Source of the DNA: a virus
Lineage: Duplodnaviria; Heunggongvirae; Uroviricota; Caudoviricetes
DNA: 64,000 nt
Reading direction: 5' to 3' (one strand)
Virus record (IMG/VR): IMGVR_UViG_2657245091_000008
Shown here in pieces: positions 1 to 64,000 of this stretch. The notes below the pieces were generated by a model. The model had not been told where the DNA came from and did no database searches. It saw nothing but the letters and a program-made list of their open reading frames with translations. A program made the translations under genes and the position numbers. Within the stretch, counting starts at the first letter, position 1; each line of letters begins with the position of its first letter.

Positions 1-546
1 ATCAGCCAAAAATGCCTCCATCTCTGCATGTGGGAAGTAGGGCGCTTTGTATTTGCCATACCCCACGTTGAACTCGCCATTTTGGTTGTACCGCGTTACG
101 CCATTAAAACAGTGCCGATTAAGGTACAAAAAGGCGGCAGCATGATGTAGCTGGTCATACTTTCCTCTGTTAAATGCCTCACGCACTTCGAGGTAAGCGT
201 CAGCGTTGTTGTAATTTTGGAAAAAACTATATGACAGCGTGACGAGCGAATGTCCTTCTCGCTGCAATGTCTGATAGAAGTTAATCAGGTCACCGTTAAT
301 ATCATTAAGCAGGTTGTGGCGAAATCCTGCATTTGTAAATACGGAACCGCCACCAACGAATGGTTCTATTAACCGCTTGCCGTGTGGTAGATGCTCAAGC
401 ACTGTAGGCAACTCTGAGAATTTACCGCCTACCCATTTGAAGATCGGGCGCTCATATTCATCCTGAGTCCGAATGGTGCGCATATAGCTAATTTCAGCCA
501 TCGTATCCTGTTTTTCTATGGCTATGCTTGCTATAGATTTACTCAT
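1..546 (-). CDS. Dam-family DNA N6-adenine methyltransferase, truncated by window edge (start 546 or an internal Met)
   Basis: Minus-strand translation from ATG at 546-544 gives KWVGGK, EPFVGGGSVF and LYLNRHCFNGVTRYNQNGEFNV, closely matching E. coli Dam N-terminal motifs; ORF runs off the 5' edge; not in ORF track because incomplete. Confidence 0.8.
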   Translation of the reverse strand, partial: MSKSIASIAIEKQDTMAEISYMRTIRTQDEYERPIFKWVGGKFSELPTVLEHLPHGKRLIEPFVGGGSVFTNAGFRHNLLNDINGDLINFYQTLQREGHSLVTLSYSFFQNYNNADAYLEVREAFNRGKYDQLHHAAAFLYLNRHCFNGVTRYNQNGEFNVGYGKYKAPYFPHAEMEAFLAD

Positions 547-1189
547 AGAGCACCCCCTTATTCGCTTCGAAAACTGCCTTTGCGAATCCATGCGGAGTAG
601 CACTTCGAAAATTAGCCCTTTCAGGTCCAGGTGGCGCGGTATGGATTCTGTTATCTGGCTTGCCTAATGATTCGTCCATTAGGGCATCAGGCATGACAAA
701 GCCTTGCCCGCTCCAGAGGCATGTTTTTTTGGTGTAATTGTCTTCCTTGCAATATGCAGTGAAGTGGTAAGGATGGAAGATGTGATCAGGTTTACGCCAG
801 AATGTCGATATTTGGCTGACCGGGTTTTCAATCATGTACGGGCAACCAATCATCTTTGCAATATCGTAACACTGCCAGACGACCTGCATCGCTTTGAACT
901 GGAAAAACGGATCTTTGTCAGCCTTATGCGCAAACCAGCGCGCACCGGAAACAGCAAGGTCCGTGCACGGCGGAAAACCAGCTAAAAACACAATACGTTG
1001 TAAATTATTTCGGAGAAAAGCATAAACTTCATCACTATCGATAATCGCACTGATACGTGTCAGAACTGCGCCTGATTGCATCAGCTCATCTCTGGTCTCT
1101 GCGTGTTGTGGATCGACGATAACAGCATCTATACCATGCTCCAGCCAGGGGGCGACCATTTTCCCCGTGAAATCACAAAGACTCACCAT
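539..1189 (-). CDS. Putative DNA (cytosine-5)-methyltransferase-like protein, short form
   Basis: Motifs GFPPCTDLAVSG (like C5-MTase motif IV GFPCQ.FS.AG) and YMIENP (like ENV); likely start is ATG at 1189 (track ORF extends to 1318 across rdgC 3' end); stop overlaps dam start (ATGAGTAAA). Confidence 0.45.
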   Translation of the reverse strand: MVSLCDFTGKMVAPWLEHGIDAVIVDPQHAETRDELMQSGAVLTRISAIIDSDEVYAFLRNNLQRIVFLAGFPPCTDLAVSGARWFAHKADKDPFFQFKAMQVVWQCYDIAKMIGCPYMIENPVSQISTFWRKPDHIFHPYHFTAYCKEDNYTKKTCLWSGQGFVMPDALMDESLGKPDNRIHTAPPGPERANFRSATPHGFAKAVFEANKGVLYE

Positions 1190-1202
1190 CAGAGGTCTAT
1201 TG

Positions 1203-2108
1203 TTAACGTTCTGCTTCACCACCAACGGCCTCCACCAGCGAAGTGAACATCGCGGATAATTCAGCAGTAAACAGGATAAAGTCAGCGTCAAATCGTTGCG
1301 CAACATCCTCTCGATCAATATCGTCGTTCTGGTCGTACAATTCGTCGCTGAACGACAAAGCCTTGATACTCATATCGTCATTCAGTCTGAAAAATGCACG
1401 GTCTTGCCAGTTAACCGCAACTGTGGTTGCAACCTTACCAGCTTCTATATGACTCATGATCTCGTCGGATAGCAGGTCCACTTTTTTGCAGCGGACCGCG
1501 CCGCCATCATCAAGCAATGCTTTTAAGGTCGCTTCCTCACCGGCACGGAAACCGTTCGGGAAGCCATTTTTAATCCAGCCAGTGATGGTCAGTTCTAATG
1601 GGTCTTTCGGAGAGAAGGGGACAACGGGCAAGCTGCCAAGCGATTTCCGTAACAAAGCCAGCTGATCCTCTGCTTTTTTAGCACTGCTGGCCTCGACAAA
1701 AACCAGATGATTGCTTCGGTCTATCAGGATTTTAGCGACTGATTTTCTCGTGAAAGCACGAGGAAGCAGAGAGTGAAGCACTTCATCCTTCAGCGAATCT
1801 TTTTCAGTCTTCTTCAGCTTTCTGTCTTGCTCTTCTTCAAGTGTCAGGATTTTTTTCTGTAACTCTTCTTTGAGCACTTGAGAGGGTAGGATTTTTTCCT
1901 CTCGTTTATGCTGTATCAGAAGAAAACCTTGGTATTCATGGGTGAGGTTGTCGCCAAGAACGGGGGTCCAACCAGCTTTAGCCATATCCTGAGAACCGCA
2001 TGGGGTAAACACAAACTTGCTAAGGGCTGCATTTACTTCTGCAGTATCCCAGCTAACTTCGCGTGAAAGACGATAGATGAAGATATTTTTGAAAGCGACT
2101 GATCTCAT
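1203..2108 (-). CDS. rdgC: Recombination-associated protein RdgC
   Basis: Full-length similarity to E. coli RdgC ([55 protein letters not shown]). Confidence 0.9.
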
Positions 2109-2115
2109 GTCTCAC

Positions 2116-2159
2116 CATTTGTGTTAGAAAATACATATTAATTATCTAACACAAATGGG
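2116..2159. promoter_or_regulatory. Operator-like motif pair (14-bp inverted repeats CCATTTGTGTTAGA / TCTAACACAAATGG) upstream of rdgC
   Basis: Two inverted copies of the recurrent TGTTAGAAAA-type motif. Confidence 0.45.
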
Positions 2160-2167
2160 TGCATTTT

Positions 2168-2821
2168 CTATCCTTTCTTGAAATCGAAGTTGCTAGCAGT
2201 GGCCTGAAAGGTTCCTCCTGCCTTGAAAGCTATGTCTCCGTTAGCGGTGACAGCAATATTTTCCCCTTTAACATTGATGTTGTTGGCTGATTTGACGTTA
2301 ACACTCCCTCCTGCATTCACGATTACATCAGCCGGACCAATGATATATATCTGCCCGGACTCATTCATGCCAATCCTTGAGCCTGCTGCCGTATTGGCAA
2401 TTTCATAGCCGCCACCAGCAGTTCGTACTTCAAGAATATTGTTGCGGTGAATAACGAAGTCTTTCGTTGCTGAGATTTGGGGGCGGGGAGGTGCTCCATC
2501 TACTTCCGGCGGCGTCCAGCCGTTGCCTTTGCCAGATGCTTCTGGTGCAACGTTTGGAATTCCTCCCGGTGCATCCTGAGCGGCACCAACTATCATTGGG
2601 CGTCTGGTGTCTATTCGACCGTTAACATCTAAATAAGGAAACTCTACCCAGACCAGGTCACCTTTGACTGTGGGTACAAAAGCGTTCCCGATGGGTAACT
2701 GGTATTCCGCCCAGGGTAGATCGTCATCAGGAACGCCATTCCAGTCAGGTAAAACACGGACTTGAGCACGCATAAGCCCTGCCGGGTGCACAGTTCCAAC
2801 AATTTGCGCTCTACGCTTCAT
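2168..2821 (-). CDS. Phage baseplate central spike protein (Mu gp45 / P2 gpV-like)
   Basis: N-terminal OB-fold-like pattern (LPWAEYQLPIG...KGDLVWVEFPYLD) followed by Gly/Asn-rich beta-helix-like repeats; last gene of a four-gene operon with overlapping stops. Confidence 0.45.
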   Translation of the reverse strand: MKRRAQIVGTVHPAGLMRAQVRVLPDWNGVPDDDLPWAEYQLPIGNAFVPTVKGDLVWVEFPYLDVNGRIDTRRPMIVGAAQDAPGGIPNVAPEASGKGNGWTPPEVDGAPPRPQISATKDFVIHRNNILEVRTAGGGYEIANTAAGSRIGMNESGQIYIIGPADVIVNAGGSVNVKSANNINVKGENIAVTANGDIAFKAGGTFQATASNFDFKKG

Positions 2822-3798
2822 TTGTTCGGCACTCCCAATATCATTCGTGTTGTGTAGCCTACGCGGTCCTCAAAGTGCGCAACATTTTTTACTATCAGCT
2901 TACGGGGCATTGATTCATCAATGCGGTTTTCCTGGTCATAGCGGTATACGATAATCTCTATTACCATCCCCGGTTTTATATCAGGATTGCCTGCGACTTC
3001 TATATCCATTTTGGGGACGAGAGACAGCTGCATATTGCGAAGAGTTTCCATATCAGAGTCGGATATATAACGCACTGGGAGTGAGCTATCGCCATATTCG
3101 ACGTAGCCATCGGTCATGGAATACCCAACAAAACGATATTGATTCTTTGCTGTTGTCGCATGTTCCTGTTGGAGTAGGCGCATTTTGGACAAAGTGTATT
3201 CTGCTTTAGGGTTATTCCCCTCGTAGGTAAATGATGGCGTTTGCTTCATCAGATCAGCCAGGGTGTAAAAGTTAAATTCCCCCCGGCATACCCAACATAA
3301 TGCACCTTTGTCTCGCGCTATCTCCGAAAGCATTTTTGACGGTTTGTCACCGGCATTCAGATGATATGTAACTGCGCGTTTTAGCACGCTGCTGGTAATT
3401 TTAAGCTTGCCGGAATATGCCTTGAATATAGCGTCTGGTGTTTTGTTGGTATGTAAATTTGTGCGCGGGGAGGGGATCTTAAACCTGCGCACGTCTTCAC
3501 TGACAGCAATAACGGTAACAACATCACCAGCCAGCATTGCAGACGTAACAAAGAAATCTGTTTTAAAAGTGCCTGCATTACCGTTTGGATCGCCCATTTC
3601 AGCCACCAGCGATGCACCGTATTTGGCTTTCCAGTCATCAATTACGGTGCCGGTAGCGTCATGAATTTCCAGTTTTAGCAAAGGGGCTTTGAGGCTGGTT
3701 TTTTCTACATATACTGCGGTAAAAATCCAGTCTCGTGGCACTTTGTTATCGTTAATGAGCACTGACTGTAGAAAATATTGTTGTAACTCCTGGGCCAC
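2818..3798 (-). CDS. Putative baseplate hub-like protein (by position upstream of spike)
   Basis: 326-aa ORF translationally coupled to the spike gene; hub-then-spike order as in Mu 44-45; no motif recognised. Confidence 0.3.
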   Translation of the reverse strand: MAQELQQYFLQSVLINDNKVPRDWIFTAVYVEKTSLKAPLLKLEIHDATGTVIDDWKAKYGASLVAEMGDPNGNAGTFKTDFFVTSAMLAGDVVTVIAVSEDVRRFKIPSPRTNLHTNKTPDAIFKAYSGKLKITSSVLKRAVTYHLNAGDKPSKMLSEIARDKGALCWVCRGEFNFYTLADLMKQTPSFTYEGNNPKAEYTLSKMRLLQQEHATTAKNQYRFVGYSMTDGYVEYGDSSLPVRYISDSDMETLRNMQLSLVPKMDIEVAGNPDIKPGMVIEIIVYRYDQENRIDESMPRKLIVKNVAHFEDRVGYTTRMILGVPNK

Positions 3799-3801
3799 TT
3801 A

Positions 3802-4569
3802 TCACCCCATAGATATCGAGGTTTCGGTAATAATACGTTTTGCGTCCAACTCCCATGCTGTGATCACGTCTGCAATCACACTTATCGGCGCTTGTGTGGC
3901 ATAAATACGCTCTTCTCCAATTGGTGCTGAAACATCCGTAAAGCCGACTTCTTTGGCATCCTGTATCGAGCAAATCAACGGGACCGGGACACGAACAAGG
4001 TGAGTGGTGGCTTCAAATTGTGTACCTGTCATCAGGCGAAGCCGTGCGCCCAGTGAATTACACATCAGACTCATGGTCGCTTTATCAGTTGCCATTAACG
4101 TAACGTCATACGTCAGAATGGCCTGGGTGTATTCCAGTTCTGCTAAAGGCATTCCGGTATCCGGTTCGCAAAAACTGGCTACTTTTTTGCGGTCAATCTG
4201 CTGATCATCGTTGATATAATTGATATCCATAGTGCGTGAGATATTGACCAGGGGGAGAGCATCCCGGTTAATGTTCTGGTTTTCAGGTTTTCTCCCTTGC
4301 CCGGCATTTGCGCGACGAACTGCTTTAAGAAACTCGATCGCATTGTCGAAACGGGCCACATAGACACGCTCTGCTGGTGGACGATTCAGGAATGACGCAA
4401 AGCGTTTTTCTTCCGGCGCGGGGGCCACCAGTAAGATATCAGAAAAAATGTTGCTGATTAGCGTCGCAAACGCGTTATCCACGCTTTCAAAGCCCGTGGT
4501 CTGGAATTTTCCTGTGCGTGAGGTTTGCCATTCACCTGTTCGCGCCAGGAGGGTTTTATTTGAAGTCAT
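3802..4569 (-). CDS. Hypothetical protein (tail/baseplate module?)
   Basis: 255-aa ORF in same operon, stop/start overlap with neighbours. Confidence 0.3.
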   Translation of the reverse strand: MTSNKTLLARTGEWQTSRTGKFQTTGFESVDNAFATLISNIFSDILLVAPAPEEKRFASFLNRPPAERVYVARFDNAIEFLKAVRRANAGQGRKPENQNINRDALPLVNISRTMDINYINDDQQIDRKKVASFCEPDTGMPLAELEYTQAILTYDVTLMATDKATMSLMCNSLGARLRLMTGTQFEATTHLVRVPVPLICSIQDAKEVGFTDVSAPIGEERIYATQAPISVIADVITAWELDAKRIITETSISMG

Positions 4570-5369
4570 TCGATCACTCCGTTTTGAGTCGTATCAAAAT
4601 TCCTGGCAGGTATGCAGTAGTAAAGCGAACCAACATGCTGTGTGCCGTAGCTAAAAATACGGTGCACGTACCACCAGCGGCGGGCTACGCCGTTTACCAT
4701 CTCTTCATTCCATTCAAGAATTGATCCGACGGGGACGTTATTTGCTGCAATACGCAGAATCAGAACATCATCGGTTAAGCCATCCTGCTCACCGTCTGCG
4801 TCAATTGCATGGAAAGAGTCACGCCCGTCCGGGTTATCCAGCACATAAACGATTTCAGGTTCCTGGTAAGTCAGTTCGCGCTGGTTGTTATCCAGTTCAG
4901 TGAATGACTCTTCTCCTGTTTCGTCGCTGACTACCCCATATGTGCCAACATCTGGTCGATATAAGAGAGCCTGAAACGCGTCTGGGCTGGATTCAATAAT
5001 CAGCATCCAGTCTGCGCGGATTTGGTCGTTAAAGGCTTTATGCCCGTTATAGCGTGCTTTTAACTGTGGAGTCGGTTCTCTGCCAGCCAGGGAAGATGGA
5101 AGTATGGCTATATCTGATTCGCCAGCATCCGGAGTAAGGCCACCGTTGCTATCAGCAAAATTATCATGGCTATCAGCTTTGGCGGCGGGTTGCTCTTCCA
5201 GAATGCTGAATGAATCCGAACCTGTATTGCCATGTTCCGGCGCGCCTCCTGCATTCGCTTCAATCGGCGCTGGCGTTTCTCTCTGCGTGCTGTCATGTTC
5301 TGACTCCTTACTTGCCAGGTTTGCATCGTCAGCAAACCATTCGTCAAAACGGCCCATAAGCATCCTCAA
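4566..5369 (-). CDS. Hypothetical acidic protein (tail/baseplate module?)
   Basis: 267-aa ORF, first gene of operon; Asp/Glu-rich N-terminal half. Confidence 0.3.
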   Translation of the reverse strand: MRMLMGRFDEWFADDANLASKESEHDSTQRETPAPIEANAGGAPEHGNTGSDSFSILEEQPAAKADSHDNFADSNGGLTPDAGESDIAILPSSLAGREPTPQLKARYNGHKAFNDQIRADWMLIIESSPDAFQALLYRPDVGTYGVVSDETGEESFTELDNNQRELTYQEPEIVYVLDNPDGRDSFHAIDADGEQDGLTDDVLILRIAANNVPVGSILEWNEEMVNGVARRWWYVHRIFSYGTQHVGSLYYCIPARNFDTTQNGVIE

Positions 5370-5519
5370 AGGTCGATCTGTCAGGTATCGAAAGGAAGAT
5401 TTTCGGGAGATTGTGATTTTGGATGAAGGAGGGGGAATTCATAAAATGCACTTGCGCACAGTGCAACGGTGCGCTATAGTTATGGCATTCGGTAATCATC
5501 ACGGAGGATCAAATGACTA

Positions 5520-5822
5520 ATGACCAAAAAAATTAACATAAAGGATTTCAGGGATGCGTGGCTTGATGATTTTTTTGAATTTTCAACACCACATAGAAAG
5601 ATACCTCCTGATATTCATATGACATTGTCACGGAAGTTGGACATTATCAATGCCGCAACTACCTGTAAGGATTTAAGATCACCACCAGGTAATCGGTATG
5701 AGGAACTGTCAGGGAAGCTAAATGGCTATTCATCAGTAAGGGTGAATAAGCAATATAGGTTAATTTTTAAGTGGGTTAACGGAAAGGCCGAGGACTTGTA
5801 TCTCGACCCTCACAAATACTAA
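5520..5822 (+). CDS. higB: Type II toxin HigB (plasmid maintenance killer protein family)
   Basis: 100 aa; C-terminal YRLIFKWVNGKAEDLYLDPHKY typical of HigB/RelE-fold killer proteins; directly upstream of HTH antitoxin; GGAGGA RBS. Confidence 0.8.
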   Translation: MTKKINIKDFRDAWLDDFFEFSTPHRKIPPDIHMTLSRKLDIINAATTCKDLRSPPGNRYEELSGKLNGYSSVRVNKQYRLIFKWVNGKAEDLYLDPHKY

Positions 5823-5892
5823 AACAGATACCCGGTTACGGACCGGGTTCTGACCAGAGTCCACTTAATACGCACGCTAGTAAGGGCAAAAA

Positions 5893-6231
5893 ATGAAACA
5901 GGCAACCAGAAAACCGACGACCGTAGGTGATATCCTGCTGTACGAATACCTGGAGCCGTTAGAGCTGAAGATCAACGAGTTGGCAGAAATACTTCATGTT
6001 CATCGTAACACCGTAAGTGCTCTTGTTAATAATAATCGTAAGCTAACGATGGATATGGCATATCGCCTGGCAAAAGCATTCGATACTTCTGTAGATTTTT
6101 GGATTAATCTTCAGACCGCAGTAGACCTGTGGGAAGTCGAAAATGATATGCGCGTTCAGGAAGAGTTAAGTCGTATCAATACTGCTGAAAAATTTATTTC
6201 TCAGCGGAACCTGAATAAAAAAGCAGCCTGA
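5893..6231 (+). CDS. higA: Antitoxin HigA (XRE-family HTH, N-terminal HTH type)
   Basis: 112 aa; HTH segment LKINELAEILHVHRNTVSALVNNNRKLTMDMAYRLAKAF typical of HigA/VapI antidote proteins. Confidence 0.8.
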   Translation: MKQATRKPTTVGDILLYEYLEPLELKINELAEILHVHRNTVSALVNNNRKLTMDMAYRLAKAFDTSVDFWINLQTAVDLWEVENDMRVQEELSRINTAEKFISQRNLNKKAA

Positions 6232-6248
6232 TATAGTAAAACACATAC

Positions 6249-6280
6249 AAAAAGCCCACTTAGCAAGTGGGCTTTCCTTT
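6249..6280. terminator. Bidirectional intrinsic terminator-like hairpin after higA
   Basis: Stem AGCCCACT-loop-AGTGGGCT flanked by A-run upstream and TCCTTT downstream. Confidence 0.4.
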
Positions 6281-6287
6281 GTAATTA

Positions 6288-6647
6288 ATGAACATTAAAC
6301 CTATCCGTACAGAACAAGATTATGAGGCCGCACTGCGTGCGGTCGAACCGATGTTCGATAACGAACCGGAAATGAATACTCCGGAAGGTGATTTCTTTGA
6401 GGTTATGAGTCTTCTCATTGAGGAGTACGAGAAAAAACATTACCCAATTGAGCCACCATCACCTATTGAGGCCATTAAATTCCGTATGGAACAGCAAGGG
6501 CTGACCGTGAAGGATCTGGAACCGGCGATTGGTAAGTCAAATCGTGTTTACGAAGTGCTAAATGGGACACGAAATTTGACGTTACCTATGATTCGCCGTT
6601 TACATTCCCAGTTTGGCATTCCTCTTGAAAGCTTGGTTGGTATTTGA
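6288..6647 (+). CDS. HigA-like transcriptional regulator with C-terminal HTH (E. coli HigA / COG5499 type)
   Basis: 119 aa; C-terminal LTVKDLEPAIGKSNRVYEVLNGTRNLTLPMIRRLHSQFGIPLESL aligns with the HTH region of E. coli HigA; no cognate toxin immediately upstream. Confidence 0.6.
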   Translation: MNIKPIRTEQDYEAALRAVEPMFDNEPEMNTPEGDFFEVMSLLIEEYEKKHYPIEPPSPIEAIKFRMEQQGLTVKDLEPAIGKSNRVYEVLNGTRNLTLPMIRRLHSQFGIPLESLVGI

Positions 6648-6709
6648 GTTTGGCGGTCTGGATGACCGCTATTTTCATAAAATAGATATTAGAAATCACG
6701 GTAGTTTAT

Positions 6710-7438
6710 ATGAATACAGATTCATCAACAGAAAAATTGACTGAAAATGATCTAATCAAAGTATCTTTTGGAGATGCCATAAAAGACAAGCTATTTAATA
6801 AAGTGTTTGCATATATATTAATTTCTTTTCTAATTATTAATTGGAAAGATATACTAATATTGATGAAGTCAAAGGATGATATCCTATATACTTTATCTGT
6901 AACATTTGTTGGAGGTAAGATTCCTCTAGTTTATGAAGGCGTTTTGTCTCCTTGGCTTTATCATTTTTGCTTGCCATTTATTTTTGGAATTATTGCATCA
7001 ATTGCAGCTCCGATTGTCACTCTTTGCGTATCAAAGCTAACAAGTAAAATATATACAGAGATAAGGTATTTGGATGCCGACATGGATCAAAATAAAAGAA
7101 AGGCGTTGCAAATAAAAGAGACTGAAATAATAAAAAGCATTAATGATACACAATTCAACAAAAGAATTATGGATGAAAATAAAAATGAACTTGAGAGATT
7201 GCTTAGGCAGCAAAAAGAGATTATGGCGGCAATAAAGTTATTATATGATGATGTTGGAGTTATCATTGAGCTTTTTAAAAGTAGAGGGGTTGGTATTGAC
7301 TCCCCAGAAAAGTTATATGATTTTGTAATGGCAATAAAGAAGACTTCGCTTTATAATGGCGATCATGATTTTAATAAATTGGTTGCTGATATTTCAAATT
7401 TATTTGATAAAACGGAAATTGATTTTTCAAAAAGATGA
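6710..7438 (+). CDS. Hypothetical two-TM membrane protein with C-terminal coiled coil (candidate effector)
   Basis: 242 aa; two hydrophobic segments (FAYILISFLIINW, LYHFCLPFIFGIIASIAAPIVTLCV) then K/E-rich coiled coil; about 30 percent GC by eye. Confidence 0.5.
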   Translation: MNTDSSTEKLTENDLIKVSFGDAIKDKLFNKVFAYILISFLIINWKDILILMKSKDDILYTLSVTFVGGKIPLVYEGVLSPWLYHFCLPFIFGIIASIAAPIVTLCVSKLTSKIYTEIRYLDADMDQNKRKALQIKETEIIKSINDTQFNKRIMDENKNELERLLRQQKEIMAAIKLLYDDVGVIIELFKSRGVGIDSPEKLYDFVMAIKKTSLYNGDHDFNKLVADISNLFDKTEIDFSKR

Positions 7439-7471
7439 AAGCCTAGCCTAGGCAGCTAGGCTATGTGTGGT

Positions 7472-8665
7472 TTATGCTTTTTTTACATACTCCATGAACA
7501 TTTTTTCAGCTTGTGCTGGTGGTGTTCCAGCCATGACAAGCGCATCAATGAACGCCTGCTTCTTCAGTGCGAACTGATCGGCAAGGCGTTGCTGAAGCTC
7601 CTTGTTTTTCTGTTTCTCACGTTGCAAGGCCGCTTCTTTTGCTGCCGCCCGTTTTTTCTGTGCATCTGACAACTTTCTGGCCTTGGTCAATTGGTCACGT
7701 AGTTTGTCGATCTTGCCGTTGTCCTTTGCCAGTTTTGTACTTAAAGCTGCCTGGCGCTTCTGATAGAGCCTCCATTCGCGTTTGGCGGCTTCAACGTTCG
7801 TTTTACTGCTACGATTGCGATTAAACTCCTTCTCGTCTTCTTTTGAGAAGTGTTTGGTTGTACGGCGGCGATCGTCACCAAATGCAATTTGCGTTGCAGC
7901 CTTTTGTAGCGCACGAGCAATACTCATTTGCCAACTGGCGGACTGTAACCGCGTCATTGAGTGGATCACGTGTTTACAGGCGACGCCTTGCAGCTTCGGG
8001 TTGCGAACTTTTGGATAGGCGTATTCTTTTGGCGGTGCCAGGGCAAAGTTACCCGCAGTGGCGATGTAACGATACCAGTATTGATGACGACCACAGTCAC
8101 AATCGAAAGACACTCGCCCGGCGCACAGTGATTTAGTGATTTTGAGAGCTGATTTATCGTCTTCTGCGATGTCATCAACCATCTGATCCCATTCTTCAAA
8201 GCGTATCCGGACGATATGGTGCTGGTGGACGGATATATCCGATGCTTCTACGCGGATATTAATCACATTGTGGCGAAGAGATACGGGTGTAGCTCTTTTG
8301 ATACCAGATCCGTCATCCACGGCGTTATTTGCACGCTTAATATCGATTGCCTGGCTGGATGCCACCAGCTGGGCGTATGTGATGCCAGCCGTCTTGCTGT
8401 CATATTTTTCGCGCGTTTTACTCCGTAGCTTTTCGAAACCTTTCAGGTCGTCTCGCGTGAAGAACGTGCCGCCTTTTTTCTTCCCTAACTTGAGAATATC
8501 TTCGGCGGATTTGTTCCTCAGTCTACCTGGCGTCAGCGTCCGGTGAGCTTGTCGGCGCTTACGGGTTTGTTCTTTCCTGATAAGGTCGAATAAACGCGTG
8601 AAGTCCTTAGAGGACAGGCCGTCAGTGATATAGCGCCCGTCCTGGTTTTTCAGGAAATCAGGCAT
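7472..8665 (-). CDS. Hypothetical protein with SWIM-type zinc finger (CxC...CxH) and Lys-rich coiled-coil C-terminus
   Basis: 397 aa; FDCDCGRHQ...GVACKHVIH matches the SWIM CxCxnCxH pattern. Confidence 0.5.
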   Translation of the reverse strand: MPDFLKNQDGRYITDGLSSKDFTRLFDLIRKEQTRKRRQAHRTLTPGRLRNKSAEDILKLGKKKGGTFFTRDDLKGFEKLRSKTREKYDSKTAGITYAQLVASSQAIDIKRANNAVDDGSGIKRATPVSLRHNVINIRVEASDISVHQHHIVRIRFEEWDQMVDDIAEDDKSALKITKSLCAGRVSFDCDCGRHQYWYRYIATAGNFALAPPKEYAYPKVRNPKLQGVACKHVIHSMTRLQSASWQMSIARALQKAATQIAFGDDRRRTTKHFSKEDEKEFNRNRSSKTNVEAAKREWRLYQKRQAALSTKLAKDNGKIDKLRDQLTKARKLSDAQKKRAAAKEAALQREKQKNKELQQRLADQFALKKQAFIDALVMAGTPPAQAEKMFMEYVKKA

Positions 8666-8987
8666 TTTCTATCTCCGGTTCCGCGCTCGCGTAATCACGG
8701 ATCTTGTTCCTCAGCCATGCCACATCAGGAAGAGTTAACGTGGTCCCGGCGGGCATTTCTTCCATTTCTGACTCATGGCCCACCAGCACCCGGAATACCC
8801 AGCGCAAATCTGCATTGCCATACGCCCTGTAGGCTGCAAGGTCTGAACGATATACTTCATCAATCTTTATCGTGTACTGGAAATTATCAGAGTGATACTC
8901 CGATACCCGCTTAATCATTTCCTGGTGAAACAGCGCACGAAAAATATCGTCTTCAATGTACCTATCGTCGAGTCTGCTATAGCCCAT
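8658..8987 (-). CDS. Hypothetical protein
   Basis: 109-aa ORF overlapping the start of the SWIM protein gene by 8 bp (operon). Confidence 0.45.
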   Translation of the reverse strand: MGYSRLDDRYIEDDIFRALFHQEMIKRVSEYHSDNFQYTIKIDEVYRSDLAAYRAYGNADLRWVFRVLVGHESEMEEMPAGTTLTLPDVAWLRNKIRDYASAEPEIENA

Positions 8988-9180
8988 AACAAAGCCTCTC
9001 AGTCATAACCTGGGGGAAACTGTATGCAGGGTGTGAAATGCGAGAAACAGACAGGCCACCAGTTCAGGGGGATGTGGTTCATAAATCCCCTCACTGGTGA
9101 CAAGTGACTTTCATTAATCTTTATGCGGGGGCCAGCTTCCTTTGCTGGCATTAGATTAAAAATTAAACGGAGTGAATGAC

Positions 9181-9315
9181 ATGGATGTTATCTTCGAATT
9201 ATTAATGCTAATTGATCTGTTTATGAACGCTTCATTGACCACTCAAATACTCGCGTCAATATTTTTGTTACTCTTCTACCTGGTATTGAGGGAGTTAACA
9301 AAGCTACTAATGTGA
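9181..9315 (+). CDS. Small hydrophobic peptide (44 aa), candidate membrane toxin or immunity peptide
   Basis: ATG at 9181 preceded by GGAGTG; translation MDVIFELLMLIDLFMNASLTTQILASIFLLLFYLVLRELTKLLM; AT-rich; below ORF-track size cutoff. Confidence 0.3.
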   Translation: MDVIFELLMLIDLFMNASLTTQILASIFLLLFYLVLRELTKLLM

Positions 9316-9969
9316 TCAAAGTATCACGGTATCTTCATCAACTTCTTTCCCAGCCAGTGACTTTGGCTGGGAGGTGCCTGCTTTAACTTTTTCATGCCCA
9401 ATAATGGAAAGGAACGAAGCGAGTATGCCTGTTTTTTGCTCTTTCTCGACTGTACCGGTCATCTGCTCTACGTAATCCGCACTGGCAACGTTGTGGTATA
9501 CGGTCGCGTAGCAACACAGTATCATCAGAATATGCTCCGGCCTGATATCCTGCCAGTTCACCCTGTAGACTTCTTCTCCGTTACCGTTGTATTCGGTATC
9601 AACGATAGAGTCGGGGATTTCGAAAGCACCTTTGTTATTTTGCGGCAGGGATAATAGCTTCTGGAGTTTTAACTCTCTGTATCTTTCCATCCCGACGATG
9701 ATTGCTGCTCTGCCATCGGCATGACGGGTCTTGAGAGTCACCTGGCTTGCTCCGGTGCCAGCGGAGATCGTTGGCGTAATTTCGTCTACCAGTACCTTAA
9801 ATTTGCTTTTCCGCAGGGCTGCTATAGCTGGAGGAATTTTTTGCTTTTGCTCCAATGCTGACGCGGGAAGGGGTTTTACTTCGTTAATAATGAGAGCGCC
9901 GTCTTTCAGTATTGCAGTGAGCATTTGAGGCTTGCTGGTGGTCAGGCTGAATATTGCGATCTTTTCCAT
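9316..9969 (-). CDS. Hypothetical protein
   Basis: ATG at 9969 (MEKIAIF) preceded by GGAGGAAGG RBS; track ORF extends further to 10011. Confidence 0.5.
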   Translation of the reverse strand: MEKIAIFSLTTSKPQMLTAILKDGALIINEVKPLPASALEQKQKIPPAIAALRKSKFKVLVDEITPTISAGTGASQVTLKTRHADGRAAIIVGMERYRELKLQKLLSLPQNNKGAFEIPDSIVDTEYNGNGEEVYRVNWQDIRPEHILMILCCYATVYHNVASADYVEQMTGTVEKEQKTGILASFLSIIGHEKVKAGTSQPKSLAGKEVDEDTVIL

Positions 9970-9996
9970 TGTCCTTCCTCCACGGATGACGGATAC

Positions 9997-10020
9997 AAAA
10001 AAAGGCCGCACATGGCGGCC
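9997..10020 (-). terminator. Intrinsic terminator-like hairpin (minus strand)
   Basis: On minus strand GGCCGC-CATGT-GCGGCC followed by TTTTTTT; sits directly upstream of the RBS of 9316-9969. Confidence 0.45.
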
Positions 10021-10314
10021 TGCTTTGGCGTTATGACTCCCTACCGCGCTTCGGCTGAAAGTTAATCGTCAAAAGAACCTTCAACGGGAGCCGTTAGCGC
10101 GATGGATTATGTGCAGTTTGTGATTTCAAAAATAGTGTCAACCACTTTTTTTGGATTTTATTTTTTGACAGAAATTTGGCCTAAATCATGTTGATTTGGC
10201 TGATTATTTTTATAACATAAAAGTCATTTTGATTGCATGAAGGACGGTGCAGTGAAGTTAAGGGTTTTAGGGACCGCGCTCGCGGCTAAGATGGTAAAGT
10301 ATGGAGTTAATGAA

Positions 10315-11157
10315 ATGTTTTTTATAAAAAATGGAAAAAGATGTTCCTCAACAATACTTGCTACTGTTGTTGCTCTCTCTGTTCCCACATTTGCCTTTGC
10401 TTATGATTTTAGCAAAATTGACTGCAATGCCCCTAAAACCAGACAGATGTTAATCGATGATTATAATGAACTGCTGAAGGACGATCAGGAAGCAATCTCT
10501 GTAATTGATGCTTATAATCAGATCAATGAGATAAGAGAAAAAAATAAGCTCCAATGCCTGGGAACGTATGAATTCTCAGATGGAAGTGCGCTTAGGGTTA
10601 GATATAAGTTATATTTAAATAGCCTCGGCACACCCATATATGAATTTGCTCCAGTTGAGGAATTAACGCAAGATGACGTAAGTGCATCTATTCATAATTC
10701 CCCTGCAACTCCTGCAACTACAGCGAGCATGGCTGGACATGATAAAAAAAATAATGGTGAAACGTATGCCTGTAAGGTGGCTGTAACTTACAAGGGGGAG
10801 CGTTCTAACTATATGGGGGATTCCGGAACATGGGATCGTGTGATTACTGACTATGGCACTTATTTTTCATGGGATTTGCCACGCGGGAACCGAGGTAACA
10901 GCACAGGTCAGGATGCTTTTAGTGGCATGGACGAATCAAAGCCTGTATTAGAAAATCAGCTAGTGAGAAAGGAAATTGAAAAAGATGGTAGCGTGGTTGA
11001 TGAGTTTAGGACAGAAGTGAGTTATGGAGACAAACAACCGGTACATAAGTTTGTATATGCCCGTAGAATAAAACCTACAGGAACGAGAGAATATTATGTC
11101 ACTGATTTGACGGACAAGCGGGCATTTATGTTTCTGAATTGCCAGCGAGATTCGTAA
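10315..11157 (+). CDS. Secreted/periplasmic hypothetical protein
   Basis: Signal-peptide-like N-terminus MFFIKNGKRCSSTILATVVALSVPTFAFA from ATG 10315 (GGAG RBS); track ORF starts at 10237; AT-rich. Confidence 0.55.
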   Translation: MFFIKNGKRCSSTILATVVALSVPTFAFAYDFSKIDCNAPKTRQMLIDDYNELLKDDQEAISVIDAYNQINEIREKNKLQCLGTYEFSDGSALRVRYKLYLNSLGTPIYEFAPVEELTQDDVSASIHNSPATPATTASMAGHDKKNNGETYACKVAVTYKGERSNYMGDSGTWDRVITDYGTYFSWDLPRGNRGNSTGQDAFSGMDESKPVLENQLVRKEIEKDGSVVDEFRTEVSYGDKQPVHKFVYARRIKPTGTREYYVTDLTDKRAFMFLNCQRDS

Positions 11158-11163
11158 TTGATA

Positions 11164-11196
11164 AAGCAGGCTTAACGACTAAGCCTGCTTTTTGGA
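11164..11196 (+). terminator. Intrinsic terminator
   Basis: Perfect 10-bp stem AAGCAGGCTT/AAGCCTGCTT followed by TTTTTGGATTTT. Confidence 0.6.
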
Positions 11197-11198
11197 TT

Positions 11199-11549
11199 TT
11201 ACTCGGTAATAGTTTTGCAGTTGTTTTGGTTTAAGGCCAATCCAAGTTTGCTGGCGGCTAACTCATTTTCTGTGTGAGAACCAGCAAATACAAATCCTTG
11301 TTTTATCTTATTTACGGTGAAATATTTATTGTATATAAATGCCCAGACAAGTGAAGCTACCCAAGGACCAATTCCTGCAGTGAGAAATGCCAAGATTAGC
11401 ATCACAACGAACACCCCGATGAAAGTTATAAAGTCTTTCCTGAACAAAGCCGGGAAGGCACCAAAAAAGAACGTAGTCCAGGAGAATCCATAAAAGCCTG
11501 AGATGGACTCGCCTGTCCGAGGGTTTTCTAAGTTAATTTTAGTAGCCAA
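11199..11549 (-). CDS. Hypothetical inner-membrane protein
   Basis: 116 aa with two hydrophobic helices. Confidence 0.5.
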   Translation of the reverse strand: MATKINLENPRTGESISGFYGFSWTTFFFGAFPALFRKDFITFIGVFVVMLILAFLTAGIGPWVASLVWAFIYNKYFTVNKIKQGFVFAGSHTENELAASKLGLALNQNNCKTITE

Positions 11550-11717
11550 AGTTATTCATCCTTTAACGTAAAAAAACAAATAATTATAAAGCTGTGTGAG
11601 TGCGCTATTTTACTAATCTACACTATGTTATGCAATTTATTGGTATCAGGCCCCGGCTAGGCCGGGGCAAAAGCTATTAACTAACGATCCAGTCCATAGC
11701 AATAACATCCTCTGGAG

Positions 11718-12617
11718 CTAAATCAATAGCATGGATTTTCCCGTCCCGGATGGTGCGCCAGTGCTTTCGTGATCCACCTTCGGGCCATACCATACACCTT
11801 CAGGCCAGGAAGAACGACGACACACTGTTGCGTATCCAGTCCTGATCTTCTCTCTGGCGGTATGTAGTGACAGATTATCCTTTGGGCTTTCAGGCACAGG
11901 ATGGTGGATTGCCTGAAACATCCCCATCTTTGGATGATACCAGCGTTTATTGCGTGGTTCTGCCTCCGACATCACCTGCTTAAAGGCTTTCCGGAAGGGG
12001 GCCAGGGCCACAATGGAGCGTCGCGCAAGCAAACCATCTGGAGTTAAAAACTCATGCGTATCGGTGGGAATCCGGTAAGCGTTGACCAGGTTTCGGCATT
12101 TGGCTTCAGTCAGGCCGCATTTCGCCGCCAGCTGGCGGTAGCCAATGTAGCCTTCCGGCATATTGCCTTTCTTTATTTGCTCGACGGTTTCAGCGACTTT
12201 GGACACTTGTGCCGATACTTCGGCTACCTGGGCATTAACAGCGTTGATCCGGCGTTCATGCTCAAGATGCATTTGCGCCATTTCAGCCAGGATTTCGGCT
12301 TTTGATTTTAACGGTTCCCTGGCATTCTCCAGTTCGCGCCAGCGGTCCACCAGCCGGGCGGTGAATTCCGGAGAGAGCTGTGCGACGACAATGATACTAT
12401 CGCGCTTGCCTTGTTCGCCTTCGAAGACGTAAGCCTCGACACTACGGCGTAGTCCTAAGTTGTTGATTTTTTCGAAAACCTCAATTTGAGGAAACCGGAC
12501 AACGCCACCTTTGGCTAATGTCTCAATAGTGCGTTTCACATTATCATGACGCTTACCCACCAGTTCCGCGATCTCAATACTGGTCATTGTCGCTTTGCGA
12601 GAGATGGGCAGATTCAT
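11718..12617 (-). CDS. Phage antirepressor-like protein (Rha family N-terminus), copy 1, with aberrant C-terminal extension
   Basis: N-terminal TSIEIAELVGKRHDNVKRTIE (Rha-type); about 80 percent identical to 52798-53505 over shared length; reads on about 65 aa past where copy 2 stops; translationally coupled to icd-like gene. Confidence 0.7.
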   Translation of the reverse strand: MNLPISRKATMTSIEIAELVGKRHDNVKRTIETLAKGGVVRFPQIEVFEKINNLGLRRSVEAYVFEGEQGKRDSIIVVAQLSPEFTARLVDRWRELENAREPLKSKAEILAEMAQMHLEHERRINAVNAQVAEVSAQVSKVAETVEQIKKGNMPEGYIGYRQLAAKCGLTEAKCRNLVNAYRIPTDTHEFLTPDGLLARRSIVALAPFRKAFKQVMSEAEPRNKRWYHPKMGMFQAIHHPVPESPKDNLSLHTAREKIRTGYATVCRRSSWPEGVWYGPKVDHESTGAPSGTGKSMLLI

Positions 12618-12832
12618 CAGTGCACCTCCACGCAGTTCATCGGCAGATTCCAGTAATTGAGGATCTCCATCGCATCAAGAGTGAAGCGAGCAGCAAAAAT
12701 GCAGGGTTCTTCGGGAAGGTATGAGCGCGCTTCTGCTTCGGTTGTAGCCATGACGCAGATATACAGGTGTTTTTGGCAGGAATAGAAACGCCAGATAAAT
12801 TCAGAATGAGTTGGGGTAGGGATAGTAGCCAT
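12617..12832 (-). CDS. Icd-like host cell division inhibitor (immI-type), copy 1
   Basis: 71 aa; EFIWRF...TEAEARSYLP pattern; AAGGAGG RBS; ATGA overlap with downstream antirepressor gene as in P1 icd-ant. Confidence 0.55.
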   Translation of the reverse strand: MATIPTPTHSEFIWRFYSCQKHLYICVMATTEAEARSYLPEEPCIFAARFTLDAMEILNYWNLPMNCVEVH

Positions 12833-13017
12833 ATTGGCAGCCTCCTTTTGCTAAGTTAAGGAGCTACCGCGTGAGGTTCCAATCTCAATGGCGGTAGCAC
12901 TGACTGGGTTGGAACTACCGGCGCAAAAGGGAACCGGCCTGCCTTTCGGCAGCCCAGCCAGCACTACCATTGATCTCTGAGCTAAACGCTACGTATGGCT
13001 GTGCGATGGCATGACAC

Positions 13018-13039
13018 AAAAAAAGACGCTTTCGGCGTC
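13018..13039 (-). terminator. Intrinsic terminator (minus strand)
   Basis: On minus strand GACGC-CGAAA-GCGTC followed by TTTTTTT. Confidence 0.5.
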
Positions 13040-13145
13040 TGTGTCGCCTTTTGCATTATCCGGGGTTCCAATCCCGGCACCCGTTTTTCTAAGGTGCCGT
13101 AGAAATATACCCCACGATAATGCCAGGGCGCAACAGTCAGTATTT

Positions 13146-13313
13146 TATGCTTTGGCGGATTTCTTCCGGGCTTGCTTGCAGGCGTAGGCCATTGCTTTAG
13201 CTTTCACTTCATCCAGCTTCCCGGTAATCACTTCTTTTCCGAGAGTGACAAACCAGTCATAGCAACCGCCAGTAATGTTCTTGATTTGAAAGTTGAGGTA
13301 GCGAACAGTCATT
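13146..13313 (-). CDS. Small hypothetical protein (55 aa)
   Basis: ORF MTVRYLNFQIKNITGGCYDWFVTLGKEVITGKLDEVKAKAMAYACKQARKKSAKA with a minus-strand terminator about 100 bp downstream. Confidence 0.3.
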
Positions 13314-13628
13314 TTGACACCCCCAGCGCGAATAAAGAATGCAGATTATCGCGTGAGTGGTGGACGACGAGTGATGGGAAAAGACTGTAGTTGTTCATAG
13401 TGTAGTGACTCCTTGCTTTCGGAGCCGCCATCGACTGTTCCACGGTCTGGTGGCGGCGCAATAAAGGCTGGAACACCGTGAGTCAACGGGGGCTTTTCAG
13501 CCACCTATATTGCACCGCCATAGGTATGGCGGCGGCAATAATACGAAAAACTAAATAGTTTGTCTCAAAAAGTTGACCGGTGTGCCAATCGGTAGTGAAT
13601 GTACATCGGAGAAATTTTCAATTCAACT

Positions 13629-13650
13629 TAAAATGTTAGAAAACTAATTT
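13629..13650. promoter_or_regulatory. Operator-like motif copy
   Basis: AAATGTTAGAAAACTAATTT. Confidence 0.35.
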
Positions 13651-14222
13651 ATCAATTCAATTGCCATCTGATACAACGCCATTTCATCGGCATTGTGCCG
13701 TATGAAATCTGCTTTTCCGCCTATTTTTCCATCAGCATGAACAGGGACCAGCCAGGGATATTGTTCTCGGACCTCGGCTGGCGCTGCGTACTGGTGGTGC
13801 CATTTACACAAAGGGAGGACATATTTATGCGCGTTCTCTGCCGTTCTCCCGAAGATATGGTGCAGGGATACCACTGGGCTATGTTGCCCGTGAATATGGC
13901 AGGCAATGCAGGGGAGAGTACCGATAGCGGTCTGTATCCGGCGTTCATCGGCTGTGAGTGATCTGCCCTTCAGGCCGCGTGACGTGCGTGTTTTTTTGGG
14001 CGGAGCGGATACAGCTTTATCTTTTCTCCGCTGTTCATATTGCTTTGCTTTTTCAATTTTCTTTTGCCGATATTCAGGCGATGCGGCTTTTTCTCTCGCT
14101 CGCTGCTGCTGGCGTTGAGCTTGTTGAAGGCGCTTTGCCCTTTGTTCCTCTCGCCAGGCCGGGTCAGCCAATTTTTGCATGGCCTTTTGTCTCTGTTTCT
14201 CCCAATAACTCTGTTTCTGCAT
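13644..14222 (-). CDS. ref: Ref-like recombination enhancement function protein (HNH endonuclease)
   Basis: 192 aa; basic disordered N-terminal half and HNH-like core CIACHIHGQHSPVVSLHHIFGR...PLCKWHH; size and architecture as P1 Ref; operator-like motif in promoter region. Confidence 0.65.
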   Translation of the reverse strand: MQKQSYWEKQRQKAMQKLADPAWREEQRAKRLQQAQRQQQRAREKAASPEYRQKKIEKAKQYEQRRKDKAVSAPPKKTRTSRGLKGRSLTADERRIQTAIGTLPCIACHIHGQHSPVVSLHHIFGRTAENAHKYVLPLCKWHHQYAAPAEVREQYPWLVPVHADGKIGGKADFIRHNADEMALYQMAIELIN

Positions 14223-14269
14223 GATGGCTGCCTCTTACTTTTCAGCGATTTTTCTATGATTGATCAAAA

Positions 14270-14310
14270 TGGTTAGATATTCAAAATTGATTTTCTAACA
14301 CAAAACATTA
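14270..14310. promoter_or_regulatory. Operator-like motif pair in ref / 14495 divergent promoter region
   Basis: GGTTAGATATTCAAAATTGATTTTCTAACACAAAAC (two inverted half-sites). Confidence 0.45.
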
Positions 14311-14494
14311 ATATCATTCCTGATAACTGTTTGGAGGACATGATGCTTATAGCTTTAAGTGCGATCCACCAGCCATCTGTGAATGAGATTGGCCTGTTCT
14401 ATGTGTTGTTTTTCGGGGCGTTGGCGCTACTTGAGCTTGGTATTGAGCTTTTCGCAGTGCTTATGTTTTGCGTCACGATTTTGGGGAAATTTTG

Positions 14495-15106
14495 ATGGTG
14501 AAACGTGTTTTGAAAATTTACATCGCGGGGCCGATGACTGGTTATCCAGATTACAACCGTGCGGCGTTTAATGCGAAAGCGAGCGAGCTGATGGCTGAAG
14601 GGCATATCGTTCTGAATCCAGCGGTGTTACCTGGTGGCCTTTGCCAGAGTGAATACATGGATATTTGCCTGGCAATGGTGCGTTCTGCTGATGCGATCTA
14701 TTTGCTCAATCGATGGGAAGAATCGGTTGGTGCTCGTGCAGAGCACGCGCTGGCTGAAAAGCTGGGGCTGACTGTAATTTATGAGTCACCAACCAACATT
14801 GAATGCCAGGTTGCTCCGCATATTTACCGGGAACTGGTCAATGCACTGCGTGATATCGCTGCTGTATATCACGGCACAGAACAGCTTCGTGAGCGTTTAG
14901 CCCATACCATTTCCTATTACCTTTCTTTATCTCATGAGCACAAGCTCCGCCAGAAGGTAATGATCAAATTTATCATGAGGTTATCGAAATCCCTGGCAAA
15001 CGCCGATCCAAAGAATCCATTACCGAAAGAGGCAATGAATTACCTGAAGTCCTGCAACGTTGTTTCTGAAGATGGCGTTCTTTTGGTTAGAAGGAGTTCT
15101 GCGTGA
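14495..15106 (+). CDS. DUF4406 / nucleoside 2-deoxyribosyltransferase-like protein
   Basis: KIYIAGPMTGYPDYN...HIVLNP signature; ATG 14495 with GGGGAA RBS (track ORF begins at TTG 14468). Confidence 0.55.
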   Translation: MVKRVLKIYIAGPMTGYPDYNRAAFNAKASELMAEGHIVLNPAVLPGGLCQSEYMDICLAMVRSADAIYLLNRWEESVGARAEHALAEKLGLTVIYESPTNIECQVAPHIYRELVNALRDIAAVYHGTEQLRERLAHTISYYLSLSHEHKLRQKVMIKFIMRLSKSLANADPKNPLPKEAMNYLKSCNVVSEDGVLLVRRSSA

Positions 15107-15420
15107 GCTGGCGGGGATGGGGAAGGGCAGAAATCATGATACTCCGCCAGTGCGCCGGAACTATGACGGTCGAGAGTATTGGGAAGCTGATCGGTCGTAC
15201 CGGTGATGCCGTCAGGACTAAAGCGCGGGAGTTGGGGATCAGCATGATTCTGAAAGGAGACTTTCATCCGTCAGCCAAATACCGGCAGAGCGATATAGAA
15301 CTGGCACGGCAGCTTCATCAGTGTGGTGTTCCCCGCCGTGAGATCGCGGAAAAACTCGAAATGCCCCTGGGCATGATTAATCAGTACGTTTATTTCGAAA
15401 GGAGAGTGTATGAAGTCTGA
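15103..15420 (+). CDS. Hypothetical protein
   Basis: 105-aa ORF translationally coupled to neighbours. Confidence 0.45.
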   Translation: MSWRGWGRAEIMILRQCAGTMTVESIGKLIGRTGDAVRTKARELGISMILKGDFHPSAKYRQSDIELARQLHQCGVPRREIAEKLEMPLGMINQYVYFERRVYEV

Positions 15421-15805
15421 AGGTTTAACGCCCGCACAACTGGCAGAGCGTAACGCTGAGTATGTAACGGAAATTTCCCGGCTTGAGAAAGCGTGTGCTG
15501 CGCTGGCGGCGGAGAATGCGGCGCTGAATAAATTTATCGCACAGAGTTGCTACGTGTTTGATGGCGAGCAGGATGAAGTATCTGATGCGTATATCTGCGC
15601 AACAGATGGAGGGATGCCGCAAACCCCAGCCACCGACGCTTTTCTGGCTGATGTACGGGCGGTGGCGTTTAACGAGCTTCGCGCGGCGTTTGTCAGGCAC
15701 GCAAAAGTTGCAGGACTGGATGATGCCGATACCGTAACGCTTAAGGAAGTGACAGAAGCATTGTTGCATTGTGCGGAACAGATTCGCAAAGGAGCTGACA
15801 AGTGA
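15410..15805 (+). CDS. Hypothetical protein (shares a domain with 16209-17006)
   Basis: LEKACAALAAENAALNKF...TPATDAFLADVRA resembles ELEGNRAALAAENAKLKA...TPATDTFLDEVKT in the next-but-one gene. Confidence 0.5.
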   Translation: MKSEGLTPAQLAERNAEYVTEISRLEKACAALAAENAALNKFIAQSCYVFDGEQDEVSDAYICATDGGMPQTPATDAFLADVRAVAFNELRAAFVRHAKVAGLDDADTVTLKEVTEALLHCAEQIRKGADK

Positions 15806-16212
15806 AGAAGATGATTTTTGTGGCGGCATTGCTGACCATTACCCAACAGGCGCAGGCTTCAGCAGTTATTGTGGCATCTACCGCCGCGACCACGGCTGCT
15901 GTAGCTGCTGCGAACTCTGCGAATATCGCAAACCAACAGTCACAGCGTGCTGCCAATGCATCAGCCAGTGTTCACCCAATCGCCATTAAGGCCAGCAAGA
16001 AAAATATAGGTTTCATAACATGCGGCAAACGTTCTGACGAGGCTGTAGGTTCGCTTGGATGTACGGTATATGGGGATAGTGAGAGTAGAGAAATTCCATG
16101 GAAAACGTGGCCCGGATACGTTCTCGGCTCGAAGCTTCCTGCCAGCTATGAAGTAAACGCCGTATCGTTTGATCACTATAACGGTGTGGCAACTGTCTAT
16201 TTTGCATATTGA
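15802..16212 (+). CDS. Secreted hypothetical protein
   Basis: Signal peptide MKKMIFVAALLTITQQAQA followed by Ala/Thr-rich linker. Confidence 0.5.
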   Translation: MKKMIFVAALLTITQQAQASAVIVASTAATTAAVAAANSANIANQQSQRAANASASVHPIAIKASKKNIGFITCGKRSDEAVGSLGCTVYGDSESREIPWKTWPGYVLGSKLPASYEVNAVSFDHYNGVATVYFAY

Positions 16213-17006
16213 GGCTCCGCATGAAATTCTCCAAATTTTCTGAGTTGGTGAATCGTATTTTGTCCAATAACCACAGCCATCGTCGCGATATGGATGTAAC
16301 GATCGTTGTTCATTCGCCTGGCAGCATTGGTTCAACACCCTCAGTTGAGGTTCAGTCAATTCACGCTGGTTTTGATTGGGATTCCGGGAAAGTGCTGATT
16401 TTCCCAGCACAGCCACTGACTACGCTAACACCAGAACAGATTACTGATATTACTGATAGTGTGCGCAAAGGTCAGTCCTGGCACGCATATCAGGAATACA
16501 AGAAGCATAAAGAGCGGTTGGAAAAATTATCGATTGAACTTGATACCGCAAAACAGCGCATTGCAGAGCTGGAGGGTAATCGCGCGGCGCTGGCTGCGGA
16601 GAATGCGAAACTGAAGGCGATATGTGAGGATCGCCGCACGTTCATTATGAATGGCGTGCAGCTTGGTTTTATCAAGGTGCCGACAGTGGAAATAGATCCA
16701 GCTCTTGAAACAATTCGTATCGCCCTATCACCACAAAAAACCACTCCTGCGACCGACACTTTCCTGGATGAAGTGAAGACTGAAGCACGCAAGGAGGGCG
16801 CTTACTTTGTGGCGAACAGGATGCTGGCTGCATGGGAAGCTGGTTTTATTGATGATACTGCGAAGAACGCCGCGGATATTGCCCGGATGATTCTTACCTC
16901 TACTGAGTTTATGGCTAATGCGCGGGAAGGCGATTTTGACCGCTCATTCTCTGATGGCGTTCTCGAAGATATCGCCGAACAGCTTCGAAAAGGAGGCAAA
17001 CAGTGA
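16209..17006 (+). CDS. Hypothetical protein
   Basis: 265-aa ORF in coupled operon. Confidence 0.5.
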   Translation: MRLRMKFSKFSELVNRILSNNHSHRRDMDVTIVVHSPGSIGSTPSVEVQSIHAGFDWDSGKVLIFPAQPLTTLTPEQITDITDSVRKGQSWHAYQEYKKHKERLEKLSIELDTAKQRIAELEGNRAALAAENAKLKAICEDRRTFIMNGVQLGFIKVPTVEIDPALETIRIALSPQKTTPATDTFLDEVKTEARKEGAYFVANRMLAAWEAGFIDDTAKNAADIARMILTSTEFMANAREGDFDRSFSDGVLEDIAEQLRKGGKQ

Positions 17007-17251
17007 GTAATTCCGCACGACTACAGCTTGGTTTTTCACCGCTATCAAAAACCATCGTGTTGGCAAAAATGCGTGACTTAGGGGATGGAACAAAACGTCG
17101 TGTCGGCAATGATCGCGGTCGTGATGTAACCAACGAGGCCGCACAACTCGTTTGGCATCTAGTCATGGCTGAAGGCGGTGAAATTAATTGGGAGCTGGAT
17201 GATGGTTCTCGCATGGTATTGAAGGCAGAAAAGCAGGAGCCACCACAGTGA
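17003..17251 (+). CDS. Hypothetical protein
   Basis: 82-aa ORF, stop/start overlaps both neighbours. Confidence 0.4.
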   Translation: MSNSARLQLGFSPLSKTIVLAKMRDLGDGTKRRVGNDRGRDVTNEAAQLVWHLVMAEGGEINWELDDGSRMVLKAEKQEPPQ

Positions 17252-17523
17252 ATATCGACACCACGATAACAATCGATACGGCCCTAAATACCGGTCTGGC
17301 ACTTTTCGGTTGGCTTTACATCATGTCCCGTACCTGGCGATGGCTGGGTTCCATTTTCCTAAAAGAGTGGAAAAAACGGCGCAAACAGGAACTACGCCAG
17401 AAGGCATTAGAAGCGTTCTATGACGCATTTGAGCTTAGCCGCATTGAACCAGGCACAACAGCCAGAATAGCGACAAAAGGCGACCTGATGATAGTGATGT
17501 TCAGACAGGAGAAAACCAAATGA
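17248..17523 (+). CDS. Hypothetical protein with one TM segment
   Basis: 91-aa ORF, overlapping stop/start. Confidence 0.4.
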   Translation: MNIDTTITIDTALNTGLALFGWLYIMSRTWRWLGSIFLKEWKKRRKQELRQKALEAFYDAFELSRIEPGTTARIATKGDLMIVMFRQEKTK

Positions 17524-17744
17524 CAGAACAGACGATGACAAATCGCGAACTTGTTGATGCCGCGATTGAACTTGCTGGCGATTTTTATTCCATGATGGGT
17601 TACGAGCATCGACCTGGTTTTAAGTATTGGGAGTCACCGCATCCGCAAGAACAACAGGTGTTTGAAATGGCCTGCCGTGCTTTTGAGGTTATTCGCGGTT
17701 CTGATGTGATGGAGGCCGTTGCCGACTTGGAGGATGAAGAGTGA
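17520..17744 (+). CDS. Hypothetical protein
   Basis: 74-aa ORF, overlapping stop/start. Confidence 0.4.
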   Translation: MTEQTMTNRELVDAAIELAGDFYSMMGYEHRPGFKYWESPHPQEQQVFEMACRAFEVIRGSDVMEAVADLEDEE

Positions 17745-18052
17745 GCATCATTAAAGAAATGCCGGTAGAACGTGATGAATATGGCTGCTGGACACATCCG
17801 GAGTATGAGAAGTTTTGCGCAGGTCGTGAATATATTTCCACTGAGGAATTTGACGCCTGGATGAAGGAAAATAATCTTCAGTGGACTATTCGCAGTATGG
17901 ATGAAGATGATTTTGATCTGGACGCAGCTGGACCCGATATTGCCGCCTGGGAACCGGAGCGACCAGAGGGTGAAGGCTGGTTTGTTGGCTCTATCCATGA
18001 CACTGAAGATGGTCCAGTTTGTATCTGGCTGCGGGAGAAGGTTGCCGCATGA
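17741..18052 (+). CDS. Hypothetical protein
   Basis: 103-aa ORF, ATGA overlap with phosphatase gene. Confidence 0.45.
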
Positions 18053-18741
18053 TCCAGGCTATGCATGAAGTGAATTTATATAGCCGTATTGATGGTTCTG
18101 GCTACAGAAACATATGGGTTGTTGGTGATCTGCATGGTTGCTACACCAGACTGATGTCCGAACTCCATCGTGTGGATTTTGACCCGGCGCAGGATTTACT
18201 GATATCGGTTGGCGACCTTATCGATCGCGGCACCGAAAATGTTGAATGCCTGGAGCTATTGCAGATGCCCTGGTTTCGGTCAGTTATGGGAAACCACGAG
18301 CGATTAATGATCGATGCGTTAAGTCCTGATGGCAACGTGAATAACTGGCTAATGAATGGCGGACAATGGTTCTTCATGCTGGACGCTGATCAGGAAATAT
18401 TAGCCAGGGCGCTGGTGGAGTTGGTAAGACGTCTGCCCTATATCATTGAGTTGAACACCGGGCATGAAACTATCGTTATAGCCCATGCCGACTATCCAGG
18501 TGGAGAGTACCAGTTCGGTAAGGATGTGTCGCTTTTTGATGTTGTCTGGTCGCGCAGTCGCGTCGGTGATTCGATAGATGGCATTGGTGGAGAAATCACA
18601 GGCGCAGATCGCTTTATCTTTGGGCACACACCGGTACGAAGACCAAAAGCATACTGGAATCAGCACTACATAGACACGGGTGCGGTTTTTTGCGGAAATC
18701 TGACGCTAATGCAGGTGAAGGGAGGGCAGCTTAAAGTCTGA
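18049..18741 (+). CDS. Serine/threonine protein phosphatase (lambda PPase / NinI family)
   Basis: [50 protein letters not shown] closely match lambda phosphatase; ATG 18049 with GGGAGAAGG RBS. Confidence 0.9.
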
Positions 18742-18761
18742 TCAAATCATTTACGCACTCA

Positions 18762-18806
18762 AAATTACGTTAGAACATTGATTTTAGTTTTCTAACATAT
18801 TATTTT
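18762..18806. promoter_or_regulatory. Operator-like motif pair upstream of 18840 gene
   Basis: CGTTAGAACATTGATTTTAGTTTTCTAACATATTATTTT. Confidence 0.45.
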
Positions 18807-18839
18807 ACCGCTCGGAACAAAACAGAGTCGGTATGCATT

Positions 18840-19835
18840 ATGAGTGCAATAATCACCCCATATGTCGTAAATGAAACTGGTGTGGCTGTCTTTCCTGTAG
18901 ATAAGCCCACCAGCAATTACATCGGCGCAGGACGTCGTTTTCTTATATCCCCATTGCCGCGTGAACAGGCTGAAAACACCCCTGATGGTGTCGTTGACCT
19001 GAATTATTCACTGGTTACCAACCAGTCACTGGCACCCTTTTTTCAAAGTGAGCGCGTATTTAACGCGTTAGGTGGTGAGGATTCTCTCGTTCACTGGGTT
19101 AGCACCAACATTCACGATTGCCAGGCGCATGATAAGCGCGATTGCAGCCACCAGCTAACCACCCATTTCTATAACGGTTCTGCCGTTCGCCTGTGCTGGA
19201 AGCATGATGCGGAATACATGATGAAGGGATACGGCAAGCTGGAAGACCAACTGTCACTGAATCGCGCCAACTGGATTATGAACTGGGCTGCCAGCGAGTT
19301 AAAACTTCCGCCAGATCGCGATCTGAGCATGGTTGAACTCACCTTTTGGGCCATTCGCCGGAATCTTAAAGACGAACTGCCTGATGAAGCTGGTCGCATT
19401 GCATTTTGTCAGCCAAAAACTGAAATCCCTACCGGCACTCTGAAAGAGTCGGATATTACCTGGGAGCATAGTACCCGCGAGCTGGTGGATATTTCCGCAG
19501 AGCAGATCGTCAATCTGTCCGTCGATGAAGATTCTGGCCTCCTATATATGCGCCGTCCAAAAACCTTACTCGGAAAAAGCCCGGCTTATCTCCGGTTTGT
19601 GGTGTCTCGCCCGTGTGTAGGCTGCGGCGGTAAGGTTAATCACCCATTCATGTACCGCGCCCGCTCGTTAAACGAACACGACCGCTGGGCTGTTCCTCTT
19701 TGCGATGACTGCGCCAGAAGCGCAGAAAACGATGTCCGGGCATGGGAAAAAGCACATGGCATACGCCTTTACGTAGCCGCTAACCAGCTTTTCGACTTCG
19801 CCATCGAGCGCGGAGTAATCACGTTTAATAACTAA
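18840..19835 (+). CDS. Hypothetical Cys-rich protein (possibly DUF968-like)
   Basis: 331 aa; C-terminal CVGCGG...PLCDDCAR zinc-binding-like pairs; operator-like motifs upstream. Confidence 0.5.
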   Translation: MSAIITPYVVNETGVAVFPVDKPTSNYIGAGRRFLISPLPREQAENTPDGVVDLNYSLVTNQSLAPFFQSERVFNALGGEDSLVHWVSTNIHDCQAHDKRDCSHQLTTHFYNGSAVRLCWKHDAEYMMKGYGKLEDQLSLNRANWIMNWAASELKLPPDRDLSMVELTFWAIRRNLKDELPDEAGRIAFCQPKTEIPTGTLKESDITWEHSTRELVDISAEQIVNLSVDEDSGLLYMRRPKTLLGKSPAYLRFVVSRPCVGCGGKVNHPFMYRARSLNEHDRWAVPLCDDCARSAENDVRAWEKAHGIRLYVAANQLFDFAIERGVITFNN

Positions 19836-19871
19836 TGAGATGGTTCGGATAATTCTTGGCGGGAATAACGA

Positions 19872-20750
19872 GTGACTATGCATCAAGTCGTCAGTTTTTC
19901 AGGTGGACGAACATCGGCCTATCTCGTCCATCTGATGGAGGCACAGCGAAAAGCTGGCGCTAGCGTCCATTTTATTTTTATGGATACCGGCTGTGAACAT
20001 CCTCTGACGTATCGCTTTATTCGTGAGGTTGTGAAGTTCTGGAACGTACCGCTAACGGTGTTGCAGGTCGATATAAATCCAGAACTTGGGCAGCCAAATG
20101 GTTATACGGAATGGGAGCCAAAGGATATTCAGACGCGAATGCCGGTGCTTAAACCGTTTATGGACATGGTTAAAAAGTACGGTACGCCATACATCGGCGG
20201 CGCGTTCTGTACTGACAGGCTAAAACTCACCCCTTTCACGAAATATTGCGATGACCATTTCGGACGAGGGAATTACATCACATGGCTGGGTATTCGTGCA
20301 GACGAACCCCGTAGGCTGAAACCGAAACCGGGCGTCCGGTATCTTGCCGAGCTGTCAGATTTTGATAAGTCGGATGTTATCCGGTGGTGGCGTAAACAAC
20401 CTTTTGATTTGCAAATCCCGGAGCACCTCGGGAACTGTGTTTTCTGCATCAAAAAGTCAACGCAAAAGCTGGGGCTTGCATGTAAAGACGAACCAGGTCT
20501 GATGCGAGTTTTTAATGAGCTGGTTACAGGCAAACACGTCAGGGATGATCATCGCAGAACAGGTAAAGACATTATGTACCGTGGTCACCTGACGCTTGAC
20601 GGAATTGCCAGAATGTCTGCCAACAGCGACTACAGAAATTTGTATCAGGCGATGGTACAGGCCAGGCGATTCGATACCGGCTCGTGTTCAGAGTCATGTG
20701 AAATCTGGGGTGATCAATTGGAATTGAAATTCGAAGAGGTAGTGGCATGA
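19872..20750 (+). CDS. PAPS reductase-like / PP-loop ATP pyrophosphatase family protein
   Basis: N-terminal VVSFSGGRTSAYL PP-loop (SGGxDS-like) and overall PAPS-reductase-like length. Confidence 0.7.
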   Translation: MTMHQVVSFSGGRTSAYLVHLMEAQRKAGASVHFIFMDTGCEHPLTYRFIREVVKFWNVPLTVLQVDINPELGQPNGYTEWEPKDIQTRMPVLKPFMDMVKKYGTPYIGGAFCTDRLKLTPFTKYCDDHFGRGNYITWLGIRADEPRRLKPKPGVRYLAELSDFDKSDVIRWWRKQPFDLQIPEHLGNCVFCIKKSTQKLGLACKDEPGLMRVFNELVTGKHVRDDHRRTGKDIMYRGHLTLDGIARMSANSDYRNLYQAMVQARRFDTGSCSESCEIWGDQLELKFEEVVA

Positions 20751-20950
20751 CAATCGTAAAAACCCATACCGGTACCGTGATCACCAAAGATGGCCCGCAG
20801 GTAAAAAAACTGCACCAAACAGAGCGGATGTGGGTCGTTGGCAAAAACGAGTTTTACCACAAAGAAACTGGACGCCGCCATTTTGCAGAAAATACGCGCC
20901 GCCGACTGCTGTTAGACACCATCAAGCCTATCGAGGTGAAGCATGTTTAA
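20747..20950 (+). CDS. Hypothetical protein
   Basis: 67-aa ORF, overlapping stop/start. Confidence 0.4.
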   Translation: MTIVKTHTGTVITKDGPQVKKLHQTERMWVVGKNEFYHKETGRRHFAENTRRRLLLDTIKPIEVKHV

Positions 20951-21182
20951 ACAGAACGAAAAAGCTATCGCTCAAATTGCTGATTATATCCCGCGTGCGT
21001 GCCGGGGTATGCAGTTGCAGGAAGCCAAAGCGCGCCTGGAGAAAAAAATTGCGCTCTATATTGATGACGGCTGTGATGCCGCCGTTCTTAACGAGGCGTT
21101 CGCACCAGCTCTTAACAGTCATACTCGGGAGTCTTTTTTTTCGTGCATCGCAGCGCAACTCCACCAAGGAGGCATCCAGTGA
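20943..21182 (+). CDS. Hypothetical protein
   Basis: 79-aa ORF, overlapping stop/start. Confidence 0.4.
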   Translation: MFKQNEKAIAQIADYIPRACRGMQLQEAKARLEKKIALYIDDGCDAAVLNEAFAPALNSHTRESFFSCIAAQLHQGGIQ

Positions 21183-21823
21183 GTAACCGTTTTTACATGA
21201 TGTGCTTGCGTGAAACTGTGGGTAATAACGCCTCATTCCATTGCCATAACGGCAATGGTTACAGTTCTGATATCGATCGCGCTCATATTTACACGCTGGA
21301 AGAAGCCCAAAAAGCCTGGAATTGTGGGCGAGATATCGATCAGCCTGTTTGTGCCGATAGTGTGGATGCAATGGCTGTGTGGCACGTTGATTGCCAGTAC
21401 ATCCCTACAGAAAGCCTGATTGAGTCAGATTGCACTGCGTATGTGGCCTACAAAAAAGGTAGCTGGAACGGCAACGATGTTTACTGGCTTCAACACGGTG
21501 GATTGCCAACAGATGACTTCAGTAAAGCGACCATCTTTAGCGTCGCCAACAAAAACGAACCAGGAATAGTTTGGTTGCCATTTTCCATTGCTGATGCAGC
21601 AAAGCGCCGGACGTTCAATATCAATAACTTTAACCGCAGAACAATGGTTCAGGGCGCAGGTTTGGTCATGCCTGACTGGTTGAAAGAGCAGAACAGAAGA
21701 AAGAAGTCGCGAAGCGGGAAGGTGCGTTGGAATTGTCCGCATTGCGGAAAAATAACCTGGCAGTACAGCCCATATGATTTTGAAGGCTGTAGTGATTACA
21801 ACTGTGAAGGATGGCGAGAATGA
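21179..21823 (+). CDS. Hypothetical protein with C-terminal zinc ribbon
   Basis: GTG 21179 preceded by AAGGAGG (GTGA overlap with upstream stop); C-terminal CPHCG...CSDYNC. Confidence 0.5.
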   Translation: MSNRFYMMCLRETVGNNASFHCHNGNGYSSDIDRAHIYTLEEAQKAWNCGRDIDQPVCADSVDAMAVWHVDCQYIPTESLIESDCTAYVAYKKGSWNGNDVYWLQHGGLPTDDFSKATIFSVANKNEPGIVWLPFSIADAAKRRTFNINNFNRRTMVQGAGLVMPDWLKEQNRRKKSRSGKVRWNCPHCGKITWQYSPYDFEGCSDYNCEGWRE

Positions 21824-22398
21824 CAATTGACTATCAAGAACTGCGCGAGGCAGCGGAACAGGCAACTCAAGACGAATGGGTAGCATATATTTTGCCGGGT
21901 CATAACGGCATTTATCCTGCGCGCACGTCTGAGGGTAGGCATTGCGGATACTTTATTGACTGTCCTGGCATTGATGGACAAAGGAATGCTGGTGCTAATG
22001 CCCGTTATATTGCGGCTATCCCACCAAAAGTTGCGCTGGCACTCCTGGGCGAAATTAAGCGCCTGGAAGACACAAATATTGATGCCATGTGCCGAATTGC
22101 AGAACTGGAAGCACGGGAAATAAAACCAGCCAAAGGCGAAGTTCTTGTCGTTGTATCTGGTTTTACTGGTTGCGGAAAAAGCGCCATTGCCGGGGAAATA
22201 GAAATTGCGATGAAGGCTATTGGTGTACCGGTTCAGTGGACTAATGGCGATGCAGAAAAGCGCATGACTGGTGCTGACTGGCTGACAGCAATTGAGATGT
22301 ACAAACCAACTGTGCGCATCGTGGAAGTTAATGTGCCACGCGTCGCTGGCATTCGCATCAAAGGAGACGCAGGAGAGCAAAACGATGAAAAACCGTAA
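21811..22398 (+). CDS. Ead/Ea22-like protein
   Basis: N-terminal ELREAAEQATQDEW...NARYIAAIPPKVALALLGEIKRLE typical of Ead/Ea22-like prophage proteins. Confidence 0.55.
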   Translation: MARMTIDYQELREAAEQATQDEWVAYILPGHNGIYPARTSEGRHCGYFIDCPGIDGQRNAGANARYIAAIPPKVALALLGEIKRLEDTNIDAMCRIAELEAREIKPAKGEVLVVVSGFTGCGKSAIAGEIEIAMKAIGVPVQWTNGDAEKRMTGADWLTAIEMYKPTVRIVEVNVPRVAGIRIKGDAGEQNDEKP

Positions 22399-22574
22399 AG
22401 CAAAGATTCTGTTAGTTCGTAGAAACGCTCCTGGCGTCTGGCAGTGGGTGAGACTCAGCAACCGACGGATGGGGTTGATGAAATATTACGGGATGATGGA
22501 TTGTGGTTTTTGCAAAAAGCCCAGCGCGGCGCAAAACCGCTGGAAAAACCACTTGCGCACTAAAGGAGAGTGAT

Positions 22575-23090
22575 ATGGCGTTAACACACCGCGAACTCTG
22601 TCAGATTGCGTATAAGTTCCTTAAGCGCAACGGGTTCAAGGTTTGTTTTCATGACCGCTTTATAGCTGTAACCAGTACCGGAGAACAGCCAGATGCTATG
22701 GGATTCAGAAATTCAGCATCATGCCTGATAGAGGCGAAGTGTTCTCGTGCTGACTTGTTGGCAGATAGAAAAAAGCGTTTTCGTAAAAATCCATCTCTTG
22801 GAATGGGCGACTGGCGATTCTTTATTAGTGAGCCGGGAATTATTTCAGTTGAGGATTTACCACCTGGCTGGGGATTACTTCACGTTGTTAACGGAAGAGT
22901 ACGGAAAGTACATGGGTGGCCCAAGGGTAATTGCTGTTGGGGTAATCCTGACGATAAGCCATTTACTGGAAATAAGCAGGTTGAATGCGATTACATGTTA
23001 TCTGCATTAAGGCGCATGGAGTTGAGAGGGCACCTTAATGAAATATATGACGGTGTAATTGTTAATAAGAAAGAAGGAAACGCGGCATGA
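22575..23090 (+). CDS. Hypothetical protein, possible PD-(D/E)xK nuclease fold
   Basis: ATG 22575 after AAAGGAGAG RBS; PDAMGF...LIEAKCS resembles a D...E.K catalytic triad. Confidence 0.4.
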   Translation: MALTHRELCQIAYKFLKRNGFKVCFHDRFIAVTSTGEQPDAMGFRNSASCLIEAKCSRADLLADRKKRFRKNPSLGMGDWRFFISEPGIISVEDLPPGWGLLHVVNGRVRKVHGWPKGNCCWGNPDDKPFTGNKQVECDYMLSALRRMELRGHLNEIYDGVIVNKKEGNAA

Positions 23091-23950
23091 TCACTATTAC
23101 CAAAGAGCGACTGCTGACAATCAAGCAGTGGCGCGAAACATACGGACCTGATAGCAACGTTGTACTGCCAGCAGAAGAAGCGGAAGAACTGGCGCGTATC
23201 GTGCTGGCATCGCTGGAAGCAGAGCCTGTTCTGTATCAGTCCTGCACTCGCCCCACCTGGAATAGCGGTGTTCCGTGGACGGAATGGAAAGAACGTAGTC
23301 GTGAGTGCTACGAAGACGATTTGCGTTTTACAGACACGCCTGACCATGCCGGTTGGATATACAAATGTCGAAAACTATATACCACTCCGCCAGCGCCGAT
23401 AGCGTTAGAGGCCATTGAAAACGCAATTGAATACATTCGTAGTATCGCTTTTCACATCGATGAAGACGATTACCACGGCAAACATATTGCGTATTTCATG
23501 CGACAAGCATTGGCCTGGCTGGAAGGGCATTCATGCAGCGACGACAGACTGGGTAAAGCCGACAATCAACCAGTACGCGGCAACCAGGCTGCCGAATCCA
23601 ATCGCGGTAATGAGTGGACCGGCAATCCTGATATTGATAACGCCATCATCATGCTCGACCGCATAGATACGCTGGAAAATTGCGATGATGACCGTATTGA
23701 GGCTGTTAAGGCTGTTTTGCGTAGACTGGCAGGCAACTCTCCGGTAACTCCGGATGGTTGGATAAGCTGTAGTGAGCGAATGCCGGATAAGTTAATTCCG
23801 GTAATGGTCATGTATGAAGACGGTGAGATGTGGTCTGCAATGTGGAATGGTAATCGCTGGGATGATGGCACCGAATATCCGGATCCGCACTCAGTTACGC
23901 ACTGGCGTGAAATGCCAGCAGCACCGAAGCAGGAGGTTAACCGTGGCTAA
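23087..23950 (+). CDS. Ead/Ea22-like protein with C-terminal DUF551 domain
   Basis: N-terminal Ea22-like region; C-terminal DGWISCSERMPDK...VTHWREMPAAP matches DUF551 pattern. Confidence 0.6.
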   Translation: MITITKERLLTIKQWRETYGPDSNVVLPAEEAEELARIVLASLEAEPVLYQSCTRPTWNSGVPWTEWKERSRECYEDDLRFTDTPDHAGWIYKCRKLYTTPPAPIALEAIENAIEYIRSIAFHIDEDDYHGKHIAYFMRQALAWLEGHSCSDDRLGKADNQPVRGNQAAESNRGNEWTGNPDIDNAIIMLDRIDTLENCDDDRIEAVKAVLRRLAGNSPVTPDGWISCSERMPDKLIPVMVMYEDGEMWSAMWNGNRWDDGTEYPDPHSVTHWREMPAAPKQEVNRG

Positions 23951-24242
23951 CCTGCAACTTGCCGTTAAAGGTGAATACTTCGATGCCATGATTCGCGGAG
24001 AGAAAACGGAAGAGTATCGCCTGTGTAATGACTACTGGAATAAGCGAATTATGTTCCGGGAGTATGACCGCCTGATTATCACAAAGGGATATCCGAAGCG
24101 CGACGACTTCAGTCGCAGAATTGACGTCCCGTATAACGGATATGAAATAAAAACAATCACACATCCCCACTTCGGCGATAAACCGGTAAAGGTGTTCGCG
24201 ATAAAGGTAAAATTAACACGGAGTAATTATGTGGCGCGGTAA
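23943..24242 (+). CDS. ASCH/DUF3850-like small protein
   Basis: GTG 23943 after AGGAGG (overlaps upstream stop); KGEYFDAMIRGEKTEEYRLCNDYW resembles DUF3850. Confidence 0.45.
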   Translation: MANLQLAVKGEYFDAMIRGEKTEEYRLCNDYWNKRIMFREYDRLIITKGYPKRDDFSRRIDVPYNGYEIKTITHPHFGDKPVKVFAIKVKLTRSNYVAR

Positions 24243-24522
24243 TAATCATGGCGGAAGCCAGATGATACTTACCGAATATACGTTCGACCACAAAACCAAT
24301 AAATCACGTTCAGTATATTTGCTTCGGCACAATAGCCGCGTAAGAAATACCGTGCTGGAGCAAAATCTGACCGTCGAAATGGATAATTTGGGAAACTTCA
24401 AGCCAACAATATCGCTTGATGATTTTCCGTGTGGTTTAAGCGAAAGAGAAGCAATGCTGAAATTAGCAGAATGGTTACAAAGATTGAGCATTGCTATTGA
24501 AGATAACTGGATTCAACCATAA
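24229..24522 (+). CDS. Hypothetical protein
   Basis: 97-aa ORF. Confidence 0.4.
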   Translation: MWRGNNHGGSQMILTEYTFDHKTNKSRSVYLLRHNSRVRNTVLEQNLTVEMDNLGNFKPTISLDDFPCGLSEREAMLKLAEWLQRLSIAIEDNWIQP

Positions 24523-24546
24523 TGAAAAACAGAAAGAAAGATTGCT

Positions 24547-24756
24547 ATGACAACATTTAGTAAATTCGCAGTAATTATGATTTTATTAATCCCCCTCACT
24601 GTTACAGCAGGGGAACAGCAACATTGCACAAAAGAGAATGAACACCCTTTCATCGTTATTCAATGCGATGACGGAACGGTGACTGTGGTTAATGTAAGAA
24701 ATGACCGTGTAGCTGTTTGCCGTAAAGGCGAACCATGCAAGGAAATAAAACTATGA
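24547..24756 (+). CDS. Small secreted Cys-containing protein
   Basis: 69 aa with signal-peptide-like MTTFSKFAVIMILLIPLTVTA. Confidence 0.45.
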   Translation: MTTFSKFAVIMILLIPLTVTAGEQQHCTKENEHPFIVIQCDDGTVTVVNVRNDRVAVCRKGEPCKEIKL

Positions 24757-25502
24757 CAAGAATCACTAAAGAGCGTATTTCAGATATTATTTCCCGTATC
24801 GAAATGTATGGTCACGGTGCTGGATACACAGCAGATGAAGTATTGGAGCTTGCCAAAATAGCTTTAGCGCCTTGCAAGGATGGTAAAGCTATGACACTGA
24901 TTGACTTGTTAGTGAAGGAATTATCTAAGGGGCGTGGATGGCCTGATGGAAAAGATTTTTGCCATCTATCCATTACGATGCCAGGTAGTAGTCGCGCTAC
25001 GGTTCTTTTTGGTACGCGCCATAAAAATTACCAATCATCAAAGAATTATTCCATTGATGGCATTATTTGCGATATCAGTGACCTTGATCGCAGTGCGTTT
25101 ACATCGGTTGTCACTCGTGAACAGTATGAAGCAGCTCGCATAGCGTCTCAGAAAGTTAAGTCTGAAAGTAAGGCTTACAAGTTAGATTTTGAGCAATGGC
25201 TGGAACAGCAACGCGGGAAAATCGATGTGGACTGCGGTTGTGTGTCTGCGGAAACATTCATGCACTGGTTGCGGGTAGCTTATGAGGCTGGCAACCATCC
25301 GGATTTTCCGGATAGTTCCCAACAATCGCCCAAGAAAAGCGTAAAAACCACTCTGGAAAGAGGCTATCTTGAGGCCGCATTAAAGATTAAGCCGGGCCAT
25401 ACGCTAGGCGTCATTGATGCCATGTTGGTTCATGAAATGGCTAAGGCTTTATTGCCACTGGTAGCAGATCAACATGAGGCGAGTCATGCCAACGAAAGCT
25501 GA
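24735..25502 (+). CDS. Hypothetical protein
   Basis: 255-aa ORF. Confidence 0.5.
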   Translation: MQGNKTMTRITKERISDIISRIEMYGHGAGYTADEVLELAKIALAPCKDGKAMTLIDLLVKELSKGRGWPDGKDFCHLSITMPGSSRATVLFGTRHKNYQSSKNYSIDGIICDISDLDRSAFTSVVTREQYEAARIASQKVKSESKAYKLDFEQWLEQQRGKIDVDCGCVSAETFMHWLRVAYEAGNHPDFPDSSQQSPKKSVKTTLERGYLEAALKIKPGHTLGVIDAMLVHEMAKALLPLVADQHEASHANES

Positions 25503-25770
25503 ACTACAGACGCGTGTAGAGGAACTTGAAAAAGAGAACGCTGGCCTCAAAAAAATGCTGGCCCGGGCAGAAAGGGAGTTGTCCGGCAAACTTCTGCCAG
25601 AAGAACTGCCACCAGCAGATATACCCGAGCGAGTGTCCCGGTGGATGAAATCTTTTTGTTTGCCGTGGGAGACTTTTTGGTGCTACGACCATCGCAGATG
25701 GTGTGATGAGCTTGATAGCAGTTTCCCCTATTTTGCGGAAGGGAACTCTTGCCCTGAATGTAGGAGTTAA
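25474..25770 (+). CDS. Hypothetical coiled-coil / Cys-pair protein (tandem paralog A)
   Basis: C-terminal LPWETFWCYDHRRWCDELDSSFPYFAEGNSCPECRS paralogous to next gene; likely starts at MPTKAEL (25486). Confidence 0.5.
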   Translation: MRRVMPTKAELQTRVEELEKENAGLKKMLARAERELSGKLLPEELPPADIPERVSRWMKSFCLPWETFWCYDHRRWCDELDSSFPYFAEGNSCPECRS

Positions 25771-26075
25771 TGATGACCGGCGAGCTTTATTTTAAAATGG
25801 CACGGGAGCGGCGTGTGCATCTGGATCGGATATTTCATCTCCAGAAGAGAGTAGAAGAACTGGAACGTCGTCTGAACTGTTATCCTGTTGATATGGTGTC
25901 TGCAATACCGCCGATTCCAATAGAAATGCAGATCCGCCTATGGATGGAAGAATATGGAATGCCGTGGGAGATATTTTTCTGCTTCGACCATAAACAGTGG
26001 GTAGATGAGCTGGATAATAGTTTCCCATATTTCACAGAGAACACATGCCCAGTATGCAGGAAGAACGGAATATGA
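25770..26075 (+). CDS. Hypothetical coiled-coil / Cys-pair protein (tandem paralog B)
   Basis: C-terminal MPWEIFFCFDHKQWVDELDNSFPYFTENTCPVCRKNGI. Confidence 0.5.
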   Translation: MMTGELYFKMARERRVHLDRIFHLQKRVEELERRLNCYPVDMVSAIPPIPIEMQIRLWMEEYGMPWEIFFCFDHKQWVDELDNSFPYFTENTCPVCRKNGI

Positions 26076-26596
26076 CAAAATTTGGAAAGCTGGAAGCTCA
26101 TTTGCTAACTCGTAACTACCGCCATGATATACACCCATATAGACAGTGGATCGATGAAAGCGAAGGAGTAGTTACATTCCCTCTATACAGGTTTGATGGG
26201 ATGTTGGCTGGGTATCAGACATATAGACCAGGTGCTCCTAAGCAGCATAGCAATCCGAAGATGGCCCGGTATTTCACGCGATCACACGGCAGACAGTTAC
26301 TTTGGGGAACCTATCTTCCTTTAAAAGATGGCCCAATATGGATAACTGAGTCTATTTTTAAGAGCGCAGCTGTACACAACGCGGGCGGCAATTCGTGGGC
26401 GCTGTTAGGTTCAACTTTCTCCGCAGGATTACGCCGTCAACTTGCGATGCTGCCGTATGACTTTCGTGTAATAGGTGACAATGATGCGGCTGGTGAATCA
26501 CTTGTGAAGTCTTTCGGAAAAGGTTTTGTGGCCCCGGATCTTGACGAGCTACAACCACATGAAGTGTCTCATTTGATTTTTAGCCATAGCCAATAA
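26072..26596 (+). CDS. Hypothetical protein, possible Toprim-like acidic motif
   Basis: 175 aa from MTKFGKLEAH; contains IGDNDAAGE. Confidence 0.4.
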   Translation: MTKFGKLEAHLLTRNYRHDIHPYRQWIDESEGVVTFPLYRFDGMLAGYQTYRPGAPKQHSNPKMARYFTRSHGRQLLWGTYLPLKDGPIWITESIFKSAAVHNAGGNSWALLGSTFSAGLRRQLAMLPYDFRVIGDNDAAGESLVKSFGKGFVAPDLDELQPHEVSHLIFSHSQ

Positions 26597-26804
26597 GCAT
26601 CTCTCCCCTTTGAGGTCACAATTAGTGGCCTTAAACAATGTGTTTTCTACCTCGATTTAGCCTTTATTATCGTTTTGCATTTCTCTAATCCGGGCAACGA
26701 GGTTACGCTGATCCGTTGGTGATGAATAGTAGCAAAGCGCACAAAATCATCAGCGGTGGTTGATGTACGTAACGCGTTTGCACCAAAGGTGTCTCTTTAA
26801 TGTA

Positions 26805-26824
26805 TACTGTATAAATGAACAGTA
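26805..26824 (+). promoter_or_regulatory. LexA (SOS) box upstream of humD
   Basis: TACTGTATAAATGAACAGTA = CTGT-N8-ACAG, 20 bp upstream of humD start. Confidence 0.65.
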
Positions 26825-26843
26825 TCATTGAGGTGAAAACGCT

Positions 26844-27233
26844 ATGGGCTTCCCTTCTCCTGCGGCGGATTATGTTGAAAGCCGAATTTCTCTTGATCAG
26901 CAACTAATCAGGCATCCATCAGCAACCTACTTCATGCGGGCGGCAGACAGCCATCACCGTGAGGGAATATTGCAGGGTGCTTTGCTGGTGGTTGATTCTT
27001 CGCTTACTCCAGTTGATGGTTCGCTGCTTGTGTGCGCTATGGAGGGTGAATATCGCATAAAGAGATACCGAAAGTATCCGCGCCAGCACCTGGAGGATTT
27101 AAGCACCGGGAAGAAAGAGGCGTTACCAGTAGATGACGATGGTTACACGGGTAGTAATGCTGTTTTTGGTGTGATCACTCATGTCATCAATGATGCCCGA
27201 AGTGGGGAGTTTGATGATTGTCCGGTCATTTAA
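26844..27233 (+). CDS. humD: HumD, UmuD'-like translesion polymerase accessory protein (LexA/S24 peptidase fold)
   Basis: 129 aa starting MGFPSPAADYVE (UmuD' form without N-terminal cleavage segment); adjacent to phd-doc as in P1. Confidence 0.85.
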   Translation: MGFPSPAADYVESRISLDQQLIRHPSATYFMRAADSHHREGILQGALLVVDSSLTPVDGSLLVCAMEGEYRIKRYRKYPRQHLEDLSTGKKEALPVDDDGYTGSNAVFGVITHVINDARSGEFDDCPVI

Positions 27234-27305
27234 GCTGCAAAGTGCTGGTGCTTTATGCCTGTGAAGTTTATGATTGTGTACACATAACGAGTACACGAGG
27301 TGTTT

Positions 27306-27527
27306 ATGCAGTCCATTAACTTCCGTACCGCGCGCGGCAACCTTTCTGAATTGCTCAACAATGTTGAAGCCGGGGAAGAGGTTGAAATCACCCGCAGAGG
27401 CCGTGAACCAGCAGTAATTGTCAGCAAGGCTACTTTCGAAGCCTACAAAAAGGCGGCGCTGGATGCTGAATTTGCATCCCTGTTTGACACCCTGGACTCC
27501 ACCAACAAGGAACTGGTTAACCGATAA
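27306..27527 (+). CDS. phd: Phd antitoxin (prevent-host-death)
   Basis: [49 protein letters not shown]... essentially matches P1 Phd as I recall it. Confidence 0.9.
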
Positions 27528-27907
27528 TGAGGCATATATCACCGGAAGAACTTATTGCGCTTCATGATGCGAATATAAGCCGCTACGGCGGCCTGCCGGG
27601 AATGTCAGATCCGGGTAGGGCAGAGGCCATTATCGGGAGAGTTCAGGCCAGAGTTGCCTACGAAGAGATCACCGACCTTTTCGAAGTCTCCGCAACCTAC
27701 CTGGTGGCTACTGCGAGAGGGCATATATTCAATGATGCCAATAAGCGTACCGCGCTAAACAGTGCGCTGCTATTTCTACGCCGTAACGGTATACAGGTAT
27801 ATGATTCTCCCGTGCTGGTGGAACTTGCGGTGGGGGCTGCAACTGGTGAAATCCCCGTATCTTCAGTAGCGGAAAAACTACGTGAACTATATGGTTCCAA
27901 TATTTGA
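27527..27907 (+). CDS. doc: Doc toxin (death-on-curing, Fic fold)
   Basis: [39 protein letters not shown]...[23 protein letters not shown] matches P1 Doc; ATGA overlap with phd. Confidence 0.9.
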
Positions 27908-27936
27908 AAAGAAGCCCGCTCAACCAGGCGGGCTTC
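27903..27936 (-). terminator. Intrinsic terminator ending the 31822-to-27943 minus-strand operon
   Basis: On minus strand GAAGCCCGC-loop-GCGGGCTTC followed by TTTTCAAAT. Confidence 0.55.
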
Positions 27937-27942
27937 CTACTA

Positions 27943-29049
27943 TCACTCAATGATTTTTTCTGCTGTCAGCCAGCTAATTTCTTGCCTGTCTTTCGGCGGT
28001 TTTAGCATGTGGGCGTATTCAGCAACATTCTCCCACGGAATTGTTTTTGCCCACTCAACGATAGCATTGTGATCTGCAGTGAAGAGTGGAATGGTGTGCG
28101 ATTTCAACCACTCCAATGTTGTAACGCCATGTTTTTTGGCGTGGTGCTGTGCATGATGCCGGGCTATCACTCGTAATGGCATTATCCATTCACTACCATC
28201 AGGCATCGAAAAGCGCATTGTCTTCGGCATATCTGATTCAAGAACAGCCTCCCTAATACCAGGAAACTCACCAAGAACCATACGACGGTAGTAATCGCTG
28301 TTTTTACCACCATATATTTCTGCAATGTTATCAAGATAACCTTGAGAAATAATGGGGGTATCTTCTGCGTTCAGCTTGATGGCTGTATAAATACCACATG
28401 GATTTTCTTCTGATTTAGCACGACCATGATGGGAATCGTAAAAGTGTCCATGCTCCTCCTCTGAAGGAGCGGACATTAAAAGTATACGTGAATCGTCACT
28501 TACTAACGATGCTCTTAACATGCTGAATAGCCGATCGCCAGCAAGAGCCGCCTCCGTAACAATGATTAAAAGATGTTCAGCATAATATCCACCGAAACCT
28601 TCCTCATAATTTCGGTGATATGGCTTAATTTCGCAGCCCCAATATTCCCGGTAACGATGATTGATGCCGTTTCCATCGACTTTAAAATATTCTCCCAGCA
28701 ATGGGATTCTGTTACTGACTCTATCCCAATACGTACTTATGTATTGGATAACTTGCCTGCGACAATTATAGAACTTTGGGGAAACAATAACCGTTTTAGA
28801 CTCAGGCATCAGGATTGTATAAAGAATACTAATTATAGCGATAACCGTCTTTTGGCCTATCCCTTCAGGAGTGGTGACGCTGACTGCTGAACCTTTTTGT
28901 TGAATCGCCTCAACAATTAGCTTTTGCTGGTGGGTTAACTTAACACCCATCAACTCTTCTGCTGCTAATGCCCAGTCATGGCTATATTTGCTTACCAGCT
29001 CTCTCCACTCTGGTAATTCGGTGATGTTTTTAGGCGTCAGCATCAGCAT
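27943..29049 (-). CDS. Terminase-large-subunit (PacB) ATPase-domain paralog, degenerate, no nuclease domain
   Basis: Aligns with the PacB ATPase domain encoded at 34384-35892 (HQQKLIVEAIQQKGS...; FYDSHHGRAKSEENPCGIYTAI vs FYDSHHSQAKTPDNPKGIWTAI); Walker A becomes EGIGQKT, Walker B LDE becomes VTE; 368 aa vs 502 aa. Confidence 0.6.
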   Translation of the reverse strand: MLMLTPKNITELPEWRELVSKYSHDWALAAEELMGVKLTHQQKLIVEAIQQKGSAVSVTTPEGIGQKTVIAIISILYTILMPESKTVIVSPKFYNCRRQVIQYISTYWDRVSNRIPLLGEYFKVDGNGINHRYREYWGCEIKPYHRNYEEGFGGYYAEHLLIIVTEAALAGDRLFSMLRASLVSDDSRILLMSAPSEEEHGHFYDSHHGRAKSEENPCGIYTAIKLNAEDTPIISQGYLDNIAEIYGGKNSDYYRRMVLGEFPGIREAVLESDMPKTMRFSMPDGSEWIMPLRVIARHHAQHHAKKHGVTTLEWLKSHTIPLFTADHNAIVEWAKTIPWENVAEYAHMLKPPKDRQEISWLTAEKIIE

Positions 29050-29836
29050 CCTCCGCTACCTCTGCCTCCACATCTGCCGCGACTTCATCGGACTGTTCTT
29101 CTTTGGCCTGTTCTGCAATCGCCGCACGGCATTTGGCCCTTGCTGTGGCGATTGCTTCAGCACGCACATCATCAGGAATCGTTGACGTGATATACATATC
29201 CAGTTCTTCGGCGCGGAACACTGTTTGGTCCAGATATTCGCGTAGCATCCAGGTAAATTCGAAATCACACGCGATAATCTCTGCGCTACCTTCTGCACCA
29301 TTTGGGAAATGAATAAATGCCTGTTTAGCCAAACCGATAACACGACATGCGGTTGCCAAAACAGCGACAACCAGATTTACATTTTCACACGCTACGGGCT
29401 GATTAACGCCGGAGATTACTCCATTTAACTGTCGGTTATATGGAAGGTAGTTTGAGATGCGTTCTACGCGCCATGTGCCAGTCAGGCTGCCATTTTTAAA
29501 GATAATTGGTGTAACGGATAGCCCAAGCTCGCGTATAAGTCGTTGCGCTATAGCAGGATCATTAAACAGGTCTAATGCTACACATTCGAAAGACTGCGCA
29601 AGGGCAAACAGTTCTTCCAGAGAGTAGTCTTTGCCCCTGGCGGTGATGTAACGACGAACGCCGCTGTCTGCATCACTCCATATAGCTACGCCATGCTCTT
29701 CATTCAGTTCTTCATTAAAGCCGAGATACGTCATGATAGTGCGTTCAATCGTGTCAAACGGCAGTGACATGTCGGCGTTAACAGCCACCAGCAGGCCATT
29801 ACGCAAGCGGTATTGAATTGTTTTGGTGCTTTCCAT
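29030..29836 (-). CDS. Hypothetical protein with acidic C-terminal tail
   Basis: 268-aa ORF in same operon; C-terminal Asp/Glu/Ala-rich tail. Confidence 0.5.
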   Translation of the reverse strand: MESTKTIQYRLRNGLLVAVNADMSLPFDTIERTIMTYLGFNEELNEEHGVAIWSDADSGVRRYITARGKDYSLEELFALAQSFECVALDLFNDPAIAQRLIRELGLSVTPIIFKNGSLTGTWRVERISNYLPYNRQLNGVISGVNQPVACENVNLVVAVLATACRVIGLAKQAFIHFPNGAEGSAEIIACDFEFTWMLREYLDQTVFRAEELDMYITSTIPDDVRAEAIATARAKCRAAIAEQAKEEQSDEVAADVEAEVAEDADADA

Positions 29837-29842
29837 GTCAAA

Positions 29843-30499
29843 TTACTCCACTACAAACCAGTCACATGCCAGTAAATCAGCAACAGACGGCAACCAAACG
29901 TTGTCTATATTTTGCGCATCCTTCAATACAAAATGGTCGCCATAAGGAACCTGAATGTCGTGGAAATTGACGCACCCAGCTAGAACTAACCAGCAGCATT
30001 GCTTTTCGCCTTTCCACCCGCGTCGAGATACCTTTCTTCCTTCTTTCAACCACGTCAGCGCGACAGAAAAGTCGGCTGCTTCAAGGTCGATTTCTTCTTG
30101 TTGGGTAGTGATACCACCAGCAGAAATAGTTACGTCCCTGGCTGTAATGAATGTCACCCCATTGTGACCTTCAATCCTGAGCGATACCCCATTTTCGAAG
30201 ATGTCGTTAGTTCGACTAAAGCCATCTTTAAATTTCTTTTCTGATAAACAGGACAGATGACCTTCTTCATCAACGACAAGATAGCCGCCAACTTGTGGTA
30301 GGTGTTTTTGCAAAAACATTGCATCAACATAGATTCTTACTCCTTTGGGTTCTGTGACCTCGATTTCACCACAATTAGGCATCACAGGAGTAATACCACC
30401 GATGTATTTGATATTCTTGATTTTCGATGCACTAACGTTTTTGTGAGCTTTGTATTTGGGAAGGAACTTAAAAAGCTCTTTCGTTGCCATGTTATTCAT
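29843..30499 (-). CDS. Hypothetical protein with C-terminal DUF2829 (Tad2-like) domain
   Basis: C-terminus ALTWLKEGRKVSRRGWKGEK...VWLPSVADLLACDWFVVE fits the DUF2829 pattern as I recall it. Confidence 0.5.
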   Translation of the reverse strand: MNNMATKELFKFLPKYKAHKNVSASKIKNIKYIGGITPVMPNCGEIEVTEPKGVRIYVDAMFLQKHLPQVGGYLVVDEEGHLSCLSEKKFKDGFSRTNDIFENGVSLRIEGHNGVTFITARDVTISAGGITTQQEEIDLEAADFSVALTWLKEGRKVSRRGWKGEKQCCWLVLAGCVNFHDIQVPYGDHFVLKDAQNIDNVWLPSVADLLACDWFVVE

Positions 30500-30513
30500 A
30501 GTCTTTTCTCTGC

Positions 30514-31008
30514 TTATAACTTTTCGTACTGAAGCGGTGAACGCTTAATTTCAAAGTGGCCTTCCGATGTGCTACCAAAGCCACCAGCACCACGTTCCGT
30601 TTCGTTGAGTTCCTCAACCTCGACTAGTGAGACTTGTTCAACACGCTCAAAAATGCCTTGCATGACAGCCATTCCAGGCTTGAGACAAACGCCTTCCCCG
30701 CCGGGATCAGTAATCAGTTTTGCCATGATTTCACCGCGATAATCGGAGTCGATAATTCCTACGCAGTTAGCCAGGCGAGTATGTTTTTTGCAGCCCAATC
30801 CGGATCGCGGATAGAGTTTCAGACACCAGCCGGGCGGGATCTCCATAGCCAGTCCGGTATACACCCACCAGCTTGAGGAAATTGCACCATTGCTATCGAC
30901 GCATGGTTTTATTTCAACAGCCTCAAAATCCATCGCCGCCGATCCGGAGGTGGCATAAGCTGGAAGTTTTGCTGCCGGATGTAGGCGTTTCACTTTTACG
31001 TAAATCAT
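30514..31008 (-). CDS. dut: dUTP diphosphatase (trimeric dUTPase)
   Basis: dUTPase motifs: GSAAMD, PRSG, GIIDSDYRGEI, RGAGGFGST. Confidence 0.8.
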   Translation of the reverse strand: MIYVKVKRLHPAAKLPAYATSGSAAMDFEAVEIKPCVDSNGAISSSWWVYTGLAMEIPPGWCLKLYPRSGLGCKKHTRLANCVGIIDSDYRGEIMAKLITDPGGEGVCLKPGMAVMQGIFERVEQVSLVEVEELNETERGAGGFGSTSEGHFEIKRSPLQYEKL

Positions 31009-31481
31009 TGTTTTTTAGCTCTCTGCGTGAAGGTGTAAACCCGACGTTTGATATGTGGAACGGTAGGAACAGGAAGACAGGAACTTTCAATAACTCCTTG
31101 CTCCTCCAGCGATCGCACCGCCCGCAAGAACTGCGACGTGTCGCCGCCAAACTGGCGGGCATAGGTGCTGCCGTTATGAAGTATTTGAGCTATTACCCGA
31201 GCTTTTGTCTGGCTGACACGATATGCGAATAGCCGCACGGCCTCTTCTGGCGCAATCGCTAACTGATAGCCTTTCCCGGCACGGTGTCGAATGAATCCAT
31301 GCGCCAGTAGGTTTTTGAGTTCGTTACGAGTGCGAACAGATCCGTAATCCAGGAAGTGTGGATTGATAACGACTGGCTTAAACCATTCCGTAGGTGCTTT
31401 AGCTAATAGAGCTAACAGCTTCCCGGATAATTCTGGATAGGAAGACGGGTAACAATTCAGAGATGGGTAATAAGTTTTCAC
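31005..31481 (-). CDS. Hypothetical protein
   Basis: 158-aa ORF, overlapping stop/start in operon. Confidence 0.5.
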   Translation of the reverse strand: MKTYYPSLNCYPSSYPELSGKLLALLAKAPTEWFKPVVINPHFLDYGSVRTRNELKNLLAHGFIRHRAGKGYQLAIAPEEAVRLFAYRVSQTKARVIAQILHNGSTYARQFGGDTSQFLRAVRSLEEQGVIESSCLPVPTVPHIKRRVYTFTQRAKKQ

Positions 31482-31822
31482 CGACGCCCCCTTGCAGGAT
31501 ATCGACCTGCATTAGTATCCGGTGCAATAAAGCCGGTAGTGGGGCGAGTGAAAGCGAGATTAATCTTCTCGACCATAGTGCGATAATTTTCCTGATAGTG
31601 GGCCAGGAGTTTTTCGGCGGCAATGATGGTTACTTTCCGGACGTAGCTTTCTGCTTCCTCCAGATTTCGCCAGTTTTTTTCGAGGGTAAACACAGGGACG
31701 GCCTCAAGCCCGGTCATGATGCCGAACACAACGACAGCATGACTGTTCTTAACACCAGCGGCGAAGGTTACGGTGTAACCATCCACCTTGAAGCGTCTTG
31801 ATTCCGTGATTTGACTCTGCAA
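31478..31822 (-). CDS. Hypothetical protein (first gene of operon)
   Basis: 114-aa ORF; operator-like motif about 55 bp upstream. Confidence 0.5.
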   Translation of the reverse strand: MQSQITESRRFKVDGYTVTFAAGVKNSHAVVVFGIMTGLEAVPVFTLEKNWRNLEEAESYVRKVTIIAAEKLLAHYQENYRTMVEKINLAFTRPTTGFIAPDTNAGRYPARGRR

Positions 31823-31876
31823 AGCACCCTCCTAAATAGGCGAGGGTACTTTACAGCAAAGGCGTTAATCTAAAAA

Positions 31877-31897
31877 GATGTGTTAGAAATTTAATTT
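31877..31897. promoter_or_regulatory. Operator-like motif upstream of the 31822-to-27943 operon
   Basis: GATGTGTTAGAAATTTAATTT. Confidence 0.45.
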
Positions 31898-32924
31898 ACG
31901 AATCCATCAGGCGGCTATTAGCCCCCACAGACACGCCGCCACGGCGAAGATACCGCATAAGTGTTTCCGGTTTCTTCCAGGTTCCTTCCTGCATGATCTC
32001 CACCATAGACACCTGCTTTTCAGCCATATCAATAGCGGCCCCGACGCGTGCACTATGCCCGGTCCACGTCCGGTATCTTCCTTTGTTTGGCGTAGCATCT
32101 CTTTTATTCAGCAACACCCAGGCGTCGCTGAATATTTTCTCCATTGCAGGTGCAGTAAGGGGTGTTGTCGTGATCCTGGCCTTATTGCTACGGTGTATCG
32201 GCGGGAACAGCACTGCGTCAGGATGTTCGCGAAGCCCGGAAACATCCAGCCAGTCATTCAGCACAGCGGTAGTGCGACGGGAAAGCACCTTATCAAGCCC
32301 GGCGGCGGTCGTTATTGTCTTCGTGTGTGAAATATGTAGCGTGACAGTGTCACCTGTTTGATCCAGATCTCCTACACGAATACGCGAGATTTCCGACATA
32401 CGCATCAGCGTATTGTATGCAACAAAGAGAAAAGCCCGGTTGCGCAGGTCCACCAGCCGTTCTGACCTGGACAACAGGACGTCGAGCAGTTTCAGATCGT
32501 CCCACCGAAGCGGTATAGCCTGGCCTGTTCGTTCGCCTTTTTCAGTTGCCGCTTCGCGCCGGATGCGCCGCATAGCCAGAGAAACACTTTTATCATCCGA
32601 AAGTGGCGGAAGACCACAATGCGAAAGCAGCATGTTCAGCATGGCGTAGTGCTTATCAATGGTGGTCGAAGCCAGATCGGCATCATGCAGCTGAAGAAAA
32701 TACTCGCGGGCCATTTCTGGTGAGATCGGAAACCAGGCAAGCTGGCGAGCGTGACACCAGCGCGCCCAGGAATGAAACACCAACCGGAGGTCGCGCAGAG
32801 TATTCGGCGCATAAGCCCCCTGGTCATTCATGAACCGCATAAAGTTTTCTGCGGCTTCCTGGTACTCTTTGCCAATGTTGCGCAGAAAACCACCGGAACT
32901 GCCAGAGATAATTAATTCACTCAT
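31896..32924 (-). CDS. cre: Cre-like tyrosine site-specific recombinase
   Basis: Collinear similarity to P1 Cre (SWARWCHARQLAWFPISPE, VSLAMRRIRRE, AYNTLMRMSEISRIRVGDL, WTGHSARVGAAIDMA); R-H-R-Y-type catalytic residues present; divergent, not identical. Confidence 0.85.
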   Translation of the reverse strand: MSELIISGSSGGFLRNIGKEYQEAAENFMRFMNDQGAYAPNTLRDLRLVFHSWARWCHARQLAWFPISPEMAREYFLQLHDADLASTTIDKHYAMLNMLLSHCGLPPLSDDKSVSLAMRRIRREAATEKGERTGQAIPLRWDDLKLLDVLLSRSERLVDLRNRAFLFVAYNTLMRMSEISRIRVGDLDQTGDTVTLHISHTKTITTAAGLDKVLSRRTTAVLNDWLDVSGLREHPDAVLFPPIHRSNKARITTTPLTAPAMEKIFSDAWVLLNKRDATPNKGRYRTWTGHSARVGAAIDMAEKQVSMVEIMQEGTWKKPETLMRYLRRGGVSVGANSRLMDS

Positions 32925-33076
32925 GAAACTATTTGACCTCTATATACAGATGACGCTACGCGAAAAATATAAAAATGACAGGGTAGCTATAAGTTAATTT
33001 TCAAAATACAAGCCTTTGATTCGAGGCACGTATTTTCAGTGATGTCAACACTGTTCATCTACACATGATTATAGCC

Positions 33077-33108
33077 TAACTTTAAATAATGCCAATTATT
33101 TAAAGTTA
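33077..33108. other. lox-like recombination site candidate
   Basis: TAACTTTAAATAAT-GCCA-ATTATTTAAAGTTA, perfect 14-bp inverted arms (or 12-bp arms with 8-bp spacer ATGCCAAT); arms share TAACTT and ATA with loxP arm ATAACTTCGTATA; about 150 bp upstream of cre-like start. Confidence 0.5.
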
Positions 33109-33285
33109 CAGAATGGCGATTTTTTTTAATCCATCATAGATTGATTTTGACCAGTAACACGTTGCCTTCATGGTCTTTAATTTGCGAAGTGTGGTTTATA
33201 CAGTTGGTTTTCTAAAATTGATGACAAAAAATCACAGTTCGATCCTTTACTCACTCTGTTATTCGACATAAATTTGTCATAGTAA

Positions 33286-33307
33286 TTTTATGTTAGAAAA
33301 CTAAATC
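33286..33307. promoter_or_regulatory. Operator-like motif upstream of 33319 gene
   Basis: TTTTATGTTAGAAAACTAAATC. Confidence 0.45.
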
Positions 33308-33318
33308 GAGTAGGAATA

Positions 33319-34356
33319 ATGAGTAAGAAGTCGATCGAGAAAGAGTACAAACGGTTCCTGCAAACCGCTGAACGGTGGAAAGAGCTGGTGGTCGCAAACT
33401 CTGTTTTCCATGATACCAGTTATGCTGGCGAGGAATTCCGCCATGTTGCATTAACGCATGACCAAAACATATTAGAAGAAGCTGAAAAATGTCTTGCTGA
33501 ATGGAAAGCCTTCGTTGACATGTGCCGCGATGCCGACGGCAAAGCGTCGAACATTGTTGAGTCTGTATATTCTCCGATCCCATTCATCATTGAGGACACC
33601 AATCAAAGCACGCATGTTGTTGTGCAAAGCGCTACAACAACACGTACATTTACACGTGAACAATTGCTCAAAAAATACGACAAAATCATAAAGAAAAGCC
33701 TGAAAAATAGGGTTTTTTCTCAAATTGTAGGTGCTCTTGAAGAAGAACAGCGCTTCTTTGAAGCTGAGCCTGAAGGCGAGATCTACCGGGCGCGTAAAGA
33801 GGCATATACAGATGTTGTGCTGACAACAAACATCGAAGGCAGCAATGCCCTTTCTCGCTTTAGAGTTGGCGCACATGGCGCATTGGTTTTCGCAAGACTA
33901 CCGAAGACAACGATCCCCGTTGTCAATAATGTTGGTGAACGCCGGAGCATTACAATTTATTCAGGCGTCGAATCGGTACCTTGCAGCCTTCTCGGCGATT
34001 TTAACTTATATCGTGTTCGTGACCTGGAAAAACACCAGCCAAGCTACGTTGCGAAGTCGTACATCTTAAGGAACATCGATATTCGCAATGAAAGCCTTAA
34101 GCAGAAATCCGCTAAGATGCTGGAGGATGCCGATCCGGCTATTCGCCATATCATTGAGCGTAAGATACGTACATCACGTGAAGCAATGGCAAGGCTGGAT
34201 AAAATGGATCTGGAATTGTTAGACGTAATGATGGCCTCTGGAGACGACCTGACCGGCATTAAACTGAATGAAGCTCGTAAAAAATACGGCAAAGCAATCG
34301 AAGAACGTTACGGATACACATTCCCCCAAACGCAGTACGCCGCGAAGCTCTGGTAA
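33319..34356 (+). CDS. Hypothetical protein occupying the c1-like position (convergent with pacB)
   Basis: 345-aa ORF; operator-like motif overlaps its promoter region; no HTH recognised. Confidence 0.5.
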   Translation: MSKKSIEKEYKRFLQTAERWKELVVANSVFHDTSYAGEEFRHVALTHDQNILEEAEKCLAEWKAFVDMCRDADGKASNIVESVYSPIPFIIEDTNQSTHVVVQSATTTRTFTREQLLKKYDKIIKKSLKNRVFSQIVGALEEEQRFFEAEPEGEIYRARKEAYTDVVLTTNIEGSNALSRFRVGAHGALVFARLPKTTIPVVNNVGERRSITIYSGVESVPCSLLGDFNLYRVRDLEKHQPSYVAKSYILRNIDIRNESLKQKSAKMLEDADPAIRHIIERKIRTSREAMARLDKMDLELLDVMMASGDDLTGIKLNEARKKYGKAIEERYGYTFPQTQYAAKLW

Positions 34357-34364
34357 TCACAACC

Positions 34365-34390
34365 GGCCCCGCATCGCGGGGCTTTATATA
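34365..34390 (+). terminator. Intrinsic terminator after 33319-34356
   Basis: GGCCCCGC-ATC-GCGGGGC followed by TTTATATAT. Confidence 0.5.
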
Positions 34391-35892
34391 TCCAGATCTG
34401 GCATTTCGATATCCGCCAGAACCTGATCTCGGAAAGTTGCCATTTCGGCACCAATATCTTCATTAGCAGGCACATAGTCCACCAGCATAGTGAAGCAGTA
34501 GGTATCCCATCGGTCAGGCGATTTGATGTTTAGCTTTTGCCGCATGTGCTCTTTGCGCATCATCGCCATTTTCCCTTCCTCATTCAGTAAAAAGGGGATT
34601 TTTGACGCTTGCTCTGCCGTTTTAGGGTCACTGTCTATCCGCATACGCCCTGACTTTATGGCATCACGCGCCATAATATTTGCGTAGGCACGCTGATTAA
34701 CAAATCGCTCCCTGTCTTTGTTCGCAAACATGGGTTTTCCCCACCGAATACGTACCGGGTTCGCACCACGACGCACCAACTGCGCACACGTATCAGAACC
34801 AAAACCATCGGCATCAACCGCGATTGTTATATTCGGGTATTTTTCCGGCGTACATTCGTTATATATAAAGTCAGCAAAGGCCAATGGGTCCATAGTGCCA
34901 GGCATCTCCATTACCTTAAAGTTAACAACGCGCCGCTTATCCCTGTGACCAGATACCTTGCAGATGTTGAGGACCGACTTATCTCGCCCATTACCAACGT
35001 CAGCCGTTGCCACCCATCCCCAGTTTTTCTCCAACAACACCTTGCGGCGAGCAGCGCGATCGCATTCATCACGACCAAGCAAATAGCCGTTAATTTCTCG
35101 TGGGAACTGACCAAGCACCTTGACCATATACTCAATAGAATCGCGCCCACCATATTCCAGAAGCTTCTGCTTGATGAATTGTGGTGTGACGAACGGTGAT
35201 TCTTCCGAGTTAAGAACAATTGCTGTCCAGATCCCTTTCGGGTTGTCTGGGGTTTTTGCTTGAGAATGGTGCGAATCGTAGAAATAACCACTTGGCCTTG
35301 TTGGCTGGGATAGCATCAACATCCGGTTATCTTCTTCAGTAAGAGCACCGGTCATTACGCCGATCGCCTTATCAGATATACCAGATGCTTCATCCAGAAT
35401 TAGAAGCAAATGTGCCGCGTGTTCCCCCGCCAGCGCTTCTTCGTTGCCGAGTCGATAACCTTTGCAGAGAACTTCCCAAATCCCCTTACGGGAGCGCTCA
35501 TAAAACATGGTGTCAGAGAGGACAAAATAGGTCTGCAACCACCCATGACGCTTAACTGCATTCGCCCAATACTGTTTAACGTATTTGAATACGCCTGTTT
35601 TTACCTGGCCTATCTTGTTAGCAACAATGATGACACGGGCATCGGGGAACAGGATCATAAAAATCAACAGCAACATCGCGGTAAGGGACGACTTCCCCGT
35701 TCCGTGTCCGGACGTGACGGTCGTCCTACTCCCCGTTTCCTGCACTGACTGAATGATCTGCTGCTGCTGGTGGGAGGGGAACATCCCAAAAATATCGACA
35801 ACAGCCTGGGTAAAGTTGTAGCGGTATTTGATTACCATATCGCGCCAGCGTGGATCGCTGGTGACGCATTTAATCTTGCGCCCGCCAGCCAT
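34384..35892 (-). CDS. pacB: Terminase large subunit (PacB-like)
   Basis: 502 aa; Walker A VTSGHGTGKSS, Walker B LLLILDEAS, C-terminal acidic nuclease-like residues; directly follows pacA-like gene. Confidence 0.8.
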   Translation of the reverse strand: MAGGRKIKCVTSDPRWRDMVIKYRYNFTQAVVDIFGMFPSHQQQQIIQSVQETGSRTTVTSGHGTGKSSLTAMLLLIFMILFPDARVIIVANKIGQVKTGVFKYVKQYWANAVKRHGWLQTYFVLSDTMFYERSRKGIWEVLCKGYRLGNEEALAGEHAAHLLLILDEASGISDKAIGVMTGALTEEDNRMLMLSQPTRPSGYFYDSHHSQAKTPDNPKGIWTAIVLNSEESPFVTPQFIKQKLLEYGGRDSIEYMVKVLGQFPREINGYLLGRDECDRAARRKVLLEKNWGWVATADVGNGRDKSVLNICKVSGHRDKRRVVNFKVMEMPGTMDPLAFADFIYNECTPEKYPNITIAVDADGFGSDTCAQLVRRGANPVRIRWGKPMFANKDRERFVNQRAYANIMARDAIKSGRMRIDSDPKTAEQASKIPFLLNEEGKMAMMRKEHMRQKLNIKSPDRWDTYCFTMLVDYVPANEDIGAEMATFRDQVLADIEMPDLDI

Positions 35893-37256
35893 TAATCATC
35901 CTCCGGCGGTTCTATCGCGATATCATCATCTCCGGCGTCATACCCTGCATCAGATGCATCATAATCACCGTAAATTTCAGCCGTTGCCGAAGGGTCAATA
36001 TCCAGCTCTTCGTCGTTGGCCTCGAATTCTCCAGCTTTACGCTCGCCATTGCGGTCGTAATCTCCGCACCCCAATTCTTCAACAATGGTTGCCACATCCG
36101 CCCGGCGCTCTGCCAGCCATTGCGGATGGTTAGCCTGAAGCGTTGCAAACTCCCTTGCCTCTTTGTCCAGCTGTTCATCATCAACATCATTGACGTCAGA
36201 AACAGGTGGTTCGAGAAGAGTGATAGCTTTCGCCGCGCGCGCCGCGAGGATAGCCGGGACGCTGACCCCCTGGCGCTCGATGTATTCAGCAACACCGATA
36301 TCATCCAGTTCCTCGCGCTCACGCATACGTATAGCGGCGGCGATAACTCTGGCAGCGCGTGCGTCAGCGCCAATGCGATATTCAATCTCTTTGCCACGCT
36401 GTTCGGCCTGTAGGCGTGCTAATTCGAGTTTTTCTCTGGCCTCAGCCTCTTTGAATGCTTGCTGGCGAGCGCTCTGACGAAGCTTTTCATCCCCCTGTCG
36501 CAGCTTTTGTTCGGACTGATATATAGCTGCCAACCTACTGATAAAATCATTCATGTAGTAGGCCGCGTCACTGATTAGACCGAGAAGGCGCTGCCCAGGG
36601 TGCATTCCTTCTGGCTCTTTATCGCCCAAGGCGTCTATTTCCGCCTGTAGACGTTCGGCCTCCTGATCAACAATGCTTTGATACTGAAGTGCGCGCTCTT
36701 GCGCCATTTGAATTGCTAACCGCAGGTGTTCTTCTGCGCCGTTCTTCATCATATCGCGAGCCACATTCGTAGTGGGCAATGTGGCACGCTGCACAGCACC
36801 GCCAGGGATCATTGCTGAAGATCCCTCAATTTTTGGGGCGCTTTTATCTTCTTCGGGGATCATTTTCGCCATTTTTTCGCGCAATGATCTCCTGACAGAT
36901 TCTTTTATCTCATTGTTATTATTGGTATTACTTTCATGATCCGAAGTTTTCTTTCTTGGCATACTTCGGAAAGAACCTGCACCCTGCGAATTGTCAATTT
37001 CTGTAAATTTTGTTTTTTCTGCACCCTCTTCCAGCTTTTTTGTTGCTCTTCCCGCCCGTTTTTTTTCAGGTGATTTGGTGCTTTTTTTTGTTGTCTTTAC
37101 CTGCGACCGCACCTCATTTTTTTTCATATTGAGATGCTTTCTGGCTGTATTGAAGCTAAGACCATGCTCCTCACAGTATTCCTTTACAGTGATCCCTTTT
37201 TCTTCACGCAACGCTATAAAGCGGGCGCGGTGCTCCTCCCAATTAACCAGACTCAT
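35892..37256 (-). CDS. pacA: Terminase small/pac-recognition subunit (PacA-like)
   Basis: 454 aa; N-terminal HTH-like region, highly acidic C-terminus; GATC-rich pac-like cluster inside 5' part; ATGA coupling with lpa-like gene upstream. Confidence 0.7.
   Translation of the reverse strand: MSLVNWEEHRARFIALREEKGITVKEYCEEHGLSFNTARKHLNMKKNEVRSQVKTTKKSTKSPEKKRAGRATKKLEEGAEKTKFTEIDNSQGAGSFRSMPRKKTSDHESNTNNNNEIKESVRRSLREKMAKMIPEEDKSAPKIEGSSAMIPGGAVQRATLPTTNVARDMMKNGAEEHLRLAIQMAQERALQYQSIVDQEAERLQAEIDALGDKEPEGMHPGQRLLGLISDAAYYMNDFISRLAAIYQSEQKLRQGDEKLRQSARQQAFKEAEAREKLELARLQAEQRGKEIEYRIGADARAARVIAAAIRMREREELDDIGVAEYIERQGVSVPAILAARAAKAITLLEPPVSDVNDVDDEQLDKEAREFATLQANHPQWLAERRADVATIVEELGCGDYDRNGERKAGEFEANDEELDIDPSATAEIYGDYDASDAGYDAGDDDIAIEPPEDD
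36800..36945. other. pac-like packaging site candidate (cluster of GATC-containing hexamers)
   Basis: Five GATC within about 140 bp (36807, 36820, 36858, 36886, 36938), four in TGATC(C/T) hexamers, inside the 5' region of pacA as in P1. Confidence 0.4.
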
Positions 37257-37645
37257 AAAGCAACACCACGCTTTTTAACGGCGGCATTCCACAGCTTATT
37301 CGCCATGTCCACCAGCTCTCGTTGCTCTTTTCGCGCCTGTTCGACTGATTTCCTGCTACAGTTTTTAACCAGTAAGCTACCGTATTCAGGCGTGCGCCCG
37401 CGCACCTTGAACTGATATCCGTTCAGACCATGTAGCCAGTATTTTCGTGGATACACACGATCATCCAGCTCACAGATTGCCCTGCTTGAACGAACAAAAT
37501 GACGAATGATGTTAGTTACACTTACTCGTGAAACATGGAGATGAGGGTATTTTTCTTTGGCGAGAGTGGTAATTTCAGTGACTGTCAGATAGCAGTCAGC
37601 CCTGATCATGATATCCGCAATTTCTGCGCTGCTGATTTGTTCCAT
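37253..37645 (-). CDS. Lpa-like late promoter activator (by position upstream of pacA)
   Basis: 130-aa ORF immediately upstream of and overlapping pacA; operator-like motif upstream; assignment by synteny only. Confidence 0.45.
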   Translation of the reverse strand: MEQISSAEIADIMIRADCYLTVTEITTLAKEKYPHLHVSRVSVTNIIRHFVRSSRAICELDDRVYPRKYWLHGLNGYQFKVRGRTPEYGSLLVKNCSRKSVEQARKEQRELVDMANKLWNAAVKKRGVAL

Positions 37646-37718
37646 TAATCCCCCGGGCAGGAAATGACCGAGGGGATGATAATGAGAATGTTAAAACTGT
37701 ATAGACTGGTAAAAAGAT

Positions 37719-37740
37719 GATTGTATTAGAAAATTAATAT
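37719..37740. promoter_or_regulatory. Operator-like motif upstream of lpa-like gene
   Basis: GATTGTATTAGAAAATTAATAT. Confidence 0.45.
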
Positions 37741-37753
37741 TAAACACCTAATG

Positions 37754-38146
37754 CTACCAGCGAGACAAACGAACAACATGTTTCACTTTTGCGATCCACT
37801 TTCCGCGATAACTATTGATTACGGCCTGTGCCAGCTTCAAATTGGCTTCAAAATCAGCCTTACTACCATCAGACTCCACCAGCATTCCTCCATCTATTTC
37901 TGGTAAACATAGATAATCCTGCTCAACCTGCAGCGGCATTGATGGCTCTCTGAATGGCGTTACTTGCTCTGCTTTCCAGCGAAATCTAACCCTCATCCCC
38001 CTGGTGGTCATTACTAGATAGCCTGTTATAGTGCTTTTATGGCCCACATCAGTACGCGTGGCATTGCATGACACGATCTTACAGTTAGCGATAGACCACT
38101 CCATATTGGTGGCCTGTTGAGTGCTTAATTTGGTAGTCCCGTACAT
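37754..38146 (-). CDS. Hypothetical protein
   Basis: 130-aa ORF, ATGA overlap with upstream gene. Confidence 0.45.
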   Translation of the reverse strand: MYGTTKLSTQQATNMEWSIANCKIVSCNATRTDVGHKSTITGYLVMTTRGMRVRFRWKAEQVTPFREPSMPLQVEQDYLCLPEIDGGMLVESDGSKADFEANLKLAQAVINSYRGKWIAKVKHVVRLSRW

Positions 38147-38721
38147 CAGAAAGCCTCCCAGTCAGTCGCGATAATATCCACACCAGTTGCAAACCAGTCT
38201 GTCTGCGCCTGTAAATCCCCATTCATCATTACCAGGCGAGGCATCACCATCACATCGCACCCTTCCACAATATCGAATGCCTCTTCCGGCAAGAATTCGA
38301 AGAGCTTTTCTTTGCTGCCAATGCTGCCACGGAACATCGATATATAGCTCCCTTTAGGCCATGATGTCCGCCGGGCATCAAGCCCTTTCATCATCCAGTA
38401 AAAAGCCGAGGAAAAAGGGATATTCTTTTTGCCAATGATTACATTATTCGCTTCTGTGTACTTCAGGAACTTAACTAACCTTACCATTGACTCGGATAAC
38501 GCAACGTATGGCTCATGATTGATTGCTGACACGCTTACACCGTGCAATCCAACGCTTACCACTGTCATATCGCCGCTCTGTGCGGTTTCGATATTGACGC
38601 CTTTGCGAACTAATGAGGCGTAAAGTTCCTCTCGCTTTTGGGTCCAGCGTTCCCGCTTCCCTATGAAGTCACTCAAAATGAGATCTTCTTCTGCATATGC
38701 GTTATCGTTCGCCATTAACAT
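38146..38721 (-). CDS. Hypothetical protein with C-terminal DUF2829 (Tad2-like) domain
   Basis: C-terminus FYWMMKGLDARRTSWPKGSYISM...MPRLVMMNGDLQAQTDWFATGVDIIATDWEAF fits the DUF2829 pattern. Confidence 0.45.
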   Translation of the reverse strand: MLMANDNAYAEEDLILSDFIGKRERWTQKREELYASLVRKGVNIETAQSGDMTVVSVGLHGVSVSAINHEPYVALSESMVRLVKFLKYTEANNVIIGKKNIPFSSAFYWMMKGLDARRTSWPKGSYISMFRGSIGSKEKLFEFLPEEAFDIVEGCDVMVMPRLVMMNGDLQAQTDWFATGVDIIATDWEAF

Positions 38722-39175
38722 AACGTCTCCTTTTTTACGCGCGCGACTATCCCCCGGAAGTACCGGTAGTGATGTCGTAACTTCGTATTAATTAAGGGGT
38801 ACAGCCTGAGCGGCTATATGATGAATTGAAAGGAGTTGTGGCGGTGGTGCCTCCACCTGCCAGGTTAGCCACTCCTGGCGACGTCACTTATCAGAACGTA
38901 GTGAATGAAAATGGCTTCGTCACGAGCGCATAGCCGCAATTACCACAACGGAAACGGCGCTCGCATTAATTAAACGCCTTTTCCTGTTGTGCGCCGTACT
39001 CTTCCGGCTGTCACACCGAATCGCCAGGATGGTGAGTCCCTGAGTCCGCTATCCCTCCAGCGGTGACTTGCACATTCCGGCTACCTGATGTGCCCATGCA
39101 GTGTTAGTAAGGTACCTAACAGCTACACCAGACCGCTAACGACGCATGTGCCATACGTCGTGTTACAACCAAATA

Positions 39176-39251
39176 TGGTGGCCCCTACCGGATTTGAACC
39201 GGTGACCGTGCGATTATGAGTCGCCTGCTCTAACCACTGAGCTAAAGGGCC
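39176..39251 (-). tRNA. tRNA-Ile2 (anticodon CAU, ileX-like; elongator Met not excluded)
   Basis: GGCCCTTTAGCTCAGTGGTTAGAGCAGGCGACTCATAATCGCACGGTCACCGGTTCAAATCCGGTAGGGGCCACCA; canonical cloverleaf, near-identical anticodon arm to E. coli ileX. Confidence 0.8.
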
Positions 39252-39388
39252 AGATTACTGTTAATTCCGCTTACGCTTTTTGCCAGAACCGCGTAAGGCT
39301 TTTGCCGCTTGCTCGACCCCATATGCAACCACCAGCAAAAATAAAAATGTCCAACCAGGGTTCTTATCGGCAAACGCCCAAAAATTCA

Positions 39389-39712
39389 TCACTTACAGCC
39401 ACCTTGCATTTCCTCGGATAATTCATTGATTTTAGTGCTCAATAAGTAATCAAAGTAAAGATAAAACACAAAAGTAACGATAGTGCTTAAAGTGTCTGAA
39501 ATTGCGTATTTCAGCTCAGGAAGCATGACAAAGCAGACAAATAGCGGAAGAAATAACTGCACTATGCACAGGCTCTCCTTCCACAACCATCTATATCTGA
39601 AGTCTGACAACAAAAACTCCATTGCTTGAAACTTTATTAGATTGCGGTGCCTGGTGCCTCCAGGTGACGTTAACCAGTTAACAATTAACGCCGGGATGTT
39701 TGACTTAACCAC
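39389..39712 (-). CDS. Hypothetical small membrane protein
   Basis: 107-aa AT-rich ORF between tRNA genes, hydrophobic. Confidence 0.3.
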   Translation of the reverse strand: MVKSNIPALIVNWLTSPGGTRHRNLIKFQAMEFLLSDFRYRWLWKESLCIVQLFLPLFVCFVMLPELKYAISDTLSTIVTFVFYLYFDYLLSTKINELSEEMQGGCK

Positions 39713-39872
39713 TAAGGAGGATTGTTTTAACTGTTCCGCGTGCGCTTAGCCGCATTCACCGCAATGGTAAGAGCACTTGGCTGGCTGGGCGGCGATGACG
39801 CCTGTACGCATTTGGTGATCCGGTTCTGCTTCCGGCATTCGCTTAATTAGCCAAATACTCTTAACGTTGCGC

Positions 39873-39959
39873 TGGCGGAGAGTAATGGAATCGAACCATC
39901 ATCGCTTGCGCAATGGGACGGTTTTCAAGACCGCTTGAGCACCATGCTCCCTACTCTCC
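39873..39959 (-). tRNA. tRNA-Ser-like (anticodon UGA), type II with atypical D-arm
   Basis: Acceptor GGAGAGT/ACTCTCC+GCCA, anticodon arm CGGTCTTGAAAACCG as in E. coli tRNA-Ser(UGA), long variable arm, T-loop GGTTCGATTCC; D-arm non-canonical. Confidence 0.55.
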
Positions 39960-40323
39960 CGTTATTGTGGCGACCGGTGCTGATCTCCGGCTTGCGGTTA
40001 TTTCAGACTCTCACGGGCGTTTAATTGCCCCGCCGAACAGCTCTTTTCCGCAATAGCTGCAATGTCTTTCGCGCATCAGCCTGCGCATTCACCACAATGT
40101 TGAGAACACTGGTTGTCACGCTGCAACGCAACATTTATTCGTAGATTGGGATATGACCCCGTTACGCCAGTGTTCTCAACGTTGTAGTGCCGGTTACGGT
40201 TCCGGCCAGGCCTCTTCCTCAACGGGGTGTTCTCCATACGGACTACCGTTTATTGGTCGTTCCTGCGGTTTATGTTGTGAAGCCAGATGCTTATCTTCTG
40301 GTTGCTTCAAAGAGCTGCACTTC

Positions 40324-40412
40324 CTCACAACGGTAAGGGTACTTCGTAGGGATTCGAACCCTCTGCCAAGCTCGGCGATCTCCGACGTCGCAAAATACCC
40401 TTACCTGTTGTG
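40324..40412 (-). pseudogene. tRNA-like remnant (acceptor, D-arm and T-arm but no anticodon arm)
   Basis: T-loop signature AGGGTTCGAATCCCT and pairing acceptor-like stem, only about 65 nt core, enclosed by a 16-bp extended stem. Confidence 0.3.
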
Positions 40413-40413
40413 C

Positions 40414-40489
40414 TGGTGCCGATTAACGGACTCGAACCGCTGACCATTCGCTTACAAAGCGACTGCTCTACCAACTGAGCTAAATCGGC
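40414..40489 (-). tRNA. tRNA-Thr (anticodon UGU)
   Basis: GCCGATTTAGCTCAGTTGGTAGAGCAGTCGCTTTGTAAGCGAATGGTCAGCGGTTCGAGTCCGTTAATCGGCACCA; canonical cloverleaf. Confidence 0.8.
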
Positions 40490-40493
40490 AATT

Positions 40494-40580
40494 TGGTGGG
40501 GAGTGATGGAGTCGAACCACCCGAGTCGCAATGACAGTAGATTTACAGTCTACCCCGCTACCCCTACGGACTAACTCCCC
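40494..40580 (-). tRNA. tRNA-Tyr-like (anticodon GUA), type II with atypical D-arm
   Basis: Acceptor GGGGAGT/ACTCCCC+ACCA, anticodon arm GTAGACTGTAAATCTAC, long variable arm, T-loop GGTTCGACTCC. Confidence 0.55.
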
Positions 40581-40585
40581 TAAAG

Positions 40586-40662
40586 TGGCGATGGTGGGTG
40601 GATTCGAACCACCGACCGACAGCTTAGAAGGCTGCTGCTCTATCCTACTGAGCTACACCATC
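40586..40662 (-). tRNA. tRNA-Arg (anticodon UCU)
   Basis: GATGGTGTAGCTCAGTAGGATAGAGCAGCAGCCTTCTAAGCTGTCGGTCGGTGGTTCGAATCCACCCACCATCGCCA; perfect acceptor, D and T stems. Confidence 0.8.
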
Positions 40663-41883
40663 ACTTGCCGGGTACGTCTCCGGCGAGGGCTTCCACCTCC
40701 GTATGCTTTTCGGCGCACCGCGCCCTGGCTGCAATTCGGTAACAGGGGATGCATAACCCTGGCTTCCAGCGTGATTAGCGCCTTCAGCATGACGGGATAT
40801 ACCCGTTACAAGAAATTCCCCCAGGATGCCATTAAGCAATGGCTGTTACGCGGGAGGGACGTAACAGGTAAGGGCGCTGACCAGAAAGACCTGACCCTTC
40901 TCATTCATCTGGTTAATCACACCAGCGCCCTTGCCTGTTATGCCTCCCCGTTCCCTAATACACAGACGGGGACACTCTGCGGTCGATTTTTTGACGGGGG
41001 ACGACTCATACCCCGTGGCGTCTGGCTTCTTAGGCCGCTACCATCATCAGATCATCGTTTGCATTTACTTTAATGGTCGGTTTCTAAACCGCCGCAAAGT
41101 CGCTAACCATGACGAAAACCCTAAAAAAGCCCACCCGAAGATGGGCAAATACGCTACATCTCACACAAGAAAGAAGCCGACTGCCTGAGCTGGATTCACT
41201 TTCAAATGCCCGCAGAAAGGGATCACAAGTCGGCTTCTTTCTTGATGCGGCACTCTCTCCGCCCGTCACCGCTCTGTCTCGGTTGTCGCGTTTGCCACGC
41301 CAGCCGTAACGAGGTTTAAAGTCTTTGCACGTTTCCATCACTCGACTGCCGTCTGTGGCTGTTCGTTGCAGCGGGGGTGCCTCCCCCTGGGGATATCCCC
41401 GGCCTTACCCCATTCTTTCAAGACACAATGCAAGGCCACATCCGCATAGGTGCATTACCGCAACATTAAGGAGACTCAGGGCAAAAGGTAACCGCCACAA
41501 AAATCCCTATGCCTCCTTAATGTTGAAGATGTGCATTGATGATTAGATGCAGCATGTACTGTTACTCTCTGCCGGACCATCATCAATGAACACCTTAAAA
41601 AGACCTTCCGTGGCTCAACATGTATTGTCGTTTACTCCGCAAAGTGCTCTCTCTGAAACCACTTTCCGCACTAAACCTGTTGAACTTTGGTCAGCTCGGT
41701 GCCAAAGCGTGCTTTTGCTTTACTATACTTTTCTAACACTTTAATTTGTTAACAGCCGGTGGGCAAACAATAACCAATAAGTGACTATCAAGCCCAGCAA
41801 GCGAAACGTGGGTGCCGCCCACCAGCAAGGAAAATTCTATGTTAAGTTATCATCACAATCAATACATTCGAATTGTGATTTTA

Positions 41884-41900
41884 GATTTCTAACACATTAC
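41884..41900. promoter_or_regulatory. Operator-like motif copy
   Basis: GATTTCTAACACATTAC. Confidence 0.3.
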
Positions 41901-43120
41901 TTCCCGTAAAGATCTTCTACGCCCCCATTCTTCTTATCCCATTCGTTCGCCCATACCCGGCAAGCGTCAATGATTTCCTGACGACGATCTCCTTGCATGA
42001 ACGGGATGCTTTCATGGAAACAGCTTGGAATGCAGGCCACACTGAATACGGTATCAAACTCCGTCTGCTTGATTGCCTCCAGCGTCTCTGGACGCATTTT
42101 TAATTCATCGATTGGCGCATCCTTAGAGTCCATAATCCGGCGATATAAGCGCGGAAAATCCGTCTCCAGGTACGCCATAATTTTATCTGCGAGACATTCG
42201 TCTATGTCGGTATTCCAGTCCTTTTCGAAGCCCGGCAGGCGATAGTAAAGCGGCGTTCCCCATACCGATGGGATCACATCCATCGTTAACAGGCGATTGG
42301 TTCTGATTTGTTGATGGTAATTAGCCGTCAGCAGTGCTTCGCCACGCTGCCCAGTTTCCGCAACCAGGCCGTGCGGATACTCATGGATGTAGGCAATGGC
42401 ATCCCTTCCATCATACATAAGTGGAAATGTCTCTGGTCTTTGTCCCATGCCACAAGCACGGTTCAGATCGTGACCAAGCTGTGAGCACTCTCGCTTTAAT
42501 GTTTCGATAATGCTCTGCGCTGTAGCCAACTTTTTACGCAGTGTGACGCCTTCGCCTTGATAATCAATGCATTGCTGATTGAGCTTGGTTAAACGCTCTT
42601 TTAGTTCCCGGCGCTCTCTTTTCAGCGTGCGGTTATCCTTCTCCGCAACATCCAGCCGCTTTGTCAGGCTGGGCGGATAGTCTTTTTTGTAACGGTTCAA
42701 ATCGGCTTCGGCAGATTTACGCAGTGTATTTGCCTGTTCAAGACGCGCTTCCAGATTGCCGATCTCATTACGCATATTCGCGGCAAATTGATTAACTGCA
42801 TCACCCAGGCTTTCAACTGTCGCTGATACGCCTGTGACTTGTGAAAAACGGATCAAGCCATCATTAACGGCTTGTTGGTATTCCTCAAACTGATCCACCA
42901 GCTTATTGTAATCAACTGCCCCATCATCAAGCAGCTTGTTGATTTCCGCCACCAGGTTATCTGTAGTGGCAATGACACTCTCGTGCAGTCGCTTTGACAG
43001 GTCATCACCCGGATTCCGTTTCTGTATAAGAGCGATTTGTGTGCGCAGCGTTTCAATTGCTGTCGAGATAATTTCCAGATTAGAAGTATCAGTGTGTTGA
43101 CTCATTGCTGTTCCCGTCAC
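41897..43120 (-). CDS. Hypothetical protein (N-terminal coiled coil)
   Basis: 407-aa ORF; operator-like motif just upstream. Confidence 0.55.
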   Translation of the reverse strand: MTGTAMSQHTDTSNLEIISTAIETLRTQIALIQKRNPGDDLSKRLHESVIATTDNLVAEINKLLDDGAVDYNKLVDQFEEYQQAVNDGLIRFSQVTGVSATVESLGDAVNQFAANMRNEIGNLEARLEQANTLRKSAEADLNRYKKDYPPSLTKRLDVAEKDNRTLKRERRELKERLTKLNQQCIDYQGEGVTLRKKLATAQSIIETLKRECSQLGHDLNRACGMGQRPETFPLMYDGRDAIAYIHEYPHGLVAETGQRGEALLTANYHQQIRTNRLLTMDVIPSVWGTPLYYRLPGFEKDWNTDIDECLADKIMAYLETDFPRLYRRIMDSKDAPIDELKMRPETLEAIKQTEFDTVFSVACIPSCFHESIPFMQGDRRQEIIDACRVWANEWDKKNGGVEDLYGK

Positions 43121-43126
43121 CTTGTT

Positions 43127-43153
43127 AAATTAGTTTTCTAACATATTTTATTA
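43127..43153. promoter_or_regulatory. Operator-like motif upstream of 41897-43120 gene
   Basis: AAATTAGTTTTCTAACATATTTTATTA. Confidence 0.45.
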
Positions 43154-43218
43154 GTTTGATGGCGGTATCGGAAGATGCAATAAACAAAAAACCCGCTAAT
43201 TGGCGGGTTTTTATGCAA

Positions 43219-43533
43219 TTACTGTGTTGCAGCCTGATAAATAAGATACGCGATAAATACAGGTACGATGGCCCATTGCAGCAATGAAAGTAGCCTCATT
43301 ACTGTTATTGGGGTAACTCCATCCACGTATTGTTTCTCTGACATTTTCCCGAACCAACTAACCGACAACAGTGCCGAGTTTTCCCCCAATTCCAGCTCTC
43401 TGAGAGCTTCACGGATTAACGGCGCTGTCACAGCCTTAACCGGTGTGCTCAACGTGATACTCCGCGTCCTCCCCGCATCGTCAGCGAACGCCAGACTCAC
43501 ATAATATTTTTTGCTCAATGTACAAACTCCCAA
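43219..43533 (-). CDS. Hypothetical small protein with C-terminal TM helix
   Basis: 104-aa ORF. Confidence 0.4.
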   Translation of the reverse strand: MGVCTLSKKYYVSLAFADDAGRTRSITLSTPVKAVTAPLIREALRELELGENSALLSVSWFGKMSEKQYVDGVTPITVMRLLSLLQWAIVPVFIAYLIYQAATQ

Positions 43534-43715
43534 TCATCAGCGCTTGCACTTTCCGGGGTTATGTGAACCTTATCGCCAGTAACAATATTGCGAGCTTCAA
43601 AACTTCCATTGATACGTTTCGAGATCTCAATACATAGAGCCTGCTGCCATGAGCGACGACGAGCGATAGCATTAGTTCCTGCAGGGATAAGTTCTGCCAC
43701 GTTAAGTAAACGCAA
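43515..43715 (-). CDS. Small DUF2829-like protein (stand-alone Tad2-like candidate)
   Basis: 66 aa; NAIARRRSWQ...ESASADDWEFVH fits the DUF2829 pattern (basic-W motif and terminal DWE). Confidence 0.35.
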   Translation of the reverse strand: MRLLNVAELIPAGTNAIARRRSWQQALCIEISKRINGSFEARNIVTGDKVHITPESASADDWEFVH

Positions 43716-43729
43716 AACGATTTCTCCGT

Positions 43730-44224
43730 TTAATCAAGACAAACATACTCCGTGATAGCTTTTATGGCTTCAGCGGCACTGCGCGCCTCAAAGCAGTAGT
43801 AACCGGCTTCAGTGAGGCGAGTCATCCAGACGAGTTGTTCGGGAGTCAGGCGATTTCTCCCATGTTTCATCTCAATGCGCATTCCGTGGTATCCCCCACA
43901 AGCAAGGTCTATAGAAAGATCGGGATATCCCTTCTTTTGGCCCTCTGCCACCATTTTTATTGCCGTCCTTATGCCTCGCAGGCCACCGTTTGGAGTGGCG
44001 TGAGTATGCTCATACACATAACGCATATTGCGATACAACCAGTCCAGGACGCGAACCTGCTCGTAATGCTCATGGTTCCTTTTGATTAGATCTGGGTTTT
44101 TCTCCAGTTCTCTAAGAGCTGCGGCATGTGGGGATGTTTCAGAATATTCACTGCGACGCCTTCTCTTTCGCGCTATTTTTCTAACACACCCATTGATAGT
44201 AAATGTGCGAAATAATAACAACAA
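43730..44224 (-). CDS. VRR-NUC domain nuclease-like protein
   Basis: EHYEQVRVLDWL...GYPDLSIDLACGGYHGMRIEMKHGRNRLTPEQLVWMTRL matches VRR-NUC; track start is TTG and overlaps an operator-like motif, true start probably further downstream. Confidence 0.6.
   Translation of the reverse strand: MLLLFRTFTINGCVRKIARKRRRRSEYSETSPHAAALRELEKNPDLIKRNHEHYEQVRVLDWLYRNMRYVYEHTHATPNGGLRGIRTAIKMVAEGQKKGYPDLSIDLACGGYHGMRIEMKHGRNRLTPEQLVWMTRLTEAGYYCFEARSAAEAIKAITEYVCLD
44174..44194. promoter_or_regulatory. Operator-like motif at 5' end of VRR-NUC gene
   Basis: TATTTTTCTAACACACCCATT. Confidence 0.4.
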
Positions 44225-44360
44225 CGTTAGATTTGTAAAACAAGAGAGATACTACTCAAGGATGGTCTATATGCAACAGGTCGGATTTGCTTTTAGAGTA
44301 AAGAGTGACCTTAATCAACAAGGAGGGTAAATCGCATGGCATTTACCCAACCTGTTATTT

Positions 44361-44621
44361 TTAAAGGGTTATTTTATCCTGTTCGGATAATTCTTTGATT
44401 GTCTTGTCGATTGCGATCAACCAACCTTCATAGGTTAAATCATCAACAAGTTCTACCAACTTATCATCGGTGTGAGGAAAGTATATCCAGCTCCAGTTCG
44501 CAGGGTTTTCTGCTTTTCGCAGCGTAAAAACCTTCTTGTATCGGTGGAACTCAAGGATATACCCCTTCGATATGGAATATTCCTTTAGGTCTTCGACCGT
44601 AAACCTACGATTCTTTCGCAT
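44361..44621 (-). CDS. Hypothetical protein
   Basis: 86-aa ORF. Confidence 0.45.
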   Translation of the reverse strand: MRKNRRFTVEDLKEYSISKGYILEFHRYKKVFTLRKAENPANWSWIYFPHTDDKLVELVDDLTYEGWLIAIDKTIKELSEQDKITL

Positions 44622-44623
44622 GG

Positions 44624-45058
44624 CTACCCCATGATTCGATATTTCTCTATAGACTCGTCGTAACTTGTGTACACGTATGGCTCTGTATCATCGGCATAAG
44701 GTGCGACTTCCAGAGCATGAACAGGATTGTATACCGCGTCATTTTCCAGGCGATCGCTCGAATACAGATGCCCAGCCAAAACCGTAAGCGCCGGGCGACT
44801 CATTTTGTAGATCTCTGCCACATCACTATCTACAACTTGTCCAAATGATATGTCGCCGCGCTCCAGCAATAACGTTTTAAGCGCAGGCCACCACGGCCCA
44901 TAAAGGTGATAAAGCTGTGGATCTCGTTTCAGCCTTTCCACCATGCCATTCAGATATGCATCCAGAAACGCCTCTTCACTCCTGCCATTGAGCGCCTGCG
45001 GCAAAATGTCCTCAAGGTAGGATTCCGTCGGTTTTACAGTGTCAATTAATGTCGTCAT
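44624..45058 (-). CDS. Hypothetical protein
   Basis: 144-aa ORF immediately downstream of darB. Confidence 0.5.
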   Translation of the reverse strand: MTTLIDTVKPTESYLEDILPQALNGRSEEAFLDAYLNGMVERLKRDPQLYHLYGPWWPALKTLLLERGDISFGQVVDSDVAEIYKMSRPALTVLAGHLYSSDRLENDAVYNPVHALEVAPYADDTEPYVYTSYDESIEKYRIMG

Positions 45059-45094
45059 TCAAATTCGGCCCCGGTTGGGGCCGCTCCTTATCTG

Positions 45095-48000
45095 TTAGGC
45101 CGCATCGGCGATTATTTTACGCAGTTCATCTACCGAGTAACGCGTAGATACCATCCATGCAGGACGGTCAAAGTTCACATCAGCAACCGGGTTTGCTTCA
45201 AAATTCCAGAAACGCCCGCCAATCTTCTTAATCGCGTCTTTGGCGTTCCGTATTGTCGAGGAACCTGGTTGGTCGGCAATGAGATAAACCGCGCCAACGT
45301 CCTCGCTGACGCTCCACCAGCGCCCGCGAACACGCGCCTTAGCGCGAATCGGCTTATCATTAACCACAATGATATAGTCATCATTCGCCGCTTCATCAGC
45401 TCTGGCTTCAGCCACTGCCGCCTGCTCTTCTCTTTTGCTTTCAGCCTGCTCAAGCCTTTCCGCGATCTCTGATTCAGTGGCCCCGCCGTTTTTCAGCGAT
45501 ACATAGTCCTGCCACGTTGCCGATTTGAGCGCATCCGGCAACTCATTCACATAGTCGCCGTCTTTCAACTCACGGGCGCGACGGGTAGCCATTTCTACCA
45601 GGCGATTAACAGAAACAGCATCAGCAAAATCGTCCTTACTAATGTATTTTTCATCAAATGCATTGATGACAGCCCCCACCTTAATCCACTGTGCTGCCGG
45701 TGATTCCAGGGGGTTATCAGCCTGAACAATGGCTAGTTTTGCTCCATCTACCCCATTATTCGCCAGCTGTTCCAATGCCGCCCATCCATCTGCATCACTG
45801 AGTGATTTATATTGCTCAAACAATGCATCGCGCCAGGCCACCAGCGCAGAACGTGTTTTTTCGATCTTCGTCTTAATTTTCGCTATCTTGACCTGATTAA
45901 ACATCCGTTCAATATCATCGATATTGCTAAAGGCTTTCATCCTGCCCTGGAATAAACGGTATGCCAGCACGGTCCTCCAGAATGATTCCAGACCTTCTCC
46001 GGACGGTTTGCGGAACAAGCTAAGAATATCTTCAGAAGTGACTTTATTAAGCGAACGACCTGACAGACCACGCCCAGCCATCCAGTTTTCGAACTCCTGG
46101 GCAACATCATCCATCGTTGCCTGTGCGCCCCATGCCTGCATTCCCTGGATGTAATCATACCCATACAATGCCTGGAGGAATCCCTCGCCGTCCACGATAT
46201 TCAGCGGGTTATCACTGGCTTGTATTTTTGCCACTTCACGCTTCAGCGCCTCGTCGTTGCCATCAGGATATATCCATCGCTCAGGTGCTATATCCGATGC
46301 TCGCCCGATTTTTTGGCCTATCACGCCATCATAGGTCGATGACAGTGCGATCTGACCATCATCTGTGCGATAAGCCCAGTATTTAATAGCTGACCCACCG
46401 CCCCATGCATTACCAGGTTTACCAGCAATAACATTCATTACCCCATTACGAATAGCATCATAGAACTGATCGCGAGTAAGTATTGTTGATAGCTGGTGGC
46501 ACTGAACACCACGCGCAGCCGTTGCGCGCGATTCAGCAACCCCCTCTTCAAAAGTTACCGCTTCAATCACAGAGTCAAACGGCAATGTAACGATTGACCC
46601 CGGTGATCGAGCGTAACGACTTGCTCTATCCAGCCAGGCGATACGGCAGATGTATTGTGCTTTTTCACCGTCAATTTTTTCCACCCGGACAATCGCTGTT
46701 GTTTCGCGATCATCAATGACTGCACGGTAATAACTACCTTTATGCAACAGGATATTCTTGTCAGTGCGCATATATTCCTGTGGGTTCTGAATAACATCGA
46801 TACTGATATCCAGCACACCAGACTTAATAGCGCGCTCCACATCACCACGAGAGCGTTTCATTATGGTATCCGCGTCTTTTGCCCTGGTGATCGCAAACCG
46901 CAGCACCCGCGCACGTTTTCTGTAGCTACTCAACTGCTCAAGCGCGTATTTTTGCCCATTCCTGTTCGTACCCGCTTTTATCAGGTCGTCAAGATTGCGC
47001 TGGTAATACTCTATCTGTTCCATCGCGCTTTTCAGTTCTGTCTCCATCATGCCGATATCTTTTCCGGCGGCGTTTGCCGCTTTCAGGTAGATATCGAGAG
47101 CATTGTTGGCCTCGCGCTGTGCTTTCAGTTTCAGACGTTCTTCACGCTCTTGCGCCTGGCGAGCCATGATTGCGCGGCGTTCTTCCGGGTTTGCCGCCAG
47201 CATAATGGCGCGTTCATCAGCATCATCCGCATCACCATTGGCGATCTCTGACATGTCGGAGGTCATCACCATCTTGATCCAGTCTTTCTTACGTTTCAGC
47301 GTATCCAGACGGAAGTCGTCGAATGTGCCTTTGCCACAATAGTAGTGAACATTGACCTTTTCTTGCGGTGAACCTACGCGCGCACCGCGCCCATTTCGTT
47401 GGTCGATACTGGCTGGCGTCCAGGGCAGTGTCAGGTGGTGGATATCGGTTGTCCCGATGTGCAGGTTAATACCTACTTCAGCCTTCTTGTTACAGATTAT
47501 GATGCGCGTGCGACCTTCGTTATAGTCGGCGGCAATACCTTCCATGCCCTCAAGGCCAGCATCATTTTTAGCGGAGAGATAATCCTCATATTGGGCAAGT
47601 TTGCTGTAGTAGGTTTCCCATGCCCCTTCTTTGTATTCACCGTTTTTGTTTGGAGTAGGTTCGGTCGGCTTATTCACCTTCTTCAGCTTGATGCCGCCAG
47701 CCTGGCTAACTGTCGTTGCATTGATAATGCCAATCTCCTGCTCCGGCATTTGCAGTGCACTGGCGATAATACGGCGCAGCTTCTGGTGCTGGGCTTTTTC
47801 ATCAATAAAGACGATCTGCTTACCGTTCTTCAGACCTTCACGAAGATTTTCGATCAGCGCGGCATACTTCGGCGGGATGGGGTGCGATACCTGCTGCATA
47901 TCAATACCGGCAGCCGCAATGGCCTTAAGTATTTCAGCTTCCAGTTCAATGCTGGCACGTATTTCAACATGCGTCGGATGTTCACTAAAAGCGGTCTTCA

Positions 48001-51000
48001 CTACCTTGCTGGTACGCGTACTGACCAGCCCGCCAGCGCCGTCTTCCTCGGCCTCATCAACATCATCTGCCACTTTACCGCCAGCTACTTTTGGCAAGGC
48101 ATCAGCAATAGCTTTTACCTGGTCTGCAAGCTCAACGGGGAACTGGAATGTAATCGCACTGGCATACAGATCCGGGTCTATAGCAACCTTGTCCATGTCA
48201 CGGATGATGGAGAAGATGAAATCATCCGGTTTGTCGTTAGTGATATGCCCGTTTTCATCGACTGTCAGCTCATCATTGCGACTTAACTCCTGAGCACGCT
48301 TACGAAGCTCTTCATAAGCAGTCTCCTGCTCCCCTGTCATCGGGATCTGCAAGGTGTTCTCAATGATGTCGGGAATTTTAACCGTTGCTCCGACATCTGC
48401 AGCAGTCTTCAGAGTGGTCCAACGATGGAAAATACCACGCAGGCCGTCAAGGTTCTGGAAGCCCACCAGCCCCTGCTTCTCTTCCACTTCCCCGGAAATT
48501 TTCTGGACCTGAACTGTGGCTGTTTTGCCAAACACACGAACGAAATCATCAGGCGTAATGATGCCCATGCGCATCCACTCTTCCTGCGGAATGACAGTAG
48601 ACAGCATGTTGAAGGCATCAATCGGACTGTTCACCAGCGGAGTTGCCGTCAGCATGACTACACCACGCCCGTTGTTGCGTTTCATCATGTACGCAGCTTT
48701 TACAGCCATGTCGCGGGCCATCTTGGATACTGCCGGGTTAGGCAAATATGCCAGTTGTCCCGCTTCACGCCCGGCATTAAAGGAGTTGCGGTAGTTATGC
48801 CCCTCGTCGGCAATCACGCTATCGAAGTTCATATCCTCAAAGTACGGGATATTCTGCTTCTTCGTTGTACCGGTATTCGCGGCCTGATCCTTAATCTTGT
48901 TCTTCTTCTGCGCATCACGGTGTTTACCGGACGCCAGGTCAAGACGCCCCATTTCCACAGCATTAAAGACAGCTTGCTGTGAGTTCTCCTCGATGGTTTT
49001 TTCTCGTAGCGGGATAGACGCGAATTGTTCTTTTGTCATGATGACCGTTCGCCAATTTGACGACGGGATCATGTTCATGCGCTGAACGATAACGGCGCTG
49101 GCGGACTCTTTCACAACATTTCTGGTAAGAGGCTGCCCGTTACTGTCGAGGCGTGGTTCGCCATTTTCATCAAGCACCGGCGCGGTCAGAATATTTCCGC
49201 TGTCATCACGAACTTCATCCAAACCGATAAACATCATATTGGCGAAGGCATCAGCACTGTAGAAACTCTGTGCCTCGTGATACCAGTTCTGATAAACCGC
49301 CTTCGGAACAACAATACACGTGCGTTTAGTGCGACCTGTTTCGAAGTTATACGCCTCAAGCGCAAGCGCGGTCGTGGTTTTACCCAGCCCGGTACCAAAT
49401 CCCATGATGCCGCGCCCATCTTCTGACAAGCGCCGAACTTCTTCATTCTGATAAGTCAGAGGAATGCGCTTTCCACTAATCCCTTCCAGGCCAAGCGGTG
49501 CGTCAGAATGCGTGAACGGAATGAAACCATTGAATGCGTCGTTATACTCGCGGGCTATCTGATCAGCCTGCGGGTGAGTGCGTAACCAGTCGTTAAAGCT
49601 AACTTCCAGTTGAGCAATTTTATCCAGGTACTCGTTAGCGTTCTGCCCACGCGGTTTAACACCGTTCAGGTAGTTTTCTAACTGGTTCAGGAAGCCGTCT
49701 TTATTGTTGGCCTTCTTGAACTCATTCCCGTTTTTGCCGTTTACGGTTCGTAGCTGATAGCCGGTAAATACACCGTCCTTACCTTCGTAATCGTCCGGAG
49801 ATACCAGAATGCCATCGACGACCTTCAGATCAGGTTCAGTGTACTTAAACTCGTCATAGCCCTGCTCTGCCAGGAACTCTTTTATCAAGCGGCGATCCAG
49901 CCAGCGGGCATTCAGATTAACGGTGACTTTATTTAGTGGCGTGAAAATACGTTTCTCTTCGATTTTCGCCAACTGACGCTCAAAGTTGGCTTTCTGCTCA
50001 CCTGTTGACGCATCACGCCAGCTCATCAGCAAAGCTGTTTTGGTTGCAATATCGCCGCTGGTGGCGCGGTCCATCGGCAGCAGGCAGCCATACCCATCAA
50101 TAGCGATATCATCAAATTTCGCCAGGTATTCAAGGGCCGCGTCGTCGTCCTCTGGCAGTTCACCAGCAAACGCCTCACGAAAGTCTCCCAGCGTTATAGG
50201 ATTAAGGGCTACATCACTGAAAAGATGTGCTATCACTTGTTCAGGACGTGTAAAGTCAATACCGGCAGCACCATCCGTTACATCAAGTCGCCCTGCCAGA
50301 AGGTCAGAAGTGGAACCATCCTGTTTCACATTGCCAGTGAACGTCATCCAGTTTTTAGCGCCAGCTTCAGCAAGCCCATTCAGCTTAATGGCGTGCGGTG
50401 GCCCATACTTCGCAACTTCTGCTGCCGCCAGGCGGGATGCATCTGCCAGTTTGTCATCAACGTTCACACCCAGGTTACGCAAATCAAGTGCCTTGTTGAT
50501 CAACTGACCTATCAGCGCACCGCGCATAACGCGCTCCCTGTCTTTTTCTCGCTGCTTGCCAGCAAAGCGAATCATTGCTGCCACTTCATCACTGACAACC
50601 GATGGATAGTCGGACGCGATCGCCGATATCTGGTCCCATGACAAAGCCAGAATCCCGTTTGTTGACTGGAACGCGATCTGCAGATCGCCAAACGTCGAAA
50701 CACCATATCGACTTACATCAAGCGCGGAGGATTTGGTTGTCGTGTCCTTAACCCATTTCAGACCATCAAACTCATGCCAGATACCGCCTACAAGGCGTTT
50801 ATCGCCCACTTTCGCGCCCTGCCATGCCTGAGTAGTTACGCCGAGCAAATCCCAATTGATGCGACTATCAAAGCGACGAGATAGCGCGGTTTTCATCGAC
50901 TCATTGGATACACGACCGTCTTTTTTCACCACCAGGGTATTGCGGAAGCTGGTACGTTCCATGTCGCCGTAAACAAATCGCTTCCCTTCGGTTGTAAACC

Positions 51001-51931
51001 ATTTTCCTTTGAGGAAGGTATCCCAAAGGACGTTTGCCGATTTGAGTGTTGAATCATCCGTGTCGGGGATCATCTCCAGGAAGGTTTCCGGGTGTTTACG
51101 CAATACCCATACGTCCACCACGGTATCTGTACCGGATTCGCTGAACGTACCAGAAGGCATACGATGTGCGCCCAAAAATTCCGCTTTACGGCTGACTTTA
51201 TCGCGCAATTTTTTATATTTCGCACCATCGGTCATGCCATTCGGCACCACCAATACGATAAGCCCACCAGGCTTAACCTTGTCGATCGTGCGCAGCACAA
51301 AGTAATTGCCAACGTTCTTCTCGTTTGCATATGCCGGATCAAGCCCGGCGACACCGGAACGCCCTTCACCAAACGGTACGTTACCAACAGCGTGATCATA
51401 CATTGCGTCTTTCGCCGCCAGCGCCTCAAACGCCCCGATATTCACATCGTCTTCCGGGTGCAAAAGCTGGTTTATTCGACCGGAAATCGGAGACAGTTCG
51501 GCGCTGGTCATTATCATGCCCTGCCGTTTTGTCTCCTGGAAAATACCTGTGCCCGCTGATGGTTCCAGTACGTGCCCGCCATCAATACCGTAGTCAGCAA
51601 ACAGATCCCATATACCTTCAGCCATAAACTGTGGCGTGTAGTATTCGTATTGGCTGCCCTCACCATCTGTCAGGCCGCCTTCACCGGTATACCCGGCAAG
51701 AATCTGACGTTGTTCGTCAGTTAATTTCGCCCCATCGAAGCCGGGCGGAAGGGAATTAAGAAGATTTACTGCGGCATTATTTGCTGCCCGGCGTGTTTTC
51801 TGAATACTGACGCCATCGGCTTTCCTGACGCCAAAGGTCGCAACAGCACGTAATTTATGCAACCGACTAACAATTTCAATCAGTTCGCCTAAGCTGGAGG
51901 CTTCACTGATTGAATGAAGTAGTTTGTCCAA
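45095..51931 (-). CDS. darB: DarB-like giant antirestriction protein (N6-adenine methyltransferase plus DExH helicase domains)
   Basis: 2278 aa; MTase motif I LEPSAGTGIF and motif IV NVPFG; helicase Walker A GFGTGLGKTT and VIADEGHNYRN; size matches P1 DarB (about 2255 aa). Confidence 0.8.
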   Translation of the reverse strand: MDKLLHSISEASSLGELIEIVSRLHKLRAVATFGVRKADGVSIQKTRRAANNAAVNLLNSLPPGFDGAKLTDEQRQILAGYTGEGGLTDGEGSQYEYYTPQFMAEGIWDLFADYGIDGGHVLEPSAGTGIFQETKRQGMIMTSAELSPISGRINQLLHPEDDVNIGAFEALAAKDAMYDHAVGNVPFGEGRSGVAGLDPAYANEKNVGNYFVLRTIDKVKPGGLIVLVVPNGMTDGAKYKKLRDKVSRKAEFLGAHRMPSGTFSESGTDTVVDVWVLRKHPETFLEMIPDTDDSTLKSANVLWDTFLKGKWFTTEGKRFVYGDMERTSFRNTLVVKKDGRVSNESMKTALSRRFDSRINWDLLGVTTQAWQGAKVGDKRLVGGIWHEFDGLKWVKDTTTKSSALDVSRYGVSTFGDLQIAFQSTNGILALSWDQISAIASDYPSVVSDEVAAMIRFAGKQREKDRERVMRGALIGQLINKALDLRNLGVNVDDKLADASRLAAAEVAKYGPPHAIKLNGLAEAGAKNWMTFTGNVKQDGSTSDLLAGRLDVTDGAAGIDFTRPEQVIAHLFSDVALNPITLGDFREAFAGELPEDDDAALEYLAKFDDIAIDGYGCLLPMDRATSGDIATKTALLMSWRDASTGEQKANFERQLAKIEEKRIFTPLNKVTVNLNARWLDRRLIKEFLAEQGYDEFKYTEPDLKVVDGILVSPDDYEGKDGVFTGYQLRTVNGKNGNEFKKANNKDGFLNQLENYLNGVKPRGQNANEYLDKIAQLEVSFNDWLRTHPQADQIAREYNDAFNGFIPFTHSDAPLGLEGISGKRIPLTYQNEEVRRLSEDGRGIMGFGTGLGKTTTALALEAYNFETGRTKRTCIVVPKAVYQNWYHEAQSFYSADAFANMMFIGLDEVRDDSGNILTAPVLDENGEPRLDSNGQPLTRNVVKESASAVIVQRMNMIPSSNWRTVIMTKEQFASIPLREKTIEENSQQAVFNAVEMGRLDLASGKHRDAQKKNKIKDQAANTGTTKKQNIPYFEDMNFDSVIADEGHNYRNSFNAGREAGQLAYLPNPAVSKMARDMAVKAAYMMKRNNGRGVVMLTATPLVNSPIDAFNMLSTVIPQEEWMRMGIITPDDFVRVFGKTATVQVQKISGEVEEKQGLVGFQNLDGLRGIFHRWTTLKTAADVGATVKIPDIIENTLQIPMTGEQETAYEELRKRAQELSRNDELTVDENGHITNDKPDDFIFSIIRDMDKVAIDPDLYASAITFQFPVELADQVKAIADALPKVAGGKVADDVDEAEEDGAGGLVSTRTSKVVKTAFSEHPTHVEIRASIELEAEILKAIAAAGIDMQQVSHPIPPKYAALIENLREGLKNGKQIVFIDEKAQHQKLRRIIASALQMPEQEIGIINATTVSQAGGIKLKKVNKPTEPTPNKNGEYKEGAWETYYSKLAQYEDYLSAKNDAGLEGMEGIAADYNEGRTRIIICNKKAEVGINLHIGTTDIHHLTLPWTPASIDQRNGRGARVGSPQEKVNVHYYCGKGTFDDFRLDTLKRKKDWIKMVMTSDMSEIANGDADDADERAIMLAANPEERRAIMARQAQEREERLKLKAQREANNALDIYLKAANAAGKDIGMMETELKSAMEQIEYYQRNLDDLIKAGTNRNGQKYALEQLSSYRKRARVLRFAITRAKDADTIMKRSRGDVERAIKSGVLDISIDVIQNPQEYMRTDKNILLHKGSYYRAVIDDRETTAIVRVEKIDGEKAQYICRIAWLDRASRYARSPGSIVTLPFDSVIEAVTFEEGVAESRATAARGVQCHQLSTILTRDQFYDAIRNGVMNVIAGKPGNAWGGGSAIKYWAYRTDDGQIALSSTYDGVIGQKIGRASDIAPERWIYPDGNDEALKREVAKIQASDNPLNIVDGEGFLQALYGYDYIQGMQAWGAQATMDDVAQEFENWMAGRGLSGRSLNKVTSEDILSLFRKPSGEGLESFWRTVLAYRLFQGRMKAFSNIDDIERMFNQVKIAKIKTKIEKTRSALVAWRDALFEQYKSLSDADGWAALEQLANNGVDGAKLAIVQADNPLESPAAQWIKVGAVINAFDEKYISKDDFADAVSVNRLVEMATRRARELKDGDYVNELPDALKSATWQDYVSLKNGGATESEIAERLEQAESKREEQAAVAEARADEAANDDYIIVVNDKPIRAKARVRGRWWSVSEDVGAVYLIADQPGSSTIRNAKDAIKKIGGRFWNFEANPVADVNFDRPAWMVSTRYSVDELRKIIADAA

Positions 51932-52082
51932 AGGATTTCCCCCTCTAAACCGTAAAAAATTCCGCTATGCGGTACGGTTGAGAGGGTATGGAGAATGTTA
52001 TTTTCAGGGGGACGATACTACCGTCAAAATCACATACTCCCCATAGTTTGCCTACTTATTAACCCATGACCGGGAGAAAAAT

Positions 52083-52568
52083 ATGGCAAACATTGAACCT
52101 CGCTGGCTAATTGAAGCCCGTAAGCACATTGGCCTGACTGAAATAAAAGGCGCTAAACACAACCCTGAAATCGTTCAGTTCTGGCGCGACATCAAGCGCG
52201 GCGGAATTAAAGACGATGAAACGCCGTGGTGCGCAGCATTTGTCGGTGCAATGCTGGAACGTGTAGGCATCCGCTCAACAAGATTTGAGTCGGCAAAATC
52301 CTATCTGGATTGGGGCGAGAAATTAGATACACCGGCATACGGATGTATCGTTGTATTTACCCGCGTAGGCGGTGGACACGTAGGCTTCGTTGTCGGACGC
52401 CGCGCCAATGGCGATCTGCTTGTCTTGGGTGGGAACCAGGGGGATGCGGTTAATATTCGCGCATTCCCAACATCAAGAGTGTCTGGCTATCGCTGGCCTG
52501 CTGGCGAACCACGCAATACCGCTCTGTTACCAGTCGGAGACGCAGCAACCTCAACTAATGAGGCATGA
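52083..52568 (+). CDS. Putative cell-wall peptidase-like protein (TIGR02594 / CHAP-NlpC-P60-like); possibly Ulx-equivalent
   Basis: 161 aa; PWCAAFVGAML and GGGHVGFVVG Cys/His signature; divergent from darB. Confidence 0.5.
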   Translation: MANIEPRWLIEARKHIGLTEIKGAKHNPEIVQFWRDIKRGGIKDDETPWCAAFVGAMLERVGIRSTRFESAKSYLDWGEKLDTPAYGCIVVFTRVGGGHVGFVVGRRANGDLLVLGGNQGDAVNIRAFPTSRVSGYRWPAGEPRNTALLPVGDAATSTNEA

Positions 52569-52592
52569 AAAAAGCCCCGGCCAGGCCGGGGC
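52567..52592 (-). terminator. Intrinsic terminator (minus strand) ending the icd/ant copy 2 operon
   Basis: On minus strand GCCCCGG-loop-CCGGGGC followed by TTTTTTC. Confidence 0.55.
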
Positions 52593-52600
52593 ATCACGCT

Positions 52601-52801
52601 TCAAGTCACGATCCAATCATTACCGACTATATCAGCCGTCGATAAATCAACTTCCCGGATCTGGAGTCCATTAATACAAAACCATCCGGTAGTAGAGTAA
52701 TTATCAGGCCAGGCCCATACACCAACACTCCATGCTTTACGGCGGCACACTTCAGCCTGTCCTTCCCTGATTTTTTTTACCGCCTGCATGATGTCCATCA
52801 C
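52601..52801 (-). CDS. Small DUF2829-like protein downstream of antirepressor copy 2
   Basis: 66 aa; VKKIREGQAEVCRRKAWSVGVW...ADIVGNDWIVT fits the DUF2829 pattern; terminator follows. Confidence 0.4.
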   Translation of the reverse strand: MMDIMQAVKKIREGQAEVCRRKAWSVGVWAWPDNYSTTGWFCINGLQIREVDLSTADIVGNDWIVT

Positions 52802-53505
52802 TCACCTCCCCAACCGATCACCTGGAATTGCCCCATTTTGGGGTGATACCAGCGTTTTCCTCGGTGTTCAGCCTCCGACATCATCCGGTTAAAAGCATTC
52901 ATGAAGGGATATAAGGCCACGATGGAACGACGCGACAATACCCCCTCTGGAGTTAAAAACTCATGCGTATCGGTGGGAATCCGGTAAGCGTTGACAAGGT
53001 TGCGGCATTTGGCTTCAGTCAGGCCACATTTCGCCGCCAGCTGGCGGTAGCCAATGTAGCCTTCCGGAATATTGCCTTTCTTTATTTGCTCGACGGTTTC
53101 AGCGACCTGGCTAACCTTTGACTCAACAGCATGAATCCGCTTTTGCTGCTGAACTGCATTCGCAGCCATTGCAGCGATCATCTCTATTTCGGTCAACGGC
53201 TGGCGTACTTGTTCTTCCAGTTCGCGCCAGCGGTCCACCAGCCGGGCGGTGAATTCGGGAGAGAGCTGCGCGACGACAATGATGCTGTCTCGTTTGCCTT
53301 GCTCGCCTTCGAAGACGTAAGCCTCAACGCCACGACGCAATCCTAAGTTATTGATTTTTTCGAAAACAGCCATTGGCGGTTTTCGGATAATGCTTCGAGC
53401 AACCATACGCTCAATACTACGTTTAACGTCAGAGTGTTGGCTTCCCACCAGCTCCGCAATCTCAATGCTGGTCATTGATAGTTTTTCGAGAATGCAGATA
53501 CCCAT
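52798..53505 (-). CDS. Phage antirepressor-like protein (Rha family N-terminus), copy 2
   Basis: MTSIEIAELVGSQHSDVKRSIE; paralog of 11718-12617; ATGA coupling with icd-like gene. Confidence 0.7.
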   Translation of the reverse strand: MGICILEKLSMTSIEIAELVGSQHSDVKRSIERMVARSIIRKPPMAVFEKINNLGLRRGVEAYVFEGEQGKRDSIIVVAQLSPEFTARLVDRWRELEEQVRQPLTEIEMIAAMAANAVQQQKRIHAVESKVSQVAETVEQIKKGNIPEGYIGYRQLAAKCGLTEAKCRNLVNAYRIPTDTHEFLTPEGVLSRRSIVALYPFMNAFNRMMSEAEHRGKRWYHPKMGQFQVIGWGGE

Positions 53506-53729
53506 CAGTGAGCCTCCGCAATGCCGGGATTGGTAATATTGCGATACCAGGGATTAGTGTTTGGTTGTGGGGAAGTAGAGAAACGACCAGTAAGAACACC
53601 ATGCTGATCAGGGATCAGAGAACGGGCTTCTTTTTCGGTTGCGGCAATTGCGAAGTGATCGCAGCGTTTTTGCAGGGAGTGGAAACGCCAGATGAATTCT
53701 GGACGTGAACAAGGATTGGCATTAACCAT
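53505..53729 (-). CDS. Icd-like host cell division inhibitor, copy 2
   Basis: 74 aa; EFIWRFHSLQK...TEKEARSLIP paralog of 12617-12832. Confidence 0.55.
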   Translation of the reverse strand: MVNANPCSRPEFIWRFHSLQKRCDHFAIAATEKEARSLIPDQHGVLTGRFSTSPQPNTNPWYRNITNPGIAEAH

Positions 53730-54057
53730 AGTTACGGCCTCACTAACAGGTTTAACAACCTGCCACCCGCTGTCAAACAGGTGGCAGGACGTGACAGGGT
53801 TGACAGACTGGCGTTAGTGAAACCAGCAGGCCGAAGCCTCCCCATCACGCCCCACCATAATTCGGGCGTAACGCGGTTTACGGACACAAAAATACCGCAA
53901 TATCGGAAATCTGCGGTTGTCCGCACTAACATTCAGGCTGTCAAACCCGGTCGCAGAATTTGCTACGACGGCATGAATATAAGCCTGAAAACATGGAAGA
54001 TCAACTAAAAATTTCAGCAATGGATGACTTCAGTCGATGATGCAGATCATACATTCC

Positions 54058-54096
54058 GTTTTAGAAACAGCAAATTAATTTTCTAACATAAATCAT
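54058..54096. promoter_or_regulatory. Operator-like motif pair
   Basis: TTTTAGAAACAGCAAATTAATTTTCTAACATAAATCATC. Confidence 0.4.
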
Positions 54097-54142
54097 CGGC
54101 CGAGCATTTTCCGATCATTGGGATGTTTTGTAGACACACAGG

Positions 54143-55105
54143 TCATCCCCTAAATCCCGCAGGGATTGACCAATCCTCACGGTCAAATTCAGACCGATAG
54201 CCACGCTGTTTCATCAGGTCAAAGGCTTCACCAATGGTTGCACACCCCTGGGAGCCAGAATAATCCATTGAGAAATCTAGGGCACTGGATTGTTTAGGCT
54301 TATTCACTGCGGTAGCGGCACTACGTATCCATGCAAATTTTTTTGCCAGCTTTTCAGCGGTACGATACAGAGCCTGCCGTTTTGCGTGCCCCTCGTCTGA
54401 ACGACGCTTTGCAGCTCTCGCTTTTGCCGCCGCCAGGCAGTGGTTGGTATGTTCTTCCCTGATTACTGGTTTTTTATCCAGTACCACGTTATCCGTTTGA
54501 GAACTATCTGCTGGTGAAGCCTTTGGCTGAACCGCGCATGATCTTTCTCTTCTTTTGGCTATAGAGTGACTCTTATTTTCTATTGGCTGTTCATTTTGAA
54601 CATGGGGGGACTTGTTCAATTTGAACAGGGGGTTCCCAGTTTCAAAAAAATAACGAACCTTTGAAATCAACTGCTTAACCAGTTTTGTGGCGTTGGCAAA
54701 TTTGATGCCCTGCTTACCCCCTATCTCCATTGCTACATGAATGAAGTGGAGAAATTGTGTCGTAAACCGATATACGTTACACACCTGGGCATTGTTATTC
54801 GCTACCTGATGTTGCTTAACAAGCATTCCGCACTTCGTCGCTTCAGCAAATGCCCGGCGCACAGTAGAAATACTGCGTCCTGTAATCTCGGACATATCAG
54901 CATATGAGCGACGGATCATGTATTCATCGGTAGACCCTGCCAGGTTAGCGAACTCGGCAATAATGGCGCTATGTGAAGGGGAAAGAAGACCGCTATGACG
55001 AGCAAAAAAACTCAACTGATGACCTTTGATTTTTTTGTGGTATTCAGTGTTGTTTTTATACTCAGAAGTGTTGAAAGTTACTGAAACTGAATTTAAAATA
55101 CTCAC
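54143..55105 (-). CDS. Hypothetical HTH-containing protein (possible RepL-type replication/regulatory protein)
   Basis: 320 aa; HTH-like MSEITGRSISTVRRAFAEATKCGMLVKQ; operator-like motifs flank the gene. Confidence 0.45.
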   Translation of the reverse strand: MSILNSVSVTFNTSEYKNNTEYHKKIKGHQLSFFARHSGLLSPSHSAIIAEFANLAGSTDEYMIRRSYADMSEITGRSISTVRRAFAEATKCGMLVKQHQVANNNAQVCNVYRFTTQFLHFIHVAMEIGGKQGIKFANATKLVKQLISKVRYFFETGNPLFKLNKSPHVQNEQPIENKSHSIAKRRERSCAVQPKASPADSSQTDNVVLDKKPVIREEHTNHCLAAAKARAAKRRSDEGHAKRQALYRTAEKLAKKFAWIRSAATAVNKPKQSSALDFSMDYSGSQGCATIGEAFDLMKQRGYRSEFDREDWSIPAGFRG

Positions 55106-55274
55106 CAGATAGTTCCGTGAAAAAATCTATCTACCGTATAAATCTATGGCAGTGGATTTATACACCCAAAAAGCCGCTTCTCAGCGGCTTTTGCTTTTTT
55201 GGCAGTCGCTACCGGAGCAGTGACCGCGATCCTACTCGATCCCATCCACCAGGATCAACAGTGTATATAAATAC

Positions 55275-55295
55275 ACTATGTTAGAAATTTAACTT
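55275..55295. promoter_or_regulatory. Operator-like motif upstream of 54143-55105 gene
   Basis: ACTATGTTAGAAATTTAACTT. Confidence 0.4.
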
Positions 55296-55305
55296 AACAA
55301 GGCGA

Positions 55306-56304
55306 TTACCCCCTTCTAGAAACGAAGAGTAACGGGGTGGTGTTTTTGTTCTCTTTCGGTGATAACTCTGGTTCTTTCTTGCCTGATACCGGTAAGCCAT
55401 AAGTAGCATTTGCCCCAAGAGATTCAAGCATCGCAGCCACTATGCGGGCATCATCTTCAGACTGCATACGGCAGAGCGCCCGGCGCTGTTCTGCGCTGAT
55501 AAAAACAGGCATTTCCTGGATAGCGTCACGCAAAATCCGGCGGCATTGCTTTGCATTTTCCCCCTGGCTTTCCATCATCGCTGTTTGAGCGCGCAGCTTA
55601 TCTCGAAGCTGTATGTTTTCCACTTCAAGGAGCATCAATTCTGATTCCAGGGCTTCACGATGTGCAGATTCGAGCATGGCTTGCTGATTTTTCATTGCTG
55701 AAAAGTGGTGAACCAGATCCGTAGCAGCGTTATCAGTAAAACCTTGTTCGATAAGTGCTGCATGAATAGCCGCATCGCGCTCTTCTGCTGATTCAAGCAT
55801 CAGGCTTTTCTTGTCGAGGCTGATATAGTTAGGCACAGTTACGTAATCAAAGCCGTGGAAAGACTTTACCAGGGATACCGATGAATCTGGACCAGATGTA
55901 GCCCACGACCAACCACCAGCACCAGAATTAATCATGCCCTGAACAATACGCCCGGTGTCTGTATCCAGTATTTCCTGCGTATGCGTAACAATGCCGTTGT
56001 CGTCAATCGAAATGTCGATAGTCCTGTTTGACGGCACGTTCTCCAATACAACAGGCTTCCCATCTACCATCACAACAGAGACTTCCGGCAAGTTCAGGCT
56101 TTTCGTTTTGTTATAGTGCATCGCCCGGCGACCATGACCGTAATAACCATACATCTCACCCAGCGCGATACGCTCTTTTGTTTCTGGCGAGTTGAATGTG
56201 TCTCGTACCGACTGAATGACGTAATTTCGGTTGTTCTGCGGTGTGTGTTTGCGGATTTTCTCTACCAGGGAGAAGCGATCCGTAACAGTATTCAGTGATT
56301 GCAT
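55306..56304 (-). CDS. Putative head morphogenesis protein (prohead protease/scaffold-like, pro position)
   Basis: 332-aa ORF directly downstream of portal-like gene; C-terminal coiled coil; by synteny. Confidence 0.4.
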   Translation of the reverse strand: MQSLNTVTDRFSLVEKIRKHTPQNNRNYVIQSVRDTFNSPETKERIALGEMYGYYGHGRRAMHYNKTKSLNLPEVSVVMVDGKPVVLENVPSNRTIDISIDDNGIVTHTQEILDTDTGRIVQGMINSGAGGWSWATSGPDSSVSLVKSFHGFDYVTVPNYISLDKKSLMLESAEERDAAIHAALIEQGFTDNAATDLVHHFSAMKNQQAMLESAHREALESELMLLEVENIQLRDKLRAQTAMMESQGENAKQCRRILRDAIQEMPVFISAEQRRALCRMQSEDDARIVAAMLESLGANATYGLPVSGKKEPELSPKENKNTTPLLFVSRRG

Positions 56305-56317
56305 TATTTCCCTCCGG

Positions 56318-58000
56318 TTAATTGCTCATCACAAATTTTGCAAAGTTTATTAACTGTTCTGGCGTCCAGTTTTCCGGATCGTCACCGGACGACAACGGCG
56401 CGGATTCGTACATACCATGCTCGTTGTTTTGCTCTGATTCATTCGCCTTAAACTCTTTGATCATGGTGTTGAGAGTGTCATCGTCGATGTGCAACTGCTC
56501 GATGAACAGATAACGCATAAACGCGTCACTACCAGCCAGTTTCGGGTTGTTCTGGATCTGGTCCATAATTTGGGAGATGACAGCAACAAAGTTGGCGCGT
56601 GCATCCAGTTCCCGGTTTTCCTCTTCCTGGATAGCAGTGTTCATTGAGTTGAATTGCACGTCATAAGGACGGTTTTTTTCGGTGTAAACCTTCCCGTATT
56701 TATAAGCGAGGTGAATATCATGAAGCCGATAAATAGTTCGCTGGGCGGCCTGTCTGATCCAGTTCGCACGTAATGCGGCCTGGATAGCTGTTTGCTGCCA
56801 ACCGCCTTCCCCAAGTCCACCACTCATCTGATCAGCCCAGCCAAGCATTGTTGCGTCAATGCCTAGGCTTGCAGCAAGCTGCCGGAGGTGAAACATAACG
56901 TCTTCGATACCACTGATATCTGCGGGTATGGATTGCGTATCAATGGTGATGCCATTCTTCCCATCCCCCATAACAGGTATCAGGTGGTTTAGCACCGTCG
57001 GAATAGCGTTGGCATTAATCGACCTTTGCGCCACCAGGTCACTATGACGCTTCAATGCCTGACTGACGCCACGCGTATAGTTCGCCGCATTAACCGGGTC
57101 CAGTGTATTCGTCGTAAGAGCAATCAGGCGGTCAATTTTGGCTGCATTATTTCGCGTTGATTTCAGCGCGGCGAGCGCAGCACATAAATTCAGGTAAGGT
57201 TCATAGCTGTATTCAAGGAATGAAGTTCCGTAATTCTGCGTCTCCATTAACGGCTTATCAGCCTGCTCACTTAACAGTGAGTACCCTTTTGTGCCGTAGC
57301 TAACCGGAATAACTTTATGCTGCGGCGTCCAATAGGGATTTTTCATGGAAACCAGATTCCACGGTTCGGTTATTACTCTGCGCAAACTATGCGTATCCAG
57401 GATGTAATCACCACTGAAACCTACCAGCTGGCTACCACGATAAAACTCCTGGACGAAGTGTGGCAGAGTGTAATAACTGGACTCAATGCCTGTTATCCCC
57501 CTGCCCTGTTCAGCATAAGGGCGGACATAAGACACCCCAAAGATCGCCATAATCATGGCCCATGAAGGAAGTCCGTCATTAATCATCGCCCCCAAATCAG
57601 CGGTTAACTCTTCACATCTACTTACTGCCTCGGCATCGGAACCATCCTTTGGCGAAAGGATGAATGCTTGTCCGGTTTTTTTTGAAGGCGCAAGCGCATG
57701 TGCAATGTGAATGTTTAAAGCCGTCGAGATAGTCGGGCTTTTAGCCATCGTTTCCAGGATGTTGTACTTTTGCAGGCGCTCGCCGGGCAGTTCAGCGGAT
57801 AAAGAAATTGAATCTGCTGCACTCGTCATGCCATCGCTGTTGCTCCCCAGTATACCTGGACGTAAAGCAGACAGGCCGGAACGAGCAACGACACTATGCC
57901 CGCTCGTAAAAACGACCGGATCGGCGGGCGTAACATCACCACCGTTGAAGGCTTTCTTCAATGCTGACAGAAAGCCTTTATTTTTGTCTTTCGTTGCCAT
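56318..58000 (-). CDS. Putative portal protein (prt position)
   Basis: 560-aa ORF in head gene block between Dar-like genes and pro-like gene; by size and synteny. Confidence 0.45.
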   Translation of the reverse strand: MATKDKNKGFLSALKKAFNGGDVTPADPVVFTSGHSVVARSGLSALRPGILGSNSDGMTSAADSISLSAELPGERLQKYNILETMAKSPTISTALNIHIAHALAPSKKTGQAFILSPKDGSDAEAVSRCEELTADLGAMINDGLPSWAMIMAIFGVSYVRPYAEQGRGITGIESSYYTLPHFVQEFYRGSQLVGFSGDYILDTHSLRRVITEPWNLVSMKNPYWTPQHKVIPVSYGTKGYSLLSEQADKPLMETQNYGTSFLEYSYEPYLNLCAALAALKSTRNNAAKIDRLIALTTNTLDPVNAANYTRGVSQALKRHSDLVAQRSINANAIPTVLNHLIPVMGDGKNGITIDTQSIPADISGIEDVMFHLRQLAASLGIDATMLGWADQMSGGLGEGGWQQTAIQAALRANWIRQAAQRTIYRLHDIHLAYKYGKVYTEKNRPYDVQFNSMNTAIQEEENRELDARANFVAVISQIMDQIQNNPKLAGSDAFMRYLFIEQLHIDDDTLNTMIKEFKANESEQNNEHGMYESAPLSSGDDPENWTPEQLINFAKFVMSN

Positions 58001-58064
58001 GAATCACCGCAAATTGTTTCCAGTTTTGCGGCAGCATAATCAGTATGTGATTTCAGCGGTTGGT

Positions 58065-59462
58065 TTAGTTTTCCGTACGGCAATTATTTAAATCTGTAGA
58101 ATTTTCAAACATAGCAAAGTTCAGACCTTTCCCTTCGCCAAATTCACCCTCAATTTCATCAGATACAGCAGACAAAATACGACGCAGATCAACATCGCCA
58201 CCGCCGAACATATCGCCTAATGCCTGTTGTTTATGAGTCAGCTCGTCGTTGATTTTTTGCGCCATTTTTTTGAATGCTGCCCCCATACGCTTCGCACTGC
58301 GATTATTTGCTACGATGAATAACGCCAATGCCTCAGCTTCCGGTGTACTGTCGCCGAATAACCCCCTTTGGGCGATCACTTCTTCAACGGCCTGACCGTT
58401 GTCTTTGGCTTCACGTACAAGATTAATTGCTTCCTGGAGTGCTGCTATCGCCTGTGTATCCAGGCTATTAACCTGCTCTATACCGTCCACTAATCCTGTT
58501 ACTGCGTCATGGTGAGCGTCGCCAGACAGCGACTGCATTTGCGCAAAATCGCTGGCTGCCGTATTTAATGCGGTCAGGATATTACGCATTTCCGGATCTG
58601 GCTCTTCCGACACCAGCCGAACAAGCCTTTCATCCTTGTACGCTTTGGCAAAAATTGCATTCTGAATGCGATCGATAAGCTGTTTCGTGGGACGCCCATC
58701 GGCAGTAAGCAAGCCTGCCGTCGCTGTATCGCCAATTTCACGCAAAAACGCACGAATAAACGCATCATTGGATCGCGCCAGCAGATTTCCATCATCTGAA
58801 GGATTAAATAGCGCCATGACGCTCTCAGTGAGAAATTGCGCATCCGCATACGCTTTTTCACTTGCTGCCATCTCTTGCAGATCGCTAATGTTTGAATCGC
58901 GGGCAAATTGAGCGCGGTCTACATCTGTGAGTCTTTCTCGCACCAGTACGGGCATAGACATTTGCGAAATTTCGTCAGGATTCAGACCAAACTCTTTCGC
59001 ATGGTCGATCAGGTACTGGCGATACTCATCCGCCTGTCCCTGCTCATAGGCACGCCAGATACCCATACTCCTTCCGTTGCCGGATTCAACAACGTTGTCC
59101 GGACCGACTATCGGCGCTCCGTGGCTGCTCATACCGGAATCCGTTAATTGTGCCGGGCGTAAATTAGAGGCAATACGGTTAACCTGGAGTTTGCTGGATA
59201 GCCGGGTACGATCTCGTGGTTGGAGTTCTTCCGGGAAGGCCGGGTTAATCGTACCGTCAAGGTTGTTCGAAATGATCAGACTGCTGGCATCAACGACCTT
59301 AAAAGCCGTCTTTACCTCTGCACCTTTGCTGGTGACTACGTAGCTACTTCGCCCCAGACGTGTTTCTTCCCTTTCTAATGAAGAAACCAGAGCAATGACG
59401 CTGTTAATATCTGCGGCCTCGGAAAGCGCAGAAGTAACTGATTTGTTCAAAATACACTCCAA
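58065..59462 (-). CDS. Hypothetical head-associated protein (Ddr-like position)
   Basis: 465-aa ORF downstream of darA-like gene. Confidence 0.4.
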   Translation of the reverse strand: MECILNKSVTSALSEAADINSVIALVSSLEREETRLGRSSYVVTSKGAEVKTAFKVVDASSLIISNNLDGTINPAFPEELQPRDRTRLSSKLQVNRIASNLRPAQLTDSGMSSHGAPIVGPDNVVESGNGRSMGIWRAYEQGQADEYRQYLIDHAKEFGLNPDEISQMSMPVLVRERLTDVDRAQFARDSNISDLQEMAASEKAYADAQFLTESVMALFNPSDDGNLLARSNDAFIRAFLREIGDTATAGLLTADGRPTKQLIDRIQNAIFAKAYKDERLVRLVSEEPDPEMRNILTALNTAASDFAQMQSLSGDAHHDAVTGLVDGIEQVNSLDTQAIAALQEAINLVREAKDNGQAVEEVIAQRGLFGDSTPEAEALALFIVANNRSAKRMGAAFKKMAQKINDELTHKQQALGDMFGGGDVDLRRILSAVSDEIEGEFGEGKGLNFAMFENSTDLNNCRTEN

Positions 59463-59544
59463 CTATAGAGAAAGCTGTGAGTGTAAAAAGTGTGTGATTT
59501 ATGTGAGAACAGATAAGTGAAAGGGGCATTTCAGCCCCTTTTGA

Positions 59545-59913
59545 TTACCCGGCATAACCGTTAGCTTTCACCCAGCTTATGGTCTGCTCTTTAGCCTGCT
59601 CCAACGTAAGGAACTCGCCAACATAGTTTGAGATCCCACGCAGCGCATCAATAAATTCCATTTGTGTGGACTTTGTGAAGACACCGCCCAAGAAGTCAGT
59701 CACTATCTTAGGGACTTCATCTACAACAGGATCAGTCTGTTGTTGCGGTTCCGCTACCGGTTGCGCGGCAGTCCCCAGGCCCAATTTCAGCATCACATCA
59801 ACAATCTGCTTACCAATGGTGACGCGTTGCAATACTGGCGCAGTTTTCTGCGCCTGCATTAGATCTGATAGCTCTTTACCTAATTTCAGGCGGTCTAAAA
59901 CAGATATGGTCAT
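59545..59913 (-). CDS. Hypothetical small protein (DdrA-like position)
   Basis: 122-aa ORF coupled to darA-like gene stop. Confidence 0.4.
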   Translation of the reverse strand: MTISVLDRLKLGKELSDLMQAQKTAPVLQRVTIGKQIVDVMLKLGLGTAAQPVAEPQQQTDPVVDEVPKIVTDFLGGVFTKSTQMEFIDALRGISNYVGEFLTLEQAKEQTISWVKANGYAG

Positions 59914-61871
59914 TAAGCACCTCCCTGCTGAATTTCAGCCAGAATGTTGATCAGGTAGTCAACTGCTGCACCCACAGTGGCTTCGTTCTCGTCGTATCGA
60001 CCTGCACTGATTAGAGCGTTTGCTGCTTCCTGCACATGATCAAGTTCAGCACTGATGACCGTCAGATCGCGGGATGTAAACTGCTCCGGCACGGATTTCA
60101 GGTACTCCAGCGCTTTATCTGCCTCCTGATCAGCTTCACTTGCTGATTCACCCGTTTCTTCTGGCTCCTGTTCTGGTGCTGGTTGTGGTTGTGATTCTGG
60201 CTCAACCATATGCTCTGTTTTTACTTCGCTTGAATGATTTTGAAGGGCGTTATACACGTCCATAATGAAAAGGTTCTCCCCATCACTAAGTGGATACGCC
60301 ACGTTTGGAAACGCTTTGCGGAAAAGAATTTTCACTTGCGCCTTGAATGTTTTCAGGTCACTGCCAAACAGGTCCACATAGCCATCAATATGTTTCGACA
60401 TGCTGGACGCAACCAATTGGCCTGCAAAATCTTTCAGCTCATCTTCATCAGGAAGATAGAGCAACTCGTACTGGCTGACTTCTTCATCTGTCAGTTTACG
60501 GTCATACGTAATGATACCGTGACGAGCATATTCGTAATACTGATCAGCCTGGTCAGGACGATCAAGCACGGCTTTATTTCCATCCGGAACAGCACCAACA
60601 CCAGCCGGGCGAGATTGAAGTGCATAGTGGTATTTACCTACATCTTGGCTCTCTGGTTGTAATACTGGGTTCGTTTCGGGGTCTGTCTGTGGTGGTTCGG
60701 AGTCTTCCAACTGGCCTGGTAACACATCAACTTTATATTTATCTGCGTTATGCTCTCGGTAGGCTTTAAGTAATTTGGTTGCAGCATCTGCCAAACTGCC
60801 TCCTTTGACAGCACTGGCATCAATACTGAATTTACCTTCAGGTGCTACTATCGTAACGAAATTGTCACTGCCGGACGTGACATAATTAACTTCAGCGCCA
60901 TTATCCAGCACTGTTTTTCCGTCAATGGCAAGATTATGTTTTACATGTCGCAGCTGGTCACTAAACGCTCGTTCTTTCGTTTTTTCACCTTTAGCAGACA
61001 ACAATTTATCGCGTTTTGCTTGTAATTCCTCGTTGATGGCTTTCTGGGCATCAAGTTTTTTTTGCATCTCCGTAAGAGCAGCACGCTTTTCAGTCAGCCC
61101 ACGTTGCGCAACTTCCACCTGATCAATCATTATTGACCGTTCTTCTGCCAGTTTATCTGCTTCATTGAGATAACTCTCAATATCTGCCTTCATTTTGTCC
61201 TGGCGCTCTTTTGCTTTCTTAAATTTTTCGCTGTTACGCTCAATCAAATTAGATAGCGCCTGGCATACCTGGCTTAAAGAAACATCTCTCCCACCAATCG
61301 GGGCGACAACGTGAGTTACGTTACGTTTATTAAGTAAAAACTGAAATGCAACAAGCTCGTCGTTACTCTTTATTTTTGCCCCGTCAGCTGTTGGAGAGTG
61401 GAAAATTATGCTTGTACTCTGCCCGTCAGTAAGCGGTATCTGCGCGGTCAAAACAGGGATATTAGCTACCCGACGTACACGACCGATAATCGCACCACCA
61501 ATACAATTACGTCCATTTTCATCGGTCCCAGCTTCATCAGTCCCTGCCATAATATTCGTACCATTCAGGCCACGATTCAGCGCACGGACGAAAGCTCGCA
61601 TTGTTTGAGCTAACCGAATTCTGGTTGTAGTTATGGACTCAAACATAGCTTCGTCAGACACAACCAGAATTTCATTGCCCATATAGGCAAGCTCAATATC
61701 TTCTAAGGTCGCCGCCTCAAAAATCAGGTCATCTTCGCTTAATTCTTCTGAAGACCAGCGACTTGGCATATAGCCGGGGATCGTATCAGCAAAAGTAGAC
61801 TGAATATTAATTCGTAAAGGATTGTTAATCATGCTCATCCTCCAGGCGCGCGATTTCTTCTTTAAGAGCAC
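59913..61871 (-). CDS. DarA-like internal head/antirestriction protein
   Basis: 652-aa ORF with central coiled coil and acidic C-terminus; flanked by hdf-like, lydA/lydB-like and cin as in P1 darA operon; by synteny and size. Confidence 0.45.
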   Translation of the reverse strand: MLLKKKSRAWRMSMINNPLRINIQSTFADTIPGYMPSRWSSEELSEDDLIFEAATLEDIELAYMGNEILVVSDEAMFESITTTRIRLAQTMRAFVRALNRGLNGTNIMAGTDEAGTDENGRNCIGGAIIGRVRRVANIPVLTAQIPLTDGQSTSIIFHSPTADGAKIKSNDELVAFQFLLNKRNVTHVVAPIGGRDVSLSQVCQALSNLIERNSEKFKKAKERQDKMKADIESYLNEADKLAEERSIMIDQVEVAQRGLTEKRAALTEMQKKLDAQKAINEELQAKRDKLLSAKGEKTKERAFSDQLRHVKHNLAIDGKTVLDNGAEVNYVTSGSDNFVTIVAPEGKFSIDASAVKGGSLADAATKLLKAYREHNADKYKVDVLPGQLEDSEPPQTDPETNPVLQPESQDVGKYHYALQSRPAGVGAVPDGNKAVLDRPDQADQYYEYARHGIITYDRKLTDEEVSQYELLYLPDEDELKDFAGQLVASSMSKHIDGYVDLFGSDLKTFKAQVKILFRKAFPNVAYPLSDGENLFIMDVYNALQNHSSEVKTEHMVEPESQPQPAPEQEPEETGESASEADQEADKALEYLKSVPEQFTSRDLTVISAELDHVQEAANALISAGRYDENEATVGAAVDYLINILAEIQQGGA

Positions 61872-62460
61872 GTGTCTTAGCTACTTCCTGAGACAAGGCA
61901 GCTTTAACATTACCCGTATCTTGCATTACTTTGTCTGACTTGCTCTGGAGTTTAGACAGTTTGTCGTTAGCATTAGCGATATCTTCACGGAGTGCATCAC
62001 GTGATTCTTTCGCTTCAGCTAATTTCTGAGCGTTAGATTTAACTCCCTGCCGCTTCTTATTTCCGTCATCAATATTTTTTGCTGCACGAGCAAGTTTTCG
62101 AGCTAATGACTTCTGGAAAGAAGTTGCTCCACGATTAAATAAAGCCGCAAGAGATTGCCCCAAAGCCGACATTGTTTTTACTGGCTTGAACGGTACTGTT
62201 TTACCATTCAGTTTGATCCCAGATATATCACCGGTATCGTTAACCTGAACTTCCATTGTCTGTTCATCAATACCAATAAGGGTAAACGTGCGCGTCATGA
62301 TCCCATCTTTCTTCCTGCCATTACTTGCAGGGATCACCCTCGCTATCTTGTAACCACCTTTGCTGATTTCTTTGACGAGTTTTGCCAGCCCCTTTTCGTT
62401 TAACTCATCATAATTAAGAAGAACATAATTATTCTTATTTGACATCCCAGTCTCCTTCAC
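61825..62460 (-). CDS. Hdf-like protein (coiled-coil homolog of a DarA fragment)
   Basis: 211-aa ORF; C-terminal coiled coil resembles the central coiled coil of the darA-like protein. Confidence 0.4.
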   Translation of the reverse strand: MKETGMSNKNNYVLLNYDELNEKGLAKLVKEISKGGYKIARVIPASNGRKKDGIMTRTFTLIGIDEQTMEVQVNDTGDISGIKLNGKTVPFKPVKTMSALGQSLAALFNRGATSFQKSLARKLARAAKNIDDGNKKRQGVKSNAQKLAEAKESRDALREDIANANDKLSKLQSKSDKVMQDTGNVKAALSQEVAKTRALKEEIARLEDEHD

Positions 62461-62881
62461 GCTTTTCGATCGTAAACTGGCGCTCTATGCAGTCATTGAT
62501 AGGGAAAATGCGATAAAGCGGATTCAGTCGACAGTTACCGTTAGTCAATGTGACTTTCAGATCCCACTTCGTTGGCTCAAGATATTTCGTATCGATGAGC
62601 AAATACTCTTCTCTCTCACCGCGTTTTGAGGCGTCAACTGGTCGCGTTTTCCCTGAAATAACCACAGATGGATTTTTCAGGTCTTGCAACCAATATTCGA
62701 TTTGAGCATTGCTGACCCAGCTTCGCTTAACACGTAGCGAAACAGGAAATGCTATAGCGGATTCTTTCACTACAGCGTCACCAATACTCAAAATCTCAAC
62801 ACTCTTGCGACGAAAAATGAAACGGTCAATGATGGCAACAAATGCCATGATAAAAATGAAATAATTTCCAAAGTTACCCAT
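62435..62881 (-). CDS. LydB-like antiholin candidate
   Basis: 148 aa with N-terminal TM helix, immediately downstream of holin-like gene. Confidence 0.4.
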   Translation of the reverse strand: MGNFGNYFIFIMAFVAIIDRFIFRRKSVEILSIGDAVVKESAIAFPVSLRVKRSWVSNAQIEYWLQDLKNPSVVISGKTRPVDASKRGEREEYLLIDTKYLEPTKWDLKVTLTNGNCRLNPLYRIFPINDCIERQFTIEKREGDWDVK

Positions 62882-63207
62882 TATTTCTCTCCACCTTTTC
62901 CCCCATTCGCTATTACGCTTAAGAGATTCAAGACGTTACTAGCTCTGGACTTCAAGCCCTGTAAAATTTCACTACCGTTGTTACTGGCAATCAGAACAAC
63001 GCAGAAAATGATACCTTCAGGCCATTCTTGGCTAACCGCCACCCCATACCCCGCAAGCCCGGCTGTTACCGCAGTAAACAATTCACTCGCAAGATTGAGC
63101 AGGGACGCAGAAATGCGCCCGTCTCTAACTCCGAGAAGGAATACGCCGGTTCCACTTAGTAGGGATGTTATGACTACTACAGCCAGATTTTCATAATCTG
63201 CAAACAT
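62881..63207 (-). CDS. LydA-like holin candidate
   Basis: 108 aa, two to three TM helices and charged C-terminus; first gene of the dar-like operon. Confidence 0.45.
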   Translation of the reverse strand: MFADYENLAVVVITSLLSGTGVFLLGVRDGRISASLLNLASELFTAVTAGLAGYGVAVSQEWPEGIIFCVVLIASNNGSEILQGLKSRASNVLNLLSVIANGGKGGEK

Positions 63208-63312
63208 ACCCCTCCAGAAATAACATCTAATGCGCCACTAACTTAGTCAGTTTGTTATTTCCTTACAGGACATCTTCTAAAATCTCCCCCCTTAACATAC
63301 AAGGGGGGACAT

Positions 63313-63873
63313 ATGCTTATTGGATACATTCGCGTATCAACTAATGACCAAAACACCGCTTTACAACGAAACGCCCTTGAAAGCGCAGGATGTGAGCTAA
63401 TTTTTGAGGATAAGGCGAGCGGCAAAAAGGCTGAACGCCCAGGGTTAAAAAAGGTTCTGCGTATTCTTTCCAGAGGTGACACCCTGGTCGTATGGAAGTT
63501 AGATCGTCTTGGGCGCAGCATGCGTCACTTGGTTGTGCTGGTGGAAGAGCTGCGTGACAGAGGCATTAACTTCCGAAGTCTCACTGACTCCATCGACACC
63601 AGTACACCAATGGGGCGCTTTTTCTTTCACGTAATGGGGGCGCTGGCAGAAATGGAACGTGAGCTTATCGTTGAACGTACACGCGCTGGACTTGATGCAG
63701 CTCGCGCAGAAGGTCGTATAGGTGGGCGTCGGCCTAAATACAAAGAAGAAACATGGCAGCAAATGCGGCGATTGCTGGAGAAGGGCATCCCCCGTAAGCA
63801 GGTTGCAATCATCTATGATGTGGCTGTTTCCACGCTTTATAAGAAGTTTCCGGCGTCATCATTTCAATCCTAA
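63313..63873 (+). CDS. cin: Cin/Gin/Hin-family serine DNA invertase
   Basis: MLIGYIRVSTNDQNT...LVVWKLDRLGRSM...FFFHVMGALAEMERELI...GRIGGR; near-full-length similarity to P1 Cin. Confidence 0.85.
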   Translation: MLIGYIRVSTNDQNTALQRNALESAGCELIFEDKASGKKAERPGLKKVLRILSRGDTLVVWKLDRLGRSMRHLVVLVEELRDRGINFRSLTDSIDTSTPMGRFFFHVMGALAEMERELIVERTRAGLDAARAEGRIGGRRPKYKEETWQQMRRLLEKGIPRKQVAIIYDVAVSTLYKKFPASSFQS

Positions 63874-63890
63874 ACCTTGGTTTAAGAGAA
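63865..63890. other. cix/hix-like inversion crossover site at 3' end of cin
   Basis: Reverse complement TTCTCTTAAACC-AA-GGTTTAGGATTG closely resembles hixL TTCTTGAAAACC-AA-GGTTTTTGATAA. Confidence 0.5.
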
Positions 63891-64000
63891 CTCGGTACCA
63901 GCGGTGAAAAGATCCCCCTGTTGAGCACGGCTAACACATGGAGTGCGCGCCAGACTTTCAACGGCGGGATCACCGGGGCGCTGACAGGGAACGCCGACAC

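Follow-up and report, generated by a model that had tools for sequence, protein, structure and literature searches.

Phage P1 carries three tRNA genes, trnA-Asn, trnT-Thr and trnI-Ile2, in its C1-controlled ban operon, and the P7 record describes the tRNA genes of that phage as regulated by the C1-controlled ban operator. The stretch of DNA that we analyzed (64,000 nucleotides, hereafter the window) is a P1-like phage-plasmid that is 99.9% identical to a plasmid of E. coli O45:H2 and, in pieces, 91-95% identical to P1, P7 and D6. Its tRNA genes lie in the same operon, on the same strand and within the same flanking sequence as in these three phages. The Thr and Ile2 tRNAs are common to the window and P1. 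Where P1 has Asn, however, the window has Arg-UCU and Tyr-GUA, and it also has Ser-UGA; a tRNA-Ser is carried by P7 too, where it is unannotated. The downstream genes differ as well, being a Tad2-like gene (PF11195 match, 1e-9), Lpa and pacase A in the window and ban in P1-type phages.

Read on the minus strand, the region would be the untranslated, tRNA-rich part of a ban-type operon. Three features count against the explanation that we favor below: the promoter-proximal 700 nt of the operon have no homology to P1, a terminator-like site (41129-41146) lies upstream of the tRNA array, and the C1 operator consensus, taken as ATTGCTCTAATAAATTT, found no match with 3 mismatches or fewer in the whole window. 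Either this consensus is inexact or the phage of the window has another immunity specificity. An Rfam scan also returned permuted-tmRNA, MicA and STnc240 matches at 41030-41245, all of them weak and below threshold.

The five tRNA genes and the D-arms of tRNA-Ser and tRNA-Tyr

ARAGORN called exactly five tRNA genes in the window, all on the minus strand, which confirms both the array and the position given for it in a preliminary description made from the sequence:

39176..39251, minus strand: tRNA of the Ile2 type (anticodon CAU); Met-CAT in ARAGORN, 68.2 bits with the Rfam tRNA model, tRNA-Ile in RefSeq
39873..39959, minus strand: tRNA-Ser(UGA), type II; ARAGORN call, 43.5 bits with Rfam tRNA-Sec
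40414..40489, minus strand: tRNA-Thr(UGU), canonical; ARAGORN call, 69.6 bits with Rfam tRNA
40494..40580, minus strand: tRNA-Tyr(GUA), type II; ARAGORN call, 41.9 bits with Rfam tRNA
40586..40662, minus strand: tRNA-Arg(UCU), canonical; ARAGORN call, 72.1 bits with Rfam tRNA

All five are annotated in the RefSeq record NZ_CP031917.1, a plasmid 99.9% identical to the window, and this five-tRNA arrangement was found in only 12 of 5,426 complete E. coli genomes. The Arg, Thr, CAU and Tyr genes score above the gathering score of the Rfam tRNA model (29 bits), and Ile2, Thr and Arg are, as first described, ordinary tRNAs. The CAU gene is assigned to the Ile2 type by annotation, its P1 homologue being called tRNA-Ile2, 89% identical to E. 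coli ileX. The tRNA-Thr allele differs from P1 trnT and has an anticodon stem unlike that of the common P1 allele. tRNA-Ser was reported in the Rfam scan as tRNA-Sec only, with 43.5 bits against a gathering score of 47 and with the lower tRNA-clan match suppressed; this is consistent with its compact D-arm, which consists of a 4-bp stem and the 5-nt loop AUGGU. The RefSeq record of one related plasmid labels the Ser gene 'tRNA-OTHER'.

The irregular D-arms noticed in the Ser and Tyr genes are real. Besides the compact arm of tRNA-Ser, tRNA-Tyr has two extra bases followed by a 4-bp D-stem (CCGU/GCGG) and a 7-nt D-loop. The two genes are not degenerate; compensatory changes keep these arms across many phages. 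In the Ser lineage (24 distinct sequences) the D-stem is 94.8% paired and three of its four pairs are compensatory, as are 4/7 pairs in the acceptor stem, 3/5 in the variable arm and 2/5 in the T stem, with 94.8-100% of cells paired. In the Tyr lineage (22 distinct sequences, on contigs of 14-175 kb) compensatory pairs occur in the acceptor (3/7) and anticodon (2/5) stems, and the D-stem reads CUGU/GCAG in four of the 22 sequences instead of CCGU/GCGG. Given these changes, the unusual D-arms are no sign of decay. Large virulent coliphages (138-140 kb, for example phita32 and EmilHeitz, together with T5- and T4-sized contigs) carry an Arg-Tyr pair and a Ser gene that are ~83% identical to those of the window and have the same unusual D-arms, although the order and spacing of their tRNA genes are unlike those of the window; phita32 (~139 kb) has the anticodon set of the window plus Pro. 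The odd D-arms are thus lineage traits, common to the window and large virulent coliphages, and not decay, and an 'irregular' D-arm can more generally be a conserved trait from which decay need not follow. By the identity rules of E. coli SerRS and TyrRS, the identity elements read from the sequence are a long variable arm, G73 (Ser), A73 (Tyr) and an encoded CCA. In all, the five tRNA genes look working, a status predicted from their sequences. They may have been acquired as cassettes from a pool common to lambdoid and large virulent coliphages. For a P1-like phage a set of five tRNAs is nothing unusual, and the array illustrates how tRNA sets are swapped as cassettes among temperate phage-plasmids, lambdoid phages and large virulent phages.

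The set had also been proposed to compensate phage codon usage. Compared with background, not computed, frequencies for E. coli K-12, the long ORFs of the window use AGA 3.2x, AUA 2.8x, ACA 2.1x and UCA 1.7x as often, and compensation is plausible for these four codons. The proposal does not extend to Tyr codons, which are not enriched against the same background values (1.06-1.09x), so that codon compensation does not explain the Tyr gene. The tRNAs would mainly supply the decoding of codons commoner in phage than in host (AGA/AGG, AUA, ACA and UCA), and Tyr would more likely be retained as a spare against tRNA-depleting host defences.

A conserved tRNA-like element after tRNA-Thr

One base past the CCA of tRNA-Thr begins a sixth element, which is followed by a spacer:

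40326..40412, minus strand: tRNA-like element (TLE), 87 nt, with its core at 40346-40391; defined by fold, covariation and a covariance model (CM)
40190..40325, minus strand: spacer RNA after the TLE, ending in a GCCGGA...CCGGC hairpin

The TLE folds at -42.6 kcal/mol (z = -4.8) and none of 200 shuffled sequences folded as well, which places its structure far beyond chance. A stem of ~21 pairs with one bulged A closes a three-way junction of a D-like hairpin (GCGA-CGUCGGAGA-UCGC) and a T-like hairpin (AGGG-UUCGAAU-CCCU), and an 8-11 nt linker takes the place of the anticodon arm, which is absent. The preliminary description, with its acceptor, D and T features, missing anticodon arm and extended stem, was therefore accurate. 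The acceptor-like helix extends to ~21 bp and leaves no free acceptor end, a point on which the element fails as a tRNA; ARAGORN did not call it, and no Rfam family matched it even at E <= 10.

Copies with 95% or more identity to the TLE are found on hundreds of P1-like plasmids (473 E. coli records, 488 PLSDB plasmids); those of P1, D6 and SJ46 are 99% identical, and the TLE also occurs in lambdoid phages and a Uetakevirus. It was not found in the tRNA clusters of the large virulent coliphages compared. In two alignments 94% and 92% of cells are paired, and sliding the partner lowers this to 53.5% or less; 10/21 and 13/21 stem pairs, respectively, have changed on both sides, and the covariation score was reached by none of 500 shuffles. 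The L088 copy has a wholly different stem sequence in which pairing is kept, and it retains the core within a different flank. One stem pair is U-G in 20 of 26 sequences, and with the CM the minus strand reaches 106.7 bits where the plus strand reaches 20.1; together these assign the fold to the strand of the tRNAs. The TLE of lambdoid contigs is located between the Q antiterminator and the holin/lysozyme genes, with no tRNA near it within the loci examined, and in L088 it stands directly 5' of a full STnc100 (RF02076 member, 109.7 bits). The spacer is deleted in the commonest P1-like variant, where the TLE joins GAUGAAUGCGCAGGCUGAUGCGCG directly (32 viral contigs). A search of GTDB species-representative genomes with the T-arm pattern found two loci only; one of the two is probably either a genuine tRNA or an unrelated sequence. 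Two Klebsiella phages (~74% match), considered as carriers of diverged TLE cores, proved to share the frame only and to have another interior. A candidate promoter inside the TLE (TTGGCA-15 nt-TACGAA) was discarded, as it is not conserved among variants and a promoter scan found none there.

The preliminary description called the sixth element a tRNA-like remnant and named an old attachment site as one alternative; on such a reading it would be a decayed pseudogene or a footprint that has no function today. The D-like and T-like hairpins do look tRNA-derived, the T-loop UUCGAAU is the tRNA consensus, and real phage tRNAs with the same T-arm exist. However, the element is conserved at 95% or more in ~470-490 plasmids and occurs in unrelated phages with compensatory changes in its stem, so that covariation contradicts decay. 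The extended stem, moreover, is a family trait that many non-tRNA-like hairpins also have (see below), and, at the sensitivity of the search, none of the host tRNA genes in 5,426 E. coli genomes matched the element. Both a decaying remnant and an attachment-site footprint are thus extremely improbable, and comparison of the copies instead marks the sixth element as a conserved folded RNA.

The same stretch, read on the plus strand, could be the C-terminus of the P1 'Plp' lipoprotein, with the RNA fold as a by-product. P1 records annotate plp here and BUCT554 has a hypothetical ORF over its own copy. Against this, the translations are Cys/Arg/Ser-rich and vary in length between phages (96, 83 and 125 aa), the ORF runs into the tRNA-Thr gene, an overlapping 180-aa plus-strand ORF has no Pfam match, RefSeq annotates nothing there in hundreds of plasmids, and the substitutions preserve pairs and not codons. 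We find a coding origin scarcely credible; as the TLE overlaps the annotated plp, plp is probably not a real gene.

Frame hairpins and STnc100-like domains

The TLE represents one type of cargo within a large family of long phage hairpins, here called frame hairpins, whose stems end in CAC...GUG, whose interiors are many and which are followed by an STnc100-like domain. The other members and domains of the window are:

40845..40955, minus strand: frame hairpin H-A, 27-nt arms that are 81% complementary; fold -53.4 kcal/mol, z = -4.9
40093..40189, minus strand: frame hairpin H-C, 23-bp stem, inverted repeat 91% complementary; fold -51.4 kcal/mol, z = -6.2
39960..40095, minus strand: STnc100-like domain C, with GUGGUGAAU, the hairpin GCGCAGGCUGAUGCGC, AAGCCGGAGAUCAGCACCGG and CGCCAC
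39757..39870, minus strand: frame hairpin H-E, directly after the CCA of tRNA-Ser; 20.8 bits with CM R1
39643..39763, minus strand: STnc100-like domain E; Rfam RF02076, 39.4 bits, E = 2e-6
38944..38994, minus strand: short frame hairpin H-D, CACAACAGGAAAA...UUUCCGUUGUG; direct repeats D4, D7 and D18

H-A lies upstream of the Arg-Tyr-Thr cluster and is conserved in P1, where its arms are CACAACAGGUAAGGGCGCUG...CAGCGUCCUUUCCUGUUGCG. H-D sits between tRNA-Ile2 and the Tad2-like gene and folds weakly (z = -2.05). The interior of H-C is not tRNA-like, and that of H-E is homologous to the sequence after tRNA-Ser in phita32, where the closing stem differs yet pairs. The 3' end of domain C abuts the 5' end of tRNA-Ser. 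An exact 25-mer of this domain occurs in >120 viral contigs, with the 3' hairpin and CACCAC in most copies, and E. coli chromosomes carry the domain, at 95% identity or more, in 715 places, none of them annotated. Neither domain reaches the STnc100 threshold (RF02076, 47 bits), since domain E scores 39.4 and domain C has no match. The CCA of tRNA-Ser is one base from H-E, as that of tRNA-Thr is from the TLE; the same placement of tRNA/module borders is seen in Klebsiella phages, and tRNA-Met genes of Erwinia and Swiduovirus phages have modules upstream of them. The array of the window may be read as tRNAs interleaved with modules, each formed by a long frame hairpin and then an STnc100/PasD-like folded domain.

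Upstream of the conserved 25-mer we compared 116 distinct sequences, and in 104 of them the closing stem measures 12 bp or more and terminates precisely at ...GUG. Their interiors fall into 68 clusters, with a T-arm-like hairpin in 18 against 0.165 expected (>100x), and this T-arm-like cargo exists in at least 10 unrelated versions. Nine frame elements with identical arms have nine different interiors. Literature searches on the conserved 25-mer, on the tRNAs of the P1 ban operon and on phage tRNA-like ncRNAs returned no description of the element. The 25-mer is contained in no paper searched, the hairpins match no Rfam family and RefSeq leaves hundreds of their E. coli copies unannotated; the family is thus described in no database or paper that we searched.

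The hairpins could instead act as DNA, with the conserved inverted arms as sites of recombination, or as homology arms, by which cassettes of tRNAs and small RNAs are shuffled between phages, in the manner of integron attC sites or of co-conversion tracts beside homing endonuclease genes, with an incidental fold. The deletion in P1-like variants runs exactly between the 3' flanks of H-B and H-C (the 32 contigs mentioned above), an interior has been swapped in P7, hybrid elements have arms of two types (L006 and L119), and HNH endonuclease genes adjoin several copies; the nine interiors within identical arms point the same way, and the AAC...GUU stem ends, like the bulged base, bear a loose resemblance to attC. 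We nevertheless regard action as DNA as very unlikely. The strand-specific U-G pairs and the CM asymmetry indicate selection on one RNA strand and suit an RNA and not a protein-recognised DNA site, for which the pairing of unrelated arm sequences in L088 would be unexpected. CACAAC/GUUGUG fits the attC consensus RYYYAAC/GTTRRRY only partly, the neighbourhood contains no integron integrase, and the hairpins are separated by units of 100-600 nt that consist of RNA genes, far below gene-cassette size. No inverted interior was found, only the arms matching in reverse orientation, and we rejected cargo inversion between the inverted arms. Recombination between arms is in any case expected from homology alone.

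Frame hairpin and STnc100-like domain might also form a cis-acting antitermination or anti-Rho leader, like nut, put or boxA, with which polymerase would cross long untranslated tRNA/sRNA arrays and read through internal terminators. In many copies the 3' arm is UGCUCUUU, which is boxA-like and has a small hairpin ~14 nt further on, as boxA has in lambdoid nut sites. A UTI89 prophage module follows a repressor gene and an operator/promoter-like region and stands just before an intrinsic terminator and early genes, and modules precede untranslated payloads. But neither the P1-type TLE arm (ACCCUUACC) nor L088 has the boxA-like string, which, where present, is buried in the 21-bp helix. The TLE of lambdoid contigs comes after, not before, a terminator-like hairpin, none of the module motifs occurs in positions 27600-40751 of HK022, the reference phage for put, and many carrier phages are not lambdoid. 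A leader is accordingly distinctly unlikely, and we discarded both a lambdoid nut site and homology to the HK022 put RNA.

Possible roles of the TLE and comparison with known RNAs

The best explanation, which we hold tentatively and with a little less than even confidence, is that functional tRNA cassettes are interleaved with RNA modules and that the TLE is a processing or stability unit. The TLE is a frame hairpin with a miniature tRNA core, whose GG-bearing D-like loop and T-loop UUCGAAU together resemble the tRNA elbow, and it would be co-transcribed with the tRNAs. Its 21-bp helix and elbow-like cap would offer host RNA-processing enzymes a defined cutting or folding unit, the helix being a target for RNase III and the cap for RNase P or enzymes that bind T-loops. 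Cutting would free the 3' end of tRNA-Thr one base upstream and fix the 5' end of the RNA that follows, and a nuclease-resistant small RNA would remain. The analysis establishes the structure of the TLE and its strand, conservation, family membership and place at tRNA and module borders, whereas its transcription and cleavage, like any action in trans, we infer; the most likely function is a transcript-processing or stability module built on a tRNA-elbow mimic, and the 'processing element' that the preliminary description gave as an alternative is the best functional guess available. However, as the TLE has no tRNA beside it in the lambdoid loci examined, release of an upstream tRNA cannot be its general role. 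A 21-bp helix is also not a normal RNase P substrate, and the 3' strand is paired and has no conserved free RCCA. Finally, the D-like/T-like core barely varies while the stem drifts (an invariance that is partly an artefact, as the searches used exact patterns from inside the core), and this points to a specific partner, beyond the need of a generic processing role.

Such a partner is central to an unlikely alternative in which frame hairpins that bear a T-arm, the TLE among them, would mimic tRNA in trans and, once released from the transcript, serve as a decoy or sponge for a host factor that binds the elbow or acceptor-T helix. Candidate targets are a tRNA-targeting defence nuclease, a tRNA-modifying toxin and RNase P, and the mimics would provide RNA-based counter-defence next to spare tRNAs and an anti-Thoeris gene. 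Besides the steady core, which L088 holds in another stem and flank, this is suggested by the enrichment and repeated independent forms of T-arm-like cargo, by hypervariable interiors of the kind usual for arms-race loci and by the Tad2-like gene close by. Phage tRNAs are moreover known to counter Retron-Eco7, PARIS and anticodon nucleases (PMC11555353, PMC11464382, PMC10264068). The TLE has no anticodon arm, however, and so cannot decoy anticodon nucleases, and most frame hairpins hold interiors that are not tRNA-like. The five anticodon loops equal the host loops, save for U32 in Thr, with no escape mutations evident.

More broadly, and with lower probability, the CAC...GUG frame hairpins might be a phage display platform for exchangeable small structured RNAs, among which elbow-mimic cargo would decoy tRNA-recognising host factors, including anti-phage systems. 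The conserved arms would permit cargo swaps by recombination between phages, host dsRNA- and tRNA-processing enzymes would release the cargo, and the recurrent class that includes the TLE would consist of anticodon-less tRNA elbow mimics. If true, this would amount to a hypervariable RNA counter-defence arsenal beside spare tRNAs.

The TLE gives entry to a widespread family of phage hairpins with interchangeable and often tRNA-like interiors, which brackets phage tRNA genes and STnc100/PasD-type sRNA domains. If the hairpins are processing platforms or decoys, they would explain the maturation of long untranslated tRNA/sRNA operons in phages and might add an RNA layer to phage counter-defence.

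Among known RNAs, STnc100 (Rfam RF02076) and PasD, which are prophage-encoded Hfq-binding sRNAs (bioRxiv 10.64898/2026.05.13.724894), share the layout of the domain that follows the frame: UGGUG/CACCA forms the closing helix, GGUGAAU is immediately followed by a small hairpin, and CACCA is preceded by a hairpin of the form CCGG...CCGG. They share its niche as well, near Q, the lysis genes and TerB. The STnc100-like copies of the window end at a tRNA, whereas STnc100 ends at a terminator, and the Rfam STnc100 model does not include the upstream frame hairpin and its cargo. Like the TLE, bacterial Y RNAs (YrlA and D. radiodurans Yrn1), the tRNA-like domain of tmRNA and mascRNA combine a long end-to-end helix with D-like and T-like arms. 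Yrn1 matches the TLE in its D-then-T order and in its long stem at the acceptor position (PMC4201824), whereas YrlA has the opposite arm order and a stem that replaces the anticodon stem, the TLE having no anticodon-like arm. The Ro-binding motif GNCGAAN0-1G (PMC4201824) is not conserved in TLE stems, which at its position read ...CUACGAAG... in P1-type copies only and CGCAG or CCCAG elsewhere. No rsr gene was found among the neighbouring genes examined and no Rfam Y RNA matched, and the TLE was rejected as a bacterial Y RNA for want of the Ro motif and rsr linkage; as a tmRNA or ribozyme it has no credible Rfam match. The RNase III hairpins of the T7 early and late sites and of the lambda N leader are bulged helices of ~20 bp between the units of one long transcript and, as the frame hairpins do, form a family of related copies. 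The tRNA-like cap and the hypervariable interiors set the frame hairpins apart from these known RNase III sites.

A five-gene tRNA array in a P1-like replicon

ARAGORN called five tRNA genes on the minus strand, each at the position proposed in the preliminary description, which confirms the array.

tRNA genes and tRNA-like element (TLE)
39176-39251, minus strand: tRNA-Ile2 (CAU)
39873-39959, minus strand: tRNA-Ser (UGA)
40326-40412, minus strand: TLE
40414-40489, minus strand: tRNA-Thr (UGU)
40494-40580, minus strand: tRNA-Tyr (GUA)
40586-40662, minus strand: tRNA-Arg (UCU)

The Rfam tRNA model (threshold 29 bits) gave 72.1 bits for Arg, 69.6 for Thr, 68.2 for the CAU gene and 41.9 for Tyr. 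RefSeq lists the CAU gene as tRNA-Ile, and the homologue in P1 carries an ileX-like annotation. For tRNA-Ser only a sub-threshold tRNA-Sec match was obtained (43.5 bits versus 47) because its D-arm has a 4-bp stem and a 5-nt loop (AUGGU). In tRNA-Tyr the 4-bp D-stem (CCGU/GCGG) is preceded by two extra bases and closes a 7-nt loop. The irregularity noticed in both D-arms is real, but it does not indicate decay. From viral contigs, pattern scans provided 24 distinct relatives of the Ser gene and 22 of the Tyr gene. Every stem of the Ser relatives had 94.8-100% of cells paired, with compensatory pairs in the D-stem (3/4), acceptor (4/7), variable arm (3/5) and T-stem (2/5). The Tyr relatives covary in the acceptor (3/7) and anticodon (2/5) stems, and in four of them the D-stem reads CUGU/GCAG instead of CCGU/GCGG. 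Because of these compensatory changes and of the retained long variable arm, encoded CCA and expected discriminator (Ser G73, Tyr A73), we treat both genes as probably functional members of a phage tRNA lineage. The Arg-Tyr pair and the Ser gene are about 83% identical to genes of 138-140 kb coliphages, one of which, phita32, carries Arg-UCU, Tyr-GUA, Ser-UGA, Thr-UGU, CAU and Pro genes on one strand. Overall these are ordinary, already annotated tRNAs in a variant of the set known from P1.

Two related observations concern other phages. ARAGORN also finds the compact-D-arm tRNA-Ser(UGA) in P7 (locus L005, AF503408.1, 1063-1149, minus strand), where it is unannotated in GenBank. The phita32 cluster contains another odd tRNA-like RNA between tRNA-Ser and tRNA-Thr (locus L115, 1085-1183, minus strand), a 99-nt 'tRNA-???' ARAGORN call with a four-base anticodon (atcc). 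Its D-stem of 6 bp closes a 4-nt loop, the anticodon-like loop has 5 nt, and the extra arm is long.

Over 1.65 kb around the array, identity with a 95-kb plasmid from E. coli O45:H2 FWSEC0003 is 99.9%, and phages P1, P7, D6 and RCS47 match piecewise at 91-95%. The window's arrangement, required over 80% or more of its length, is present in only 12 of 5,426 complete E. coli genomes. According to the P1 record the homologous stretch is the C1-controlled ban operon, with promoter/operator, dicF-like region, tRNA-Asn, tRNA-Thr, tciABC, tRNA-Ile2 and ban in this order on one strand, and the P7 record has its tRNA genes regulated by the C1-controlled ban operator. Window and P1 are near-identical from a terminator-like site (41129-41146) to the first tRNA and unrelated further upstream. 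Downstream of tRNA-Ile2 the window has no ban and encodes a Tad2-like anti-Thoeris protein (38146-38721, minus strand, 191 aa; PF11195, E = 1e-9), the late-promoter activator Lpa and pacase A; the Tad2-like gene lies about 450 nt from tRNA-Ile2, at the position of P1's ban. The tRNA region of P1-like elements may be part of a variable anti-defence island.

Directly upstream of the tRNA modules (41129-41246, minus strand) we observed a 17-bp perfect inverted repeat (41166-41182 / 41228-41244) followed by a strong terminator-like hairpin and T-run (41129-41146). The terminator and the sequence after it are kept in P1, near the annotated 'dicF-like region', and Rfam gives weak sub-threshold matches only (STnc240, MicA). 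Elsewhere in the window, C4 antisense RNA genes occur at two sites some 41 kb from each other (76.7 and 68.8 bits). An isrK-like sRNA (62.5 bits) lies beside one of them, and the other has its a1/b1 target (55.2 bits) alongside; these elements occupy 12887-12974, 13019-13097, 53777-53862 and 53930-53982, all on the minus strand. P1 is usually described with a single immI c4 locus, and this phage-plasmid may have two C4-type immunity or antirepressor modules.

Codon usage was counted in 43 long window ORFs (14,151 codons) and compared with approximate values for E. coli K-12.

Codon frequency relative to K-12
AGA: 3.2x
AGG: 4.1x
AUA: 2.8x
ACA: 2.1x
UCA: 1.7x
UAU, UAC: 1.06-1.09x

These ratios therefore fit codon supplementation for four of the five tRNA genes, as had been proposed for the whole set, and do not fit it for Tyr. 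Retron-Eco7 depletes host tRNA-Tyr, and a phage-encoded tRNA-Tyr rescues T5 from it (PMC11555353); PARIS and anticodon nucleases are countered by phage tRNAs (PMC11464382, PMC10264068). The nearby Tad2-like gene would be in keeping with such an anti-defence neighbourhood. The anticodon loops are what we take to be the host loops, except for U32 in Thr, so escape mutations are not evident.

A conserved, strand-specific fold next to tRNA-Thr

The TLE is 87 nt long and runs from 40412 to 40326, starting one base after the CCA of tRNA-Thr, with the sequence CACAAC-A-GGUAAGGGUAUUUUG / CGA-CGUCGGAGA-UCG / C-GAGCUUGGCAG / AGGG-UUCGAAU-CCCU / A / CGAAGUACCCUUACC-GUUGUG. Its predicted fold (-42.6 kcal/mol, z = -4.8) places a tRNA-core-like cap, which has no anticodon arm, on a long stem. 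It is neither called as a tRNA by ARAGORN nor matched by any Rfam family. At 95% identity or more it is present in 473 E. coli records, where plasmids account for 466 of the 475 places, and in 488 PLSDB plasmids; none of these records carries an annotation over it. Among 26 distinct sequences 92% of stem cells are paired, versus at most 53.5% with a slid partner column, and 13 of the 21 pairs are changed on both sides, a covariation score reached by none of 500 shuffles. A 12-sequence set gave the same picture, and in one contig (L088) the stem has a completely different sequence with pairing retained. This element had been described as a tRNA remnant, but conservation in some 470-490 plasmids and the covarying stem contradict this, and a pseudogene or attachment-site footprint is very improbable. 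One stem pair is U-G in 20 of the 26 sequences, and under a covariance model the window copy reaches 106.7 bits when read on the minus strand but 20.1 bits on the plus strand. Selection therefore acts on the fold in RNA of the same polarity as the tRNAs. Variation in the D-like and T-like hairpins is slight, in part because the search patterns were taken from within this core; less stringent blastn searches detected no divergent cores. The supposed remnant is a conserved structured RNA that is new but belongs to a known general kind: the observation made earlier was confirmed, its interpretation only partly supported.

Plp coding is a rival explanation: the P1 copy lies antisense within the annotated plp ORF ('putative lipoprotein'; NC_005856.1, locus L002 3710-4087, plus strand in locus orientation), which is also antisense to the neighbouring hairpin H-C. 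The window ORF at the matching position is 40153-40443 (plus strand). The translation is rich in Cys, Arg and Ser, its length differs among phages, the ORF runs into tRNA-Thr and RefSeq makes no plp call in related plasmids. Hence plp is probably not a real gene, and we give coding the least credit of all explanations.

Frame hairpins and STnc100-like domains

The stem ends and 3' flank of the TLE recur around other interiors in long hairpins, here called frame hairpins, which end in CAC...GUG. Four in the window have arms related to those of the TLE.

Frame hairpins of the window
40955-40845, minus strand: H-A
40189-40093, minus strand: H-C
39870-39757, minus strand: H-E
38994-38944, minus strand: H-D

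P7 keeps the TLE arms around a different interior, and the 3' arm and flank GUGGUGAAUGCGCAGGCUGAUGCGC are about 100% identical in such dissimilar phages as Klebsiella Taipeivirus Magnus, Swiduovirus swi2 and Erwinia phage Gungnir39. A scan with the 25-mer that begins the downstream folded domain matched at least 120 viral contigs. The matches listed comprise 116 distinct upstream sequences, and in 104 of these the closing stem is 12 bp or longer and ends exactly in ...GUG. The interiors form 68 clusters; 18 contain a T-arm-like hairpin (4 bp + G-UUCRANN-C), for which shuffles give an expectation of 0.165, and these hairpins come in at least 10 unrelated versions. Nine elements combine identical arms with nine different interiors (32-98 nt). 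The TLE thus leads to a widespread hairpin family, and neither Rfam 15 nor the searchable literature yielded a description of either.

In one IMG/VR contig (L230) the interior upstream of the 25-mer resembles a nearly complete tRNA, with a GCUCAGCUGGUUAGAGC D-arm, a GCAGGUUCAACUCCUGC T-arm, an expanded region in the anticodon-arm place and an acceptor stem prolonged by CACACAC/GUGUGUG. HNH homing-endonuclease genes (HNH_3, with or without AP2) adjoin several frame hairpin or TLE copies (contigs L098, 2413-2925; L014, 1663-2790; swi2, L137, 186-677), and in L014 an HNH domain and a Q-antiterminator-like protein form a single fusion.

The domain ends in AAGCCGGAGAUCAGCACCGGC-CACCAC, and its closing helix GUGGUG/CACCAC is lengthened by covarying flanks. 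Its layout matches STnc100 (RF02076), the Rfam model remaining below threshold on the window copies; a recent preprint links STnc100 to the prophage sRNA PasD and locates it near Q, lysis and TerB genes (bioRxiv 10.64898/2026.05.13.724894). Domain C, the copy at 39960-40095 (minus strand), has matches of 95% identity or more at 715 chromosomal places among 5,426 E. coli genomes, none of them annotated. In a UTI89 prophage (L257, 3501-3632) it follows a repressor gene and just precedes an intrinsic terminator, ahead of yfdP-yfdR, and the leader upstream is homologous to window sequence downstream of tRNA-Ile2 (~39000-39175).

These units lie at tRNA borders. Frame hairpins begin one base past the CCA of tRNA-Thr and tRNA-Ser. 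On its 3' side the domain directly adjoins a tRNA 5' end, that of tRNA-Ser in the window and that of tRNA-Arg in a Klebsiella phage. Another Klebsiella lambdoid phage has the order Q, four tRNAs, frame hairpin and domain, holin; Gungnir39 and swi2 carry a tRNA-Met-annotated (CAU) gene 250-330 nt downstream on the same strand. After tRNA-Ser, phita32 has sequence homologous to the H-E interior, closed by a different, compensated stem.

Possible roles and related RNAs

In long untranslated phage transcripts, hairpins of this family lie where tRNA and sRNA units begin or end. We tentatively favour the view that the TLE is co-transcribed with the tRNAs and forms a discrete unit on which processing by the host and RNA stability depend. 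Its 21-bp helix would be the target of RNase III, its elbow-like cap that of RNase P or of T-loop-binding enzymes. Processing leaves the near-invariant core unexplained and cannot be general, given copies without a nearby tRNA. Alternatively the TLE might act in trans as a decoy of the tRNA elbow, which we consider unlikely.

Outside P1-like genomes, an exact-pattern scan of viral contigs located the TLE in several settings. In lambdoid contigs its place is between a gene for Q antiterminator (PF06530) and those for holin/lysozyme, immediately behind a terminator-like hairpin. In contig L088 a full STnc100 sRNA (109.7 bits) starts about 20 nt downstream of it. In Enterobacter phage BUCT554 (Uetakevirus) it lies in an insert between terminase and portal genes. 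An antitermination or anti-Rho leader is a less likely reading still of such hairpins. In 32 contigs of P1-like variants a deletion extends exactly from the TLE 3' flank to the H-C 3' flank, and hybrid elements with arms of two types exist; therefore the arms are also recombination points. A site acting purely at the DNA level is slightly less probable again, and the fold is selected on one RNA strand.

By their defining tests the TLE is not a tRNA, Y RNA, STnc100, nut, put or attC element. It shares with Y RNAs and the tRNA-like domain of tmRNA a tRNA-type elbow set on a long helix.

Follow-up and report, generated by a model that had tools for sequence, protein, structure and literature searches.

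In P1, darB and the prt-pro pair are adjacent and divergent, with a spacer of 75 bp, and immI-kilA-repL is located about 31 kb from darB, between sim and rlf/pmgF. Another arrangement is known from Escherichia phage D6 [GenBank:MF356679; NC_050154], the record of which annotates ulx, darB, a peptidoglycan hydrolase, orf17, a Roi-like antirepressor, icd, repL, pro, and prt. A second c4/icd region with an adjacent hydrolase was already described for the D6-like plasmid pYU39_89 (PMC6799933).

The window analysed here is the whole stretch of 64,000 nucleotides of the IMG/VR virus record IMGVR_UViG_2657245091_000008. Its region from 45095 to 56304 is 98.2% identical to D6 on the nucleotide level and corresponds to D6 orf14-orf22 in genes, order, and orientation. 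D6 and the window share one collinear block here (40586-58053), whereas they are mosaic at 15.5-30.4 kb; the early region of the window is unlike that of D6, and D6 orf23/orf24 are missing from it. The same gene order was found in D6 and in 101 PLSDB plasmids covering at least 80% of the 11.2-kb region in one piece. Salmonella plasmid pSa1423-90k was left out of the synteny comparison because of its fragmented annotation. The darB-pro stretch is therefore very probably the standard layout of D6-lineage phage-plasmids, without a recent break in a P1-like order, and this layout is already known from the D6 record and, for the second c4/icd region, from the literature. A sequence-only reading had regarded the region as an interruption of the P1 map. 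All genes it listed are present according to the ORF list and the D6 annotation, the order is indeed unlike P1, and pro agrees with the head genes it expected to follow. Since the apparent interruption is the published D6 map, it should not be scored as an insertion hotspot or anti-defence island that is new, and the value of this result is mainly negative. The features of the region are listed in Table 1.

Table 1. Features in and next to the darB-pro region of the window
Feature	Position	Strand	Evidence and remarks
ulx homologue	44624-45058	-	downstream of darB, operon as in P1
darB	45095-51931	-	2278 aa; giant methyltransferase/helicase anti-restriction protein; P1 DarB homologue
CHAP/TIGR02594 peptidoglycan hydrolase	52083-52568	+	divergent from darB
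G+C-rich hairpin, bidirectional terminator candidate	52574-52592	.	terminator scan; between convergent CHAP gene and orf17/ant unit
immI-2 cassette	52593-54125	-	~1.5-kb indel vs sister lineage
orf17	52601-52801	-	65/66 aa; phrog_7385, function unknown; C-terminal-domain homologue of fused 313-aa antirepressors
ant-2, Rha/Roi-type antirepressor candidate	52798-53505	-	Phage_pRha, 30.5 bits vs 29.9
icd-2, cell-division inhibitor homologue	53505-53729	-	59% identity to P1 Icd
a2 (53770-53776) and b2 (53741-53747), C4 target sites	53738-53776	-	identical to P1 a2/b2
C4 antisense RNA gene	53777-53862	-	Rfam RF01695, 68.8 bits vs gathering score 45
leader with a1 (53938-53944) and b1 (53924-53930)	53924-53982	-	Rfam RF03163, 55.2 bits vs 46.7
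sigma-70-like promoter (TTGATC, 17 nt, TATATT)	53976-54004	-	promoter scan; aligns with P1 promoter P1c4 (P51b)
candidate D6-type C1 operator	54058-54089	-	ATGTTAGAAAATTAATTT and inverted partial copy GTTTCTAAAAC
repL, lytic replication initiator	54143-55105	-	320 aa; 28% identity to P1 RepL over 293 aa, E 4e-28
two tandem 20-bp units, each palindromic	54588-54632	.	TGTTCAnnnTGAACAnGGGG, 25-bp spacing; inside repL; repeat search
terminator-like hairpin between pro and repL	55169-55192	.	terminator scan; counterpart in L007, 13069-13094
second operator-like core of the region, TGTTAGAAA	55279-55287	+	between pro and repL
pro, head-processing protein	55306-56304	-	44% identity to P1 Pro, E 9e-85

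Within this layout, one part differs between related lineages. In a sister lineage, represented by E. coli plasmid pHX138.33gt_1 and by plasmids of S. dysenteriae, darB, the CHAP gene, and repL-pro-prt are present, but just 103 bp are found at the site of the cassette with the second immunity region, immI-2. The cassette is thus a lineage-specific indel, which bears out the earlier view in so far as the immI-like module is indeed an indel. BLAST homology to the sister sequences L007 and L008 ends at 52522 and restarts at 54143; the junctions, read by eye, place the cassette ends right after the hairpin downstream of the CHAP gene and 17 nt before the repL stop codon. A homologous hairpin is located between the CHAP gene and repL in the sister lineage without the cassette, which does not support the terminator of its own that had been proposed for the insertion. 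The suggested check of the flanks for direct repeats marking an insertion detected none beyond chance, the longest shared word being 6 nt, a length usual for shuffled sequence. Likewise, neither a transposase in the cassette nor a target-site duplication nor terminal inverted repeats were found. As a small addition, this precise 1.5-kb indel may interest specialists of P1 and phage-plasmids.

From its annotation, the region may be divided into four functional units: the darB-ulx operon, the CHAP hydrolase, the repL lytic replicon, and the immI-2 cassette. The giant darB gene had been named correctly: its product shows 43% identity to P1 DarB over 2000 aa, contains methyltransferase and helicase domains (N6_Mtase, SNF2-rel_dom, ResIII, Helicase_C), and is encoded next to ulx. 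The divergent CHAP-like gene beside darB is also real, with the CHAP domain at 31.4 bits (cut-off 26) and TIGR02594 at 143 bits (cut-off 70.6), and it further matches phrog_1259 (tail lysozyme) and endolysin phrogs. It is not equivalent to Ulx, however, as had been considered, since sequence comparison revealed no similarity of its product to P1 Ulx and the true Ulx homologue is encoded downstream of darB (46% identity to P1 Ulx, E 3e-43; phrog_1629 'Ulx-like anti-restriction', E 2e-59). Because the CHAP gene, which is found in the sister lineage as well, specifies the sole recognisable murein hydrolase of the window, the product is probably a lysis or virion-associated enzyme.

Of the 320-aa HTH protein predicted next to the head genes, the reading frame is present and shows a weak HTH_36 match, but its identity is that of a RepL homologue, also matching phrog_2418. 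In tblastn searches RepL of P1, P7, RCS47, and SJ46 were detected, and no match was obtained in the genome-contig collection. The gene is not inserted cargo either, since repL adjoins pro-prt in the sister lineage too. The replicon lies downstream of prt-pro behind a terminator, with an operator-like site before it and a putative origin inside. The latter is the palindromic pair within repL, which is kept in the sister lineage (L007, 12446-12491) and may be an internal origin, an oriL-like candidate; no similar motif was seen in P1 repL.

The core of the operator-like motif, TGTTAGAAA, occurs 12 times in the window, with 0.63 occurrences expected. In the window it precedes c1, ref, both c4 genes, and repL; in a sister plasmid it precedes lpa, c1, and ref. 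The motif in front of immI-2 lies 50-85 bp upstream of the promoter, and the core between pro and repL is conserved in place in the sister lineage (L007, 13181; L010, 39663). This placement resembles that of the P1 C1 operators and suggests a candidate operator, although the core is also present beside the morphogenetic genes pmgS and pmgM, which is less expected of a repressor site. No sequence within four mismatches of the P1 C1 operator consensus was detected in the region, and the P1 late-promoter consensus is absent from it.

The mature 77-nt C4 RNA of P1 is identical in all 77 positions to residues 53780-53856 of the window, and a1, b1, a2, and b2 of immI-2 are all identical to the P1 motifs. 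The b2 site abuts the Shine-Dalgarno sequence of icd, GAGG (53738-53741). Duplexes of the C4 loops with a2 and b2 were calculated at -11.8 and -13.1 kcal/mol. For the b-loop, cognate pairs yielded -11 to -12 kcal/mol compared to -4 to -6 kcal/mol for non-cognate ones. The designation as a second icd/ant copy is appropriate, since a first immI copy is present at 12887-13097. That copy is located near a sim homologue, and its loop specificity (TTGGAAC / GCAAAAGG) is orthogonal to that of immI-2. A 66-aa reading frame at 53732-53932 overlaps both C4 and its leader and was for that reason not accepted as a gene. A degenerate C4 pattern matched neither viral contigs nor metagenome contigs. Among genome contigs, the pattern gave a single match, in a contig labelled as an Achromobacter MAG.

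The protein genes of the cassette are tightly packed. Icd-2 matches NF033153 with 38.4 bits (cut-off 25), and the icd stop and ant-2 start share one nucleotide at 53505. Ant-2 matches phrog_63 'anti-repressor Ant' (E 5e-45) and is 65% identical to residues 1-237 of a fused 313-aa antirepressor, P0005. BLASTP gave no significant match of Ant-2 to P1 Ant1 or KilA; with no detectable similarity to P1 Ant1/Ant2 or KilA, the antirepressor role is assigned by family annotation alone. The ATG of orf17 again shares one nucleotide with the ant stop codon (UGAUG), and its product is 45% identical to residues 255-312 of P0005. By sequence comparison, orf17 is a homologue of the C-terminal domain that the copy-1 antirepressor has in intact relatives; in the window, copy-1 Ant carries a frameshift and copy-2 Ant is intact. 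The antirepressor exists in a fused form and in a split form, ant plus orf17, which is of possible interest to specialists of P1 and phage-plasmids. Homologues of orf17 were few, with three word-index matches and seven HMMER matches, among them P0004, a spurious repeat protein.

For the label DUF2829-like given earlier to orf17, none of the comparisons gave a significant result. The match to Pfam Tad2-like/DUF2829 (PF11195) reached 15.1 bits with a cut-off of 25, and relatives of orf17 scored 16.5, 14.0, and 23.9 bits. A reading frame in the window at 29843-30499, serving as positive control, yielded 62.3 bits. The sub-threshold matches extend over the whole domain. Searches of PDB sequences with phmmer and with profiles revealed no Tad2. 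The two AF2 models were poor (pLDDT 62.7 for one of them), and Foldseek against the PDB returned nothing below E = 1. In hhalign, only 13 C-terminal columns (a DWxV motif) were aligned to the profile of the in-genome DUF2829 protein, with 4% probability. As a weaker possibility, orf17, or the C-terminal domain of Ant, might be a signal sponge that is distantly Tad2-like and set free when the prophage is induced.

Regarding the origin of immI-2, the c4 segment is a patch of 93-98% identity common to P1-like elements within an otherwise unalignable backbone. In a comparison that has no outgroup, the most probable history of the cassette is a gain, or an overwriting of its c4 part, through recombination with a P1-like phage-plasmid. 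The cassette could instead be ancestral to the whole D6 group and have been lost from the sister lineage by a clean deletion; later gene conversion or strong constraint on the RNA would then account for the near-identity to P1. The linkage of immI and repL could be old, given that both share one operon in P1, and the Shigella sister plasmids are degraded, with repL and other genes split and C4 nowhere to be found. In the E. coli sister plasmid, however, repL is intact and the junction is precisely the same, the order of repL and then c4 is unlike P1, and the backbone is 77-81% identical between the lineages compared to 93-98% for c4 and P1-like plasmids, which favours recent acquisition. Ancestral presence followed by deletion is accordingly rather unlikely.

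The indel, together with the c4 patch, could also be taken as a sign that the spacer near darB is a recombination hotspot gathering regulatory or anti-defence cargo by insertion, as the sequence-only reading proposed. An IS200/IS605 element (tnpA and tnpB) is located between darB and the CHAP gene in pHX138.33gt_1, a TnpB element between c4-2 and repL in p2_035123, and the weak Tad2-like matches of orf17 would fit such cargo. These two IS200/IS605-family insertions, which are independent and lie in neighbouring intergenic spacers of other relatives, constitute the only support for a hotspot. At the population level, however, the intact 11.2-kb region is kept in 101 plasmids, compared to one for an early-gene control region of equal size, and the window is mosaic relative to D6 elsewhere, not here. 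Flanking repeats are absent, repL and the CHAP gene belong to the backbone, and the cargo proper is an immunity module. A Tad2-like orf17 is unsupported by the curated threshold, the predicted fold, and the profile-profile comparison; the content is immunity and regulatory, for which an anti-defence role is not demonstrable. A hotspot appears quite improbable.

How immI-2 might act can be deduced from its arrangement. It would be a self-contained second immunity cassette, composed of an operator-like site, a promoter, the a1/b1 leader, C4, a2/b2, icd, ant, and orf17. By homology with P1 immI, processing of the transcript should release C4, the two loops of which would pair with a2 and b2, either on the transcript of origin or on a sister transcript, and thereby block the ribosome-binding site of icd. 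Translational coupling of icd, ant, and orf17 by their UGAUG overlaps would extend the silencing to the whole unit. When C4 control is escaped, Icd would stop cell division, and the Rha-type Ant might oppose a C1-type repressor, leading to derepression of repL and lytic genes.

Among D6-like elements that are nearly identical otherwise, the specificity loops occur as different alleles, and the window contains the P1 allele. Its b-loop reads CACTAAC, whereas that of D6 and p2_035123 reads CGTAAGT, and in both of the latter b1 and b2 are changed to match their own b-loop (ACTTACG); the survey of C4 alleles covered only a few plasmids. The different b-loop of D6, matched at both of its targets, points to selection on the pairing and argues that the cassette is functional. 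That immI-2 is a duplicate of the copy-1 module in decay and without function is scarcely credible: two immunity modules seem redundant and ant-2 plus orf17 resemble a split Ant of the fused 313-aa copy-1 type, but no reading frame is broken and all are coupled, neither the RNA nor any of the four target sites is damaged, pairing is preserved between alleles by three-way compensatory changes, the cassette is kept in about 100 plasmids, and the frameshifted Ant belongs to copy 1, not to copy 2.

It may tentatively be asked whether immI-2 is an exchangeable immunity-specificity cassette, the alleles of which are swapped between distant lineages under frequency-dependent selection, a doubtful but possible scenario. 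If true, the P1-identical C4 would result in cross-regulation with co-resident or superinfecting P1-like phage-plasmids and mutual silencing of icd and ant, and sibling D6-like elements with the D6 b-loop allele would escape this cross-talk. The P1-identical C4 of the window and the compensated b-loop of D6 constitute a natural experiment on the specificity of antisense immunity and on compatible phage-plasmid cross-talk.

Compared to P1, the locus shows a mixture of conserved and rearranged elements. Common to both are the ulx-darB operon and prt and pro homologues nearby, as well as the physical linkage of immI to repL with an operator-like site before each (Op51 and Op53 in P1). The likeness to P1 immI comprises C4, the four target sites, and the promoter, and extends with lower identity to Icd and RepL. 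On the other hand, prt-pro is inverted relative to P1 and transcribed toward darB, with the CHAP gene, immI-2, and repL in between, so that immI-2 is located between darB/CHAP and pro-prt. The genes lxc and res/mod of the P1 darB region are absent from the window. The antirepressor belongs to the Rha/Roi family and is unrelated to P1 Ant, and orf17 is an additional coupled reading frame. A kilA homologue was not found in the window, and just an operator-like core (55279-55287) precedes repL, unlike the C1-controlled promoter from which repL and kilA are cotranscribed in P1. With repL upstream of c4 (downstream in P1) and kilA missing, regulation may be wired in another way than in P1. The allele differences resemble the heteroimmunity of P1 and P7 in being confined to the a/b recognition elements and compensated in C4 and both sets of targets; in P7 C4, a and b both differ, with every site compensated. 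Unlike in P1 and P7, a third allele, with a as in P1 and b = ACTTACG, segregates within the D6 lineage beside the P1 allele.

Escherichia phage D6 aligns to the entire 11.2-kb interval (45095-56304) with 98.2% identity, and local Blast comparison with the D6 record revealed a single collinear block from 40586 to 58053 of the window. DNA similarity of the interval to P1 and P7 is confined to one patch of 372 bp. In window order, the D6 GenBank record contains ulx, darB, an oppositely oriented gene for a putative peptidoglycan hydrolase, orf17, the gene of a Roi-like antirepressor, icd, repL, pro, and prt. The layout is therefore already known from this record, and so is the finding as submitted by the sequence-only reading, a darB region interrupted relative to P1 by an immI-like module and an HTH gene. 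At 58053-58105 of the window, a D6 segment of about 1.1 kb between prt and ddrB (D6 25241-26352) is missing, which comprises orf23 and orf24, the latter specifying a DUF4145 protein. ARAGORN predicted five tRNA genes in the window, while the homologous stretch of the D6 record lists three (Ser, Thr, Asn) on the strand opposite to these calls; the mismatch reflects either conflicting annotation or different tRNA content.

Features of the window referred to in the text
Feature	Position	Strand	Remark
Antirepressor gene, immI copy 1	11718-12617	-	299 aa
immI copy 1	12844-13097	-	own C4 at 12887-12974 (Rfam)
Rfam isrK call	13019-13097		
ORF with Tad2-like/DUF2829 domain	29843-30499	-	218 aa
dut	30514-31008	-	
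tRNA genes	39176-40662	-	Met, Ser, Thr, Tyr, Arg
Ulx homologue	44624-45058		
DNA absent from sister lineage	52593-54125		about 1.53 kb
orf17	52601-52801		
C4 RNA, immI-2	53777-53862		Rfam
immI-2 leader, a1/b1	53930-53982	-	Rfam
immI-2 promoter	53976-54004	-	aligned with P1 P51b
Operator-like site, immI-2	54058-54089	-	first part of cassette
Tandem palindromic 20-mers in repL	54588-54632		TGTTCAnnnTGAACAnGGGG
ATGTTAGAAAAYTAATTT motif sites	2122, 13634, 14292, 18789, 31881, 33291, 41730, 41886, 43135, 44178, 54080, 55279

The ORFs proposed from the sequence are indeed present in the window; three of their labels had to be changed. DarB shows 43% identity to P1 DarB across 2000 residues and contains methylase, SNF2, and helicase domains. 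The gene divergent from darB specifies a CHAP/TIGR02594 hydrolase unrelated to Ulx, for which it had been considered a possible equivalent; the Ulx homologue is encoded directly downstream of darB, an arrangement shared with P1. The 320-aa "HTH protein" is RepL, as indicated by 28% identity to P1 RepL over 293 aa (E 4e-28) and by tblastn matches to RepL of many P1-like phages. Icd-2, encoded in the second immunity cassette, is 59% identical to P1 Icd.

To which extent the interval contains insertions became apparent from a sister lineage. Of the PLSDB plasmids carrying this repL, a few show no more than about 71% nucleotide identity. E. coli plasmid pHX138.33gt_1 and S. dysenteriae plasmids have the order ulx-darB, CHAP, repL-pro-prt, in which CHAP and repL are not separated by icd, ant, or c4, and C4 RNA was not found anywhere in the Shigella plasmid. 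Weak matches to RepL or to the interval also occur in Klebsiella, Pantoea, or Cronobacter. Blast homology between the window and the sister lineage extends through darB and CHAP, ends at 52522, and restarts at the repL stop codon (54143). Reading of the junctions revealed that a G+C-rich hairpin just past CHAP and a short spacer preceding the repL stop are common to both lineages, the extra DNA of the window being located between them. Since a lineage without the cassette exists and homology resumes at the repL stop, these alignments identify the immI-like module as a genuine lineage-specific indel, as had been proposed, while repL, also taken for an insertion, and CHAP belong to the backbone. 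The hairpin, described earlier as the insertion's own terminator, is shared with the cassette-free lineage and thus predates the cassette or is independent of it. Direct or inverted repeats longer than 6 nt, the length reached in shuffled sequence, were not detected at the junctions, where flanking repeats had been suggested as a check, and no transposase is present in the cassette. Between the two lineages, the backbone shows 77-81% identity, while the c4 segment matches P1 at 93% and a P1-like plasmid of Shigella flexneri at 98%; these values favour acquisition or overwriting by recombination with a P1-like element as the more likely history of the cassette.

A recombination hotspot next to darB, at which regulatory or anti-defence cargo would accumulate, could account for the cassette indel itself and for two further insertions of the IS200/IS605 family, where darB and CHAP are separated by tnpA plus tnpB in pHX138.33gt_1 (9626-11315 of that sequence), and c4-2 and repL by tnpB alone in the D6-like plasmid p2_035123 (3323-4492). 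These two insertions are independent events. At the population level, however, the proposal is not supported. When PLSDB plasmids covering at least 80% of a region in one piece were counted, 101 were obtained for the 11.2-kb interval and only one for an equal-sized control from the early genes (15500-26709). Compared to the remainder of the genome, the structure of the interval is conservative. The real mosaic zone is the early-gene region, 15500-30400, in which local Blast detected D6 only in short patches; the single plasmid covering the control is NZ_CP031917.1 (99.8%).

Rfam matches to C4 antisense RNA occur at two places in the window, and the designation "copy 2" is therefore correct. 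On the minus strand, immI-2 consists of the operator-like site, promoter, a1/b1, C4, a2/b2, icd, ant, and orf17. The b2 site abuts the Shine-Dalgarno sequence of icd, and the stop and start codons of icd/ant and ant/orf17 overlap by 1 nt. The 77-nt C4 RNA of P1 is contained exactly in immI-2, and all four motifs, a1, b1, a2, and b2, equal those of P1. By analogy with P1, C4 would block translation of icd and, via coupling, that of ant, whose product would inactivate the repressor. Alignment of P1, P7, D6, the window, and three plasmids revealed three C4 alleles. The P1 type (a TTGACAG, b GTTAGTG) is present in the window, a D6-like plasmid of Salmonella Thompson, and a P1-like Shigella plasmid; the P7 type differs from P1 in both a and b; the D6 type, found in D6 and p2_035123, has a as in P1 but ACTTACG as b. 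Whatever the allele, a change in the C4 loop is accompanied by changes in the two target copies, with b loop-target duplex energies of -11 to -12 kcal/mol for cognate and -4 to -6 kcal/mol for non-cognate pairs. Since loop and targets change together, there is good evidence that the pairing is under selection and immI-2 functional. Copy 1 carries the recognition motifs TTGGAAC / GCAAAAGG, unrelated to those of copy 2, and should be orthogonal to it. The isrK call of Rfam is simply the a1/b1 leader of copy 1. The sole genome_contigs match to a degenerate C4 pattern was at 3561-3597 of JBEBWV010000114.1, a contig of 16.7 kb whose label is that of a MAG from Achromobacter deleyi; since the genus is unexpected, the contig may represent a P1-like fragment binned wrongly.

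The interval contains no C1 operators of the P1 type. A motif with the core TGTTAGAAA and the extended consensus ATGTTAGAAAAYTAATTT occurs at 12 sites in the window (0.63 expected), among them sites upstream of c1, ref, and both c4 genes, and between pro and repL. The Shigella sister plasmid has 16 sites, which include pairs preceding lpa, c1, and ref as well as the pro-repL site. Since this distribution mirrors that of the P1 C1 operators, the motif is a good candidate for a D6-type C1 operator; it also adjoins pmgS and pmgM. The palindrome pair within repL is kept in pHX138.33gt_1 (12446-12491) despite about 23% nucleotide divergence and is a candidate internal lytic origin by analogy with P1 oriL.

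Ant-2 belongs to the Rha family (Pfam Phage_pRha, phrog_63) and is similar to neither Ant1 nor KilA of P1. A full HMMER scan with orf17 recovered a 313-aa fused antirepressor, which shares 65% identity with Ant-2 over its first 237 residues and 45% with orf17 over its last 58. Judged by these matches, ant-2 and orf17 are the split form of a fused, copy-1-type antirepressor. Compared to the intact 313-aa protein, the copy-1 Ant has a frameshifted C-terminus. The label "DUF2829-like" for orf17 was not confirmed, its Pfam Tad2-like match being below threshold (15.1 bits, cut-off 25). The C-terminal domain shared with the fused protein may be a divergent form of Tad2/DUF2829; four members of the family show full-length matches of 14-24 bits, all below the cut-off. 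Tad2 was not recovered in PDB sequence searches, and neither Foldseek on a weak AF2 model nor hhalign against the DUF2829 domain of the window gave support. That domain (PF11195, 62.3 bits, cut-off 25) forms the C-terminus of an ORF product adjoining dut in the mosaic early region, outside the interval, which is a candidate anti-Thoeris sponge.

Several details were not found in PMC6799933: the exact indel that distinguishes the window from the sister lineage, the complete match of C4-2 to P1 C4, the compensated allele of D6, split versus fused Ant, and the operator-like ATGTTAGAAAAYTAATTT motif. Homologues of P1 lyz, kilA, ant1, lxc, and rlfA/B were found nowhere in the window. The gene order is truly different from P1, and the claim of a departure from it stands. 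In P1, leftward lxc-ulx-darB and rightward prt-pro are adjacent, diverging from a 75-bp spacer, and c4-icd-ant1/2-kilA-repL, flanked by sim and rlf/pmgF, is found at a distance of about 31 kb. In the window, prt-pro is inverted and transcribed toward darB, and CHAP, immI-2, and repL intervene; it is immI copy 1, adjoining a simB homologue, that occupies the P1-like position.
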